Positions 1 to 64,000 of a stretch of 64,000 bases of DNA are shown here, in pieces. The DNA comes from Asterias rubens (taxonomy: Eukaryota), in NCBI RefSeq assembly GCF_902459465.1, contig NC_047068.1, positions 10,664,001 through 10,728,000 of the forward strand. The letters are read 5' to 3'. Within the stretch, counting starts at the first letter, position 1, and each line of letters opens with the position of its first letter. The notes under the pieces were generated by a model. It had not been told where the DNA came from. It was given only the letters and a program-made list of their open reading frames with translations, and did not search any database. The position numbers were made by a program, and so were the translations under genes.

Positions 1-3000
1 CCCCCCCCCAAGACCGATGACATTAGCATAATTTGCTCAAGAGATTAAGAAGTCATGGTGGGTCCAACACTTTCCTTTCCGGAATAGAGAAGTATCCATG
101 CAAGTTGAAACCTCATCATGGTGTCCTTATCTCCCCCCCCCCCTCCCTAAAAGAAGTTTTAAAAAAATGTAAATGTTTGCAATTTTCCTGAAAAACAGAA
201 CGAAAATCCTTCTTTGCAACCACTGCATTAAATCTGTTCCAGGCAAAACATATCTGGACTGTTTCCCCCCCCCCCAACCCTCAAGTTCAAAAATCTTTCA
301 CTGCCATAAAAAAAACCTCTCCTATAATCCAATTAAAGTTGGTATTTGGAGCCAGTGAAGTGGCATGGCAAATCCCTCCACTCCTTTGTGGGGCTACACA
401 ACATCCTGTAGGGCACCCTCATACAAAAAAAAAAAAGATATAAAAGAAAGAAAGAAACAAAACTGCTGCGAGAATAATTCCATGCTCTCCCCCAAAAAAG
501 GCAAGCAGAGATGGGAATCTCAAGCAGCTAACACATTCACTCCTGGGTTTCTGTCTGTATGCAAATGAGATGCATAATGCAGGCTCTTTCAAGGAGTTTC
601 CTAGGGATAGGATTAACACCCAAGGGTTTTACAGAAATACCCATTGAAATTTTTCTGACAAGGGAGCTTGTGCACTGTTAGTGAAGGGCTGTTTTGTTGT
701 GTGTGTGTGTGTGTGTGTGTTTGTTGAGCATGATAGAGGTGACTATAGTATAGTCGATTTAGAGTTAGAAATTGTAATTTTTGTTATACTGGTGGTTTAT
801 GCAGTGAAAGATTTCCCTGGTATAGCAGAGCAAAGTTCTATGCAAATTGTATCACTTCAGCTGCTATTCAACAATCATCATTTGCTACTCACAATAACCA
901 TTCAGTGTGCACAAATTTTGTTTTGGTCAAAATATTTTGCTATGCAAAAATGTTGGATGAAATTGTTTCCCCCTTTATGTACAACGAAGAATTTTAAAAC
1001 ATAAATTATAAGAGGTATGCTGTGATGACAAGATGAGTTAGTACGACACCTCAAGGATAATATCTCCGGTAGAACGTTGTGGAACCCCCAAGAACCCAAC
1101 TCTTACTGTTATTGAAGAAACAGTGAACACCCACACAGACACAAAGAAACAATCCTTCCACTCATTGTTACCATTCCAATCTTTCGTCTCCTAATTATAG
1201 CTCTCCATCCTTCATATCTGTCGCCCTTGAATCATATAAATCTAATTGTGAATTATACCCGCTTGCAAACTTTCCCCATTGCCCACCGCGGTCTTGTTTG
1301 CATAGCAGTTACGATAATCAAGGGACTGGTGGGAAACAGGAGCCCAGAAAAAGAAAGAAAAGAGGAGAAGAAAAAAACCTTTAAAGCGTTTCCATTTAGA
1401 CGCCCCCCAACAAGGACCCTCTTATTACCGGTTGTAACAATGTTATATTTGGTAATTGGCAGTGTGAACCTGTGAATAGAAACCTGCTGCTTGTGGGACC
1501 AGCCATGTCTCCCAGCTTGAACCGAAGCAGTGTCCTGTGACACACGGTGCCTTCTGTTTCACTTGCCGCCACAATCAAATTGAATTACGTCGGAAAAATC
1601 AACTCAAAAACCCCTGAACTGAAGCAGTCTCCGCTTTTACTGCCCCGATCTCCAGGGGGGGTTAGGGGGAGAGTTAATTTCAAGCAAGGGGAAGACAGCA
1701 ACAACTGTTACAGTTCAAAAAATGCAGGCAGTTCCACTTTGGGGGCTTGATCAAAAAAACAGTCAGACAATGCCGACATCCATTTTTTTAATCTGGCGAA
1801 ATTTCTGACAGCCAGGCAGCGCTTGTATAGTGCAGAGGAAAGCAATACAAACAGGCTGGCGTGGAAGCGACGTGTTAGGCACTCGACTTCAATAGCTGCC
1901 GCTTTTCCCCTAGACAAGCTGGTCAGGGAGGCATGTTCAAATAGACGTTTATCGGGAGATTTTCTAGCTGACGGCATGCAAAAAGGAGCATGGCGGCAGC
2001 ACAAAGGGACGCCTGCTTATGAAAATTTGATTCCGAGATAAAAGCCCGCACAATAGAAAATACCACAAGTCATTCAGTCGTGTGATTGACTTCGTATTAG
2101 AGTCTTTTAGATAGCGCTGACCGTTATAAACACCGGGCAAACAACGGCATTGTCGCGCCATCGTCGGCACAGTACTTCCTCAGCAGAGGCTTGGCTCAAA
2201 AGTAAAAAAAGGAGGGGAAAATACCCCAAATATTTGGCATTGAAAATCAAGAAAGGAGGGGGGGGGTGAAAAATACATCTTTATGCTGATTGGAAAATTG
2301 TCTTTTCGAATTGTGTCAATAATCATGTATCTGATCCAACATGATGGGTTTTATCCATTGAATCCAGTCCCCCAGACATGATTTGCATTTGTACCCGAGG
2401 CGTTCGACTGATTTCATTATCCTTGCCAGGATGAAGCAAACCCAATTTGTCGATAAGATCATAACTGGGTCATTGAGTAAGACTTCGTTTAAGTCGGCGG
2501 GCCCTTACAACTTTTTCTTTGACCCCCCCCCTGAAATCTCATAGGACTCCTTTCTAATGATTGGGCTTTTTTTTCTCTTTCTGATCTGGGCGATATGACT
2601 TGGCTCTTGACTTTTCTACCCGAGACTGGATCCCTAAATTGCACGTAAATCTGAGATCTTTAAAAATAAAAAGTAATCCCAGAACTGCCGACATAAACAA
2701 TTCTACTCTAAAAAAGAAGCAATGTTCGGATGCTGTACTTGTGGGGATCTTTTGCTTCATTCTCTTTGAACTAGATATAAAAGCAGGGTTCAGATCTCAA
2801 AGAGCTGTGGTTCTTTTTTTGTGAATTTTTATTTGGATAAATATTCTCCAAATTAAAAGCGTCAAAGAATTTCACCGACATTAACATCAAAATTGCTTTT
2901 TTCAGGTTGTTTGTTATCTGTTGCAAAACAACAGATTCTCTCTCACCCTGTATCTATAATATTATATTCCTTTACACGTACATGTATTTCTTTGTTGTTT

Positions 3001-3015
3001 GTTTGTTTGTTCAAT

Positions 3016-3927
3016 CAGCCCTGATACTTCGGCTTTTAAGGGGCACGGCAGTTTTGCCTTGACTTTTTGTAAAAATTTAGGGCACCAAGGCAATTTTCAA
3101 AAATTTGGAAGGGCATCACGGCAATCATAAAAAGTTGCGAAGGGCACGACGGCAGTTTGAAAAAAAACCTCCGAGTTGCCTGTTAAAAATAGTTCTTCAA
3201 ATTTTTCCATTTTCTAACTGTTACCCAATGAAAAAAAGAAAGCATTCATCTAATTCAACAAAATAAAGAACAACTACTTACAATACACAATAAATAATTT
3301 TTGTTCATACGTAATCCTACTATTGGTCATGCACGTTGAGTAGTTTTTCGTAGAGCACTAAAATTCCCACGTAACTGCTCCATTTTGACACGATGTTGAC
3401 AGAATAAATGCATGCGGTGCGCGACGCCTATGCTGTACATGATGGTACATCACATGTACCAAGCATGGGGAAAACCACTATCCCAGCATGCAAAGACACG
3501 TCGAGTCTTTTTCTCAAGGTGTTTAGCGTTGGTTCGCGTAATTTTACCACTAGAGGGCGTTTAATCTCACGCTATCGCTCTGTTCCGAAACGCCCTCTAG
3601 CGTTCGATGTTTTTAGTATTTTTTTTGTCGCACGCAAAGAACAACGACTAACGGGCCTGAAATCTGCTGTTGTACCTTACGTGGGTGAAATTTGGGGTAT
3701 ATTTCGTTGCGTGAAATTTACACAGACATCGGGACTTTTTGGCTTATTTTCGAACTTTGACAACGTTGAATATAATTTATTTTCGGGACGAAGGGCACGG
3801 CGGCAATGATGAGAAAAGGGCACGGCAATCATTGCCGTGAAAAATTGTTTTTTTGAAGGGCATTGCGGCAATCGGTAGGGGCAACGACGGCAATTGCCGT
3901 CGTTGCCGTCGTGAAGTATCAGGGCTG
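3016..3927. mobile_element. Non-autonomous hAT-like DNA transposon, 15-bp TIR CAGCCCTGATACTTC, apparent 6-bp TSD TTCAAT
   Basis: TIRs at 3016-3030 and 3913-3927. TTCAAT at 3010-3015 and 3928-3933. GGGCAC/GGCAAT subterminal repeats. Confidence 0.75.
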
Positions 3928-4237
3928 TTCAATTATGTATATTTGTTTACACATTATTGATCAAATTTGAAAGTAATGACGCCAAGACATTATTAAAAGC
4001 CCTAAGGAACATAAATGCTTTTTACATTAATCTACAAAGTTCTCTCTTTTTTTTTACAAAGAGCTATTTTATTCTTTGTTTCAATGATTTTCTTTCAAAA
4101 ACTGACAAGCGTGTCTTCTTCACAAATATCTGCATATTCCTTAAGTCAAGTCACTCAAGATCCTTGCCTTGAAATTACCATCGCCCCCTCCCCCCTCCCC
4201 TGCCAACCAAACATAGTATTACTCATGTACTACTTAC

Positions 4238-4393
4238 ACACTCGAGTCCGTGAGCGACATTGTATCATCAGAGATAGCATCGCTCGATAAGCTCTGTAAC
4301 TCAGAATCGTTAGTGGAAACGGCCGGCGCGAAAGACGTGAAGCTCGGATGGTATGGACTGAGTACTCTGGCGCTGCTTCCTCTCAAATAGCAC
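4238..4393 (-). CDS. AXIN: Axin coding exon 2 (in window): CYLRGSSARVLSPYHPSFTSFAPAVSTNDSELQSLSSDAISDDTMSLTDSSV
   Basis: Acceptor tgtgacAG at 4394-4395 and donor GT|GTAAGT at 4237. The exon is 156 nt, phase 2 to phase 2, in frame with the RGS exon. It matches the conserved Axin segment APATSANDSE-QSLSSDA-TLSLTDSSV. Confidence 0.93.
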
Positions 4394-4544
4394 CTGTCAC
4401 ACAAAAGGGGAAAAGAAATATCACCTGTTAAAAACTGCAGACAATGCCAAAATGGACGCCAAGGTGTTTTCCTTGGCGCTGGCAAGAGGGAAGTCTTTGG
4501 GTGGGGAGGAGTCTTAGACGAGGCTGTCACAGCTTTCAAAGCAT

Positions 4545-4807
4545 GATACAGGCTTCGTTTTTTGAAATGGCAAAGACGCCACGAGGAATTTTCTCCTTAC
4601 AAAAGAGCATCCTATATAAGGAAATTGTACATTTCTACTGTAGCTACATGGGCACGGAGGCAATGACATGGGGGCACCGAGGCAATGACATGGGGGCACC
4701 GAGGCATTGACATGGGGGCACCGAGGCAATGACATGGGGGCATGGAGGCAATGACATGGGGGCATGGAGGCAATCCCCTTCGTTGCCTCCATGAAGTATC
4801 AGGCCTG
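4545..4807 (-). mobile_element. Related hAT-like element containing six 22-bp tandem units (4650-4774)
   Basis: End GAAGTATCAGGCCTG. GAGGCA(A/T)T recurs every 22 bp (4657, 4679, 4701, 4723, 4745, 4767). Homologous to 45395-45558. Confidence 0.7.
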
Positions 4808-6504
4808 ATATTTTGTTCTTGTACGACCTACGTTACAGATCGCCTTTTCTTACTTGGGAATGAGAGTGAAAATTCCTGAAAAATGGCTCACAGGTCTGGG
4901 GTGGGGTCCCCAACAGATAAAATATTATTTTACACCATTTTTTGGGTGACGTTAGAGACTTTCTATTTGTTTCCGATTGTCTTGAGGACACATATTGAAA
5001 AACGAGTGTATTTTTACAAAACTGAATTTGACCTCTTTAAAAACAAACTTTTAGTAGTTTCCTGGTTAGGTCCGAGACTTCTCCCAAAATGTTTTTATTT
5101 TATTATAATACAAGTTTTGGGGGCAGTTTTGACCTTCAAAATGACCAACATGCTTTTAAACTTATAGTAAAAGCGGATATCCTCCTAAGACCTTCTTTGA
5201 ATTTCAGGATTTCAGTCAATACGAAAAAGAAATAGATTCTACAATTGGCAAAATCCAAACCACAAAAAGAAGAACAAGAAAAATCCTGAGCAAAAAAAGT
5301 GTCTTCTACATTCGCACCTGAAACTCACCACACTAATAAAAAAAGAAAAATCAATAAAAGGCACTCAGCCAATTACAGATATTTTCTCTGTGACCACTCG
5401 GGTGGAATCACATTAAAAAGCTCAGGTGACAAACATCATCTCTCTTTTTTTGGTCACTAACCTATCGCCCAAAATCAGGCGTAAGTTCACAGCACTTTCA
5501 GACACTTCTTTTTAAGAATTTTCTTTTTTTATTTGTGGCTTGGGCCATTTGCCAGTTTCCTACCCCGACAAGGATTAGATCAACACAATTTTTCGGCCAC
5601 ACTGCTTGCCCAGTTGGAGACCAATCCCCCCATGGTTCCGTATAGTTTGAGACGAGAGGGAAATAAAAGCCTCCTGTTTTGTGTTGGCGTACAGGAGGCT
5701 GATTTTTTAGTGCGATACAGGGAAAATGGACAGCTTTTATGGATACAGAGTTTGTGCTTGAGTGATCAGCAGGTCGGAGCAGGAGAAAAGGCAGTCACTG
5801 GTTGGACAAACACAAAGGGTCAATGGCGGGGCCCCATACAGGATGGACTCTAAACCAAGAATAACTGGGGAAGAACATATCCATCATGGGGGACGTTAAT
5901 GCAACATCTGGCCCCATTTTCATTTTATGTAAGAAAATATTCACACCAAACCCACTCACAATGTTTTTAAGTTCTTTCTGAAAACAAAGCAACAAATTTG
6001 GGACTGCACTCAATTTCATAAACCACCAAAATTAAAAACTGTGGTTTTTTTTTTCTCTCTCTTGATTCCTTCTCCCAATTCCTCACAAAATTTAGTTTCT
6101 AAAATCCTGTTTTTTCAAATACTAGTTTCTAATTTAGAACTTGAGTTACAATCCTAAAAAAACACCACACACTTCAAGTCCAATATCTGTCGTTTGACAA
6201 AGTCTTGTAAAACCACATAATCTGTACATTTATATACATTTGTACATGATACATGTAGACCGTCGAAGTCATGAAAAAGCGCACACAAAAATTAAGCACA
6301 ATTTTTTTCAAGCACATTTTGGTTTGGCTTTAATTCCCCCATCCTTGCTTTTTGTTTGTCAACCCTGCGTTGTAACTGTAACTGACATCTTTTCAGGAAT
6401 ACGATACCTAGAGTATTGCACTCAAACTATTAGTGCAAGAGATACTACTTCTAGCCCTGGACTTGTATGACCTACATGCATTACAAAACCTCTACTCTCC
6501 CTGT

Positions 6505-6522
6505 CCTTTGATGTTTGCCGCC
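6505..6522 (+). promoter_or_regulatory. Bipartite TCF HMG + Helper site CCTTTGATGTTTGCCGCC
   Basis: Matches SCTTTGWW followed by a GCCGCC Helper core. A near-identical motif lies at 21976-21993 on the minus strand. Confidence 0.55.
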
Positions 6523-7439
6523 TAAATGCCATCTGCCTGTATAAAGGACTCAATACTAACAAGGGCAATTGCAATACCTGCAAAGGATGTGAAACTCATT
6601 TTGTAAAGTGTGCTTTGAGAAGGAAAAAGGGGGGTGGGTGGTGTATTAAACTTGATTTGTTTATAGTAATGGATTGGTTTACGTGTTAAAGTTGTCTAGA
6701 GTAGTAGATGTGTTGTGTGTAAGGCTGTTTATATTTGGCCGTGGCTACATGTGTGCAAAATGCATGCTGTTAGATGTGTATGTACATGAGAGTTTTATAC
6801 AGGGTACCAGCTACAGTTGGTTTCTACACATAGTGTGCATTGATCATGCTGAATAGAATGGCATGACTGTACTATCATTATGCACCGTAGAAAATGACAT
6901 GGGGCTTTGCAGGTAGAAACAAAAAATCATGACTTATTTTGAGGCAGTGAACAAAAACTGAATTTGTTACTAATGATTGATGCATTTATTAATGGAGTGC
7001 ATGAAATCCTTTCACCAATTAATTGTTTTGTATAATTAGCACTTCAACCTTGACTCACAAAGTGTTGATTCCTACAATCCTACATTACGTTTGATTTATT
7101 TACAATCAACTAGTTAAAACATCGATTGGACAGAATATAGTCGCATGTACAATGCAATGCGTCCAAATATCATCCAGGCCACAACATGCGGCTAGCCGTG
7201 CACATGTAGATTTCACATATATAGGGTTACAATACCGGCACGTAATACACACACAAAAAAATAAACAACAAAGGACTTTGGACTGTATTCTGCTACATGT
7301 ACATAAATGTTGTTTTACAGAGCCACAGGCACCTAGGCCAGACAGCCACAAAAAAATGCAAGGAGCTGATTTTTTGGCATCTATTAAAAAAAAAGAGAAA
7401 AAAAAAAATTCACATGACATGTCTTTATATCTCATTTTC

Positions 7440-7610
7440 AAGGTTTTAGTCAGGAGTTGGTTATGAGGCGTCCAAAATTTACTGGAAACGTAAAAAGTGG
7501 GACGTCCAACTTGTTTACCTACATGTACAATACAATTTAATGTGAATGACAGATATAAAATAGGGCGTCCAATTTTAAAACGGGGAGTCCAAAAGACATC
7601 CAGACACCCC
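7440..7610. repeat. Dispersed repeat with an inverted partner at about 10085-10240 in the same Axin intron
   Basis: AAGGTTTTAG...GGACGTCC...GTCCAAAAGAC is mirrored by GTCTTTTGGACACCC...CTAAAACCTT. Confidence 0.5.
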
Positions 7611-10600
7611 ACTGGCTTGAGTACCTCATTGCCCTATTTTTCTCAGGTGGAGTAGCAAATAGGAAATCTTGGGTCATTCCATTTATCTTCGGAATATGAT
7701 GATCAGGGTAGTGCCTGTTCGTAGATCCCCGTGCTGTTAGAGCAATTATATGGGCACTAGGTCATTACAACACAAGAGATTCACTGATCTATCGCGCATC
7801 TGGGCACGGTTATTAAGAAGATTTTTTGTCCTCTTTCTCGCGTCCTCCTCCCTTGGCATTCTGGGATTGCTAGCCACGACGGCGACCGTCAATTTAATAA
7901 CAGTAGCCATGTTATCCTACATGAACCTGGGCCAATAATCCTGGAGGTATTTGCGTAAAACGAGTATCCGGAAACTTCTGTTCAAATACACCCCCATAAT
8001 GGGGGAATGCATACATTGCGTATGACCGTATACTGTACGCCTGTGATGTACATGTGCCGCTAGATTTTCGAATGCAATTATTTGTACATGTACGATAGAG
8101 AACCTATTTCTCAAGTGGCGGACATCTTTCTTTTTATATCAAGCCATAAGTTGAATTCTTAACCGTTTGGAATTAATATCTCTTACACAGATGAAACATA
8201 GTTTAGGATTTACAACTGCATGAACAGTAACCCGGGCGACTAAAACGTACATGTGTTTGTTTCAACATGTAAACGGTATTTTTATAATTCTGGTTAAAAA
8301 AATTCAACGTGAACAAAATGTCAAGAGCTGCTCGGATCATCAAAACAGAAATTTAAGGGATGTTTTTTTTTATTTATTCGTATTCCACCTTATTTAAAAT
8401 AATAATTTGGGGAATGAGTCATACATAATGTCAGAGTTGTGCCTTAACTTTCGTATTTGTTTTTATTTGGGGGCCCCAGCAAGTATAAATGTACACAATT
8501 TTTAAAGCGTAAAAAAACCATAATAAAACGGAAGTGAAGTTTTGAATGATCTTATCCCCTAATTTCTGCCTAGTACCCAACACATATTTTTGAGCTAGAG
8601 TACCAGTTAACATCCATTTGTGTGAACTTGGGCCTTGTCTCATCTGTATTCAACTTTTGCAAACTACATGTACTACATGTACTTATTTTATTCCAATGAA
8701 AAATCCACATCATCAACAACAACCTTTTTGACCTTGATCTTTGACCTCCAAATTCAATACAGGTCTGTTCCCAGACCCAGTGTGACTCCGCTCAACTTGG
8801 TGGTGATCAATCCAACTCAAATTATCCAACGGAGGCGAACCAGTTTATGGATGAACGAAGGCAAAAGACCCTTTACGTTATTATCCAATCATGCATTTTG
8901 GGAAAAAGCAGGATGACCTGTGTGTAAATGTTTACCATGAGCATGAGATGTTTTTTGTTTATTTTTCGTTTTTGGCAACTGTGCTTTGTTTTTTATGTAC
9001 TACTGGGCAGTCGGATGCTTCAAACACTTCAAGGCATCTTTTGGACCACTCAAACATTTAAAACCAACATGTAGCGAGGCACTTTTACAGCATCTTGGCT
9101 TTGAAGACTTTCATTGCATAAATGTTGAAACTGCATGCTACATGTATATTTATGCGTATGTCGGCAGATTTTGAAAAAATCTTGTCTATTATGCAGGATA
9201 AAACAAACTAAAATTGTTTAGAGTTAAGTAATGAATTGGCTCCGATCTCAAAATAAAATATATTAAAGGAAAGGTCCAGGACGCACATTTGCCTCTTCTT
9301 AATTCCTGAATAGTCTGGTACCATTTCAGTGAGATTCAGTATCCGTAACACTGTACATAATTGCAAAAAAACACAGGGAACCTCGTAACATAAGGGCCTG
9401 ATAGCAGGCATTTTTGTCTACAATGAGGTGAAAAACAATAAATCATATGAAACAAAATGTAAAAGCATTGATTATTTTTGTCAGTGTATTTCATAATGGC
9501 TCCTATTGAAGTCGAGCCACAGAACAGTTCCGTAAAGAGTGTGAAGAATTTTGATAATTCTACACTCTCTGGCCATTCCTAATTGGCTTTTATCCCAAGA
9601 GACACCCAGGGGGGCCAACTTTCCCTGAACTGAAGCCAAGACCTGGCTTTGTCCACCCAAGGTCCCCTTAACCTTTGCCTACTGCATGCTCCCCAGACCA
9701 ACAACCCTCACTTAGAATGGGTCCCTTCATTACACACATACAGCCACACTGCCAACTGATTATGCATTGCACAGATGGTTGGCGGACTGCAACATGGGAA
9801 TTCTGGTTTTCTCTGCTTGGAGAGATTGACTTCAACTGGATAGGTCAGCAAGGTCAGAGCGAACCATCCATGCTATGTGCCCTTCGTAATTGAGAAAGCA
9901 ACCCACTAGTGTAGCACGACATTGACTCTAATATTGTATCTCAGAATGTACAGTCAGGGGGTTGATAAATTTAGTGTACTTTGTGATTTCAGTCAAAGGA
10001 AAAAAGGAGGGGGGGGGGGTGACTAGATTTGATCTATCAACTGTTTTTTTTTATATACATATTGAATCAATTGCTCTCACATAGTGTTAGCCAGAGGGAT
10101 ATCCGTGAGTCTTTTGGACACCCTGTTTTATCTAAGTTTCATGTAAATGTATTGTAGGTGAACAGTTTGAACACCCAGTTTTTAAATTCCTCACAAATTT
10201 GGACATCCTTTCACTTAATCCTGGCTAAAACCTTGATTGCACTTATAGTAGAGGCCTAAGGCCTATATGAAACTATGTTTGGTTTGTGTACTTAAATTCT
10301 CCTTTCAAATAGATAAATCCCATTCATATAAAAAACAAGTGTTATCAATCAAGTCTGTGAACCACTTCACAAAGCTACCACTCTCAACTGGGTTTATTAT
10401 TGCTGGGGTAAACAAAATATATATATAAAAAAATCTGAACAGAAATGACACCATTAACACCAACAGTCAAAATTCTTTCCATTTGGTTTCCCTCTCCCAG
10501 CCGCACAGACTGTATACTGATCTCATTTTAACCAGGGGCCATTTCAAGGTGCAGTTACAAAAACTTTATGGGGCTTGACGTTTTATGGCCTCGCTTTATT

Positions 10601-13600
10601 ATCCAGCAGTCTTTTGTGAGTTTTATTTGTCTGTGGTCTTTCTAATAAGAGAGCGGTTTTACATCTCTGATGGAGCCAGCCTGCTTGATTGCATAGCTTT
10701 TTTATGGACGTCATCTGAAAAAGTGTACAAACTGTTGCTTGCTTTTTTTTTTCTTTTCCTTTTTACGAGTTGCATAGTTTCTTTTATCTCCCACCAATCA
10801 CTTCTTGGGTGAATAACTCTGCAACTGTTAGAAGTAAATTTATTTCTATGGTTCCTTTTTTCCCCCTGCTAGTCATTAATTTTTGAAACTGTATGAAATC
10901 CAACCCTAGCAGAGGTTTTTATCAGGATTTTTTTATGAGAAGAGTTGTTTTTAGGGTTGGAGGATTTAACTGTTAAAATCCTATTAAGTGGATTCATTTC
11001 ATTCATCAATCTGAAAACAGTCCAGGGCTTTTAAAGGAAATAAAGTGTACAGGTGTTTTGCAATCCACTGTCTGTGTTCAGATTTGATGTACCTAGAAAT
11101 AATCTACCCAGTCAGTTTCCCTTGTATTGTGGTTTATTACTTTAAAAAAAAAAAAAAAATCATCAAAATATTTATTATCAGAAGGGTTTTGATCAACACT
11201 CCTTTCTCGATAATAAACATTAAACACCTCTGTGTCTGTTGTCATCTGGCACGTTTTCATAAGTTTAATGTGAAATGTTCTGCTTGAGGGAATGTAAAAA
11301 AACAAATATGTAATTTTGCAAAACTTTGATGATTTAGACCAGGGTGCAATTTCATAGAGCTGCTTAAACCGAGAAAAGTACTTGACATTTTTTTAGTGAG
11401 CAATAATGTTTGTATTATCAGTCATAAATGGAGCAAACGAAATGGTCCATGTATTTTTGGCTGGTTTCCATTTTGTGCTATGCTATTGAAGCTATGCAGA
11501 GTTTATCGCCGTGAAAGTGCAATAAACATAATCTATATCCCTTTCAAGACAGGAATAACAGTTTTCTCAGAGAAAAAGAAAATTGTTTGTTTCCTTTTAT
11601 GAATTAAATTATCATCTCACAAAATTTATGTTTATCTTTTCCCCCCACTTTATACCATCGGTCCAATATTTGGGTTGTAAGCGTTTTACAACAGCTAGGA
11701 CTTATTCTATTTTCTCTCTTTTTTTTCTCTCATGAGGTCGAAGCTGGGTTGGTCAGTTAAATCCACTGGGCCCATCTCTGAGAGAACAAAAATATTGCAG
11801 AGCACATTTATTTAGGGAGTCATAAAATGCAGGGTTTTCGCATCTGCTGCGAACATAATTGCCTTAGTGACTCACACACGTGAGCACCCTCCTTCGATGT
11901 ACAACTGAGCCAATCACATGGGCTGTATTTTGATATGGGGCACAAGCTTTGCGTATAAGATAAGCCCTTAACATCTCTAGTACGTTTTGTCTGTTCATGT
12001 TTAGCATGCTATAGTCATGTCGTTGGTGCGGCTGTGGAGCAATACATGTTTTTTTTATCAGTCCAAACCTTGGCGCCAACATCAGTGATTGTTTGCATTG
12101 GCTAGGATTTTATGAATTTAATGTCATTTTAGTGTATATGTGGATAAACCCATCATAAGCAGTGTATGCAGCACAGAATGGTATTGCACCAAAGAGAAGT
12201 TCCCATCAAATTATACACGCTATCACAGCACTGCTCAAAATGGGAAGTATTCAAAGGTTAAAATCCAGGGATTTCAGAGTCTAAAAGTTGCAGCGGCTGC
12301 GTTGGAAGGTCAGTAGGCAGTGACCCAAGTAGGTACATTACATGGGTTATCAATTAGGGTAAACAAGCGCACAGATTAGGGGATCAGGGCTGTTTGGCTA
12401 CTTGTACCTTATCAGGAAACAAAGGTTACCAGTAACTAGTTGTTTTTCTCCAAAATTAATCTTTTGACGAAAAATAACTAATGTAACCAGCTAAACCAGC
12501 TATGCATGCATAAAACTCAATTTCCAGATTATATCGCTAGCTCAAGTCAAGACAAATTGCTATAAGTTTTATAGCAAAAAAATATGTGATTTTCAAGTGA
12601 TTTTGTTGTGTCGCGAAACAGGTTACCATGACTTTTGTATGGTTTTGAAGTATGCCTACATTTATGTAAATCTTTCTGTAAATAGTTCATTCATGCAAAG
12701 ACGCACTAAGGTTCGATTTATCATAGTACAGTATGCAGAGTATCAGCCGAAGCTATAGGCCTATGGGGTATCTCTGGTCCACCAAAATAGAAGTGCTTCA
12801 CAACCAGTTTCACCAGAAAGCATGTTCTAAATGGCTAATTTTGATAGGTCAAAGCCTGTTGAGTACGAGTTTGCGCTACCCCTACATGCACACTGAATTG
12901 CATAATTACCGCAGTTTGTGATAAACCAGCCCATTCAATGCCATAACAGTTTGTTCCAGCATGTTATCATTACAATCAGAATATCACTTTCATAGCTAAC
13001 TTAACAATAATAAATACCACGGTTCACCCTTTTGACTATTATGGGCTAATCGCACAAACAAAAATTAAAAAATTAAAAAATTACCAAACATTCTAACCCT
13101 CATATTTTGGACAAATTACAAGAGAAAAAAAATTAAGAAAAAAACATATTTACAATGCTCCATCCATGGAAATCACCACTTAAGCTTTTTTTTTTTTTTT
13201 TAACAGAGACCAGATACAAATATTTTGCACACAAATGCATAAAATATCCACCAAAATGCCCCCACCCCCCCTGGACAGAGAGACAGCTGAACTTGTTTGA
13301 TCTTGGGATATAAATTGTTCAAGTGCATGTAAACATCCTTGTAAACATACACACACCACCACACATCTATGGAATAAACACAGCCCAGAAATGGAGCAGT
13401 CTGACTGTTTGTTTTTCGCTTTAATTTATCACCTTGGAGGGACCATTTCCTTCTGGCCTTAATCCCTGATTTCGTCTTTACATTCAGGTCAACAGTGGAT
13501 ACACCCTGAAAAAAGTCTCTCATCAAAGAAACCTCCCTCAAAAAAAGGGTTAAGCCTTATTTCAAATACGGACAGCCTGATAACCATGAAATCCTCTGGA

Positions 13601-14109
13601 AGACTTCATGTTTTTTTGATGATTTAAAAATTCTATCTCCCCAACGAGCCACCCTCAGTATCTTAGTGTCCATGACCTTTCATATGACCCTCACCCCCCA
13701 CACAATCATGTTTTGAATGGAATAAGACAAATCGCAGTGATCAACCTAAGTTAGTATATGGCAGGGAAAAAAAATCAGTTCCAGAAAGAAACTACTAACT
13801 AGTGCTAGATCACATTCAAATCTCGCTCTAGTTAATATTCCTCTGTTCAACCAAAATTTTTAAAAATCTGTATTGACTGGTTCAAGCAAGTGTAATAAAC
13901 TGGTTCAAGTTATTGTTCAATGCGATCATTGCCCGATGGCCTGTTTCATACAGTAACCATTTGATGTACTCTGTGTTCTTTACAAGTCAAAAGAGGTGTC
14001 CGACCAGTTCCACCTTCAAGACACATTTTGGTGTTCATTGACTGTGAGTGAAAACATGGCTCAAATGAGCAAGAAAGTCCGTCAAAACCGAGCCATTAAT
14101 TATACGTAC

Positions 14110-14972
14110 CCTTCTTGTGTTTTACTCGTCGAATGTCGATGAAACGAAGTCTTCATCAGCATCTCCATCGTTAGAGGCACCTGTCCCTGATTTAATGCAG
14201 CATTTTCCCCAGACGGGATATCAGTGAGTTCGGCATCCTCAGGTAAGGTTGGCAGGTAACCTGTTACTCGTGAGTTCTCACCGCTGGAGCTGCACTCACT
14301 ACTCTTTGGACTTATTCCACCATTGTTTATGTATTGCACGTATATATCTGACTTGAGAAAACTTGGATAGGTTGATTCCCGGATAGTCTCCTCCACCTCG
14401 CCCTGGGCGGGGTCGAACAGGGACTCATCGAATACTGAGCTGCGGACCATGCCCGCTATGTTAGTTCTTAACGTTGAGGATATTTTCACCGCTTGTTGAC
14501 CGTCTGCTTTGATGAACTTCTTATATATGACCTTGGCTAGTTCGTTCCGTTTTGGATCATCGGCTGATTTCTTCTTAAATCCCTCGGTGGCTAACCAGAA
14601 TAAAAGAGGGTCCTGAGCTTTTTCCTGTACAAGAAACTGCTTGAATAAGCATATTCCGTCCTCGTCGGAGAGTAAGGCGTGTAGGCTTTCAGTCCAACGA
14701 GTGTAGGGTGGCGTCACGGACGCCGACCCTTCGGGTTCGAACCCAAGAGGAGCCTCATCCTCCTCTCTACCTCCAAGTCCAAGTTTCATGGCCGACATGA
14801 GTGTCGACCGACGCGGTGTTGCCGAGGGTGACCGTTCCTTGGTGATGCTGACTGAGCTGGTCGACACCGTTTCATTCTCTTCACCCGGCACAGGTGGCCG
14901 CTGACTTGTTGGAAGATTCTCAGTGAAGTTTCCACCACAATCTGCCATATAGTGATATACCTGAAGTGTCAT
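14110..14972 (-). CDS. AXIN: Axin first coding exon: tankyrase-binding motifs (RPPVPGEE, PLGFEPEGSA) and RGS domain
   Basis: ORF 14100-14993. ATG at 14972 in GCGCCATGA context. RGS-like sequence WTESLHALLSDEDGICLFKQFL...FWLATEGFKK...YPSFLKSDIY. Donor GG|GTACGT at 14109. Acceptor ttttttttcttcaagcAG at 15073-15074, so the exon spans about 14110-15072. Confidence 0.95.
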
Positions 14973-15022
14973 GGCGCCGCGGAATGCGCACAATTTTGCG
15001 AAAAGATGTCCACCAGCGGCAT
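14969..15022 (-). promoter_or_regulatory. 17-codon uORF whose TGA overlaps the Axin ATG (ATGA)
   Basis: ATG at 15022 reads MPLVDIFSQNCAHSAAP*. The stop at 14971-14969 overlaps the main ATG at 14972-14970. Confidence 0.6.
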
Positions 15023-18000
15023 GAGGAGTCTCCTTAATTTATCTTCCCAATTTTTGAAAACACAGTCTCCTTCTGCTTGAAGAAAAAAAAAAAACGCACA
15101 CAGTATATCCAGTGGGTTCAGGATTGGATATTCATAAGTGCTGTGAGATAGGGATAACTTGATCAATGGATGACAACTCCGCTATGCACAACACCCTTTC
15201 AACTCCTATCACCAACTGAATAAACCTGCAACAACAGAAGAGACAAAGAATTATGTTAATGAGTAATCCCATATGCAAATGGTAATGGAGAGCACTAGAG
15301 TCTGCCCAAATTGCCCCCTGTGTGATGAATGCATGCCTGTTATGTAACACTCAGGAATTTGTCCACTGAGCACACATTGCCACATGTCCTCACAGATCAT
15401 TGGTGCACTGAAGAAAAAAAGAAAAAAGGGGCCCCCTCTGACCACAGCACAGGTTCCATGTGTTATAAAAGCTACGGGAGGGCAGTAAAAACAAGTCTGT
15501 TTTCTACATCCCAGCAATCTCCAGTTTTAATGTCTTTTTATAGTCACCGATGATTTACTGCTCTGGACATTTCATGTGGGAAAATGTTCACATAAACCAT
15601 TAAAATTGTCCCACCAAATGAAGCAAGAATTGCAGAAAGCTTGATGAAAAAAACCTTCTGGTTCTGAACACAAATGGGCATTACATAATGCACTCTCTAC
15701 AATTTTAGACTGGACAGCAATACATGTACTTCTCACAAGCCCTTCTTCAAGTGCACAAAAAATGTCCAAGATAAAATTGAGTAAAAGACCAAACTTAATG
15801 ACGTAATTGTGGGCCATACCTCTATATTTCCGATTGTAAAGAAATCCTTTAAACTAATCCCTGAAATTTATAAAAAAATACCATAAAAGTTTAAAATCAC
15901 AAGTTAGTACTTCTGCAACAACAAAACTCTTGATAACAAAATTTTACAAGGATCAGTAAATATAATGCACGCATAATTTATCGACTTACAAATCTCCGTT
16001 GTACCATACATGTATACCCTGCGTATAATTACACCCCCTTCATATTTTCAGTTTATCCCTTCCCTTCTGGGACATCGAGCGTGTAAGAAGTAACCCAAGC
16101 AGCACAAATGTAATGCGCAAGGGTCACCAACAAACAGCAACGGCAGGTTTCCACAGGAAAAAATTGACCAATGAGTGTGAAATGAACCCAATTTCCTTAT
16201 TTCACACCTTAAAACTGATTGGCTTTCGTTGATAAGTTCACTTAAAAAAAATATATAATTCAACTATCCAGTCACATTCGAGTCCAGATAAATTACGGTC
16301 AACTATTTGACCCTCCGTCTCTTGGGTTTTAAATTGATTGTGAAACTAAATCAGAAAGTTAAACGCCAAGTCAGAATATTTTAAGAAACTATAAAACACT
16401 TACAAAGTTAAATAAAAAATGATAAGCATTACACAAACTAAGATTTGATACCAAAGCACGAGGCACAATTTTACTAATAACATTCAAAGATGATCTTTGT
16501 TTCGTTCAACACCACCAAACCCTTTTACCCAAAAATACCTCAGAATCCATAGACCACACTTCCAAAATTTAGGTACAGAGTGCCTCCAGTCATAAAAAAT
16601 CCTCTTGAAAAAAACATGAAAATAAAGTACTGACCTAAAGTTTCCAAAATCCCTTGAAAAAAAAAACCTCATCAGCAGATGCCTGCGGTAGAAACACTAC
16701 TTAAAACCCATCCAATATGAACACACACAACCAACACAAGAGTCTACGAGAATGTTTTTAATCTGGTTCCAATACCTCAAACGAGGTCATCTCACAAGAA
16801 CCCTGTAGTTGATTCTGGAACAAAACCAACTCCCCCCCTGGGCAAAGACCCAAGACTTCTGTCTCTTATTTCATCAAATGCTCAGAGTTTTTTTTATATA
16901 TAGTCTCCTTAAGAGTCTCCTTAAATAATTATGGAACTAAACAATCCCTCCCCCCCCCCTTCACCTTTGAAATTTTACTGACCCTGATTCCAATAATTTT
17001 GACGAATAATTCCTCCAAGACATTTTTTACATGGTCAATGTACTCCACTTATTTTTAGGTCATTTAAAATCTTTTTACCTTGAACAAATTTGTGATTGGG
17101 TTTTTAAAACACCTCAGTCTTTTGGAAGTTCTGGAAATCCATATTTTATTTTAATATAAAGTACTAATTAAACGTAGATAACTGCTTTTAGTTCATGCAT
17201 TTATAGTAGTTCGATTCACCATCTGCCAGTGTAAACTGCACTGCTGTTCATTTTCACTTGTGTGGTTTTTTAAATCAAACTACAAAATGCATACCATGGG
17301 GATTTGTTAGAGTGTGCATTCTTGCCTCCAGTAGAGTACATTATGTTTGATAACTGTACCAGCCTGACCCACAGACTGGAAATAACTCAAGTGGTCTACT
17401 AGGAAAATAGCTGACATTGAAACATAAAAATATCTGTCTGTTGTTTATAAAAATTACAGTCGGACATTAATTTGAACATACTTTCCGCAAACAGAAACAA
17501 AATACATTAAAAATAATAATACATTTAACAATTGAGCGACTTAAATTCTCAAACTTCAATACAAGAATTTTAAGCCAGAGTTTTCGTTGTCCACCCTTTT
17601 TTCCTGAACTGTGTAAATAACAAACGGCAGCCTGCATGGTTAAAAATGCAACAAAGCAAGGGCTCTATGGCCATACAGACAACTGAAATTCAAAGTCTTA
17701 ATAATTTTGGCATAAAACTCAATAACAACAAAATGTAAAATCTGAAATCTGGGTTGACAAAGTATTAGCTGAAACCCATGCAGCTTTATAGCGTGACCTT
17801 GCTCTATTGACGTGTGACCATTAAAGATGACCTAATTAAATCTGCAAAAATCCATTCATAAAATGAGTAAGACTAATCAAAGTTAAAACAGCCATGGCCT
17901 TCTCTTGTGCGATTTATAAATTGAATTGAAATTGTCCATGACACGGTTCTTTGCTTTTACTTGTTAGAAACTTCTTATTTATTTGCAGGTGTTTTTTCTT

Positions 18001-19295
18001 TAATTCATACCAGGAACCAGTATGAGGCAAGAAGGAAAAATAGTCTGGTTCCTTCTCTGTTTAAATGATCATCACAATTGGTTATTTCTATTCCATATGG
18101 GGTACATGACCTACAAGGTAAAAAAATGTTCAAAGATGTTTTCAAGTCGAAAGTTAAAATGTAACCAATTAATACACTATCAAAAATAAGAATGAATGCA
18201 AATCCGCTTTTCACTTACTTCGACCTAAAATTGTTTAGTTTTACCCCAAAATTATAAATAACATGATGGCTGTCAGATACACAGCATTTTTTCCAGAATA
18301 TTAAACATATACAAACGTTATTTCATTAAGTTAAGCATTTTGTTTTTGCTGTCAATCATATCCATAGTTATAGTTTACTGTGTCAAAATGAATTGCTTCT
18401 GAATTATTTTGAACAAATTGAGAAGCTATACTTCCAAATAGGCTATTCTTGCTTTTTGACAAAAAATCAAATTAATTTGTTAAATGTGTTCTTAATCTTA
18501 CAAAAATAAAAATAAATTGCTGCTTTCTAACTGTCGGTAATCAAAACAAAACAACATTGACTTTTGCAAAGAAAAAGCATCATATAACAAACCTCAAATT
18601 TACTTCAACATCCAATTACAAGTCTGGATAACATTTGAAAATGGGGTAGTTTAACAATCACAGCCCAGATATATTTAGTTGCACGATAGTGCCACATACA
18701 TGTACACTGACTTACACACTACAGCCAATGGGTTTCATACGGAGGTCGAGCTTGGTCATGCCATGTTGAGAACACAATCCGTAAGTAACCTTGTTGCTGG
18801 GACAGCTTCCTGTAGATCTATAGAGAGAGCTAGCTCTAACCGCCGAAATCAGCCAAAAAAAAACAGTAATTTCAAGCTCGTTTTAACACACAATGTAACC
18901 CTTTACCACCACCAAGGCTTTTTTATCACTTGTGATACAGCCATGTATTCCCTTTGGTAGGTTTACATGGCCGTTGTACGACGGTACGTACAAGAGGCGA
19001 CTGTAGTTCAAACCATGCCGTGATGGTTACACACAGACAGAGCAGCACTAACTACATGTACATGTACTGTACACTATACTCGACCGAGAGAAGCGTTCGT
19101 GTTGACTGGTGTAATAGTCAACAAAGCGTAATTTCACTCACCCCAAACGTCGATCAGCCAAAAGCTGGTGCAATTATTATCCAGGACTACACGTAGGCAA
19201 CTCACGTACAGCACATGTAAGCATTTTCAACAAGAAATACCATGTGAAAAAGGTGGAATTTCGAAGTTTGTAGGGCCGTTCCGTCCTTTACTTAC

Positions 19296-19436
19296 CGGAT
19301 AGCGTCTCTGACTGCGAGAAGTTTTTCTGTGTGTTTCAAAGTGCAACACATCAAAGCATGTGCCCGCCGCCCGATGGCTCCCAAAGGGCAGTGACGTTAC
19401 CTCAAAGGAAAAGCCGCACCAATCACAAAGGAGCAC
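19296..19436 (-). promoter_or_regulatory. Candidate Axin promoter / non-coding first exon with TCF-site cluster
   Basis: Donor CCG|GTAAGT at 19295. TTCAAAG at 19335, ACATCAAAG at 19348, GCCGCC at 19366, CTCAAAG at 19401, CCAAT at 19419, CACAAAG at 19424. The region is CpG-rich. Confidence 0.5.
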
Positions 19437-20651
19437 AATTTAGACCTGCGGAAGCGTGCATTCATAAAATGGGGAGGCGCAATTGTATTTGTGTCACTTA
19501 TCTTAATATAAACACTGCCACTGTAAGGAACTATTTCTCTTTGTATTGTTTATATAAATGTAGCTTGAACAAATACTATGACGGCCTTTTTTATACAATA
19601 TGTTTGTGCTTGAGGTTCAAATGATGATTGGTAAAACTATGTCGAGTATAGCAGTTTTACCCTTTTTGATGAATAGAATGATCCGATGCCCGAGGGCATT
19701 CGGCATTCTAGCGCCAGGCACACAGAGAGAAAGGACCGCACGGAAGTCCAGCGGGTCAACGTTGCGTGAAAGGCAGGGAAAAAAAAGACCGTTTCAAAAT
19801 GATTCACTGCATCACTCATGTACTTACTGTTGGCAAAATGAGGAGGCTAAATTGATGAATTGTGCAAAACAAACGGCCCCAATTCAAGGATCTTTGTGCA
19901 GTTTTGTTAATGGCTAGCCCCCCAAAACCAGAGCAACGTCAAAATCCGTGGCAGTGGAAGAAGACTTGCGGGTGTGTGTGTGTGTCTCTATACCCGAGCT
20001 CCCCATACGGCATGGAGCCGCTGAATGTTCCCTGCCGATTCCATTCAAATCAGCCAACGAATTAATTTGGCGTTGACCGGGCTAGGTCGGGGTCCGGTCA
20101 ACTGCGGGCCTCCGCACAAGCCAAGACGGCGCCTGTATAAATGAGCCAAATTGCCTCTTAGGGTCGCCTTTTCTCCATAATATTTCTGTACATTTTTTTA
20201 GGGTAAGCAGTTGACGCGATTTAAGACCAAAATGGAAGGGCATACTCAGGTGGAGGGGCCGGGAAAACGCACAATAAAACCGACCACAGGGAGGAGACAG
20301 ATTTAGGATCCATAATTTATAAAATAGCGTTTGCTGCTGGCAGGTATCGGTGACAATATTGACAACAATCTGTTAGCCGCCATCTTAGTACAACAACCAA
20401 GTCATAAAACTGGTTGGATTTGTGTAATATGGAGGCGACGTGCTATATTGACTGTGGTATGTAAACAAGGGTAATAAACAGTAATGCTTAGGGTACAGTC
20501 CTGAAAATTGTATCAACAGAAACTGACAATATAATACAAAACTTGAATAGTAGATTCATTAATGGGTATAAAAATAATTGAAAATAAATGTTTTCCTTTT
20601 GTTTTTAATGTGCACAATCCAATCGGATACATAAGGCGAAGTTAAAAAAAA

Positions 20652-20973
20652 CATGTTTCGCGTCCCCGCCCGCTTCCTTTTTACAGGCCGCCTCCTTTTT
20701 TATTTTATTTTTTATTTTATTTTTTTATGCACATTATTTTTTTTTTATTTTTTTTTTTAGGGTTATTTTAAATGATCTCAGCAAAAACAATCTGAATGTC
20801 TTGTCTGAATGCCTCGACTAAATTGTTTCATTTATGTTTTGTGTATTTCAGCAGTAGAAAAAACAATGGATATTTGACATTTTAACAAAGAATGGCAGCC
20901 ATCTTGAAATAAAAAATAAAAAATAAAAAGCCCCTCTTCCTCCTTTATTTGAAAAACCCGGACGTGAAACATG
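20652..20973. mobile_element. MITE with TIR CATGTTTC(G/A)CGTCC
   Basis: Inverted termini and internal T-rich/A-rich mirrored tracts. Confidence 0.55.
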
Positions 20974-21975
20974 AGGGGAAACAATGTATGGGTAATAAAT
21001 AGGGTAAGTAAATAAAAAGCCGGAAACTGGGCAAAATTCCAGTCTGTAAAATAATCTGTTGATTTCTCTTCAAATGTTTATAATCATTAATAACGGTCGG
21101 ATCGGAACCCTTGGTTCATCACCATTTAAATAAACGTAACCAAACCGAGGCTTGTAGGTAAAACACATTTGGACCATTTTGTATAAAACAAAAACCAATA
21201 GTTATGATCATACTTTTACTAACTGTCGGGGAACTTGGCAAAGAAACTGGCAATACGAACACGATGTGAATCTATAACAAGCTACACTTCTCAATTCTCC
21301 TCAGTGATTAAACCGATGTCCGATCCAAGTAGTGTAGAGAAAAATACCCCAAACCCCGCACAATCTAAAAAAAAACACTTCCATATTCAATACAGGCCTT
21401 CCTCATGATACGCCTTGCACACAGACTCACACTGTATTGTGGCCCCATTCAGCGAAAGAAGAGAGGCGGACGGACTGTGCCGACGTTAATCATTTATCAC
21501 CGCTAATAAAAACAGCCGAGGCTCTCTGATCTTGCCGCCAACGACCAGGTCTGCTTTGCCCGTACCGGCTTTATCTCTCTGCAGCATATCGGCCATAAAA
21601 ACAGAAAGGAGCGGCAGAAACCCGCCGCTGCAGTTCATGGCCTGCAAGGCTGACAAAGAACTCCATATAGCGATTTTTTTAAGGGAATGAATAAACACAG
21701 TGGGACTGGATGAGCTGGATTAGCGAGTTGCCCGTTTCAACGCCAACAATACGCCTATGGCTAAACCATCAATTGTGTGCCCGGGTTATACCATTCCTTT
21801 GTAGTTTTTTGCCCCTCACCCTCTCCCCCCTCTCTCCTGTCCCTTCCATATTTTTTTTTATTTTGGGTTTTCCCTGCGATAAGTGGAAGGCTGCTTAGGA
21901 AAATGAGCAATTATGATGTGATGTAGATTGGGCCGACATTTTCTTTCACCTACGAATCCTTCCTTTGTCGGTAGC

Positions 21976-21993
21976 CGGCGGCAACATCAAAGG
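21976..21993 (-). promoter_or_regulatory. Bipartite TCF HMG + Helper site CCTTTGATGTTGCCGCCG
   Basis: Perfect CCTTTGAT plus GCCGCCR, upstream of Axin in a CpG-rich block (21480-22020). Confidence 0.55.
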
Positions 21994-23743
21994 ACTTCGC
22001 AGGCGCAAAAAATGACAACTGTATGCTGTGCTAAGCATCAATAGTTGATTGGTATTATGCCAATGTGGGACTTATGACTGCTGTGAGAGATTTTGGATAT
22101 GGTCGGCACATACCCTGATTATTTTATTATTCAGGTCTTGGTCTGAAATTTTGCCAGTATTTTTATATTATTTGTTATGTTATCGTAATTTGCTATCCGT
22201 TGATTTGAGATGACAGACTTGCTAATTTTGGCTGGTGTTCAAAGCTGTATTCGTTTGCGGTTGTCTGTGTGATAGGCCTATTGCCAGTAGTTCATAATAT
22301 TTATAGGCGAAGTATAACTTTGGTTTTGGGAACTGTTCGATTGTTTTAATCATAAATGTAAGTAATGTAGATTATACAATAAAATTAACCTCTAAAAAAA
22401 AATCATTTTTAAAGGGTCGCGTGTTTTTTTTTTAACATCGCCGAAGGAAAATCCGGAGCAAATTTGTCCATCCACGCATAATGCAAAATTCAATTGGAAT
22501 AAACAATCTGAAAACGTTACTCGCAGTAACGCTTCTCAGATTACGATTTTGTGGCATAAAAACTGATATCTTTACCACATTATTTCGGAGTGGAATGTTT
22601 CGATATTGCCGTATCGAAAGCTGCTGTATAGGCTTCTATAGCCAGAAGTTTGAATTGCCATTTGTTTTAGATAACCGAACAAAAGGGCTCTATACATTAC
22701 CTTTAGGGTTATCTATGTGAACTATAGGGGATTTCATAAAAGAGCTTTAGTGAAAAGAACCTGTTTATTAATTAATTTAAGCAGAATAAATTATTGTAGC
22801 GCGTCATTAAACAAAAAATCATTTCTTTTTTTAAAGAATGTGTAATCACAATAATAATTAATGGTTTGTAGCTGGTCATCAAAATAGCAAATTATCACTT
22901 CCCTTCCATTCAGGTAAAAAAACGTTACCAGCAAAAATAGGCCTACCAATTCACAAGTGGCATTTGTTGCTGGCATCCTGCAGGCAGTGCTTATACTATT
23001 GTTGCAGCAGCAATATTTTCTGCTTGAACAGCTCTAATGAAATTTGACTGTGTTTATGTCCACATAAGTCGGACACGGTCAAGAGAATGGGTGCGGATTC
23101 TCGAATTGGGTCCTCCATTTTTACAAAAGCTCTGATCATGGGTTAGCCCTACTTTCTTAACACTCATTACATTTCGAGTTGTCCCTCATATGGCTTTTTT
23201 AAAAGAGCGTGGTTATTTCACTCTTTTTAGAGGGGTTTCACTCCAGGACAGAGTGAAAAATCACTCAAAAAGATGCAAACTTCAATCTCATAGAGTGGAA
23301 GGCCACTCGAAAAGGAGTTGTCCCTCATATGGCTCTTCGAAGGGTGGTTATGGAGGTAGAATATGGGCCAACGGAAGGGGGAGATGCATTTTTTTTCTCA
23401 CATCAAAATTGCCACTGTCGTTAGTGCTTTTCGATTTGGATGTCGTTTTTCAAGATCGATTCAAAAAGAAATCCTGAAACAAAATCCGGAAATTGTTGAG
23501 GATGGCAGTTTTAATGTTGGTGGAACGTGAAGAGGGATGATGTTCTTCTTACATGTTTTTATCGTGTCCACACCTATGATGTGTTTCAGGTTTCAGCCAA
23601 GCCCACATTTTATAGCTCTCTGCTAAGCCTGATGAGGGGAACACCAGTCACAAAATGGTACATGTAAAATTGTAGTTTGGCTGGTAACCTGAGACTGGTA
23701 AGCCGGCAGTTTTGTTGTGCTTGAGCATCTTTTTGTGATTTAA

Positions 23744-24105
23744 AGATGCTATGTCAGATTTTTGGCCGATTTGACCCACAAATTTTGATTTAAAATTCAA
23801 TAGTTATTTTGATGGGGATCGAGAAAGTTACAAGTTTCATTTGAACCATTGCTCGAAAAAGTTTGCCAATTATTAGTAGCAGTGAAATAAAGTGCTCAAA
23901 ATTAGTTTTTGTCGGGATCCCGACAATATTTCACGTGACCAATTCTTATGTATTTTAAAAGAAACGTTTTAAATTTTTGTCATGGTTCCTGACCATTAAC
24001 AGTAAAAGTTAAACTTTTTTCGTTAAACTTTTTTTCGTTGAAATACCATTCACTCAAACAAATCTATTTTTTAATGTTTGGGGCCAAACATCTGACATAG
24101 CATCT
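23744..24105. mobile_element. TTAA-flanked (Kolobok-like) MITE nested in a GCAGCTCTATGAAA(T/G)TGGGCCC-family repeat
   Basis: TIR AGATGCTATGTCAGAT/ATCTGACATAGCATCT, TTAA at 23740 and 24106. Fragments of the host family also occur near 11341, 28880, 32594, 42790, 56184 and 63940. Confidence 0.75.
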
Positions 24106-25545
24106 TTAAGCAGCTCTATGAAAGTGGGCCCAGAACAACTGAGCACTGTCTTTTTGTTGGCACTTTCATTGAACTCAGCTTCGTCACTAGCCTCGCCAGG
24201 GGACATCTGAGTATGTGAACAATGTTGAAAAGGAGTATGGGTCTAGAACTAATATTATCGTCTTCCGTAACGAAACCTTTTATAGTTCTAGGAGTAGGGT
24301 CTTACCTCCATGGTCTACTAAAGATGGTTCTGATTTTTAAATATGACTTTTTCTTTGACAGGCATAATACATCAGCGCCACAATAGGTTGTGATAAAATA
24401 ATATTATCATTATTCAGCTTTAATTTTATTTCCAAATCATGTTGATAATTTCACTTCGAAGTAATGTGCATGCATGCGGTTAGGGAAAGGATGAGTTTAT
24501 TATCCCCAAATTTTAAATCGGAGAACTTCGTTGACAATAGTTTTTTTTTCTTCGAATTGTGTAGTTCAGTTTCGAAATATTCTTCCTGTGTGGACATAAA
24601 CCGCTGCGGGGATTTTTTTTTTGCGATTTATCTATAAAAAAAAAAGCCGCTACAACCTTTTGACATAAAAGGCTAAACTCATAGATTAGATTGTACATAT
24701 ACATCTACATTCATCAAGCGCCGGATCGAAAAATCCATCATTTTTTCCTATACTTTTTGAAATGTGTCAAAGGATATACCTTATAAATAAGAACAATTTA
24801 TTCCTATAATGAGAAACCCAATGAACAAGAAGTTGTTTTCCTATATGTTAATATTATGACATTTTAAGAAGTGCTCTTTCCATTATTTTATTTTGATAAT
24901 TAAAATATGTGCAAGACAGTAGAAATTAGTGTTCCTCGTAGAGTGCCATAATACAGGTTTAGACAGGCTATAGTGTTTATTTTCTGTCACCAGTCAGGCG
25001 GAAGAAAAATGAAAAATTAGTTGGGCAAATTTCATCCCCCCCTCCCCCAGCGCCCCGACCCTTCAGTCAACATGGTTGCCATTGGTAGCATGCAGCTTGG
25101 TGCATGCAGCTTGTCATTGATGGCGCCCTTAGTTTTTAATAGGAGGTAGCAAAGTATTGATGGCAAGGAAGTTTTGCACCCCGCTGAAAATATTATGAAG
25201 TAAAGGAATTATTTTTTGTTTTTATCATTAGGCGAGACTCATGTATGGTAGGATTCTACAATTTGGCCTTATTAGCCTACTAGCTACTGATCGTACAATA
25301 CACCTGTGTTGTAAACATGGAGCTATAATTTGAAAGCTCTTTGGTTGTAAAAAAAAACAAAAAAACATTATCACACAAGAGGACGCTATTTTGAAAACTA
25401 TGACATGACTCAAACGATTACTTTGGTGCAACGACTTAGACAAGTCTACCAATTCGCATGCTGCTGGTTTCCTGACCAAACATTGTACACAACACCGCAC
25501 AACACAGTGTGTAGCATGTTGCGCAATACCAGTGAACTATCCAAA

Positions 25546-25638
25546 ATGGCAGCTTCCACGAGTGAACAGAAAACCACAACGGTGACAGAAGATACAACAG
25601 AAAAAAGCGAGGAAGAAACAACAACATTTGCGTCTTTG
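25546..25638 (+). CDS. DDX47: DDX47 exon 1 (MAASTSEQ...TFASL)
   Basis: AAAATGGC start, donor TTG|GTAGGA, 93 nt, phase 0. Confidence 0.88.
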
Positions 25639-26299
25639 GTAGGAGATTAAATAACGTTTTGTATTATCATCATCAGTATTATTTCTGTTCAACATGTAAA
25701 TGTCATGATTGTGATTGTTTAGGGCTAAATAAAAACCGTCATTTAAAAAAATTAATTACAAATTTTGACGATTCCAGTTTTCTGAAATTCTGTTCATTCA
25801 TTCAATTCATAAATAAAATTTACAACTTACAACTTTACATTTTAGTATTGTTTGTCTTTTTTAAAGGGTCAATAATTAACATTACTATCCATAGTTAGCG
25901 TAAGTGCTGTAACTACAGTACTACAAACGGTACTAGGCCCTACCTAGTACCTGTCCTAGCATGCCTAGTCTAGTCAGTTGCGATATATTATTATAACTTA
26001 TTATAAGTTATAACGTAACCCTCCTCCCGACTGACTCGCTGTCGGGAGGGGGAGGGTTAGGTTAGTGCAACTATCACTCAGCTACACCACTCAGTTGGTC
26101 ACGATGATCGCAACGAACTAGTGGCAGGGCCCAACCAATCATTGCTCTGCTAACCAAAACATGCGTAACCGAACTTCGTAAGCACTGCTGAATCAGCGCT
26201 TAACTGACGATGACGGAAAAGCAGGGAATTCTGCACTTATTACTTACGTAAAGAGTATTTCATAGGTTTGCAGGGAATTTAGGACTCTAGCCTAGCCTA

Positions 26300-26995
26300 G
26301 CAACAAGAGCAACACCACCCTTGGCTTTCTTCGTCGCAACCTCAGAAAATGCCCTCCAAAGATCAAGGAACTGGCCTACAAGACATGTTCGTCCCACCCT
26401 TGAGTACTCGTCATCGGTATGGGACCCACACACCCAAGATCTGATCTCCTCTAGATAGAAATGGTTCAGCGGCCTGCCGCAAGATTTGTGATGGCTGACT
26501 ACAACCAAATGAACAGTGTCACACAGATGCTGAATAACCTCAAATGGCAATCTCTTCATGAACAAAAGCAAAGTCATCATGCTGTATAGGATTGTGCATG
26601 GTCTTGTTGCCATCCCAGCCACACCACCCTTCTTAACAGTTACACCCATCTTCATCAAATCAGACTAGAGGCCACCATCTACAATTCACACAACAGCATT
26701 GTAGAATACTCACATACCAGCTAGACCCAGTGACTAAGGCGCTAGATTCCTTTTTTCGAAATTTTGACATTATCGGTCATGGTTTCAGCTCAGTCTCTTG
26801 AGGTCTTCCGGAGCCACCTGAATCCACTCACCCTCCGATAGTCTACCACACAGACATCTTTTTACTTGCACCTTGACCTCAGTCTGTAGCACATTTTTTT
26901 GATATTTGTTCCTGTGGCCAAGCACTTTTGCACCACAGTACGACTATACTACTCTGGAGGGATGTACTTATTGGAAGATAGATAGATAGATATAT
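26300..26995 (+). mobile_element. 5'-truncated, frameshifted LINE (L2/CR1/Crack group) 3' end in DDX47 intron 1
   Basis: Plus-strand remnants LGFLRRNL..C..KIKELAYKT/VRPTLEYSSSVWDPH/VQR.AARFV/MLYRIVHGLVAI, ending in a (GATA)n tail. Confidence 0.85.
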
Positions 26996-27055
26996 AGGAG
27001 CTCCTTTCCCTTGTGCAAAATATGGCTAAGTTTTGATTTACATCTCTTCAACTAG

Positions 27056-27149
27056 GGTGTCGTTGATGTATTGTGCGAGGCATGTGAGCGTCTGAAATGG
27101 AAAACTCCGACCAAGATCCAGCGAGAAGCTCTCCCGCTCAGCTTTCAAG
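27056..27149 (+). CDS. DDX47: DDX47 exon 2 (GVVDVLCEACERLKWKTPTKIQREALPLSFQ, Q motif)
   Basis: Acceptor actAG, donor G|GTTTGT, 94 nt. Too short for the ORF track. Confidence 0.93.
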
Positions 27150-28141
27150 GTTTGTTTTAAAAAGGTTTTGTCCTAATTCTCTAATTTTATGTGGAAAACC
27201 TGTGCACATGTCTCGAGAAGGAACCATTATCGTGCATTTTCTGCAGAGTCTCATAAATCTAACCCTAAAGTTTTACCTAAGCATTAACGTCTGCGAGTGT
27301 GTAAAGAGATGGGAGGGTTAATAGCAGAGGTGATGAATACTAAACCAGGGAAAGGCCCTTGAACATTTTATTGATGTTTCAGGCATGCAACTCTTCCGCG
27401 TTTCCACGGAATTCCGCGTTTTTTCTTTTTTTTTTACGTGAAATTTTTTTTTAGCCTAATATATGCCTGGCAACAACAGTGTACAACTACAATCATGTAA
27501 AATAAGCCTAGTACATGCTAACAATGCACCTAAGAGCATAATAAACCTAAACATTTTCTAGGGTACCATTGTGGGTATCATGTCCCGTGGCGTTTCGGCT
27601 GCCTCGCTCTGCACTTGCGTTGTGCCTTTGAAAATTTTTTTTTTTTTTTTTTTCAATGGGTAGTTGCATGCCTGATGTTTATTCTGGGGATTGACAACAC
27701 TTGTGAAACAGGTTGTCAACCATCATGCCCTTGACTTTGGAGTGAGTATTGGGATAATCCTATGTTGAAATTGCCGCTAGCCGGGGACTACTGTACCAGA
27801 TTTACAGCCATGCTACCCCTTTTTTTTCCAGTTTGATAGCCTGGCGGGCTAGTAGAAAATTAATGAAAAAAATCAACATTGACAAACATTAATGAGCTGT
27901 GCTGATGCAATTGTAAAATGAATTAATTTTGGTGACCAATTTGTGCCATGATCCAAGACATACTGTCTTTGTGGGGCTACCAAAATCTCATCAGGGCTAC
28001 TACACAATTCAGGGTTACTAGCCCTGCCGACTACCGTGAAAATACACTTTGTTTTCACCCCTGCAAGGACTCCCTTGAAATGTACACTTCGCGGATTGAT
28101 TCTAGATGAAGAGATGAAATAATATTTTCTGAATTTTGCAG

Positions 28142-28330
28142 GACGGGATATCATTGGCTTAGCCGAGACAGGTTCAGGCAAGACTGGAGCGTTTGCGATT
28201 CCTATTTTACAGGCATTGCTGGACCGACCACAGAGACTCTTTGCTCTGGTATTAACACCAACAAGAGAGCTGGCCTACCAGATATCTGAGCAGTTTGAAG
28301 CGCTAGGGTCAAGTATAGGGGTCAATTGTG
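28142..28330 (+). CDS. DDX47: DDX47 exon 3 (motif I AETGSGKT, motif Ia PTRELA)
   Basis: ttttgcAG ... G|GTAAGT, 189 nt, phase 1 to 1. Confidence 0.96.
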
Positions 28331-28520
28331 GTAAGTGAAATTAAACCTCCTTAACATTAGTTAGATTACTTAGATTGCTACCAGGTTGACCTTGTTTTTT
28401 TTTTTATCAGAGCAGTTTAAAGCACAAATTAGTGTCAACCACTACGGTCAATTGACGTAAATGAAATTAAACCTGGTTAACGTAATAATATACAAGTTTG
28501 AAACCCTATTATATTTCCAG

Positions 28521-28592
28521 CTGTTGTTATTGGTGGGATTGATATGATGACGCAAGCACTACAATTAGCCAAGAAACCTCACATCGTAGTCG
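28521..28592 (+). CDS. DDX47: DDX47 exon 4 (VVIGGIDMMTQALQLAKKPHIVV)
   Basis: tttccAG ... G|GTATGT, 72 nt. Confidence 0.95.
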
Positions 28593-29095
28593 GTATGTAT
28601 ATTATGTTTTGGTTCTGAAAAAAACTGTTAAACCTTTTAGAGACCATAGCAGCCACAAACGACTTGACCTACTTCCATTCACATAAAGAGGTCAAAGTAA
28701 AGGGCATGTGTGGATATGAAATTTGCCAATGTTTCCTATGTTAACATAACATCCTAATTTCGAACACAAAAATAAGCTAAAATGAGCAGTATACAAGTTT
28801 CAAATTATACATGTGGCATTGTATATTGGCCAGTAACCTTGTTCTAATTAGCATGATTTTGTTGTGCTTAGCTACTTTTTGTGCTTAAGCAGCTCTATAA
28901 AACTGACCCCTGGTAGAAGGTTCTGTTAGTGTTTGCAATGATGTTATTTCCCCAGCTCTTTCTTGGCCCACTATGTCACTTCTCCCCAAATACTCTTTAA
29001 AGCCGAATGGGTTTTTATTAATCTACAGTTTTTCATTCTCACTTATGATTTATCCTTTCTTGCCAAAAACTGGTTGTCTTTAATGTCATTTATAG

Positions 29096-29166
29096 CCACA
29101 CCTGGACGACTTGTGGACCACTTGGAAAACACTAAAGGTTTCAGTCTCCGTGCTTTGAAATACCTG
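29096..29166 (+). CDS. DDX47: DDX47 exon 5 ([24 protein letters not shown])
   Basis: ttatAG ... CTG|GTGAGT, 71 nt. Confidence 0.95.
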
Positions 29167-29269
29167 GTGAGTTTGTCACAGATACAAGGAAAATATATAC
29201 TGTCTCACATGGCAGGCTGAGATAACGAATCCATTTTAGTGATAAATATTTTTTAAATAAATGATATGG

Positions 29270-29580
29270 GCAACCCACACGATAGCCCTGAGCCAACCAA
29301 CCACACGTCTCCTTTAAGGAGAACCAATCAGAGCGGTGATTGACTCTACACTGAAACCTCTGACCCCTATAAATAGGCCCACTTCTCTCTTATCTCTTCA
29401 GTCTCCTGATGATGACTAGAGCAAGCTAGTCGAAATGTTGAGACCAATTCAATAACTCACTCCGTGGTAGTGCAGTTAATAACTCCGCGGTAGTAGATTA
29501 TAGAAATTCTCTAAAGAACAAACTCTACCTGGCAAGTAGATACACACATGGTGTTACTGCAAACCAAATATATGTTGATA
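29270..29580 (+). mobile_element. Penelope-like pLTR fragment: CCAAT, TATA box, hammerhead motif
   Basis: CCAAT at 29324, TATAAATA at 29368, hammerhead at 29401-29444. Shares CTACCTGGCAAGTAGATACACACATGGTGTTAC with copies at about 38100-38410, 46670-46790 and 60124-60419. Confidence 0.7.
29401..29444 (+). ncRNA. Minimal type I hammerhead ribozyme motif
   Basis: GTCTC | CTGATGA | T | GACTAG agcaag CTAGTC | GAAA | TGTT | GAGAC. Stems I and II are perfect. Confidence 0.7.
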
Positions 29581-29614
29581 TTGCTTAACATCTTCATTTT
29601 GTTTGTATCTGAAG

Positions 29615-29734
29615 GTGATGGACGAGGCAGATCGAATACTGAACATGGATTTTGAAGCAGAGCTGGATAAAATCTTGAAAGTCATCCCCAAAGAGAGACA
29701 TACGTACCTTTACTCGGCCACTATGACTAAAAAG
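29615..29734 (+). CDS. DDX47: DDX47 exon 6 (VMDEAD...YSATMTKK)
   Basis: ctgaAG ... AAG|GTTAAC, 120 nt. Contains the DEAD and SAT motifs. Confidence 0.95.
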
Positions 29735-29868
29735 GTTAACTTCCCTTTTTTTATAAGATTCACCGCTAAAGATCAACTTAAAACAAAAATCAATATTATT
29801 GTTCTATTGTTATAGGAAGGTAAACAATAAATAATAGTAATAATAAACCACAAGGGAAACTGACTTAA

Positions 29869-30250
29869 AGGAACACGTTGCCTTGGATCGGTCGAGTTGG
29901 TCTTTGAAAAGCGTATGTAATCGTTTGTTATAGAATGCATGTGATTAGAAAGATATTTTAAAAGTAGAATATAATGATCCACACAAGTATCACTCGTAAT
30001 AGCGTGGTTTTCCTTTTACCTCGTCGACAAACACAGTCGGCCATTTATGGGAGTAAAAATTTTGACTCCCATAAATGGCAGACCGTGTTAGTTCGCAAAA
30101 TAAAAGGAAAACCACTCAATTTCGAGGCAAATGTGTGTGGATTACTGTATTCTACTTTTTAAACATCTTTCTAACCATATGCATTTCATAACAAACGGTT
30201 ACAAACGCTTTTCAAAGGCCAACTCGACCGATCCAAGGCAACGTGTTCCT
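29869..30250. mobile_element. TTAA-type (Kolobok-like) MITE with TIRs of about 100 bp
   Basis: ttaa-AGGAACACGTTGCCTTGGATCGGTCGAGTTGG ... CCAACTCGACCGATCCAAGGCAACGTGTTCCT-ttat. Confidence 0.85.
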
Positions 30251-30333
30251 TTATTGCAGCTTTTCTCGCCTTTCTTGTTCCATAAAAACTCAGTTTTATT
30301 CGCATTGTTAACTTCTGTCAAATGATTTCACAG

Positions 30334-30450
30334 GTTGCTAAATTACAAAGAGCATCGCTGAAGGAACCCGTCAAAGTAGAGGTATCCAGCAAATACGACA
30401 CGGTAGAAAAACTGCAACAGTTCTACGTCTTCATTCCGGCAAAATACAAA
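30334..30450 (+). CDS. DDX47: DDX47 exon 7 ([13 protein letters not shown]...IPAKYK)
   Basis: tcacAG ... AAA|GTAAGT, 117 nt. Confidence 0.95.
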
Positions 30451-30649
30451 GTAAGTTTCAGGAAATCATCTTGCCTTGATTCATTTATTTTTTACAAATT
30501 TACTTTATTAATCAAAGTGAACTTGAACAATCTCCTAGCCAAGAACCCAACGCAGAGAAGACACAAAAGGAAGTTTTAGTTTTAGATGTGGGAGACACAA
30601 AAGGAAGGTTTTGTTTTAGGGTGGGAGAAAAAAAACTCCTTAGAATTAA

Positions 30650-30778
30650 TCAAGGGAAACCCATGCAGTCAGTCAGGTAGAGACTGAAAACCCAATCAGC
30701 ATAGTGCTTCCCGCGGGATTCGAACCAAGGTCCTAGAGGTGAAAGGCAAGGAATAATACCACTACACCAACCCCACTA
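30650..30778 (-). mobile_element. tRNA-derived SINE
   Basis: A box TGGTGTAGTGG and B box GGTTCGAATCC on the minus strand, followed by a non-tRNA body. Confidence 0.75.
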
Positions 30779-30855
30779 CCCTTTATTAATAGCGGCTAGA
30801 TATTTTGTTATGAATTTCCTACTCTAACATTTGTCTTCTTGTTATATATTTGTAG

Positions 30856-31002
30856 GACTGTTATCTTGTGTACATCCTAAATGAGTTAGCTGGTAACAAC
30901 TTCATGGTATTCTGTAGTACGTGTAATAATACGCAGCGAGTGGCGGTGATGTTGCGCAACCTCGGTATGACGGCTATCCCTCTACACGGACAGATGTCGC
31001 AG
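30856..31002 (+). CDS. DDX47: DDX47 exon 8 ([13 protein letters not shown]...PLHGQMSQ)
   Basis: ttgtAG ... CAG|GTAAAA, 147 nt. Confidence 0.95.
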
Positions 31003-31169
31003 GTAAAAGGCGCCCTTATCCAGGGCTCGCATTTTTTTTTTTGGGGGGGGGGTAATTAATGGGACTGTAGGACTTGTAGCTCAGAATTTTTTTCTTGTCT
31101 AGATTTTGTTTCTTCATAAGACTAAAATAAAATGGAGAAAACAACTTTCTATGTTCTCTCTGTTCTGCA

Positions 31170-31340
31170 GTTTAGTCACCGTGGTTTGAGTTCGAATCCG
31201 GCTCAAGACACTTGTTTTGTCCTTCAGCAAGACGCTTCACTATAGATGCTTCTTTTCACCCGGTGTACATTTGGGTACCTGCGAGGGTAGAGGTTTATAA
31301 TGTGTTTGAAATAGCCTTCAGAGCGCCTGGAAAAGAAATC
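31170..31340 (+). mobile_element. SINE with Deu/Nin-like domain, 5'-truncated
   Basis: GAGTTCGAATCC B box, then TGTCCTTCAGCAAGACGCTT...CACCCGGTGTACATTTGGGTACC. Confidence 0.65.
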
Positions 31341-31430
31341 TCAAAGGGCACCAAGGCCAACACTAGAGCAACAGAACACTTTGCCTCCATGGCCTTTGTA
31401 AAATTCCAATGTTTGTCTTTTTATCAACAG

Positions 31431-31507
31431 TCCAAGAGATTGGGAACGCTGAACAAGTTTAAAGGAAAGAGTAGATCTATTTTGATTGCAACGGATGTAG
31501 CAAGCAG
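31431..31507 (+). CDS. DDX47: DDX47 exon 9 (SKRLGTLNKFKGKSRSILIATDVASR)
   Basis: caacAG ... AG|GTAAGC, 77 nt. Confidence 0.95.
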
Positions 31508-31547
31508 GTAAGCACTTTAAACATTAGAAAGATTACACAGTACACAC

Positions 31548-31915
31548 TTGTGTTGATTCAAGGCTCTCCATGGACTAGCCCCTACCTACATACAGAGCAT
31601 GCTTCAGCCCTGTAGTGTCAGGTCAAGTCTGAGGTCTTTGGGCACAGCATGCTCTATGTTCCTCTGACCCGTAAATCCAGCTATGGGGATAGGGCATTCA
31701 GTAACATCTCACCCCGCCTCTGGAACTCTCTGCCTCAACATCTCAAGAACACACATGACATCTCGCGACTCCAACATTCTCTCAAGACCCATCTCTTCAG
31801 ATTAGCCTATAAAGATATCGAGTGAAATTTTATTCTTGCTCTTGACCAGCGCCTTTGAATGTTATACAGACAAGGTGTAATTTAAAAAAGCTGTGTTATT
31901 GTTATTTGTTATTGT
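31548..31915 (+). mobile_element. L2-clade LINE 3' fragment
   Basis: Reads KALHGLAPTYI...GDRAFS...PRLWNSLP...LKTHLFRLAY*, followed by an AGCGCC/TTATT-type tail. Confidence 0.85.
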
Positions 31916-32041
31916 ATACATGTATTCCGTACATGGTTGTGCCAGCATACACAACCAATGCAGTTGGATGGTGTGATTAAAGTGTCGGTCAGTACTGTAG
32001 CAAATGGGTTTAATGTTGCCTTCTTGTTTTACTGTTTACAG

Positions 32042-32102
32042 AGGTCTAGACATTCCCCACGTTGATGTTGTCATCAATTTTGACATCCCTACACATTCTA
32101 AG
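32042..32102 (+). CDS. DDX47: DDX47 exon 10 (GLDIPHVDVVINFDIPTHSK)
   Basis: ttacAG ... AAG|GTAAGC, 61 nt. Confidence 0.95.
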
Positions 32103-32455
32103 GTAAGCCTAATAACTCTACCCAATGCACCAATATAACCCAAAACATGAAGGGGTTTGTCATATAGATTGGTTGCAATATGCGAAAATCGGCCATCTCT
32201 ACGAGCAATGCGTTATGCGTGAGAATGACGTGCGGCATGCACAGATTTCACAAAACTCATTGAATGATTGTTTAATGAACGACGCGACTTCGTTAAAAGT
32301 TTGGGTACTTGTCGTGCCTGCAAGACAAAATGCGATTTGTCCGCAAAGATGGCATCTACCGGGAACTACCTAGATAGAGAAAATCTTGTCAAATATTTTA
32401 TTTAATATGTTTTTTTTCCCCCAATCTTTTCAAAATTGTTTTTTTTCTTTGTCAG

Positions 32456-32526
32456 GACTACATCCACAGGGTCGGTAGAACAGCCAGAGCAGGCAGAGCT
32501 GGACGATCTATCACATTTGTAACTCA
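32456..32526 (+). CDS. DDX47: DDX47 exon 11 ([24 protein letters not shown], motif VI)
   Basis: tgtcAG ... CA|GTAAGT, 71 nt. Confidence 0.95.
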
Positions 32527-32634
32527 GTAAGTAGCAAATGAGAATCCAATGGTGTGTTGTGGCCGACAAATATTAGCACTGAACTCAAGCTCTGGGCCCA
32601 ATTTCATAGAGCTGATTATCAAATTATACAATAA

Positions 32635-33029
32635 AGGCACTGGACACTATTGGTAATTACTTGAAATAATTGTTAGCATAAAAACTTACTTGGTAACAAG
32701 CAATGGAGAGCTGTTGATAGTATAAAATATTGTGAGAAACGACTCCCTCTGAAGTAACATAGTTTTCAAGCAAGAACTGATTTTCCACTAAAATATTTGA
32801 ATTTGATTTTGAGACCTCAGTAAAATATTAGATTTTGAGGGTCCGAATTCAAATATCTAAAAGCACACAACTTCGTGTGACAAGTGTGTGTTTTTTGTCC
32901 CATTATTATCTCGCAACTTCGACGACCAATTTAGTTCAAATTATAACAGATTTGCTATTTTATGCATATGTTGAGATACACTAAGTGAGAAGACTGGTCT
33001 TTGACAATTACCAAAGGTGTCCAGTGTCT
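32635..33029 (+). mobile_element. TTAA-type MITE family A (AGGCACTGGACAC termini)
   Basis: TIRs present, with ATAA/TTAA flanks. Homologs at about 43340-43611 (-) and 44930-45260 (+). Confidence 0.85.
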
Positions 33030-33098
33030 TTAAGAAGCTCTGTTGTTCCCAGTTTGACTGAATTCATTGCTGTCTTGTTCCTGTCCCCTACCCCTTAG

Positions 33099-33228
33099 GT
33101 ACGATGTGGAGTTGTATCAACGCATTGAGCAGCTCATCGATAAGAAGCTCCCATTGTTTCCAACGGAGGAACAAGAAGTCATGTTACTAATGGAGAGAGT
33201 CATGGAAGCTCAGCGCATCGCCAAAATG
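33099..33228 (+). CDS. DDX47: DDX47 exon 12 (YDVELYQRIEQL...AQRIAKM)
   Basis: ccttAG ... ATG|GTGAGT, 130 nt. Confidence 0.95.
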
Positions 33229-33470
33229 GTGAGTTTCTGTCAGATAAGGTCTCCATACAGGAATGACACAACGTAAATGATTTGTAACAAGTTTACTGTA
33301 AGGCTATACACTTTGCAAAAATTTCAGCTTCTGTCAGATTTGTATAGGTCCCAATAATATGCACAATGAAAATGCTTTGTAATAAGGTTACCTTTTATGC
33401 TCTACACTTTACGAAAATTGTGAGTTTCTGTCAGATATAGGAAAGGCACAACGTAAATGCTTTGACATGA
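33229..33470 (+). repeat. Three degenerate units of about 95 bp, starting at the DDX47 exon-12 donor
   Basis: GTGAGTTTCTGTCAGATA at 33229 and 33420, with a decayed copy near 33323. Confidence 0.65.
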
Positions 33471-33853
33471 ATTGCCTAAATTTGTAGTGACGTCATGACG
33501 GCACCATGTTGTTTTTTTGCAATTTTGACAATTTATTAAAAAAAATTGAGAACAAAGCAACTGCAATACATTTTTTTGCAGTGACGTCATGATGACGGCA
33601 CTATGTTGTTTTTTGCATTGTTTTGAAATTTTGACAATTTATTAAATAAATTGAGAACAAAGCAACTGCAATACATTTTTTTGTTAATTTTAATTTCTCC
33701 CGGAAGCCGAACACTCCATTTTTAGTTTTTATTAAGAGAGTGGCTGAATCCAGCAATATCCTGATGTCAATTGGAGCATACTGTTGAAACACCCGAATGT
33801 TCTATAATTTTGCTGTTACCGCAAACCTCCATCTTATGTTTTCTTTTCTTCAG

Positions 33854-33976
33854 GAAATGAAAGATAATGACGACAAGAAGAAAGGGCGTGGTCGGGGCGG
33901 CGACGACGACACGGAGGATGCGATTGGAATACGCAAGAAGCTCAAGGTGTCTCACAGGGGCAAGGGTAGAAGATAA
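33854..33976 (+). CDS. DDX47: DDX47 exon 13 (EMKDND...DDDTEDAIGIRKKL...RR*)
   Basis: cttcAG, 123 nt to TAA. Basic tail with a DDTEDAIG motif like vertebrate DDX47. Confidence 0.92.
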   Translation, partial: EMKDNDDKKKGRGRGGDDDTEDAIGIRKKLKVSHRGKGRR

Positions 33977-35106
33977 AATCTTGAAGGGAACTCAGCCAAG
34001 CTGGCAACAGCCAATCTCTAGGCTCAAACAAACACTGGTTTAACATCTAGACTATGATTCAGTAACGTCTATGGTTGTGATTCAGTAACTAGACAACATT
34101 ATTTATTCTAGTCATTGTGAAGTCAGCAATAAGCTTGGGGATTCAAAACCACAACCTTGTGATTGCCTGCAATTTAACCACTTGACCACGGTCACTGAAA
34201 AAATACAACGCAACAGGAATGTAATGTGTTTTGCTTATCATTTAAATGTAATTTTGATATTTGTACACTTCTGAATTGATCATAGTTTAATATCGATAAA
34301 AAAATAGGCCCCAACCTCAAGGTTTTGAAATACTAGAAACACTTCTGTTTTTGATAGCGTGCTTCAAAATGACAATGCTTTTGACGTCATGTGTGAGTGT
34401 TTGCTTTGTTATAACATATACCTCCATGCTGCAACAAACCGGCTATACAAAACAGATCTCTTACACTTAATGTAATATGAGTGATGGCATAACAGGGCTT
34501 TTCGAAGCCCTTTCTGAAAAGCAACGGAGACTGATATTCAGAATGATCAGATTTGTGTACAATTAAAATCTGTTTAATCTCATGTGAACTCAAATTCCTT
34601 ATTGATTAAAACATTTGAAATGCATTTCAGCAAAGATTCATTCAAGAAGAAGTCTTAAAAATACCATGGTAAGTATTTGGGCTCTTTTCAAAAACGAAAC
34701 TGGGGAGGATTTTTCCAAAGTGGTCTAGAAGCTGTACATAGTGTATACAGAATGTATTAAAGGTAGAATTTTAGCAATGAACCGAGAGTATTTGGTGAAA
34801 AGACCTGCATTATCAACACTTTGTATAACTCAACATAAATAAATCAAAAACTTGTGAAAGTTTTAGCTCAATCAGTCATCAGAGTGTCGTGTGAGGAGAA
34901 AACAGCAAATAAAAAACATGTGTGGTTTCACTTTCAAATATTGGATTTCCCGAGATCAAAATTTGTTATTTTCATAATTTCTCAAAAACTGTACCTTTTC
35001 AGACAAAAATATGTTAAGGGAAGTTGTTCAACAATTACATTCATTATACCGTGTAAGTTATGTGTACATGTGTGAACAGTTGATTCTCAATCTCACAGGG
35101 CTTTTA

Positions 35107-35493
35107 AAGCTATTGGACACTTTTGGTAAACAGTATTGTCCAAAGTCCACACTTTATGTATCACAACGTATATATAAAATAACAAACCTGTGAAAATAAC
35201 AAACCTGTGAAAATTTAGGCTCAATTGGTCATCGGAGTCGAGAGAAAATAATGGGAAAACACACCCTTGTTTTTTCTGCACTTTTCGCCGTGTCATGACA
35301 TGTGTTTAAAATAAATCTGTAATTCTCGATATCGAGAATTTATATTGTTTTAATGTTTTCTCAAAAAGTAAAGCATTTCATGGAATAATATTTCAAGAGA
35401 AGTCTTTTGCCGTTACCTTCTGTAAACCCTGTAAGTTATTTGGTAATCTGTGAAACTTTAATTTTTGTTCTGTTCAGAAAGTGTCCAATGGCT
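35107..35493 (+). mobile_element. TTAA-type MITE family B
   Basis: TIR AGC(T/C)ATTGGACACTTT with TTAA on both sides. Homolog at 59023-59389. Confidence 0.85.
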
Positions 35494-35640
35494 TTAAAGT
35501 TTAGTCACACATCTTTTGATTTTGAGAACAAATGAATTTCAAACTTTGGGAGCCTACCGTATCTCCAACTGCCTTATTAGTTCATCTGGCTTTTTATGAA
35601 GATCTTTATTTTCTCCAACCTTATAGGATATTATTAGCAA

Positions 35641-35796
35641 AAGTTTCTGTATGGCGCCACCACTTTTTCATTAGATATGAAATAATATAGCATCTAATTT
35701 AGCTCAATGAGATATCCCTGTTTGTAAAAATGAGCTCAATGAGATATCCCTTTTTGTAAAAATGAGTAAAAAAGTGGTGGCGCCATACGGAAACTT
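35641..35796. mobile_element. Palindromic MITE with internal tandem duplication
   Basis: AAGTTTCTGTATGGCGCCACCACTTTTT / AAAAAGTGGTGGCGCCATACGGAAACTT. GCTCAATGAGATATCCCT occurs twice inside. Confidence 0.75.
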
Positions 35797-36206
35797 ATCC
35801 TATTATTGAGATAATTGTTTGAAATTGACAAAGATATCTTACAGAAGGTTTTCTTTGTGGGAACGTTGACCCAGATGGAATAAAGTAAATGCGTTGATGA
35901 CAAAAGTGTGTTTCTGTTTCTCTTATTTTGTTGAAGTGAAGTTACAAAAAAGTTGTCACAGATCCCCCGAAAGACCAGTTATTATTTGTTATCTTTTTTT
36001 CTTTAAAGTTAGATTCTAATTCCCAACATGTTATTATGTGGCTACATATCACAAAACAATTTGGGATGACTATAATTACTAAATCAATGACCACTGTAGG
36101 ATAAGTGCGCCGGGAAAACCGGTCCAAGAAGAGACTAGCGTGAGTCTCGGATTTTGCCCACTTTCTCTTGAGGGTTTTAACAATAGAGGGCGCTACACTA
36201 ATTGTT

Positions 36207-36238
36207 ATGGCGGCTGATTCAATGTCCGGAAGCAGACG
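36207..36238 (+). CDS. PALB2: Candidate PALB2 first exon (MAADSMSGSR), or 5' UTR exon
   Basis: ATGGCGGC in a CpG-rich TSS-like context, donor CG|GTAGGT. Splicing to the acceptor at 37433 is in frame with the ATG at 37438. Confidence 0.45.
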
Positions 36239-37437
36239 GTAGGTTTTGGTGTTTCTTTCTCACGATTTTGATACTTTGTAACAATTTAAAGTGTTTGTTA
36301 TGTAAATATTCTGTAAAGTCCTTTCAATGAAGATTCAAGATATATTGAAGAAGAAATAGTGGGCTGTCAGGTTGGCCACGGGTTGGCTCAGTCAGACAGT
36401 CACAGTGCCACTGCACTGCTGTATCACTATCAGCAGTGGTTGCCACTTATTTCTGCTATTTACTAACTAAGCCCCCTGCCTTTCGTCTTTCGAGCTCTGG
36501 CTCTGCTGTGTCTTATGGTCTTACCATGGTCTGCGATTGTGAATTGTGTGTGTGTGTGGGTGTGTCTGTGTGTGTTATGTATGGTAAGGACGTCTGTCTT
36601 CTGTGTACACCCGGTTCAATTTTCAGTCCCTGCCGTCCTTGCCCTCTCAGTCTCACCTCACCTCAGTCCAGACAACAGTTCTACTTTTTACTAGCTAGTA
36701 TTACTATTAGTATTAGTAAAGGTAAACTTGGTCCCTCTACTCTAGTATTAGAGTACTCTAACTTGTTCCGCTAGCATCTCCGCGCGTGGAGACGCTAGCG
36801 GAATGAACCTCATAGTTCTATCTAGGACTAGGATCAGGTCCCTCCATGGTCCCTCCCACCTAAGTATAAATGTACTAAAGTAGGACCTGGTTGTCCTTTA
36901 CTTCTAGCTACTCTAAAACTATCTATGATAATAATAGTTTATAGAAGACGAGAAGTAGTTTTCATTCATATCTTTGATTCATATCATCATTGATATACAA
37001 AAAATATGTTTTGTGTTGTTTCCATTGTATTGTAGAATGCGTTGCTGACTGTTATAAATTCATATTTTTGCAGGCTGGAATTTCCACTCAATTCCAGTGG
37101 AAGAAAGGCTTCACTGACAATCAGTGACATTGTTATTTTGTATTGTCATGACATGACTGAAATAAAATAGTAAAGGAATGGCTTACGTTACGGGCCAGTA
37201 CCCATTCCAAGCTTGTTTCCTGCATTTAATAAATCAATTTTAAACTATAGTTGTCAGAAGGAATGTAGAATGTGAAGCCAACTACGTAGACATGACCACG
37301 TCTTACTTAAAAGATATATTTTTTAGAATAATCCCAATCTGTTTCTTCTTTCTTTCCCCCTTTTAATTGTTTCCAGTTTGGTCAAATATTAGTGTTAATG
37401 CCTACAAAGCTACTCTGCCTAACCCCTATCTAGCATC

Positions 37438-37467
37438 ATGGCAGATAAATCAGCTGAAAAACAGGAG
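37438..37467 (+). CDS. PALB2: PALB2 exon (MADKSAEKQE)
   Basis: Acceptor ctatctAG at 37432-37433, catcATGG start, donor GAG|GTATGA. Resembles the end of human exon 1 (EEKEK). Confidence 0.7.
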
Positions 37468-38024
37468 GTATGATATTGACTAACTCCTAGAGCTATGAGG
37501 TTCGTTCTTCTTTCATGGAGACGATAGCAGAACAAACCTCATAGTTCTTGGAATAGATATTGACTATGAGGCAGAGAAATCTCTGTCAAGTTTCATTGTA
37601 CTCCTTTTTTGAAACGTTGTTGTCTCTGACGATTATACTGGTAGCTAGTTAGTGTAGCTGACTGTCAAATTTCAAAAGGGGAGCACAGCACACAGTTGGT
37701 GCCATCATATTTTACTTCACTCCATCAGGGGCAGTCCAACATCCTCAAAAGCATAATTCTTTCATTAAATTCAACTTATATCTAAATATACAATTGTCTT
37801 TTGCTACTAGTAAATACTAGCATAAATACAATCTCACAGTACTGTGAGATTGTGATTAAATGCTAGTAATATTGTTTCCTTGTTTAAATGCCCATGTACT
37901 TATACCATAGATTATTTATCTCCCAAAGTTAGTGAGGTGTGAACCATTGTCTTTTTTGCATACAGGAGTCATGCGATCTTTATACTGGGAGATTTATTTG
38001 TGCTTTTATTTGATTTTGTTTCAG

Positions 38025-38084
38025 CTTCGGAGGAAGCTAGCCAGTATGAAAAAGGACTATGAGAGGACTTTACGCAGTGTGGAG
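38025..38084 (+). CDS. PALB2: PALB2 coiled-coil exon (LRRKLASMKKDYERTLRSVE)
   Basis: 60 nt, phase 0 to 0. Aligns to human [20 protein letters not shown]. Confidence 0.9.
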
Positions 38085-38099
38085 GTTTGTCATTAAGAA

Positions 38100-38410
38100 C
38101 AAGATACATAACCTGATAATGTCTGGAACAAGCTAGTCAAAACGTTGATACCAATAAAGAACTCACTCCCCGGTAGTGCAGTCAATAACGATCCTTTAAG
38201 CTAAAGTAGTAGTCCCAGCAAATTTTCTATACTTTCTGCCCAGGAAGTGGTTAAAAAGCAGGACAGTTCTTTTCAGAACTGAGAATTCTCCCGAATAATC
38301 CGAAAAATCTTTGCTGCGATAGTAGAACGTAGAAAGACAGCTCTCCAAAGAACAAAATCTACCTGGCAGGTAGGGTACACATGGTGTTACTGCAAACCAA
38401 ATACGTAAAG
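38100..38410 (+). mobile_element. Degenerate copy of the hammerhead-bearing Penelope-like repeat
   Basis: CCTGATAATGTCTGGAACAAGCTAGTCAAAACGTTGATAC (core mutated) plus the shared downstream sequence. Confidence 0.65.
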
Positions 38411-39143
38411 ATACTTATATAACAGTATTTCATCCAGCATGGAAAAAGACAGGCCTTTAATTCCTAAGACTTGCAAGAAATATTTATTTCCAAAAAACTT
38501 TTGGTTTAACTGATTCAATCTTGCCTTTTATGACGATGGTACCCCCATGGTGTTTTTGTTGTTGAGAATCAGACAAAGAATTAAAATAAGGGGGAAAATG
38601 TGGAAAAGTTTGAAGGAAAAACAGCAGCCTAGGGATTGCTCTAAAGTGAACTAGAAGAACAATCCCTGTAAAAAAATCTAAAATAACAAAAATGATTCCA
38701 ATGCCGAGAACAATGTAAGCAGCCATTCGATCGATTGAAATCTTGGTATGTCAGATAAATATACGAAGGTCCCTGGTAACACAAGTATCCCAGGTAAAGG
38801 GTAGAGTGCATTTGATTCCAGTGCCTATTGTCCCTGTTTGTAGTCGACGCCATGAAACAGGATACACTTTTCATAATTGTGGTGAATGCTAACAATGAAC
38901 CTGCCTAGCGAGTCAACAAATCATCTGCTGTTAAAACTCATCCAGCACAGGAATGCATCTTTTTATAAAGTCTCCAATCATGAATCCTTATGTATCTTAA
39001 CACAGAATCCAGCATTTAGTGGTTAAACAATTATTCATAAAGTTTAATAGACTTGTTATCTCATCATCATCTATTGACGTTATCAATTTTATATCAAAAA
39101 ACACAAAAGGAAATTTACAATCTCGTCTTTTCATTTGTTACAG

Positions 39144-42089
39144 AAATCAGAGAAAGCAAAGAGAGCCCGTTCTTACGTCCAGAGGAAATTGGCCGAGCAG
39201 GTGCAACTCAGTTCAGCCTCCCCCTCATGTACGCATACATTCAGTAGAAGAACTGAGCCCAAAACAGACACCACAACCGATGAACCGCTGCAAGATGAGA
39301 AGGCGAGAGATGGACGAGATGAAAGTCTTGAAGAGAGAGATTTCAAGTCTGTGTTGGCCACAAAACGTCGCCAGAGACAGAGGAGGAGCGTTTCTTTCAT
39401 TATTCCCAAGGAGACTCCATCTGAGAGAGACTCTCCTGACAACGGTGAGGTAGAGAAGAAAGAAGGCCATCTTGGAGATGCGGTGATAAAGAAGCAGGAG
39501 GAGCAACTTGAATCCAGAAGCAAGAGATCTTCTCTTCCTGAGCTGGCACATGCATTCGTAATGGAGGAGTCAAATGACATTAAGGTGTCAACGGTTTCAA
39601 AGGCCTCATTAATAAACGACACCTTGGGAGACTTTAAAGGAAGCACCCACACCAGGAGAGAGAACAGAGTTAGGTCCAACGAGAATATGGTTCTCATTGT
39701 ACCAGAATCACAACTTATAGAATCTGTAGGAGAAGGTTGCCCTGAGAGGGATGTCACTCCAGTAACTCTTGCTGTGTCGCATCCTCAGAACAATTCAAGA
39801 ATCAAAGCAGAGGGCAAGCTGGATCTTGACCTATCTTCTAAAAAGTTTGACAAAGACACCAAAAAGTCTACCAACATTTCGCCACTTCAAGAAGACACTC
39901 ACTACCCAAGCAATAACAACAACAACAACAACACAAACAAAATGAATGAGAAAATAGAGACCACTGAGACCGCCCTAAAGCCACCTCAAGTTGGGATAAA
40001 GAAAAGGAGAGCCAGTCGACGCAGTCTGAAAAGTTCCAGGAAACCACGTGAGCTGACTGCATCTGACATCAGCATGAAAGAGGTAGTGAAATCGCAGAGC
40101 ACAGAAGAGGGTAGTCATACCTGGATCGAGGGGCTGATGTATCCGGTGGAGTATTACGTCAGACGTACTAGAAGCATGAGCTCCAGTCAGAGCTCTCAAT
40201 GTCAGAGTCACTCGAACTCCCAAAGATACATGGACAGAAATGATTCACAAAGGGACATGGATACTCAACTGAGAACGATGGAGCAAACAGACTCTCTAAC
40301 AGATTCTACTAGATCTAAAGATTCAGTACCTCAAGCGACCACGGTAAAAGCAGCTTGTGTGCTTCAATCTGAAGTGAGCAGGAATCAACTGGAAGTAAGC
40401 CAATGTCAAATTGAACCTTGCAAGAATCTAGCAGGCACTTCCAACTTTCCCCCAATGTCGGACTCGGATTCCTTGAGATCTCAACTCTCAGAGTCTCTCC
40501 TGAAGACCTCTCTGCCAAAACCTGCAGGAAACAGACGAGACAACGATCAGGGGAAACTGTCCTGGCAAACAAAACCCAGGAAGCTTCAAAGACGGAGAGT
40601 TATTTGGAAAGGGAGTTCAAGAGCATCTTTATCAAAGAACAGCACTGACGCTCAGATCACTTTCACACCCAACCCTGAGGATAGTAAATCAAACTCTGGC
40701 CATACCGCTTCGATGCGAGAACCTCAATCATCCAGCAACACTCCGGACCTCTGTTCAGGATCTACAACAGATGATTTAAGATTAAACCCTGATTTAAGAT
40801 TAAACCCTGATACTGAAGATCACCAGAGAACAGAATCCCAACATGAACTCAATGCAGGAAGTATTCTCCACTCTCTGAGAAATCTCAGGTTGCCATGTTC
40901 AGATTTTGCTCTGCCTGACGAAGACTTTGGTACCTTGAAGGAAGCCAAATTGAAAACTCTACCAGAAGCTGGTGAAGTAGCAACATATACTTGTGAAGAC
41001 GGCAATAAGAAATTCCGTTCATCCCTACCATTGGAAAGGGAGAAAGTTAACGCCAACACATACAAAAGCGACGTCATTGACGAAAGCATCCCAGCTGAAC
41101 ACCATCAGAAAAACTTCAATGACCAATTAGTCTTAGGCCTATCACAAACAACTCAGGGTGTTTTAGTCTCAGTAACTGATGTAGTCTCAGTAACTCAGGA
41201 TGATGTAACCCCAGTAACTCATGATCATCCCATTCAAAAGCCATACCACAGCGACAAAAACATCACTGAAAACTCCACACCTGAAATGTTGCTTCCCTTG
41301 GACGACATTAATTCAGTCAAACCCCCTCTTGATTCAAGGTCTTCTGCCAGATCGTGTATCGATGGAAAGATCCAACCTGACAGTTTCCCTGTCGTAGAGT
41401 CTCCCGATAAGAACGTTCTCCACAGCCAGTTCTCGCTGACCCAGTTTCACGACAGCTGTAGCTTGGCGCTCCCGAGCGCTGGATGTACTCCAGGTTTGTC
41501 ACCAAGTTGCTCTAGAGACGATATTGACCAGGTCATCTTGACTAAAAATGTCTCACCCTCTCTTCAGGACGTAGAAAAGGCAGCTGAAGGTGAAGATTTG
41601 GACGACGGAGACCAAAAATTGGATTCATGTCTCGATGAAGGAGGGGCTGGAAGCTCATATTTACAACCTTCAGTTACTTCCCCACTCGAAGCTACCAATC
41701 GTAACTCTAGAAGCAACCAACAACAACATACTGTGTTTGTTTACCCAAACCAAACCACAAGTTCGAAGGATGGCTCAACCGACTGCTCCATTCTATCGAA
41801 AGCAGTATCAAATGAGACCGGTAACCTATCGGCTGGGGATCAACCAACAAGTGGTGTCAACGAGGGAACAAACAATGGTAGCATAACACCGCCGACAGTC
41901 CACCCAGAAGCTGTCTCTAGCAACATCCAACAAAAGTCCCCCTTTGCGGGCGGAGCTACGGGGAGTCCTTTTGGGAGGGCTGAGGAGCCTAAAGCGATGT
42001 CCCAGTGCGAGGTGGAGGTACTTAGTGAGGACAATGAGGCAGAGGAGAGGGTTACCAGACCTAATCTAGCTTCAATTGGATGCTTGAAG
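39144..42089 (+). CDS. PALB2: PALB2 giant exon (982 aa): end of coiled coil, ChAM, MRG15-binding motif, disordered linker
   Basis: ORF 39135-42098. Acceptor ttacAG, donor AAG|GTACAC. ChAM at about 40126-40182, DFALPDEDFG at 40902-40931. Confidence 0.92.
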
Positions 42090-42410
42090 GTACACTGACT
42101 ATTATTGAATTCTGACAATCTTCGGTTACAATCCGGCCAAAGCTGGTTATTTGTCGTTTTGAGATGAAAGACAGAGTGTGAATTATTTTTTTAGAAAGGA
42201 TTCCCTTTGGGGTAATAATAGTTTGAATAATTTGTTCTCCCCAAAGCTTTGACAAATACAGTTGTATATTTTGCGAAACAAATTCCAACACGCGGCTGAC
42301 GTGAACGTATACAGTTATCATATCCGTATCTGTGTCCGCACGCTTGCGAAACCTCTCTAATGATGCAGGGCAAAGACTTAAACCGTACATCCAACATTTA
42401 TCCTACTCAG

Positions 42411-42584
42411 CTTGATCTTCCATGGGAGCAGTCACCCGCCCTCAGGGATATAACAAGCGGTGTGGTGAACCTAGATGAAGAGACAAGTATTCTGGCCCTC
42501 GTTTACCAATGCACACTAGTTTTCTGGCTGTATTACGGAGGCACACAAGAGTGGAAGATGCTACAGGCTTGGGTTATACCTCAG
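42411..42584 (+). CDS. PALB2: PALB2 WD40 exon (LDLPWEQ...EWKMLQAWVIPQ)
   Basis: actcAG ... CAG|GTAAGG, 174 nt. Confidence 0.85.
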
Positions 42585-43161
42585 GTAAGGTGATATGGCC
42601 AAGGAATATGTTGCTAAGCAAAATACAGGTTACCAGCCAAGATACCATGTAATGTGTATTGCTTGTGCCTGGTTCCCTGTAAAATTTTGCTAAGTAGAAA
42701 CAGGTTACTGGTCAAATTACCATGTAATGTATTCTGTTTGTGACTGGTTCCCCGTAAATTTTTGCTAAGCAGAAGCACAATTTTGTTGTTGTCAAACAGC
42801 TTTATAAACTTGGGCCCTGTTTGTGCACACTTATGAAAAAAAAGCCACAGAGACAGAAACAACAGGCCATTAAATATTTTGCGCAACTATAAAAAAGACA
42901 CATAAACATTCCAAATTCCTCCAAAAAAGGAGTAGGTGTCTCACATACCACACAGGAAAATTCTGTATTGTTAAAGCGCCTTGAGCGTCGCTGAGTAAGG
43001 GTTATGCGCGTTATATAAGAAGCCAATATTATTATTATTATTATTAATAATAATGATCAGTATCCTGGTGTAAACCGAGAAAGGTGTTAAAGATTTTGGT
43101 TGATTTAAATTGGGACAAACCACTCATTTGATTATTTTTTTTTGTAATTATACATTTTTAG

Positions 43162-43256
43162 GATGAGGAGTTCATCTTGTTGAAGTTTTTGTCGTGCAGT
43201 AAACAGAACGAAGTGACTTTGGTTGTCGCCGGGAAATTTGCCTCTTGCGCTCTCAG
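43162..43256 (+). CDS. PALB2: PALB2 WD40 exon (DEEFILLKFLSC...SCALR)
   Basis: ttttAG ... AG|GTATGA, 95 nt, ends in phase 2. Confidence 0.8.
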
Positions 43257-43339
43257 GTATGATCTACTTAAAACACATCTTCGATATTTTGTTTCATCTT
43301 GTTCTTTAAGATATACGGATAAAAGTTAAGCTCTGTGAA

Positions 43340-43611
43340 CAGTTTGTCGTCGAAGTTGTAAGAGAATAATGACAGAAAAAACACCCTTGTTGCACAAGTT
43401 TGTGTGCTTTCAGATGCCTAGAAAAGGCTTCAGGCCTGAAGTCTGTTAATGATTGAATGAGAAATTAACTCTTTCTCAAAAACTACGTTACTTCAGAGGG
43501 AGCAGTTTCTTACAATGTTTTATACCATCAACAGCTCTCGATTGCTTATTAACAGGTCAGTTTTTATGCTAACAATTATTTTTGAGTAATTACCAATAGT
43601 GTCCAGTGCCT
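43340..43611 (-). mobile_element. TTAA-type MITE family A, partial
   Basis: Ends TAATTACCAATAGTGTCCAGTGCCT-TTAA. Confidence 0.8.
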
Positions 43612-43644
43612 TTAATGCTAACCTATTGTGGAAAAACAATTTAA

Positions 43645-44120
43645 AAAAATTAAGTGTGAACCTATCCCAGTTATTTAACGGTTTAGTTCCTCAACTTCAT
43701 TGTAAACTGTAGTTACAGCAATAACTGGTGGTTTCTTGTGTGATATTGACACGCAGCGCATTAATAACATCTATGAGTTGGATGTGAACCTATGCCAGTC
43801 ATTTGACAACCAAGTGCCTCAACTCCAATGTAGTAAAACCAATAATTGGTGTTTTCTCATATGATATTGACATATGTAGTACACACCAAAGTTAAATATA
43901 TGAGTTAAATGTGAACCTATTCCAGTCGCTTGATGTTTAAGTGCCTAATACCTTCAGTGTAGTAATATTAAAAAATTGGTGTGCATGTTGTTTCGTGTAG
44001 GATATTGACATGTACCACATTGACAGAAAATCTGATTTGAATTCGAACCTCTCCCAGTCATTTGATGATCAAGTGCCTCACCTTTGATGTTTCATTAGCA
44101 ATGCCCTGATTTGACTCTAA
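43645..44120 (+). pseudogene. Tandem decayed copies of the acceptor and 5' part of PALB2 exon 44151-44333
   Basis: GATATTGAC at 43742, 43863, 44001 and 44151 (real exon). GTGAACCT at 43656, 43784, 43911 and 44197 (real exon). Confidence 0.75.
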
Positions 44121-44150
44121 CTGGTGTGTGTGTGTGTGGTTTCTGTGTAG

Positions 44151-44333
44151 GATATTGACATTTGACACATTGACGGAGGACTGTCAGCAGTTGGATGTGA
44201 ACCTGCCGCAGTCAGTGGAGGCTCAGATGCCTTATCTTCTATGTCCTACTAGTGAACAGGATTTCATTGTTGCAGTCAAGGATGTCAAGAATAAGACCAC
44301 TGTGTTTTCCGTCCAAGTTTCCACAGAATCAAG
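44151..44333 (+). CDS. PALB2: PALB2 WD40 exon (ILTFDTLTEDCQQLDVNLP...STESR)
   Basis: gtgtAG ... AG|GTGAAC, 183 nt, phase 2 to 2. Confidence 0.82.
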
Positions 44334-44505
44334 GTGAACAGACTTCCCCTACTGATACCCCCCCCCTAATTTCACACTTGTCTTTTTTTATGGGGGGGGG
44401 GGGTCTAGTTTGCCGATTTATATTTTAAGAATAATACAAAGAACTTAAATTAGTGCTTTATTACACGTGCATTTATCAAAGCACTCAATTTTTTTTTTTT
44501 TTCAG

Positions 44506-44625
44506 GGATGTGCATTTAGTCGAATTAGCCACTGGATCCAGCAGGGAGTTGACATCATTACTGAAAGTTGAAGAAACTGCCGGGATTGTCATGGCAACCA
44601 CATCAAGTAATCACATACTTTTATG
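44506..44625 (+). CDS. PALB2: PALB2 WD40 exon (DVHLVELA...TTSSNHILLW)
   Basis: Poly-T cAG ... TG|GTAAGA, 120 nt. Aligns to human LLGTTIMNNIVIW. Confidence 0.87.
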
Positions 44626-44929
44626 GTAAGAACACCACATATTGTTTTGGTTGACACCTTTGCTGTTTGAGGGCAGTTTGGGGTCCTGTGACGTCACATG
44701 CAAGAGGTCTAATCACCCCTTGCGCTGTCAGCCATTTTTGTGTATAAAAAAAACTAGAATTGCAGACAGCAGTGAATAGGAAGATTATATAACTCTGTGT
44801 TGTCACAGACATCACACTTGATTGTATATTAGTTTGAATTAAAAAATAATTGATATATTTTAGTATTTAGTAACATTCTGCTCCTTCAGAGACAAAATTC
44901 CAAGCCCGATATTTGGTGAACAGCAATGA

Positions 44930-45260
44930 CAACTATTGATTGGTATTTACTTAAAATAATTGTTGCCATAAAAACTTACTTGGTAATGAGCAACAGAGAG
45001 CTGTCGATAGTATAAAGCATTGTGAGAAATGGCTCCCTCTGAAGTAACGTAGTTTTTGACTCAAATATTAAAAAACTTCATTATGCATCTGGAAGCACAC
45101 AAAGTTATGTAACAAGGGTGTTTTTTCATTCATTATTCTCTCGCAATTTCAATGACCAATTGAGTCAAAATTTTCACAGGTTTGTTTAAGTTATGCATAT
45201 GTTTGGATACACCAAGTGATATTACTGGTCTTTGACAACAACCAATTGTGTCCAGTGCCT
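44930..45260 (+). mobile_element. TTAA-type MITE family A, partial
   Basis: Shared internal GCTCCCTCTGAAGTAAC; ends GTGTCCAGTGCCT. Confidence 0.8.
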
Positions 45261-45283
45261 TAAAGAAATCTGTTATTTTGAAG

Positions 45284-45377
45284 GTGTCTGAAGACAGATC
45301 AGCTGCTTAAAGAAGTCCTGATCAAACCAGTGACAAATGGAAGCCGTGTGTCGTGTTTGGAAGCAGTTGCTGAAGCG
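45284..45377 (+). CDS. PALB2: PALB2 WD40 exon (CLKTDQLLKEV...AVAEA)
   Basis: tttgaAG ... GCG|GTAAGC, 94 nt. Aligns to human NLKTGQLLKKM. Confidence 0.87.
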
Positions 45378-45394
45378 GTAAGCACTGATTCTAA

Positions 45395-45558
45395 CAGGCC
45401 TGATACTTCACGGAGGCAACGAAGGCGATTGCCTCCGTTGCCTTGGTGTCCTTGACATGCTCTGATAGAAATGAACAATGTCCTCATAGGGTGCCCTTTA
45501 CCAAGTAAAAAAATGCCTTGGTGCCCTTGCACTTTTAAAAACGAAGCCTGCAGGCCTG
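45395..45558 (+). mobile_element. Short hAT-like element (CAGGCCTG termini)
   Basis: Flanks TTCTAA/TTCTTA. Same terminal sequence as the element ending at 4807. Confidence 0.7.
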
Positions 45559-46097
45559 TTCTTATAAATGGGTACCCCTGAGGGTACATGCCACGGCAGC
45601 TCGGGGCTGTTTACTCTCCAGGGAGCTGAGAAAGATTGGCCCGATGACCAAGAGCATCAGATCTACCTGACTAAATCCGGGTTCATACTTCCTGGGAACA
45701 TATATGTGATACGAATTTTGATGTAAATATTCGCACAAATAGTTCGCATCTACTCCTGCGAAACCTTCACTGTAAAACAGCCATGTGACGTCATAATTTG
45801 CTTTAGTATTCTGACAATGAGTAAAATTGAAAGGAGTTTCTCAATTTACCAAAATATTTTTGACCGCATGAGGGCGCTTTCATCAACGAATGGTCTTGCA
45901 TCACAATTTAAGGGTTTCATCTTATTTTAATTGCCTGTTTGAGTTTTCTTGCATCAGTGAACAAAAAACATAAACATGGACTGCGATGTTTGAATGTTTA
46001 CTTAACCAACAATAATAATAATTAATAATAATTGAAACTGGTCGGCGAATTCCTGCAAAATAAAATGCCATATTTCTTTCTCCATACATCTCTTTAG

Positions 46098-46255
46098 GGT
46101 TTGTTATTTCTAATTCTTGTGTACCAAGAGGACAACAGTGATTTAGAAGTAAAGTGTAACAGCAGCATTGGTGCTATGGTAGCGTTCAACCCACACACGA
46201 ACAAGATGCTGAAATTGATGGACTACAACGTCCCGAATCAACATAAAAATGCCAG
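46098..46255 (+). CDS. PALB2: PALB2 WD40 exon (GLLFLILV...AFNPHTNK...KNAR)
   Basis: ctttAG ... AG|GTATGG, 158 nt. Aligns to human GLLFIVLS...VINPKT. Confidence 0.88.
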
Positions 46256-46399
46256 GTATGGTGATGTACTGGTAACATTCTGTTTCTAGAATGTTCTTTA
46301 ATAATTTGGGGGGGGGGGCTAATCATCCTTACTCGCAGCTAAGAGCTGAATTGCGAAGGACGCGGCTACAACGTGTTCGAGAAGCTGGCATGCAAGGGC

Positions 46400-46625
46400 G
46401 CCTTTGGCTGCCAGCCACATCAACCCATTATGACCACGGAGCACAGCCAAAGATCGAAAGTGTTTGATTTTTTTTTCCAAGGGAGGAAAACCGTATGGTA
46501 TGGAAAACCCTCGTGGCACAGCAGAGAACCAACGCACAACTCAACTCACATATGGCCCGGCCGGGAAACGAACCAGGGTCACCTTGGTGAGAGGCGAGCA
46601 CTTTACGCACAAGCCAGCCATCTTA
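46400..46625 (-). mobile_element. tRNA-derived SINE with V/Meta-like central domain
   Basis: tRNA-like head with GGTTCGTTTCCC, then GTGAGTTGAG...GGTTCTC...GAGGGTTTT...CGGTTTTCCTCCC. Confidence 0.6.
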
Positions 46626-46978
46626 TATGGGATTTGAGGCATTGCATGGCGAGGTATCAATACATATTTGGTTTGCGCTAACACCATGTGTGTATCTACT
46701 TGCCAGGTAGATAGTAACTACTGACTGAAATCGACCGGGACTACTACTTTCGCCGATTATTTAGTGGATCAAGGGGACTTTTAACTTCAATATCATCACT
46801 CAACATTTCAACAAGCCTGGTCTGCATATTCACAGTATTTTTATGTCCACAAATCAACATCAAGTTATCCTCGTTAAGTTGCCGAACACGATTGCAACGG
46901 GTAACAGACTAGAAATAGGAATCAGAAGAGCAGACCACCTTTAAAACATTACAATTATTTTGTCTCTTTTTGTTTCAG

Positions 46979-47183
46979 TCTTGTAGATGGGGTTTTATAC
47001 AACGCCACTCTCATGGCCAAACTGTCTGATGGCAGCCTCCACCAATTGGAGACCTCCACAGGGAACCTACTGAATTATTTATCAGGCAATCCAACCAATC
47101 AAAGCCTCTGGAGTGCCCAACTCTGCAATTCACAGGTGGTCTTAATTGGAACTGCCCAACACCTGGAGATGTATAATGAATAA
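46979..47183 (+). CDS. PALB2: PALB2 last coding exon (LVDGVLYNATLMAKLSDGSL...HLEMYNE*)
   Basis: tttcAG, 205 nt to TAA. Similar in length and hydrophobic pattern to the human last exon. Confidence 0.82.
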
Positions 47184-49249
47184 TTCATGAGTGTACTGGC
47201 CAATACATGGAGATGTATAAAATGAATATCCATGAGCGGGAGGCGGCTGCACATTCAATACACAAGTCTTGTTTTGTTTACACAAAGAAATGACAAAAAC
47301 TCCAAAATGCAAAGAGACTCATTTTTGTTCAAGTTTAATTAGAATCAGAATATCATATTATAATTTGTTTCTTTATGCACAATGAAATCACCATTCTTTA
47401 TATACCTATCACTACCTAGAAGCTGATGAAAGTATCATTTTCACAAGTATGCATGACAACGAAATAGAACACATCAGGGAGTCAAAACACATGTTTTTCT
47501 CTCCAAGCAAAACAACATCCAGATTTTATATCATGTAAAATGATAGCACTTTTATTCGCCAGCTTGTAACCTGTGAGAATCCAGGCCGTATCCGAATAGG
47601 CGACTATAGCTACGGCTACGGCTGTTGCTAAGTGTGTTGCTAAGGACGTCCTATACTTCAAAGCATGTTGACGTAGAAATCAAGCTGTAGCCTTAGCTGT
47701 AGCCGCTACTTGGGACCACAGCCTTATTTTCAAGATGGCAGCCTCCAATTCAGTTCACAATAACAGTGCATCGTCATGCACAACTGACATTATATATTCT
47801 AACTTGTTCAATCATCTTTAACCAGTTTATTTTTTTCTTTTCAACTAGCCTAAACATAGAATCTTCTTCGTGGTATCAAAAATAATTTTTAAGATTAAAC
47901 AATAATTTCATATTTTGTTGATTTATGTGACTCACTCTTTTAACAAATAATTTACAAGCTCTCCGTCTTTCATGATGTCGATTGATTTGAAATGTGTTTT
48001 CAATTGGGCAATCTCCAGCAAACGCTGGTCTCCCAAATGGACGTAAAAGCCCAACTTGGAATTCCACCAAATTAAAGATGCATCCTTGTAAAAATCATAC
48101 TAAACAGTCCCAATGTGAAATTCATAAATGGACAAATCTCAAACTTAAAAATATCTATAACTATTGTAAGCATAGAATATTAAAATAATTAAATCCAAAA
48201 TATAAACAACCCAGTAAATATACTCCTTCATATTTATTTAATTTACAGCACTTACTTTAGATCCGCAACCAACTCCGACCAAAGCCGTACACAGAAGAAA
48301 AAAAATTAGAACTTCAAGATATGTATCGTTAAATATTGTAGAAATTTGTGGTATAATTTTTCAATAATTATTATACACTTTCTAAAACTGCAGAGGCGAA
48401 TAAAAAAGTCTAAATCCTAACGATGCTATATTTGTTATTTATTGGTATAATCTTTTATACACATTCATGGATATAAATGAAGAAGTAACTTTTTCTATCG
48501 AGCTACAGACAATCTTAAATGGTTTCGACAACCACAGGCATGCATTGAAAGAAAGTGCAGATTTTATACAAAGCCTTTACGTATATAATTGTTGTCTGTA
48601 TACGTACAAATGTACAACACCTCCCCAACCCTAAACCAAATCAGAAGAAAAAAACTCAAACGGAAATGTGAAAATACTCCATGGCATAAAGAGGGAACAT
48701 TTGACTTTGAGGAGAAACTTATACCAAGTAAATCAGCCAATTCCTATGTTTAACACAAAGAAACCTTTTCAACTTAAAAGCTGGTCCTAAGTATAAGAGC
48801 AGGTTACAGAGTTGGAGAACCAGAACAAAATGGTTGCTTACATACCGTGAAATCAGAATTTGCTCTTTTAGGTATAAATATGATGAAGAGAAAAGAGTAC
48901 ATGTACTAGGGTCAAACTCTGCACGTTTATGTAGGCTGGTAAATGCATAGAATTACAGCAGTACTGTACTACATGTTGATATATATTATTCAATGAGATT
49001 AGCCATGGCTCACACATACAAGTGTTAATACACCTGCAACAACTGCAACTTTTATTTTTGCAACAGCTCCCATTGGTTTTGTACACGTTTTCCAACTGTG
49101 GACCTTTCCGGAACCGTGGACCCTATTGTCCTCTTTTGCTATAGGTTCCCGGTTTGAATGTGTATACCTACTATGTGCACTTTGTGGGGCATTTATAAAC
49201 AAACTATCCCAAAACAGGATATACTTCTACCGTGATTGGGAGTCTTAAT

Positions 49250-49373
49250 GCCGTGTTTGAAATGGTGATAACTTCAGCTACAGGTAAAGCTAGATCCGCG
49301 CGTCTGCACGTGTTGAAGAATAGACAGATGAGCTGGATTTAGCCGTAGCCAAAGTCACCGTTTCAGACACGGC
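49250..49373. mobile_element. Harbinger-like palindromic MITE
   Basis: TIR GCCGTGTTTGAAATGGTGA / TCACCGTTTCAGACACGGC. A more decayed relative lies at about 47583-47723. Confidence 0.6.
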
Positions 49374-52179
49374 TATCTCCCAATGTGGATATCAGTGGCT
49401 ATCAATGAAGAGTAAACAATCAAACTACCCCAATTGGGTGATTTCTACCCCAATTGAAACTGTTTTCTACCAATCAGGGTATTTTGTGACATCACCAATG
49501 GTAAAATCAAGATTAAAATGATTAATGAGTACTGAAACCGCACAAAATATAGCCCTGTATTGAAGTCAATAATACTCAACAGAAAAGTTCTTGAAAAAAA
49601 TAAATTGATAAAGAATACATCCCAAAAATAAATGTCTAGACTTTAGAAACTTGAAACCCTGATGTGGAAAAAAAGGAATAATAATCTGTTGGAGGAAGAT
49701 GCCTCGCATTTTTTAAAGAAATACTGGACATTCTAAAAGAATACTTCAAGATGCACTGAAAAACAAACCCCAGCAAAAGCCAATAAGTTTAGTCACAATT
49801 TTAGTTTCTATAATTCGTTAGGTCAGCGCCGTAAGGTTTATTGTCCGTTATGATTAAAAGATCGTTAAACTAAAAATGTGTTTCAGTTTGTAAACAACTA
49901 AGGGAATAAAATCCACAAATGAAAATGATTTTTTTGCGCCAAACATTGTCTTTGGAGACTACTCTTGGTCAATAGACTCCATTACCCAGGAGCTCCAGAA
50001 TATAGTTTTATGAAATCCACACAGACTGCACCAACAAACTTTACGCCCCGAGCCGACAAATTGTTATATTGTATGCAAAGAAATACATTGCAATGGAAAA
50101 CATTTTTTTGTAATTTTTCCTTCAGTTTTATAGTGAACTAAAAGTTGCATTAAATTTTTCGCAAAGCCATCTTATACAATCTAAACTTTTGCTAAGATTA
50201 AAAACTCACATTTTTCAATGGCTTGAATGTTAAGATTGAGAGAACAACAAAAACCATTCCCTTGCCAAAAAAGCTAACTAAATGAGGAACAAGTGAATTT
50301 GTCTTCACTGGAGGATAAAGAAGTACAAAGATTAAAACTGATTTGTTTTTGTCTCTTACAAATCAATATTAGATTAAGGCCTTTTGAAACAAAAACAGGG
50401 CGAGAGCAATTTTGAAATAATGTTGTTTTTTCTTCTTCTTCTATTTGGTAGAAAACTAATTTGCAAGACAGTAAAATATAAGAAGTTAGCAAAATATATT
50501 GTGCACTGTGAAAAAAACTACTTCTATCTTTCAAGCTAAACAGCTGATGGTACGACTACCCTTGTATCTCTTTACGATGATTATTTAAAAACAAGTTTAA
50601 AGATACCCGATAAAATGCCTTTATGAAAATGTGGAATCCTTAAAATTATCTTTCCGCATATCCAATATTTTTAGTTTTGAACTGTTTAATTCATGCATTA
50701 GATCTAAATAAAACAATACTTGGTTTCTTTCAAACGGCCTATTTTGCTCTCATGACAGTTTAGAAATGGCTCAAGGCTATACGCCTAGTAATAAGGTGGA
50801 TGACAAATTGCACTGTGACTAGTGAAAGTATTGCGATTTATTGTGTAGCTGTTTTGTGATAAATAGTTTCAATTGTTCTTATCTGGTTTTAAATGAAGAA
50901 CTTGTTGACAACAACCACATAGAAAAGGGGATTTGATATTTTTACATTTTATGTGCAATACGGGTCCAGGTTTCTATATGTTTAAAAGGATTACAGAAAA
51001 ATGTTTCCCCTCTTAGACTTTGCTAAATCATAAACAGTTTTGTTTATCTTTCGGTTTTAATGAACTGTACAGTAACCTATCTATCAGAGGTTAATATTTA
51101 CAAAGTGCACTGAACTTTTAAAAATGGAATGTGAAAAAATGTTCGTACAGAATAAAATTGACATTTTGATGGTCTCTAGGCTTCTAGTAAAAACACAGAA
51201 TTCTGATTTGCAAAATGTGACAAAATCTAGGAAACCTAAACATAGTGCTTCTCTGAAATAAAACTAAAAAGGTGATGTGTTGATTGCAATAATGACACTA
51301 CTCATCATGTTATTAACTTCTATAGATTATCTTTTTTTTATGATGTAAAATTTCAGATTTTCAGAATACAAATAATTTCAAAAAAAGTTTGATAAAGATA
51401 GTTTTTTACTTGATATCACACAGTGTAAAGTCAGCCATCTTTACAACCAATGATTATCATTTATTCAATGCACAACTTTGGGTCATTTATATTGTGTTTT
51501 GCACACTGAAGTTTTATTGAATTCCTTGTACGATTGGTCAGTTAACCACTTGGTCTCATGGAAAATTAGAAACATAGCGCACAAATACTAAAGTTGAAAT
51601 GAGGACATCATTCATGCCAAGTCAACGGAACCATAAGAAAATGGCTGTGGCCACTCTGTTAATTTGTTCAAATTAGAACGCTTGACTCAGCTCAAAGCCA
51701 AAATCCAAGTAAAGATGGTATGTATACCTGGAACTTTCTACAGTGACTGTCCCACATGTGTCACGAACAGAAAAACTGACAGACAAAATGCATCAAACGA
51801 ACAGATTAATTAGCTGGATGTCCTTACAGTGTAATAGAGTTTAGACAAAGAAACAGTCACACGCATTGTACATTACATGGTACTTTGGCTGGTAACCAGT
51901 TTCCTGCAAAGTATTCTTAAACTGCCTTTAGCAAATTTGTTCACCTTGCAACTTTTTCTGAAAAAAAATTAACAAATTATCTGCCCTTCGACTGAAGAAA
52001 TCGCCACTTTCTCTGCGCATCACATTATAGACAGATTAATTTGGACAAGAGGAAACACTGTTTTTTCTGCTTTTTTTGTCTTCTCTTTTTTTTGGGAGGA
52101 GGGGGGGGGGTGTTTATTGGACAGAATTATAGATCTAGACTTGAGACTTACCACAACGCACCTATAGTGCTAACGCACC

Positions 52180-52329
52180 CTAACGAGTGATAAAATTAGG
52201 ATTGGTGTAAGTGAACCCGTCAAACTCTGTTTGATCCAAATTCATGATGAACAATTTGTCGGTCGGGGTTAACACTGGTTCCTCTCGAGTGAACTCCTTG
52301 TCGAAGTTACTGGTGTCTTGGGATCCTTT
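52180..52329 (-). CDS. PRKCB: Classical PKC distal alternative C-terminal (V5) exon, betaI-type: KGSQDTSNFDKEFTREEPVLTPTDKLFIMNLDQTEFDGFTYTNPNFITR*
   Basis: Acceptor aatgcAG at 52330-52331, phase 0, 150 nt. Has turn motif LTPT and hydrophobic motif FDGFTY. Confidence 0.92.
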   Translation of the reverse strand, partial: KGSQDTSNFDKEFTREEPVLTPTDKLFIMNLDQTEFDGFTYTNPNFITR

Positions 52330-55300
52330 CTGCATTGTGGAGGGCACCAGGGAATAAAAGACAAGCGGTGACGGACAGTGAAGGGGAAAATTGATGACGA
52401 AGACAAGGGGTGTGGCATTATTTGAAAAAAACAAGAGGGCGGGATTGAGGTGAAAAGATAAAGCATAAAAGCATTATTTACAGACCATAATTTTCCTAGA
52501 TATATGTCCATATGTTATATATAAAATGAGTAGGGTAGATGGTCTTAGCTTTCGATCCAAACCGACCTTCTCCAATAATGATGATATGTTTAAAATAACA
52601 CAATCTAACCAAACTAAAATCATATACAATTAAAATGTTTTGCTGGTGTCTGGAAAGGGTGTCAAAATTTGCAATTTAAATCTGTGTTCACTTCAAACAC
52701 ACCTAAAAAAACACACATAAAGGATACCTAGAGCACCCTCTTTGACGTGAATAACTTTGAACAAGTAATCCTGAAAGAAATTCTACCTTACATATATAAC
52801 CTCTCCCTCTCTATGCTACTGTCTTGGTCGCCCTGCTTCAATATTATTTTGGCTGTAACAAACAACATTTTCTCCACCCTCTTCCTTTAACGTTCCAGCT
52901 TTGAGAAATATTGAATGCTTTTGTACTGATGAAATAATTACATTTTTTGTTCTTGGTGGAGTGAATAAGTCCGCTCAATGAAATTAGGTTTTCTTGAAGG
53001 ACTATTCAATGACTAAATTTATGGTCTTGTTTCAGAGATAGTCCGGTTGATTAGTTTAATTTAAATCTTAAAAAGATCAATTAGTATAAAGATAGCACTG
53101 GTACCAACTCCCCTGAAAATTTTAATTTCTGTCTCAAAAATTCACTTTCTTGGTCTTTGCCGAGGAAATTCTTGATTTTATACTTGGTGGTTGGAATAAA
53201 AATCTTCACCTAAACCAATAGTCTCTCAAAAATAGTACTGGTGGAGTTTTACAAAACATATTTCATATTTTACACAATTATTAGATATCTGGTAGTTTGG
53301 TTTGTTATTATAATTAATCTATTTTTAGAGTATTTTTTTGGCGAGTATCATTTCTTGCACAACAAATTTTTATTTTCTCACAATTTATATAATCATATAA
53401 AATAAAACGCAATTGAAATCGGTGGTGAATTAAAAAGTATGATGGTTTCAATTTGTTTGTAACAAAAATTCAAAAATTTTCATTGGTCTTCAACTTATAC
53501 TGGCATAATAAATAAAGACAGTACTGTTTAGACTCAATCAAATCACACTTATTTTCTGAACCAATTTTTGCATACGAGAGAAAACCTTGACGTACCAAAA
53601 TTTCTTTTTTCTACCACAATATTGAAGGACTTTTCAATATTACAGATTTGAAATAATTGATTTTAGGTCAAAATCCCAAACAGCAAAGCTCCAATTTCCT
53701 TCGCCTCAGTTCTGATAATTGAAAAATATTACTGCACTATCATGTACTGTGGGATTAATTTTGAGCCATAAAAAAAAAAATAGATAATGCCAGACAGCGC
53801 AAGACTTTGCACAGTGCTGTCAAATTTGTAATGGCATAGCTAAGAACTCAAAAACGAGAATTGTATGCCTAAATTATTTAAAGGTGATTTTAGAGTTGTG
53901 CTATGGTGTATGGATTTTACTTTGCATATATTATTTCACAGCAAACATTAAAGCTTCAGAAAGTATGCATAAAAATTGTAAAAAATTGCTCCTTACTTCT
54001 GAAATTTTACCTAGAGTACTGATGCGGAAAAAAAGATAAAAAAAGAGGGGAGGAGGGGAACTAAAAATGACATGACATCAGTTCACAGTCAAACCATGCA
54101 TGGATCATTCCAACACACTGGATCTGGTTAAGCTGACGTAAAGTAAATTCCTGTCAAGCCATCCAGGCATACATAATTTCATGGGAATACTAATACGGCA
54201 AAATTGAAGCCAAAAGTCTGTAGCCAAAAGGCAGCCATGTTGCCACTCACTTTTAGTTGCACTTTGAGCACGAATACATGAGAGGACATTTGGAGTGCGT
54301 TTTGGCGACCGCAACCAGAAACATTGGTCATCGGTTGAGCGTTTTTGCTGCGTGTTCGGTTGAGCGCGGTGATGATGCTGTTCAAACCAACTGGTAACCG
54401 ACTTGTTGAGTCAATTGATTGGGAGACAGGGAACCAAATCAAATTACTATTGAGCTGACAACACTCTTTTGTTTCTGTAGGGAGTGGGAAAATGGCGCAA
54501 AAGGAGTGGTAAAATGGCGCAAGTGAAGTGGTAAAAAGGTGGCTTCACCGGTCAATTTAACAGAGTCCAATGTGTCATACCGTGCAATTATTACATGCCA
54601 TGCAGTCCAATCAAATAACAAAACAAGTTAACAGATCAAATAAACGACTTATTCCCTCATTTTCGGCCACGTTTAGAATTGAACAATCGTCCTGCATGGC
54701 TAAACACTCAGCCAAATAATAATTTCAGTTAATGATTTCAATGATTTCAGTGACACAAAATACTCGTGGATGAAGAGATCAAACCATGATTTTAAACTGA
54801 CAGAAATTAAAAAAAAACACAGATTAAATATTCTCGCAAATTACATTCAAAATTTACCCGTTACAAAATATGCAGTGAACCACTAGTAAAAAAAGTTCTG
54901 CTCTAATATAGCTACTGATGGCTGTTTGTATATAAGACTAGTTTAAAAAGCTATAGAAAACCATTGGTGATAAAAGCAACTCTGGTATCCTGATTTAAGG
55001 CCTAATAAAAAGCACTAAATAGCAAGGGGGACCATGCTACAAGTTGCAAGCAAAGCAGAAAGATCAAACAGGCGTTTTCCAAACTTTGGGTAAACTTATC
55101 TGGCTCCATGCTCGACTTATGCAGCACTGTACAAAATGCACACTGCTCTAAAATTGAAGCCTGAGCCTAAGCCAAGATTTTGAAAAACTTGGGGTTGGTC
55201 TGATGGGTGCACTTTTATTTGATTTTAAACTCAATAGATTTTGGTATAGTTCCGAAAATTCTTCACGGTTTACTTTGTTTCCCATCTTCTAGACTTAATT

Positions 55301-55855
55301 AAATGTGTCATACAAAGTGTTCTCTGAAATATGAATATTAACCTTAGAAAACACCGAGATCATGTTTTTCCTGGATCAAAATAAGTATAGAAATTTTTTT
55401 TTTCCAAAATTGGTCAAAAAAAGTTTGATAGTTTTGACTGCACTGTAATAACCCTTTCAACCAACTTTACCTCAACCTACTGGGTTTGAAAGGTAGAGCC
55501 ATTCACTTCTTATTTGCATCTTGAAATAAAATAGTTTTTTAGCGACTCGCAACAAACCAAAACGCACATTTTGAAACTTCCTTTCTCAGAGTTGCAACAT
55601 ACAACCACAACAAGTCCAGTTACGCCAGAATAAATTGTCTCAAATAACACATCAACAACACCCTTATCAATCCCTTCACGCAATTGCGGCATGGTTCCCC
55701 TTCCGTACTCAAAAAACAAACAATGCAGCACTACGAAACAATGGTACACAACAAAAATATATAGGGTTTCTACGATACAAACAACAGAGGAAATGACAGC
55801 TTCTTGGAGAGGGTAAGCGCATGGATAAGGCTCCCCGACCACCACACTACGTTTG

Positions 55856-55999
55856 TCACTGGAAATAAGGGTTGACATAGCTGAATCCGGCGAAATCGTC
55901 TTCGTTCAGAGCTCGGATAATCATTTGGTCAGTCGGGGTCAGGGTCACCGGGTTGTTGGTGAAATAGGGGTCAAAATTTTCAGCGGCTCTGGAGGATTT
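55856..55999 (-). CDS. PRKCB: Classical PKC proximal alternative C-terminal (V5) exon, betaII/alpha-type: KSSRAAENFDPYFTNNPVTLTPTDQMIIRALNEDDFAGFSYVNPYFQ*
   Basis: Acceptor ctttccgacAG at 56000-56001, phase 0, 144 nt. Has turn motif LTPT and hydrophobic motif FAGFSY. Confidence 0.92.
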   Translation of the reverse strand, partial: KSSRAAENFDPYFTNNPVTLTPTDQMIIRALNEDDFAGFSYVNPYFQ

Positions 56000-58027
56000 C
56001 TGTCGGAAAGAAAAAGTGGGGAAAAGAAAAAGGGAAAAAGCACAAATAGGGGAGGTGGTAAAAACAATATCGGGGTACCAGTACACTACTACATATAGTT
56101 GGTGGGTTAGCATGGGGACCAGCTTGTGCTCTACAAACTAATGGGTGATGGTAGGTTGACATAGTCAGGGGCTGAAGATACAGAACCCACTTTCATAGAA
56201 CTCTTTTTAAGGAGTAAAAAAATACTCTGCTAAGCATAACTTAGCACGACACCATAATACAGATTAGAATACACTACTTTGGCCAGTAATTTGTTCTATA
56301 GTAAGCATTGTACTTCAACGAGCCTTTTATTAAATTGGGCATGTATCATAAAGCAGTTTCCTTTCCATTCGGTTTGGAGGTTTTCCTTTTTAAAAACTTG
56401 TTTTCTTGGACATTTGTCATCTTGCCCCGAGTTTATCAAATAATGGTGAATTCATATATGTCGTCTTAATTTGTTTGATTTTGTCAGCAAAGTTCTAAAC
56501 TTCTGAAGTTTGACCTTTCATTAAAATGAGGGTCAACCAAAAACTGTATCGAAACCGCGCAAACGTGTATCCTTTATCTATTAATGACATAGACATACTT
56601 TCAAAGAGTTTGACAAAGTGTGTGTGTATCTTCAGCCCTTGAGGGTATACAAACTCTACATGGGCAAAGTCATGCATTATTTCACAACACGTTTCTCAGA
56701 TTTACCAATTTACTCGACAATTTCAAAAAAAAATACAGTGCAGTAACTTTACCCATGTACTATTGGAAATGCTTCTGTATATTAAGATACCGGACACCAG
56801 GGGAAAATACACAGGTTTAATTGCTGAAAGGACGGGGAGCCGCTTTAACACTGGGGGAAGGAGGGCAGGGTGGGTGGTGATGTCTAATCTATGATTACAA
56901 ATCAACGACGAGGGGGTGAGATAATGGGATTCTATAAAATGAAACAGGATTACAAGGTGGGCTGATTTCTTATGACTATTTGATCCAGGAGGCAGGCATA
57001 GTAGTCAGTGGATTAAAATTAAATATCTACAAACGAGAGGCGTTTAACAACATGTAGTAATGGAAAGCAACGATAACTATGTCTGTTGCATTGCAATTGT
57101 GAAAAATGGAGAGAAAAGTGATGAGATTTGTTGTTTCAAACTGAGAAGTGTTGGACGCTACCCTTTTTTGTTGGGGGGGGGGGGGTATTTGTCAGACATT
57201 TCAAAACAAGCCTGTAAATGCTTCTTTAATAATCCCGCATTGGTTTGCTCTGTATCTATTACATTATTTTTTTTTTTTCATTTTATTATTCATGAATTAT
57301 TTTCTTGATCTGTCCTTGACTGTCTTTGACTTAAATAATTAAACAAAAATCAAGAGCTGTTTCCTAGCACTGTGTGCCAAAACGGCTTTATTTACTCAAC
57401 TCGTTTCTATGAAAACAATATTAGGTTAAGAGAGATTGAGAAAATAGAATTAGTTGTCGGAAACAACTTACCAACCAAAAAGACCAATGGTATTAATGCA
57501 AAAAATAGTTTAAGGCATTGCAGAGTGTTTATTTAAGGCTGATAGAAGCCATAAAGACTCAGCAAGGGTTGACACTTTGTGACATTAACTATTTTTGGTA
57601 TGGAAGAGATTGGGGTAGATTTTTCCCTAAGTTCTGTGGAAAGTATGGCATGAATTTGGCTCCAAAGAGCTGCCTTGTTTTTTTGTTTTTTTTTCCCGTT
57701 AATTAATCTGTAGAATCATTTACTTCATGAGCTACATCCACAAGTCTTAATAATGTACAATGCAACAGACTAAGTTATAATATGACTTAATTCCACACTT
57801 CATGTTGATACAAGTCTCTGTGACTAATTACTTATTGGACTCAAGCGCATGCATTCCTTCATTATTAAAAAGCATCCTCTTTAGCGTAATTTGAAATTAA
57901 GAAAATGAGCTGCTAACTTCACAATGTTTGGTAAAGTGAACAACTTTGAAAATGAAAATCAACGAGGAAAGTGAAGAATTGCTTTCAAAACAAACATTTC
58001 TACAGAAACAAATCTTTCTAAGGAAGT

Positions 58028-58384
58028 NNNNNNNNNNNNNNNNNNNNNNNNNNNNNNNNNNNNNNNNNNNNNNNNNNNNNNNNNNNNNNNNNNNNNNNNN
58101 NNNNNNNNNNNNNNNNNNNNNNNNNNNNNNNNNNNNNNNNNNNNNNNNNNNNNNNNNNNNNNNNNNNNNNNNNNNNNNNNNNNNNNNNNNNNNNNNNNNN
58201 NNNNNNNNNNNNNNNNNNNNNNNNNNNNNNNNNNNNNNNNNNNNNNNNNNNNNNNNNNNNNNNNNNNNNNNNNNNNNNNNNNNNNNNNNNNNNNNNNNNN
58301 NNNNNNNNNNNNNNNNNNNNNNNNNNNNNNNNNNNNNNNNNNNNNNNNNNNNNNNNNNNNNNNNNNNNNNNNNNNNNNNNNNNN
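58028..58384. other. Assembly gap (357 N)
   Basis: Run of N. Confidence 1.
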
Positions 58385-58672
58385 AACTGTGAAATGAAAA
58401 CCCAGTTACCACGGACTAAGAGGAGTTACAAAGTGCCATGAACAAAATACACTGAGTGACCACAGCAGAGTGAAATCAAGTTTTCGCTATCCCAGGACGC
58501 AAAAACAAAACTTGCTCACAATTTTGAATTTTGCCTGCCTGACATGTTTGTAGGTGAAAACAGAACTCCAAAATAAAAAACAAGAGTAGAAAACTGTAAA
58601 AAAAAAACGTTGCATAGAGAGACAGACAAACCAACAGACGGACGGACAAACCGACAGAGAGGATTCACTTAC

Positions 58673-58810
58673 AATTTTGGGGACAAAGGGAGGTTGGACC
58701 TCCCTGTTGACGAGCTTTCCCCAGTCGATACGACGAAAGAATGGATGCTCTTGAATATCCTTCTCAGCGTTGGCGCTTCCGAGCCTCTTAGCAGGGTGCT
58801 TGGTTAGAAA
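58673..58810 (-). CDS. PRKCB: Classical PKC exon ([11 protein letters not shown]...[10 protein letters not shown])
   Basis: ttggtAG ... ATT|GTAAGT, 138 nt, phase 0. Confidence 0.95.
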
Positions 58811-58844
58811 CTACCAAGAAAAATACACATTTCTTTTTATTGCT

Positions 58845-58978
58845 ATGGGAGACTTTGGAACGCTAGGTGGCAGCAGACTTACCAGGTAAATTTCCATTGT
58901 TAACATAGTTCTGAGCATGCGCACATTACCGAGAACAATGGACTTTACCTGCCACCAAGCGTCCTAAAAGTCTCCCAT
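58845..58978. mobile_element. Palindromic MITE with CTCF-like motif in its TIR
   Basis: ATGGGAGACTTTGGAACGCTAGGTGGCAG / CTGCCACCAAGCGTCCTAAAAGTCTCCCAT. Confidence 0.7.
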
Positions 58979-59022
58979 TCATTCAAGTTTCCTGTTTTGG
59001 CCATTTGCTGTTGTTTCTTTAA

Positions 59023-59389
59023 AGCCATTATACACTTTCGGTACAGGAAACAAACAAAAAAGTTCACAGATTTACAAATAATTTACAGGGTTTACAGAAG
59101 GTCACGGTGAAAGACTTATCTTGAAATATTATTCCATGAAATGCTTTACTTTTTGAGAAAACATTAAAACAATATCAATTCTCGATAGCGAGAATTACGG
59201 ATTTATTTTAAACACATGTCATGGCACGGCGAAACGTGGGGAAACAAGGGTGGGTTTTCCCGTTATTTTCTCCCGACTCCGATGACCGATTGAGCTGAAA
59301 TTTTCATAGGTTTGTTATTTTATATATAAGTCGTGATACACGAAGCGTGGGCCTTGGACAACACTGTTTACCGAAAGTGTCCAATGGCT
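59023..59389 (-). mobile_element. TTAA-type MITE family B
   Basis: TTAA at 59019 and 59390. Reverse complement of the 35107 copy. Confidence 0.85.
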
Positions 59390-59906
59390 TTAAATATTGC
59401 TCTAAAAGTAGTTGATTTTACAAGTAGTTTTTGTAGTTTTGTATATTAAAGAAGCTTGAATCAAATTCCTCCTCCAGGGAAACAAATAAGAAGAGAAATA
59501 CACAACAATATTCATTCAAATAACTATTGTATAATATATGGGTTCAGGCCCTACATGTCGTTCTTTAAGAGGCACACACAATTTTCCTTTGGGAAGGGGG
59601 CTGGGGCACTTCTATCAGCAGACATGCAACTTTCTAATTGCAAACAAAAGAGAAAATGGCCGATCACGCTTAACTTTTGCACAGTTTTTTATTTCTTTTT
59701 TTTTTCCAGTTTTCTGTGGCACTGTTTTGAAAAGAACAGAAGGAAATCAGCTAATCAGCTGAAAAGTTGCAAGCCTGTATGTTAGTGGAGCACCAGTCAC
59801 AACAATGTAAACTTAATTTAGTTTTGGCTGCTAACCTGTTTCTGTTAAGCAATACTTTTCTGTGCTTAGCAATTTTTTGTGCTTACATACTTGACGAAAG
59901 GTTCTA

Positions 59907-60038
<132 letters not shown>

Positions 60039-60123
60039 TCAAACATCGCACGGTAAAAACCAGAATCAGTAATTCAGAGCTGCCATCATTTGCCTTGCAA
60101 TCAGGGACAACAAGCAGGAAGAC

Positions 60124-60419
60124 TATATATATTTGGTTTACGGTAACACCAGGTGTGTATCTACTTGCCAGGTAGAGTTTGTTCTTAGAAAACTGTCTTT
60201 CTTTATTCAATTACTGCGGCGTAGATTTATCGGATGTTCAGGAGACCGAAAAGAACTGTCCTGCTTTTTAACTATTACCCGGGCGGAAGGTATACAAAAT
60301 TAGCTGGGACAACTACTTGAGCTTAATATAGGATCGTTATGAACTTCACTACCTTGAAGTCAGCTCTTGAATTGGTCTCAACGTTTCGACTAGCTTGCTC
60401 TAGTCATCGTCAGGAAGAC
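60124..60419 (-). mobile_element. Hammerhead-bearing Penelope-like repeat copy in a PKC intron
   Basis: Homologous to the copies at 29401-29580 and 38100-38410. Flanked by the 9-bp direct repeat CAGGAAGAC (60115, 60411). Confidence 0.7.
60375..60419 (-). ncRNA. Minimal type I hammerhead ribozyme motif (second copy)
   Basis: GTCTTC | CTGACGA | T | GACTAG agcaag CTAGTC | GAAA | CGTT | GAGAC. Palindromic AACGTT is intact. Confidence 0.68.
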
Positions 60420-60674
60420 ATTAAGAATTGGGGGCTGGATAGAGGCAATTTCCTCCACGAAGTAAAAAGCCAGAATTTACATTAAAAAAAAGAGAAAATA
60501 GAATTAGCTGTTGCAAACCAATCAGAAGGACCTCGAGTATAATGAAAGAAATACTTAATGGCCCCACGTTTCGGCCACAGCAGAGTCTTTCTCAAATGGT
60601 TAACACGTCAGGCCGTTTACTTTTTTTTTATATATATATATAAAAAGGAGGGAAAAAAGAAGGAATGTTCTTAC

Positions 60675-60755
60675 CTGACCAGCTAACATTTCATAGAGTA
60701 ATACACCATAAGCCCACCAGTCTACTGCTCTGCCATATGGCTGTAAGGCAACAAT
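60675..60755 (-). CDS. PRKCB: Classical PKC exon ([27 protein letters not shown])
   Basis: tacAG ... CAG|GTAAGA, 81 nt. Confidence 0.96.
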
Positions 60756-60829
60756 CTGTATACAAAGAAAAGAATTAGACAAAACAACTTGAGAAAAAGA
60801 GGAAAAAGAACAAGACTCCTTAGGAATTT

Positions 60830-61271
60830 AGGCTGGTCTCTTGTCTCTACCTAGCCAATAACCACACTGCCTAAAAAGGTACCAAACATAGGCTGGTCTC
60901 TTTTCTCTACCAACCCTAATAACCACATTGGCAAAAAAAGATACCAAACATAGGCTGGTCTCTTTTCTCTACCAAGCCAATAACCACATTGGCAAACAAT
61001 TATACCAAACGTAGGCTGGTCTCATTTCTCTACCAAGCTGAGGCTGTGTTTGAATCAATCGCCTTTGACTATACCGCTTCTGCCCTTGGCTGAAATGCTC
61101 CAGTCAAATTCACTGCGGTAGTCGAAAACTGGTAAGCGGAAACCAAACATAGGCTGGTCTCTTTTCTCTACCAACCCTATAACCATACTGCCAAAAAAAG
61201 ATACCAAACATAGGCTGGTTTCTTTTCTCTACCAACCCTAATAACCATATTGGCAAAGAAAGGTACCAAAC
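60830..61271. repeat. Tandem repeat of about 61 bp, about 5.5 units, interrupted at about 61041-61140
   Basis: AGGCTGGT at 60830, 60890, 60952, 61013, 61151 and 61212. Confidence 0.85.
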
Positions 61272-62111
61272 AAAGATGGCATCCTGGTGGAGAGTAGTGC
61301 AGACAAGGTTGGGGCATTTTCTCAAACCTCGGCTTGTGCTCTGGCTCCGTTATCAGTTTTGGAGCAATTTAAATTATTTTGCGGTATTTCCAACATCAAA
61401 GAGAGAGAGCCCGGAGCCAGAGATTGAACCTCGGTCTGAACTGGTATTTGTTCTTGCATGAAGAGAACCAGTGTGATTAATGTTATTAAGTGATGCTAAG
61501 ATTTCAAATATGGTGTACCACATAAACCAAAACTTGTTTCAATGTGCTCCCCTTGTATCCAAATCCAGATTTCATGTATTGAATTGTCTTCTCTTTTTCC
61601 TCTTTAATTTTGTGTTCACCAGTTTTGGGGTTTTTTCTATTTTTTAATGCTGCTTTTACAATTCCCGTTTGTCTGTTTTACTCAAAAATAATATTTATGA
61701 TATTGTATTTATACATAATATTCATGAATATGTATTTTTAATGTACTTTTATTGTAAACTAAATTCCCTCAGTCTTTGACTTTTTATTTGGTGATGTATT
61801 TCCAATAAAATAAACCAATTTTTAATTGAATGCGCCTTATTTTTGACCGAACGAGGGCGCTATAAATAGTATTCTTATCACTTCTGGGAGTACGTGCGAT
61901 TCCCCCTGCACAAATTAATAGGCGTTCTGTCACTTTTGTTGCGCCGTAGTTTCAATTTGCTTTAGAGGTGGATTATAACGGCCCCTTTAAAAGTCTTAAT
62001 GTCCGTGGTGGATTAGATGTCTGTGGTGGTAATGTGTCCCAATCTGTATAACTGTTTTGGGTATGAATGAATATACCACTGGAAATGATTGAGAGCGCCC
62101 TCATGTGGTCA

Positions 62112-62462
<351 letters not shown>

Positions 62463-62503
62463 TCAGTTGTTAACTAAGAGAGGTTTGGGTTAACACCATG
62501 TGA

Positions 62504-62659
62504 ATAGATGGGTTGCAATACGTGTCATAGACTGCCATCTTTGATGTATTAACACGTGAAAAGTGCACGAGAGTCACGCGCAGCGCGTACACCCATGCAC
62601 TTTTCCACTGTTAATACATCAAAGATGGCAGTCAATGACGCATATTGCAACCCATCTAT
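62504..62659. mobile_element. Long-hairpin MITE (arms of about 64 bp)
   Basis: ATAGATGGGTTGCAATA...GACTGCCATCTTTGATGTATTAAC is mirrored almost perfectly. Confidence 0.85.
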
Positions 62660-64000
62660 ATCTTTATTTGAGTATTGTTGATGAGTCGTTAACCACTGGT
62701 TCTTTTCAGAACTCAAAAGTGATATTCACATGGAGTTACCTCAAACCTTTCTTAGTAATATATATTTGTTTTCCAACTAATTTGCGAGTACTTGTACATC
62801 AACTGTTCCAATTCTAATGTTTACACTAAGCCTTTGACTACAACTGTATTGTTTAATAATCAAATAGAATAATAATAATGATAATACTAATTTTTATAGC
62901 AAATTCTGAAAATATTTCCCCATGTTTATCACATTTGTATGGATTGTAATTAGGCCTATGTAATCTAACTAGGTCAAATGAAATACCAGTATAAAAAGAA
63001 CAATTACCATGCAAATTTATGTAAATATGAAAATATCAGTAAAGAAAATAAACATGTCCTTACAATTAATAACTAAAATGTTATGGGTTGTACTATGTAA
63101 AAGAGGTTGACATGAAAAGTCAATCGCAAACAATACAAAAATTTAAACACAGTTTCAAGTAAGCATAGAAGTATCAGAAATAGAAATGTAAAAGGTAACA
63201 ATAATAATCAAAACGCTTAAGAGGGGATAAAATCAAAACAAGACAACAGAATATGAACACCTCAGATAAATCACAGGAAAAGAGCAAAATGTGAACAATA
63301 ATCAAGGTTAAAAGCAACTCAAGTAGCAGAAAGTGGGAAGGACACCCAATCCGAGCCTTTCTCTGTGGGAAAGGGATAAAAACAACCACAAAGCCATATT
63401 TAAAGCAGTGGAAAAAAGGTAAAGATGATCACAACCCAGATCCATGGCTCTGCCTACGGCTGAATTCTGTGCTTATTAAAACCACCATTCTCCACCTACA
63501 GGGCAAGCGTGGAGTATGCAGGCGCACAAGAAAAATTTCTGTGCTAAACTATGAAACATGCTCAACATAAGCGTGGAATTTTCGGCTTTCTGTAAGCTCT
63601 GATTCTTTGCATACAGTAAGCAGAGCCGTGACATTGGGCTCAGAAGTAAATGGTTTCATGAAGGGTTATCTACAGAGGAAAACTTCAAAAGCAAAACATT
63701 ATGAAATATGATCAAACAACACGTTAAATACAAGCTCAATACAAAGTGACCATTTACTCTAACAGCAATATAGAACGAGCATGGAGCATGGAATTTTTAT
63801 TTTTTTATTTTTACAATTCAGTTTAAAAATCCGGGCCCAAAGCCAAAGTGAGCAGAAAGCCAGCCCCAAAAGTACAAAAGAAAATGGTATTTTGGCTGGT
63901 AACCTTGGCTGGTAATGCTTAGCTCAGCTACAAGAGTGCTTAAGCATCTCTTTGAAATTGAAAAATGCTGAGCACTTGATCAAAACTAGACATAACAAAG

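What the first reader, a model, noticed from the sequence alone, without database searches (positions are those of the whole stretch)
1991..21993. Recurrent bipartite TCF HMG + Helper element across the Axin locus
Seen: CCTTTGATGTTTGCCGCC (6505-6522, +), CCTTTGATGTTGCCGCCG (21993-21976, -) and CCCTTTGTGCTGCCGCCA (2008-1991, -) share the same arrangement and spacing of 2-4 nt. I saw no such pair in the other three genes. Known: C-clamp-containing TCFs bind SCTTTGWW plus a GCCGCCR Helper site, and vertebrate Axin2 is a Wnt negative-feedback target through TCF sites in its promoter and intron. Inference: the single invertebrate Axin here is a direct Wnt/TCF target with an explicit Helper grammar distributed over 20 kb.
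Basis: partly seen in the sequence, partly recalled or inferred. Interest (0 to 1): 0.7.

Follow-up and report, generated by a model that had tools for sequence, protein, structure and literature searches.

The report
TCF sites wired into starfish Axin

Summary
The window is Asterias rubens. Axin lies on the minus strand; only its first two coding exons are in the window. The three HMG+GCCGCC pairs exist exactly as written. They are the only such pairs in 64 kb (about 0.04 expected, 3 seen, 0 of 1000 shuffles) and are not repeat copies.

Compared with Acanthaster and Patiria:
- Site 3 (1991-2008) is conserved in all three starfish.
- Sites 1 and 2 keep the HMG motif and a 6/7 Helper in Patiria, but are degraded in Acanthaster.

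The strongest element was not listed. At 19313-19431, about 170 bp upstream of a conserved splice donor, is a block with a CCAAT box, a CRE, a GC-rich reversed Helper, an E-box and an invariant CTTTGAT. I found it upstream of Axin, in the same orientation, in three starfish, two sea urchins, a crinoid, two hemichordates, amphioxus (a perfect Helper 4 nt from the HMG site) and the brachiopod Lingula.

My best reading is that Axin is a direct TCF target through a promoter module inherited from early bilaterians, plus starfish-specific enhancers. All of this is sequence inference. Vertebrates were not tested.

The parts
21976..21993 (-). Site 1: an 11-bp HMG site (CCTTTGATGTT) directly abutting Helper GCCGCCG (FF0). 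It lies about 2.6 kb upstream of the promoter module, in the Axin-DDX47 intergenic region.
   Evidence: It sits in an asteroid-conserved block. Patiria has CCTTTGAAGTT+GCCGGCG; Acanthaster has CTTTTGAAGTT+GCCGACG.
21962..21974 (+). A second, inverted HMG-like site (CCTTTGTCGGTAG) flanking the same GC core, which gives a quasi-palindrome spanning 21962-21993.
   Evidence: invariant in all three starfish. In Patiria it forms its own FF1 pair with GCCGCCG.
21464..22076 (-). Distal upstream conserved non-coding block that holds site 1.
   Evidence: blastn gives 71-73% identity over about 630 bp to Acanthaster L004 3602-4178 and Patiria L005 4160-4754. Only its far end (about 21503-21571) is detectable in S. 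purpuratus.
19313..19431 (-). Deeply conserved Axin promoter module. In Axin sense it reads: CCAAT box 19424-19413, CCTTTGAG 19408-19401, CRE ACGTCA 19397-19392, CCTTTGGG 19387-19380, GC-rich reversed Helper GGGCGGCGGGC 19372-19362, E-box 19362-19357, invariant TCF site GCTTTGATGTG 19357-19347, second TCF site ACTTTGAAAC 19342-19333, and AAACTTCTCGC 19324-19314.
   Evidence: (densest CTTTGW cluster in the window).
19116..19476 (-). Asteroid-conserved block containing the promoter module and the putative non-coding exon 1. A splice donor GGG|GTGAGT, conserved in the three starfish, has its GT at 19141-19140.
   Evidence: The donor is inferred from conservation only; no transcript data were available.
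14109..14972 (-). Axin first coding exon (aa 1-288: tankyrase-binding and RGS domains), with the ATG at 14972.
6505..6522 (+). Site 2: an HMG site plus Helper GCCGCCT (FF1) in the 9.7-kb intron between the two coding exons. It is antisense to Axin.
   Evidence: It is weakly conserved: Patiria has GCTTTGATCTT-TT-GCCGACC at the aligned place, and Acanthaster has it degraded.
4237..4392 (-). Axin second coding exon (aa 289-340). The remaining exons lie beyond the window start.
1991..2008 (-). Site 3: CCTTTGTGCTG overlapping Helper GCCGCCA by 1 nt (FF-1), in the next intron.
   Evidence: CTTTGT(G/T)CTGCCGCC(A/G) is conserved in all three starfish.
1432..2072 (-). Intronic conserved non-coding block (76% identity over about 650 bp) that holds site 3. 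It has several ultra-conserved stretches, including a SOX-like AACATTGTT.
   Evidence: It is not detectable beyond starfish.

Best explanation
Axin in this starfish is most likely a direct transcriptional target of TCF/beta-catenin, giving negative feedback on Wnt signalling. The main input would be a proximal promoter module (19313-19431, minus strand). In it, an invariant TCF HMG site (GCTTTGAT) sits 4-8 nt downstream of a GC-rich, reversed Helper-type motif (GGCGGC/GGCGGGC), among NF-Y (CCAAT), CRE and E-box motifs. Further TCF/Helper-type pairs lie in starfish-specific conserved enhancers upstream (site 1) and in introns (sites 2 and 3). They would add tissue- or level-specific input, much as vertebrate AXIN2 has several TCF-bound regions.

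What is shown: the motifs, their statistical excess, their positions in the gene, and their conservation.

What is inferred: that TCF (not SOX or another HMG protein) binds them, that the C-clamp reads the GC motif, that the module is the promoter, and that it confers a Wnt response.
For: - The three listed pairs are real and exceed chance.
- Axin exons map to 14972-14109 and 4392-4237 on the minus strand, so all sites are upstream or intronic.
- The densest CTTTGW cluster in the 64 kb is at 19331-19430, with GCCGCC in the middle.
- That block aligns upstream of the Axin ATG, in the same orientation, in many species. These are Acanthaster and Patiria, with a core that is nearly fully identical; S. 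purpuratus at 84% and Diadema at 87%; the crinoid Anneissia at 81%; and Ptychodera and Saccoglossus. It also aligns in amphioxus (nhmmer E 1e-10, reading TGGCGGC-ATGT-GCTTTGATCTG) and in Lingula (E 2e-7, 237 bp upstream of the annotated start codon).
- CTTTGAT is invariant in all ten species.
- 14 of the 15 starfish conserved blocks are not found beyond starfish, apart from the far end of the distal block, which matches S. purpuratus.
- CTTTGW motifs conserved in all three starfish number 9, against 0-5 for 19 permutations of the core.
- Site 3 is conserved in three starfish. Sites 1 and 2 are partly conserved.
- From the literature: the single amphioxus Axin is induced by GSK3 inhibition and reduced by Wnt secretion block (PMC3033397, PMC7292647). 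Sea urchin zygotic Axin becomes restricted to the posterior/vegetal domain (PMC8034878). Invertebrate TCFs, with Asterias rubens among the species surveyed, keep the C-clamp (PMC9303524). FF0-2 and AK0-6 pairs are the preferred arrangements for fly TCF (PMC4154663).
Against:
- The transcription start is not mapped.
- The GC motif in the promoter also fits an Sp/KLF GC box, and it is only a 5-6 of 7 Helper match in some species (GGCGGGC in the crinoid).
- Deep conservation of the block could be driven by NF-Y, CREB or bHLH promoter function, with CTTTGAT bound by another HMG protein.
- Six of the nine conserved CTTTGW motifs are CTTTGT, which SOX proteins also bind.
- The exact FF0/FF1 arrangement of sites 1 and 2 is Asterias-specific, and Acanthaster has lost both HMG cores.
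- Human AXIN2 was reported as largely independent of the C-clamp in one array study (PMC4267635).
- Only this window and nine orthologous loci served as background, not a whole genome.
Confidence: 0.65

Rival explanations
1. The conserved block is a general housekeeping-type promoter (NF-Y, CREB/ATF, Sp/KLF, bHLH, ETS). Its CTTTGAT is bound by SOX or another HMG-box factor, or is conserved for a reason unrelated to Wnt. The listed pairs are incidental parts of enhancers that serve other inputs.
For: The module holds a canonical CTGATTGG NF-Y motif, a CRE, GGGCGG and CANNTG, all conserved as well as the TCF motif. Most conserved distal motifs are CTTTGT, which is SOX-compatible, and the site 3 block holds a conserved AACATTGTT. 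Sea urchin Axin is also maternal and initially ubiquitous (PMC8034878).
Against: CTTTGAT(G/C)T is the textbook TCF core, not the SOX core, and it is invariant in ten species next to a Helper-type GC motif at a preferred spacing. Orthologous Axin is Wnt-induced in amphioxus (PMC3033397, PMC7292647). A second CTTTGAA follows in starfish, the crinoid and Lingula.
Confidence: 0.2
2. The three listed pairs are chance juxtapositions of short motifs in a locus that happens to be rich in GCCGCC, and were picked out after the fact.
For: Nine of the twelve GCCGCC in the window lie in the first 22 kb. The orientation and spacing criteria were chosen post hoc. Site 3 fails SCTTTGWW and site 2 fails GCCGCCR at one position each. 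Acanthaster lacks intact versions of sites 1 and 2.
Against: None of 1000 shuffles reached 3 pairs. Unrelated Helper permutations pair 2 to more than 10 times less often. Site 3 is conserved in three starfish, and sites 1 and 2 have aligned HMG plus near-Helper counterparts in Patiria.
Confidence: 0.1
3. The conserved block acts at the RNA level (a structured 5' UTR element), or it belongs to the divergently transcribed neighbour DDX47 rather than to Axin.
For: The transcription start is unmapped, so the block could lie inside exon 1. DDX47 is head-to-head with Axin, with its ATG near 25546.
Against: RNAalifold gives only -6.7 kcal/mol with no covariation, and Rfam finds nothing. The block keeps its orientation and its position upstream of Axin in loci where DDX47 is not the visible neighbour within the fetched flanks. 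It lies 6 kb from the DDX47 ATG.
Confidence: 0.05

Closest known systems
Vertebrate Axin2/Conductin Wnt-response elements (Jho 2002, Lustig 2002, as cited in PMC3033397; TCF ChIP peaks in PMC4267635)
   Same: A Wnt-pathway inhibitor gene carries TCF sites in its promoter and introns, spread over several regions (3-9 TCF-bound sites at human AXIN2), which gives negative feedback.
   Different: Vertebrates split the job between AXIN1 and AXIN2, whereas there is a single Axin here. AXIN2 was reported as largely C-clamp independent. I could not test whether either vertebrate promoter retains the module found here.
Drosophila nkd and Notum Wnt-responsive modules with HMG-Helper pairs (PMC4154663, PMC3896468)
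   Same: Bipartite CTTTGAT-type HMG site plus GCCGCCR within a few bases. Site 1 is an exact FF0 and amphioxus has an exact AK4, both within the preferred arrangements. The genes are also Wnt feedback inhibitors.
   Different: The gene and phylum differ, and the fly elements are validated by EMSA, reporters and ChIP whereas these are not. The promoter Helper here is often GGCGGGC or an AK8 GGCGGC, which is outside the optimal fly spacing.
Amphioxus Axin as a Wnt read-out gene (PMC3033397, PMC7292647)
   Same: A single invertebrate deuterostome Axin is induced by GSK3 inhibitors and lowered by Porcupine inhibition. Its upstream region carries the same module.
   Different: Those papers report expression only. 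In the papers I read, no cis-element was described.
Cis-regulatory sequences alignable across bilaterian phyla (recalled from memory, not checked here)
   Same: A short non-coding block next to a developmental gene is retained at sequence level between protostomes and deuterostomes.
   Different: The few cases I recall are enhancers of transcription-factor genes. This one is a promoter-proximal block of a signalling scaffold gene. Membership was not assessed beyond the alignments.

Membership tests
Bipartite TCF site (HMG site plus C-clamp Helper) | HMG site matching SCTTTGWW | tested here: met
   Met by sites 1 and 2 and by the promoter site at 19357-19347. Site 3 has CTTTGTG in Asterias (not met) but CTTTGTT in the other two starfish.
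Bipartite TCF site (HMG site plus C-clamp Helper) | Helper GCCGCCR within about 10 bp of the HMG site | tested here: met
   7/7 at sites 1 and 3 and 6/7 at site 2. The promoter has GGCGGC at AK8 and GGCGGGC at AK4. Amphioxus has a 7/7 Helper at AK4.
Bipartite TCF site (HMG site plus C-clamp Helper) | Both half-sites conserved together in related species | tested here: inconclusive
   Yes for the promoter pair (ten species) and site 3 (three starfish). Only partly for sites 1 and 2: Patiria keeps the HMG site plus a 6/7 Helper, and Acanthaster lost both.
Bipartite TCF site (HMG site plus C-clamp Helper) | The organism's TCF carries a C-clamp | not tested
   The TCF gene is not in the window. 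PMC9303524 states that invertebrate TCFs, with Asterias rubens among the species surveyed, keep the C-clamp.
Bipartite TCF site (HMG site plus C-clamp Helper) | TCF binding and Wnt response that depend on both motifs | not testable with these tools
   This needs EMSA, ChIP and reporters.
Wnt negative-feedback target gene of the Axin2 type | The gene encodes an Axin orthologue | tested here: met
   Tankyrase-binding, RGS, beta-catenin-binding and DIX domains are present, and the protein is named axin-1-like in Asterias rubens.
Wnt negative-feedback target gene of the Axin2 type | Transcription rises when the Wnt pathway is activated | not testable with these tools
   This is shown for amphioxus Axin in the literature (PMC3033397, PMC7292647). 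It is not known for the starfish.
   The flanks do not align. The site 2 region is unique in the window. The orthologous positions are collinear single copies. The promoter 19-mer gave only two bacterial chance hits in metagenomes.

The most novel reading that the evidence does not exclude
A block of about 110 bp in the Axin promoter (CCAAT, CRE, reversed Helper/GC motif, E-box, CTTTGAT) has been kept at sequence level since the protostome-deuterostome ancestor. It hard-wires Wnt-to-Axin negative feedback through a C-clamp-type bipartite TCF site. That would make it one of the very few cis-regulatory sequences alignable across Bilateria, and the ancestral form of the vertebrate Axin2 feedback loop.
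Probability: 0.45. Interest if true: 0.8.

Novelty: new member of a known kind. Interest (0 to 1): 0.66.

Why it matters
Axin2 induction is the standard read-out of Wnt signalling in vertebrates, and Axin is used the same way in amphioxus and annelids. In the papers I could search, however, no cis-element explaining this outside vertebrates was described.

A promoter block alignable from brachiopod to starfish to amphioxus would date the Wnt-Axin feedback loop to early bilaterians. It would also give a compact natural element for Wnt reporters in echinoderms. Finally, it offers a clean test of whether the HMG-plus-Helper rules worked out in flies hold in deuterostomes.

Tried and rejected
- Repeat origin: rejected.
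- Coding or Kozak reading of site 3 (GCCGCCATG): rejected. The ATG is absent in Patiria, and the Asterias frame, translated by eye from the A4 sequence, stops after about 22 codons.
- RNA structure or a known RNA family: rejected.
- Isoform look-ups: the Lytechinus (P0003) and Acanthaster isoform X2 proteins were not on record. I solved this through cluster members.
- TARA and Logan contigs with an echinoderm-like Axin exon (L001-L003): they hold too little upstream DNA, and no pairs or module were found.
- Metagenome scan for the invariant 19-mer: only two high-GC bacterial chance matches.
- Literature string searches for the module: only unrelated primer matches.
- Jho 2002 and McCauley 2015 are not held in the library, so I could not compare the mouse Axin2 site sequences.
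- Earlier-findings search by words: nothing.
- tblastn of the Acanthaster DDX47 N-terminus against the window: blank. I placed the start by eye from an ORF instead.
Full report
**Observation.** The three strings are in the window as written. A pattern scan shows they are the only places in 64 kb where CTTTG is followed within 20 nt by CCGCC on the same strand. In 1000 shuffles that keep dinucleotides within 2-kb blocks, oriented pairs with a 0-6 nt gap averaged 0.037 and never reached three. Pairs in any orientation within 10 nt averaged 0.22, against five observed. The two extra pairs are a second, inverted HMG-like site beside the site 1 Helper (21962-21974) and a pair inside a cluster at 19.35 kb. 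The flanks of the three sites do not align with each other, and the site 2 region is unique in the window.

**Locus.** The ORF at 14100-14993 (minus) has the Axin tankyrase-binding and RGS domains. An exhaustive protein search returned a 100% identical 896-aa protein, named axin-1-like of Asterias rubens, with RGS, beta-catenin-binding and DIX domains. Mapping it back shows only two coding exons in the window: 14972-14109 (aa 1-288) and 4392-4237 (aa 289-340). The rest of the gene lies beyond the window start. Site 1 is thus 7 kb upstream of the ATG, site 2 is in the 9.7-kb intron, and site 3 is in the following intron. DDX47 lies head-to-head with Axin, with its likely ATG near 25546.

**Grammar.** Archbold et al. 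(PMC4154663) define the HMG site as 11 bp and name the arrangement with the Helper downstream in the same direction FF. FF0 and AK6 bind fly TCF best, and FF0-2 and AK0-6 pairs are about six-fold enriched in TCF-bound chromatin. By that ruler:
- Site 1 is an exact FF0 with a 7/7 Helper.
- Site 2 is FF1 with a 6/7 Helper.
- Site 3 is FF-1 with a weak HMG half.

**Conservation in starfish.** I fetched the Axin loci of Acanthaster planci (L004) and Patiria miniata (L005). blastn shows 15-20 collinear conserved non-coding blocks.
- Site 1 lies in one block (22076-21464). Patiria reads CCTTTGAAGTT+GCCGGCG. Acanthaster reads CTTTTGAAGTT+GCCGACG, so its HMG core is broken. The inverted CCTTTGTCGGTAG is invariant in all three.
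- Site 3 lies in a 640-bp intronic block (2072-1432, 76% identity). CTTTGT(G/T)CTGCCGCC(A/G) is kept in all three species.
- Site 2 is outside the blastn blocks. A direct alignment finds GCTTTGATCTT-TT-GCCGACC at the matching place in Patiria and a degraded CTTTTGATC without a Helper in Acanthaster.

Since Patiria and Acanthaster are both valvatids (my own knowledge), sites 1 and 2 were probably present in the common ancestor and decayed in Acanthaster.

Across all starfish blocks, CTTTGW motifs conserved in all three species number nine, against 0-5 for the 19 other permutations of the core. As a Helper control, 10 unrelated permutations of GCCGCC pair with CTTTGW at 0-0.09 per occurrence, against 0.22 for the real motif. 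Those counts include orthologous copies, so they are not independent.

**The unlisted element.** The densest CTTTGW cluster of the whole window is at 19331-19430, with GCCGCC in its middle. In Axin sense it reads as follows:
- CTGATTGGTGCGGC (CCAAT box)
- CCTTTGAG
- ACGTCA (CRE)
- CCTTTGGG
- GGGCGGCGGGC
- CACATG (E-box)
- GCTTTGATGTG
- ACTTTGAAAC
- AAACTTCTCGC

About 110 bp of this are almost identical in the three starfish. The same block is found upstream of the Axin ATG, in the same orientation, in:
- S. purpuratus (84% identity) and Diadema (87%), and the crinoid Anneissia (81%);
- the hemichordates Ptychodera and Saccoglossus;
- amphioxus, at nhmmer E 1e-10, where the pair reads TGGCGGC-ATGT-GCTTTGATCTG, a perfect 7/7 Helper at AK4;
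- the brachiopod Lingula, at E 2e-7, with the CCAAT, CRE, GGCGGCGGGCATGTG, GCTTTGAT and ACTTTGAA motifs in the same order, ending 237 bp before the annotated start codon.

In the ten-species alignment, CTTTGAT, ACGTCA and GATTGG are invariant. Profiles of the other 14 starfish blocks find nothing beyond starfish. The one exception is the far end of the distal block, which matches S. purpuratus but does not include site 1.

**Is it the promoter?** Three starfish share a splice donor GGG|GTGAGT about 170 bp downstream of the block (GT at 19141-19140). In Lingula a short first coding exon follows the block at a similar distance. The motif set (NF-Y, CRE, GC box, ETS-like) is typical of a TATA-less promoter; that is my own knowledge. 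I therefore read the block as the proximal promoter with a non-coding exon 1. An RNA-level role is unlikely: there is no Rfam match and no covariation.

**Mechanism.** The most likely reading is that TCF binds the invariant CTTTGAT in the promoter, with the adjacent reversed GC motif read by the C-clamp. Beta-catenin would then raise Axin transcription where Wnt is active, closing a negative feedback loop. The starfish-specific blocks with sites 1-3 would add further TCF input.

Support from the literature:
- The single amphioxus Axin responds to GSK3 and Porcupine inhibitors.
- Sea urchin zygotic Axin becomes restricted to the posterior domain where the pathway is active.
- Invertebrate TCFs, with Asterias rubens among those surveyed, retain the C-clamp.
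- Human AXIN2 has several TCF-bound regions.

Weak points:
- The GC motif is equally a GC box for Sp/KLF factors.
- Many distal motifs are CTTTGT, which SOX proteins share.
- The conserved block could owe its constraint to the general promoter factors.

**Comparison and novelty.** This works like the vertebrate Axin2 elements and like fly nkd/Notum HMG-Helper modules. Membership in the bipartite-site class is met at the motif level and untested at the binding level. That invertebrate Axin can be Wnt-induced is already known. What I did not find in the searchable literature is any description of a conserved Axin promoter module. That absence is limited to open-access text.

**Verdict.** This is a new member of a known kind, with an unusually deep conservation that deserves a bench test.

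Noticed in passing
L004 42951 and L005 43030 (last Axin intron of Acanthaster and Patiria; outside this window in Asterias): A further HMG-Helper pair (GGCGGC-CA-TCTTTGAT, AK2) is conserved between the two valvatid starfish.
   Followed up: no
window 21503-21571; L006 1304-1371: The far end of the distal conserved block is also found in S. purpuratus. It carries GGCGGCA-A(G/C)ATCA, TTTTTATTAG (Cdx/Hox-like) and GATAAATGATTAAC. It is not a TCF core.
   Followed up: partly
L004 about 3690 and about 18610: In Acanthaster the orthologues of both site 1 and site 2 read CTTTTGA where the other starfish have CTTTGA. I have no explanation for seeing the same kind of change twice.
   Followed up: no
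window 1432-2072: The intronic block holds more HMG-like motifs next to GC motifs that my CTTTG-based scan missed, for example AATTTGAT-TGT-GGCGGCA. It also has a conserved SOX-like AACATTGTT and a palindromic TTTGATCAA.
   Followed up: partly
window about 25546 (+); L004 1-184: DDX47 is transcribed divergently from Axin, and this head-to-head arrangement is shared with Acanthaster.
   Followed up: partly
L008 44849-49565 and L011 30772-32991; L010 1-4756 and L012 33687-38064: There are microsynteny hints. A sodium:solute symporter gene follows Axin in both the crinoid and amphioxus, and a DUF4485 gene neighbours Axin in both Saccoglossus and Lingula.
   Followed up: no
L001-L003: Three contigs, two ENA metagenome assemblies (one from TARA) and one Logan assembly of a public run, carry an Axin first exon that is 71% identical to the starfish one. 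Presumably they come from an unsampled echinoderm larva.
   Followed up: no
window 58028-58384: A run of 357 N, either an assembly gap or masked sequence.
   Followed up: no
window 19127-19117: Just after the putative exon 1 donor there is a GCTTTGTTGAC conserved in three starfish, another HMG-type motif at the start of intron 1.
   Followed up: no

Follow-up and report, generated by a model that had tools for sequence, protein, structure and literature searches.

Two tandem V5 exons at the 3' end of the classical protein kinase C gene in the starfish Asterias rubens

The 3' end of the PKC gene

The window analysed here is a stretch of 64,000 nucleotides from Asterias rubens (contig NC_047068.1, positions 10,664,001 to 10,728,000), and it contains the 3' end of the single classical protein kinase C (PKC) gene of Asterias, which lies on the minus strand. 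Exons encoding the kinase domain were located at 59916..62342 (minus strand) by tblastn and from the open reading frames, with approximate matches at 62342-62148, 60773-60675 and 60029-59916. They are followed on the same strand by the last common coding exon at 58673..58810, identified by tblastn with a vertebrate classical PKC (cPKC) and by direct reading. The C-terminal letters of this exon are ...PPFVPKI, ending in phase 0 at 58673, and a GTAAGT donor occupies 58672-58667. The C2, C1B and C1A exons of the gene lie upstream, past the end of the window. A C1_1 (Pfam) exon was found at C7:10791844-10791945 on the minus strand (40.8 bits, above the cut-off), a second C1-like exon gave a tblastn match at 76575-76450 in the larger coordinate numbering, and a C2 domain of the calcium type, placed between C1 and kinase, was recovered as two tblastn segments with 76-80% identity to a vertebrate cPKC and in the correct order. 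Since C1, calcium-type C2 and kinase exons are all present, the gene is a classical (Ca2+/DAG-dependent) PKC; the A. amurensis orthologue has PF00168. A PALB2 exon, 90% identical to A. amurensis, adjoins the PKC gene, and in the Acanthaster and Amphiura PALB2 loci a V5 exon is absent from the downstream flank examined.

The first-pass annotation had described two complete phase-0 V5 exons behind the common donor, each with its own acceptor, turn motif, hydrophobic motif and stop, and every coordinate it gave holds, on the minus strand. The coding part of the proximal exon (55856..55999, minus strand; type II or AENFD-type) is preceded by ...ccgacAG, has its first base at 55999, reads KSSRAAENFDPYFTNNPVTLTPTDQMIIRALNEDDFAGFSYVNPYFQ and ends with a TGA stop at 55858-55856. 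It carries NFD, the turn motif LTPTD and the hydrophobic motif FAGFSYVNP. The coding part of the distal exon (52180..52329, minus strand; betaI-type) is preceded by ...aatgcAG, has its first base at 52329, reads KGSQDTSNFDKEFTREEPVLTPTDKLFIMNLDQTEFDGFTYTNPNFITR and ends with a TAG stop at 52182-52180; it contains DTSNFDKEFTR...LTPTDKLFIMNLDQ with the NFD element, the turn motif LTPTD and the hydrophobic motif FDGFTYTNP. Both assignments draw on the sequence, the Pkinase_C profile, RNA contigs and A. amurensis, for the distal exon on the annotation of that species. The intron enclosed by the common donor and the proximal acceptor spans 56000..58672 (minus strand). It contains an N run (~58027-58385), which shows as X in the ORF translations, and, near 57438-57479, an abundant short repeat. 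RNA contigs point to a dual role for the stretch 52330..55855 (minus strand), which would be 3'UTR in the proximal mRNA and part of the intron in the distal mRNA, and sequence and RNA contigs together place a 3'UTR shared by both mRNAs beyond the distal stop at 52000..52179 (minus strand).

In a six-frame search of the whole genome the Pkinase_C (Pfam) profile matched the distal exon with 56.4 bits (E 2.7e-12), the top match in the genome, and the proximal exon with 37.8 bits (E 1.8e-6), so the V5 exon pair is beyond chance. An AGC kinase domain is present, and the Pkinase_C tail behind it has the NFD, turn and hydrophobic motifs. The gene ends in two homologous terminal coding exons of the same phase, which share 45% identity and stand in tandem behind one donor. 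Within the 164 kb that were scanned around this gene, they are the only V5-like open reading frames.

Acceptor use and conservation of both exons

RNA was mapped from four runs, including two runs of Asterias contigs (X1 and X2), to a stretch of at most 6,000 bases that takes in both V5 exons and ends short of the common exon. Depth was zero over 56200-56999 in all four runs, and from 56000 on in X1 and X2. Run X1 behaves like RNA, with a depth of 0 in the upstream intron. One of its contigs, of 1,671 nt, follows the genome as far as 55999 exactly and then continues with 27 unmatched letters, which speaks for use of the proximal acceptor. X1 contigs are continuous from 55999 to 52300 at a depth of 18.6-27. 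The stretch 52330..55855 is also covered by raw RNA reads of the sister species. At the second acceptor another X1 contig, 52112-52329, ends exactly at the first base of the distal exon, where the depth is 43.3 compared with 27 on the intron side. Further downstream an AATAAA is present near 52116 in the shared 3'UTR, and transcription runs past it, with a 2,932-nt X1 contig that begins at 52077 and extends beyond 52000. Contigs break at a poly-C run near 52101-52111.

No splice joint leading out of the proximal exon was recovered, and a joint from it to 52329 was seen in none of the four runs, where a raw-read depth of about 1-8 could miss a rare cassette form, and the mammal-type cassette, in which the first exon is spliced to the second, was not found in Asterias. 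The 3'UTR of the proximal isoform apparently comprises 3.7 kb of sequence that includes the distal exon, with no cassette splice.

Selection on both reading frames is suggested by the comparison of the two Asterias species. Each of the two exons is 100% identical in protein sequence to A. amurensis and differs by 2 synonymous changes only, compared with a divergence of about 6-7% in the flanking DNA. In A. amurensis the annotated gene, a product of 662 aa with C1, C2 and kinase domains, terminates at the stop codon of the distal exon; the annotation examined has one product, the longest only.

It could be argued from this single annotated product that only one of the tails is made, and that the other exon never contributes to a protein, being either a conserved relic or an element with a role in regulation or in the 3'UTR. 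Run X2 would fit such a reading, as one of its contigs crosses 52329 unbroken, leaving the distal splice undetected in this run, and as the proximal exon is without depth; junction-spanning reads or contigs were likewise seen for neither acceptor in a mapped stretch without the common exon. We nevertheless consider it highly improbable, because both exons have retained an open frame, an AG acceptor and all of the three functional motifs, the changes between the two species are synonymous in both, one X1 contig changes in sequence exactly at 55999 and another stops, with a step in depth, exactly at 52329, and the distal exon is the annotated coding end in A. amurensis.

Affinities of the two tails

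The distal exon is 72% identical to a tetrapod betaI tail and falls into a betaI-type grade shared with insects, nematodes and flatworms; a 21-kb contig bears a further distal-type exon (P0162), at 81% identity. For the proximal exon, raw identity hardly separates the candidate relatives: it amounts to 52% with betaII, 50% with alpha and 50% with betaI. A homologue search with this exon alone returned no candidates sharing three words. In the alignment the proximal exon has the type II-like residues A6, E7, an aromatic residue at 12, Q26 and I28, and a T in the turn motif where vertebrate type II tails have P. Three further type II-like exons (P0102, P0137 and P0073) were considered as two-tail cases and set aside, as they lie on contigs of 641-1,703 bases, too short for a partner exon to show.

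Trees were built from a V5 alignment of 47 columns with 49 rows and with 35 rows, in both cases without other invertebrate deuterostome loci and without the published crown-of-thorns starfish exons. The expectation of the first-pass annotation, that the proximal exon should group with type II tails and not with its neighbour, was borne out by the best trees, which place it inside or beside the clade of vertebrate betaII, alpha and gamma tails with supports of 99/96 (49 rows) and 91/97 (35 rows). The AU test leaves an arrangement with the two Asterias exons as sisters unrejected (p 0.157 and 0.0995); forcing them together costs 19.1 and 10.9 log-likelihood units.

The AU result, together with the long branch of the proximal exon (0.84) and its near-equal distance from betaI and betaII, leaves room for a convergent origin, in which the V5 exon would have been copied independently in echinoderms and the proximal copy would have drifted to an AENFD-like sequence, so that its two-tail switch and the betaI/betaII switch of vertebrates would not be homologous. 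Martinez-Gomez et al. (2021, NAR; PMC8373072) have reported that orthologous genes can acquire tandem exon duplications convergently, the one in ACOX1 having evolved three times, and the same authors put PRKCB/Pkc53E/pkc-2 under convergence; fly and worm tandem exon events are listed in PMC9741552, and none of these was found in the loci examined here. We regard a convergent origin of the starfish pair as unlikely, in view of the position of the proximal exon in the best trees, the likelihood cost of the sister constraint, and the derived states it has in common with type II tails, namely AENFD, an aromatic residue preceding FT, and DQ directly behind the turn motif. The order, phase and boundary of the exons are also identical to those in vertebrates, and the starfish exons were called equivalent in PMC8373072. 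We infer that the proximal exon is orthologous to the vertebrate type II tails.

Comparison with known systems and origin of the switch

In vertebrate PRKCB the type II exon comes first and the betaI-type exon last, the stop of the first exon leaving the second untranslated, and the betaII exon behaves as a cassette, joined by splicing to the betaI exon (PMC3537621). The order of the Asterias exons matches this arrangement, as the first-pass annotation had claimed: like PRKCB, the starfish gene has one phase-0 donor after ...PKx and tandem homologous terminal exons, type II and then betaI-type, and its distal exon shares DTSNFDKEFTR and LTPTDKLFIMNLDQ with the tetrapod betaI tail. It differs in its proximal tail, with LTPTD for the LTPPD of vertebrate type II, and in its transcripts, since the RNA contigs run unbroken from the proximal to the distal exon over about 3.5 kb. 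With such contigs and no cassette joint, the switch appears to operate by selecting one of two acceptors, the 3' end being common to both forms.

In protostomes the classical PKC genes (insect Pkc53E-type, nematode pkc-2-type) have a single V5 exon, betaI-type like the distal exon of Asterias. It reads KDVSNFDKQFT…LTPTDKLFMMNLDQ in Spodoptera and Musca and DVSNFDSEFT…LTPIDRLFLMNLDQ in Ancylostoma, and these protostome exons share 62-64% identity with the distal exon of Asterias. The cPKC genes of Spodoptera and Ancylostoma, searched together with 10 kb of downstream sequence, yielded no second V5-like exon, and in P0058, a fly-like read-through ORF, an intron of just about 54 nt precedes the betaI-type exon, too short to accommodate a type II exon. 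The idea of a pan-bilaterian type II exon found no support in the Spodoptera and Ancylostoma loci, with their single V5 exon, but may still be right. As the sampled moth, hookworm and fly-like loci carry the betaI-type exon alone, the type II exon is possibly restricted to deuterostomes.

Our preferred explanation, to which we give a probability of roughly 85%, is a two-acceptor, two-tail gene that arose by a tandem V5 duplication before the echinoderm-chordate split, with PRKCB keeping both exons and PRKCA and PRKCG the type II exon only. Splicing would link the single donor at 58673 with one or the other of two homologous acceptors. With the acceptor at 55999, the kinase would end in a tail of type II, the type found in vertebrate betaII, alpha and gamma, with translation ending at 55856 and everything downstream, the distal exon included, becoming 3'UTR. 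Use of the acceptor at 52329 would remove the proximal exon within the intron and give a kinase with a betaI-type tail. The difference between the isoforms would be limited to the surface of the C-terminal arm, and as both tails keep NFD, the turn-motif threonine and the hydrophobic-motif phospho-acceptor, both should yield a mature, active kinase. Presumably the two isoforms differ in function and the choice of acceptor is regulated. That a two-tail switch is ancestral and older than the vertebrate genome duplications had been proposed in the first-pass annotation, and exon anatomy, conservation, the tree and PMC8373072 all speak for it.

More tentatively, and with somewhat less than even confidence, we suggest that the ancestral switch was a plain choice of two 3' splice sites with one long 3' end, that the cassette mode of vertebrates, in which 5' splice sites behind the betaII exon are regulated, came later, and that the type II exon was a deuterostome invention. 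If the last point is correct, the published "bilaterian" dating would be narrowed.

The ancient two-tail arrangement, with a starfish example, has been known since 2021, when equivalent PRKCB exons were described in crown-of-thorns starfish and the event was ranked among those predating the vertebrate/invertebrate split (PMC8373072). That case and ours concern the same gene family, exon pair, class (Asteroidea) and evolutionary conclusion; the earlier one comes from another genus and is based on annotation and protein conservation, whereas the present analysis adds RNA contigs, a two-species comparison, an exon tree with an AU test and the unspliced 3'UTR architecture. Because both the conclusion and a starfish example were already in the literature, the Asterias locus mainly extends them to another genus of starfish. 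It also provides detail at transcript level on the choice of tail, of which the seemingly unspliced 3'UTR of the proximal isoform is a small new element.

The betaI/betaII switch alters the cellular location and binding of PKC beta. If the switch is older than the vertebrates, PRKCA and PRKCG would each have lost a tail, rather than PRKCB having gained one, and the two tails would have distinct jobs that have been maintained for a long time.

Two V5 exons at the end of a classical PKC gene

The last coding exon shared by the PKC transcripts (58810-58673, minus strand) ends in phase 0 and is followed by GTAAGT. Downstream lie two exons for the C-terminal V5 tail, both on the minus strand: a proximal exon (55999-55856), whose acceptor AG is preceded by a long pyrimidine tract and which reads KSSRAAENFDPYFTNNPVTLTPTDQMIIRALNEDDFAGFSYVNPYFQ before its stop codon, and a distal exon (52329-52180), which begins after AG and reads KGSQDTSNFDKEFTREEPVLTPTDKLFIMNLDQTEFDGFTYTNPNFITR, also followed by a stop. 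Direct reading of the minus strand bore out the coordinates that the first-pass annotation had assigned to all three exons. Both V5 exons carry the NFD motif, the LTPTD turn motif and the F-x-G-F-[ST]-Y hydrophobic motif. When the whole genome (417.6-Mb assembly, with the window at C7:10664001-10728000) was searched in six frames with Pfam Pkinase_C, the distal exon gave the top score genome-wide (56.4 bits) and the proximal exon scored 37.8 bits. No other V5-like ORF turned up in the 164 kb scanned around the gene. A run of N is present at about 58027-58385, within the intron separating the common from the proximal exon.

Upstream of the common exon and on the same strand are kinase-domain exons, two C2 exons of calcium-type sequence (76-80% identity to a vertebrate classical PKC, cPKC), a C1B-like exon and a Pfam C1 exon at C7:10791844, and therefore the gene is a classical PKC with a span of at least 76 kb. 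In Asterias amurensis the locus adjoining PALB2 contains both V5 exons, which encode protein identical to that of the window and differ by two nucleotides per exon, all synonymous, while the flanking DNA is approximately 6-7% different. The annotated 662-aa C1/C2/kinase gene of that species ends exactly at the stop codon of the distal exon.

The PKC gene has a PALB2 orthologue (39135-47200, plus strand) as its tail-to-tail neighbour. This orthologue contains a 987-aa single-exon ORF (39135-42095, plus) with 90% identity to an A. amurensis protein containing the PALB2 WD40 domain and 31% identity to the Acanthaster planci orthologue, as well as a weak PALB2_WD40 match (46101-46286, plus). These identities assign the window to an Asterias species. 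Upstream of PALB2 is a DEAD-box helicase gene, and the gene order around PALB2 and PKC is the same in A. amurensis. No PKC V5 exon was found in the downstream flank examined of the Acanthaster and Amphiura PALB2 loci. PALB2 and PRKCB are near neighbours on human 16p12, and the linkage may therefore be old.

Evidence for use of the two exons in RNA

Four sequencing runs were compared with positions 52000-57999, the common exon lying outside that span. Run X1, from the same species as the window, is RNA-like, with a depth of 0 from 56000 to about 57200 and of 18-43 over the exons. A 1,671-nt X1 contig follows the genome over 54355-55999 and continues with 27 extra letters that have no match there; its sequence changes exactly at the proximal acceptor (55999), which supports use of that acceptor. 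From 55999 to 52300 the X1 contigs are unbroken at a depth of 18.6-27, and raw RNA reads of a sister species (X20) cover the same interval and not the intron upstream. Within 52000-57999, none of the four runs gave a splice joint out of the proximal exon. Production of the Asterias type II isoform thus appears to involve no cassette splice, and approximately 3.7 kb, with the distal exon in it, to remain as 3'UTR. In mammals betaII results when the betaII V5 exon is included, the stop codon of which makes the last (betaI) exon untranslated sequence, and exclusion leads to betaI (PMC3537621). Asterias would differ from mammalian PRKCB in that the interval between the two V5 exons is apparently retained, with no cassette splicing.

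With respect to the distal exon, an X1 contig of 218 nt corresponds exactly to 52112-52329 at a depth of 43.3, and an adjoining contig, which shares 30 nt with it, extends into the intron at a depth of 27. The boundary at 52329 and the excess depth of about 16 are what is expected if the common exon is spliced on there, giving a second sequence context. In run X2 the distal splice was not detected, and one contig passes 52329 unbroken.

Contigs break at a poly-C run near 52101-52111. Another X1 contig (2,932 nt, depth 52.6) runs from 52077 to below 52000 (region 49100-52077, minus), and the PKC 3'UTR probably extends some 3 kb beyond the AATAAA at 52116, toward the 3' end of PALB2. In each of the four runs three short segments (52517-52564, 54291-54412 and 57436-57479) have RNA and contig depths from the hundreds into the thousands, and they show many loose ends and strand-switch joints; the PKC intron and 3'UTR thus appear to contain copies of a very abundant dispersed repeat, which may have an inverted-repeat structure.

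Relationships and distribution of the tails

A search of the full library with the distal exon returned 632 tails, the closest being betaI-type tails of vertebrates, insects (Spodoptera, Musca), nematodes (Ancylostoma) and flatworms (Macrostomum, Spirometra). Identity was 72% to tetrapod betaI and 62-68% to protostome tails; the betaI type is accordingly the widespread form of the tail. Novel PKC tails of the same genome also read D-x-[SN]-N-F-D-x-[DE]-F-T, which makes part of the betaI signature ancestral.

The proximal exon is 52% identical to betaII, 50% to alpha, 50% to betaI and 45% to the neighbouring distal exon. In the alignment it shares with type II tails the A-E ahead of NFD, an aromatic residue ahead of FT, the Q following the turn-motif D, and an I at the type II V site, and it is betaI-like at one site (T versus the P of vertebrate type II tails). 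The first-pass annotation had placed it with betaII, alpha and gamma. Maximum likelihood trees of V5 (47 columns, rooted on the novel PKC tails of the genome) agree, uniting it with all 13 vertebrate betaII/alpha/gamma tails with support of 99/96 (49 rows) and 91/97 (35 rows). Constraining both Asterias exons as one group costs 19.1 and 10.9 log-likelihood units, an arrangement that the AU test did not reject (p 0.157 and 0.0995). Orthology of the proximal exon with the type II tails is the better-supported reading, although these data alone are no proof.

In the Spodoptera and Ancylostoma cPKC loci the sole V5 exon is of betaI type, and no second one was found either within the gene or in the 10 kb that follow it. 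In several read-through ORFs the common and the betaI-type exon are separated by an intron no more than tens of bases long, and the tail of one of them (P0058) is the same as that of the Musca protein P0068. Given that the type II exon is absent from the protostome loci sampled, an origin on the deuterostome stem fits no worse than a bilaterian origin.

Two orphan V5 exons, P0102 and P0137 (L002:338-574 and L003:740-913), read ITENFDKYFT…LTPID…KNIDQ and were placed with type II tails in the tree, joining alpha/gamma on a long branch. They combine the type II features ENFD, YFT and NIDQ with an F like that of betaI, and may represent a type II exon from an undescribed lineage. On a 641-base metagenome contig (L004:2-387), a PKC common exon is separated by an intron of about 80 bases from a V5 exon that reads DTSNFDSDFTREKAVLTPPDKKLIASINQ. 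The tail is a hybrid of the betaI and type II forms and takes a basal position among the cPKC tails.

Relation to published work

In tracing human tandem duplicated exon events, Martinez-Gomez et al. 2021 (NAR, PMC8373072) reported equivalent PRKCB exons in crown-of-thorns starfish with conserved exon-specific residues (their Figure 5B) and counted the PRKCB event among 21 older than the vertebrate/invertebrate split. The proposal from the first pass that the two-tail switch predates the vertebrate genome duplications is therefore supported, and it had already appeared in print for the same animal class. A 2022 paper by the same authors (PMC9741552), under a heading of convergent evolution, lists PRKCB, Pkc53E and pkc-2 among the families for which fly and worm have events of this kind. 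The two-tail feature is real, ordinary in its explanation, and known; what is added here is the apparent non-cassette type II isoform with its approximately 3.7-kb 3'UTR and a set of sampled protostome loci without the type II exon.
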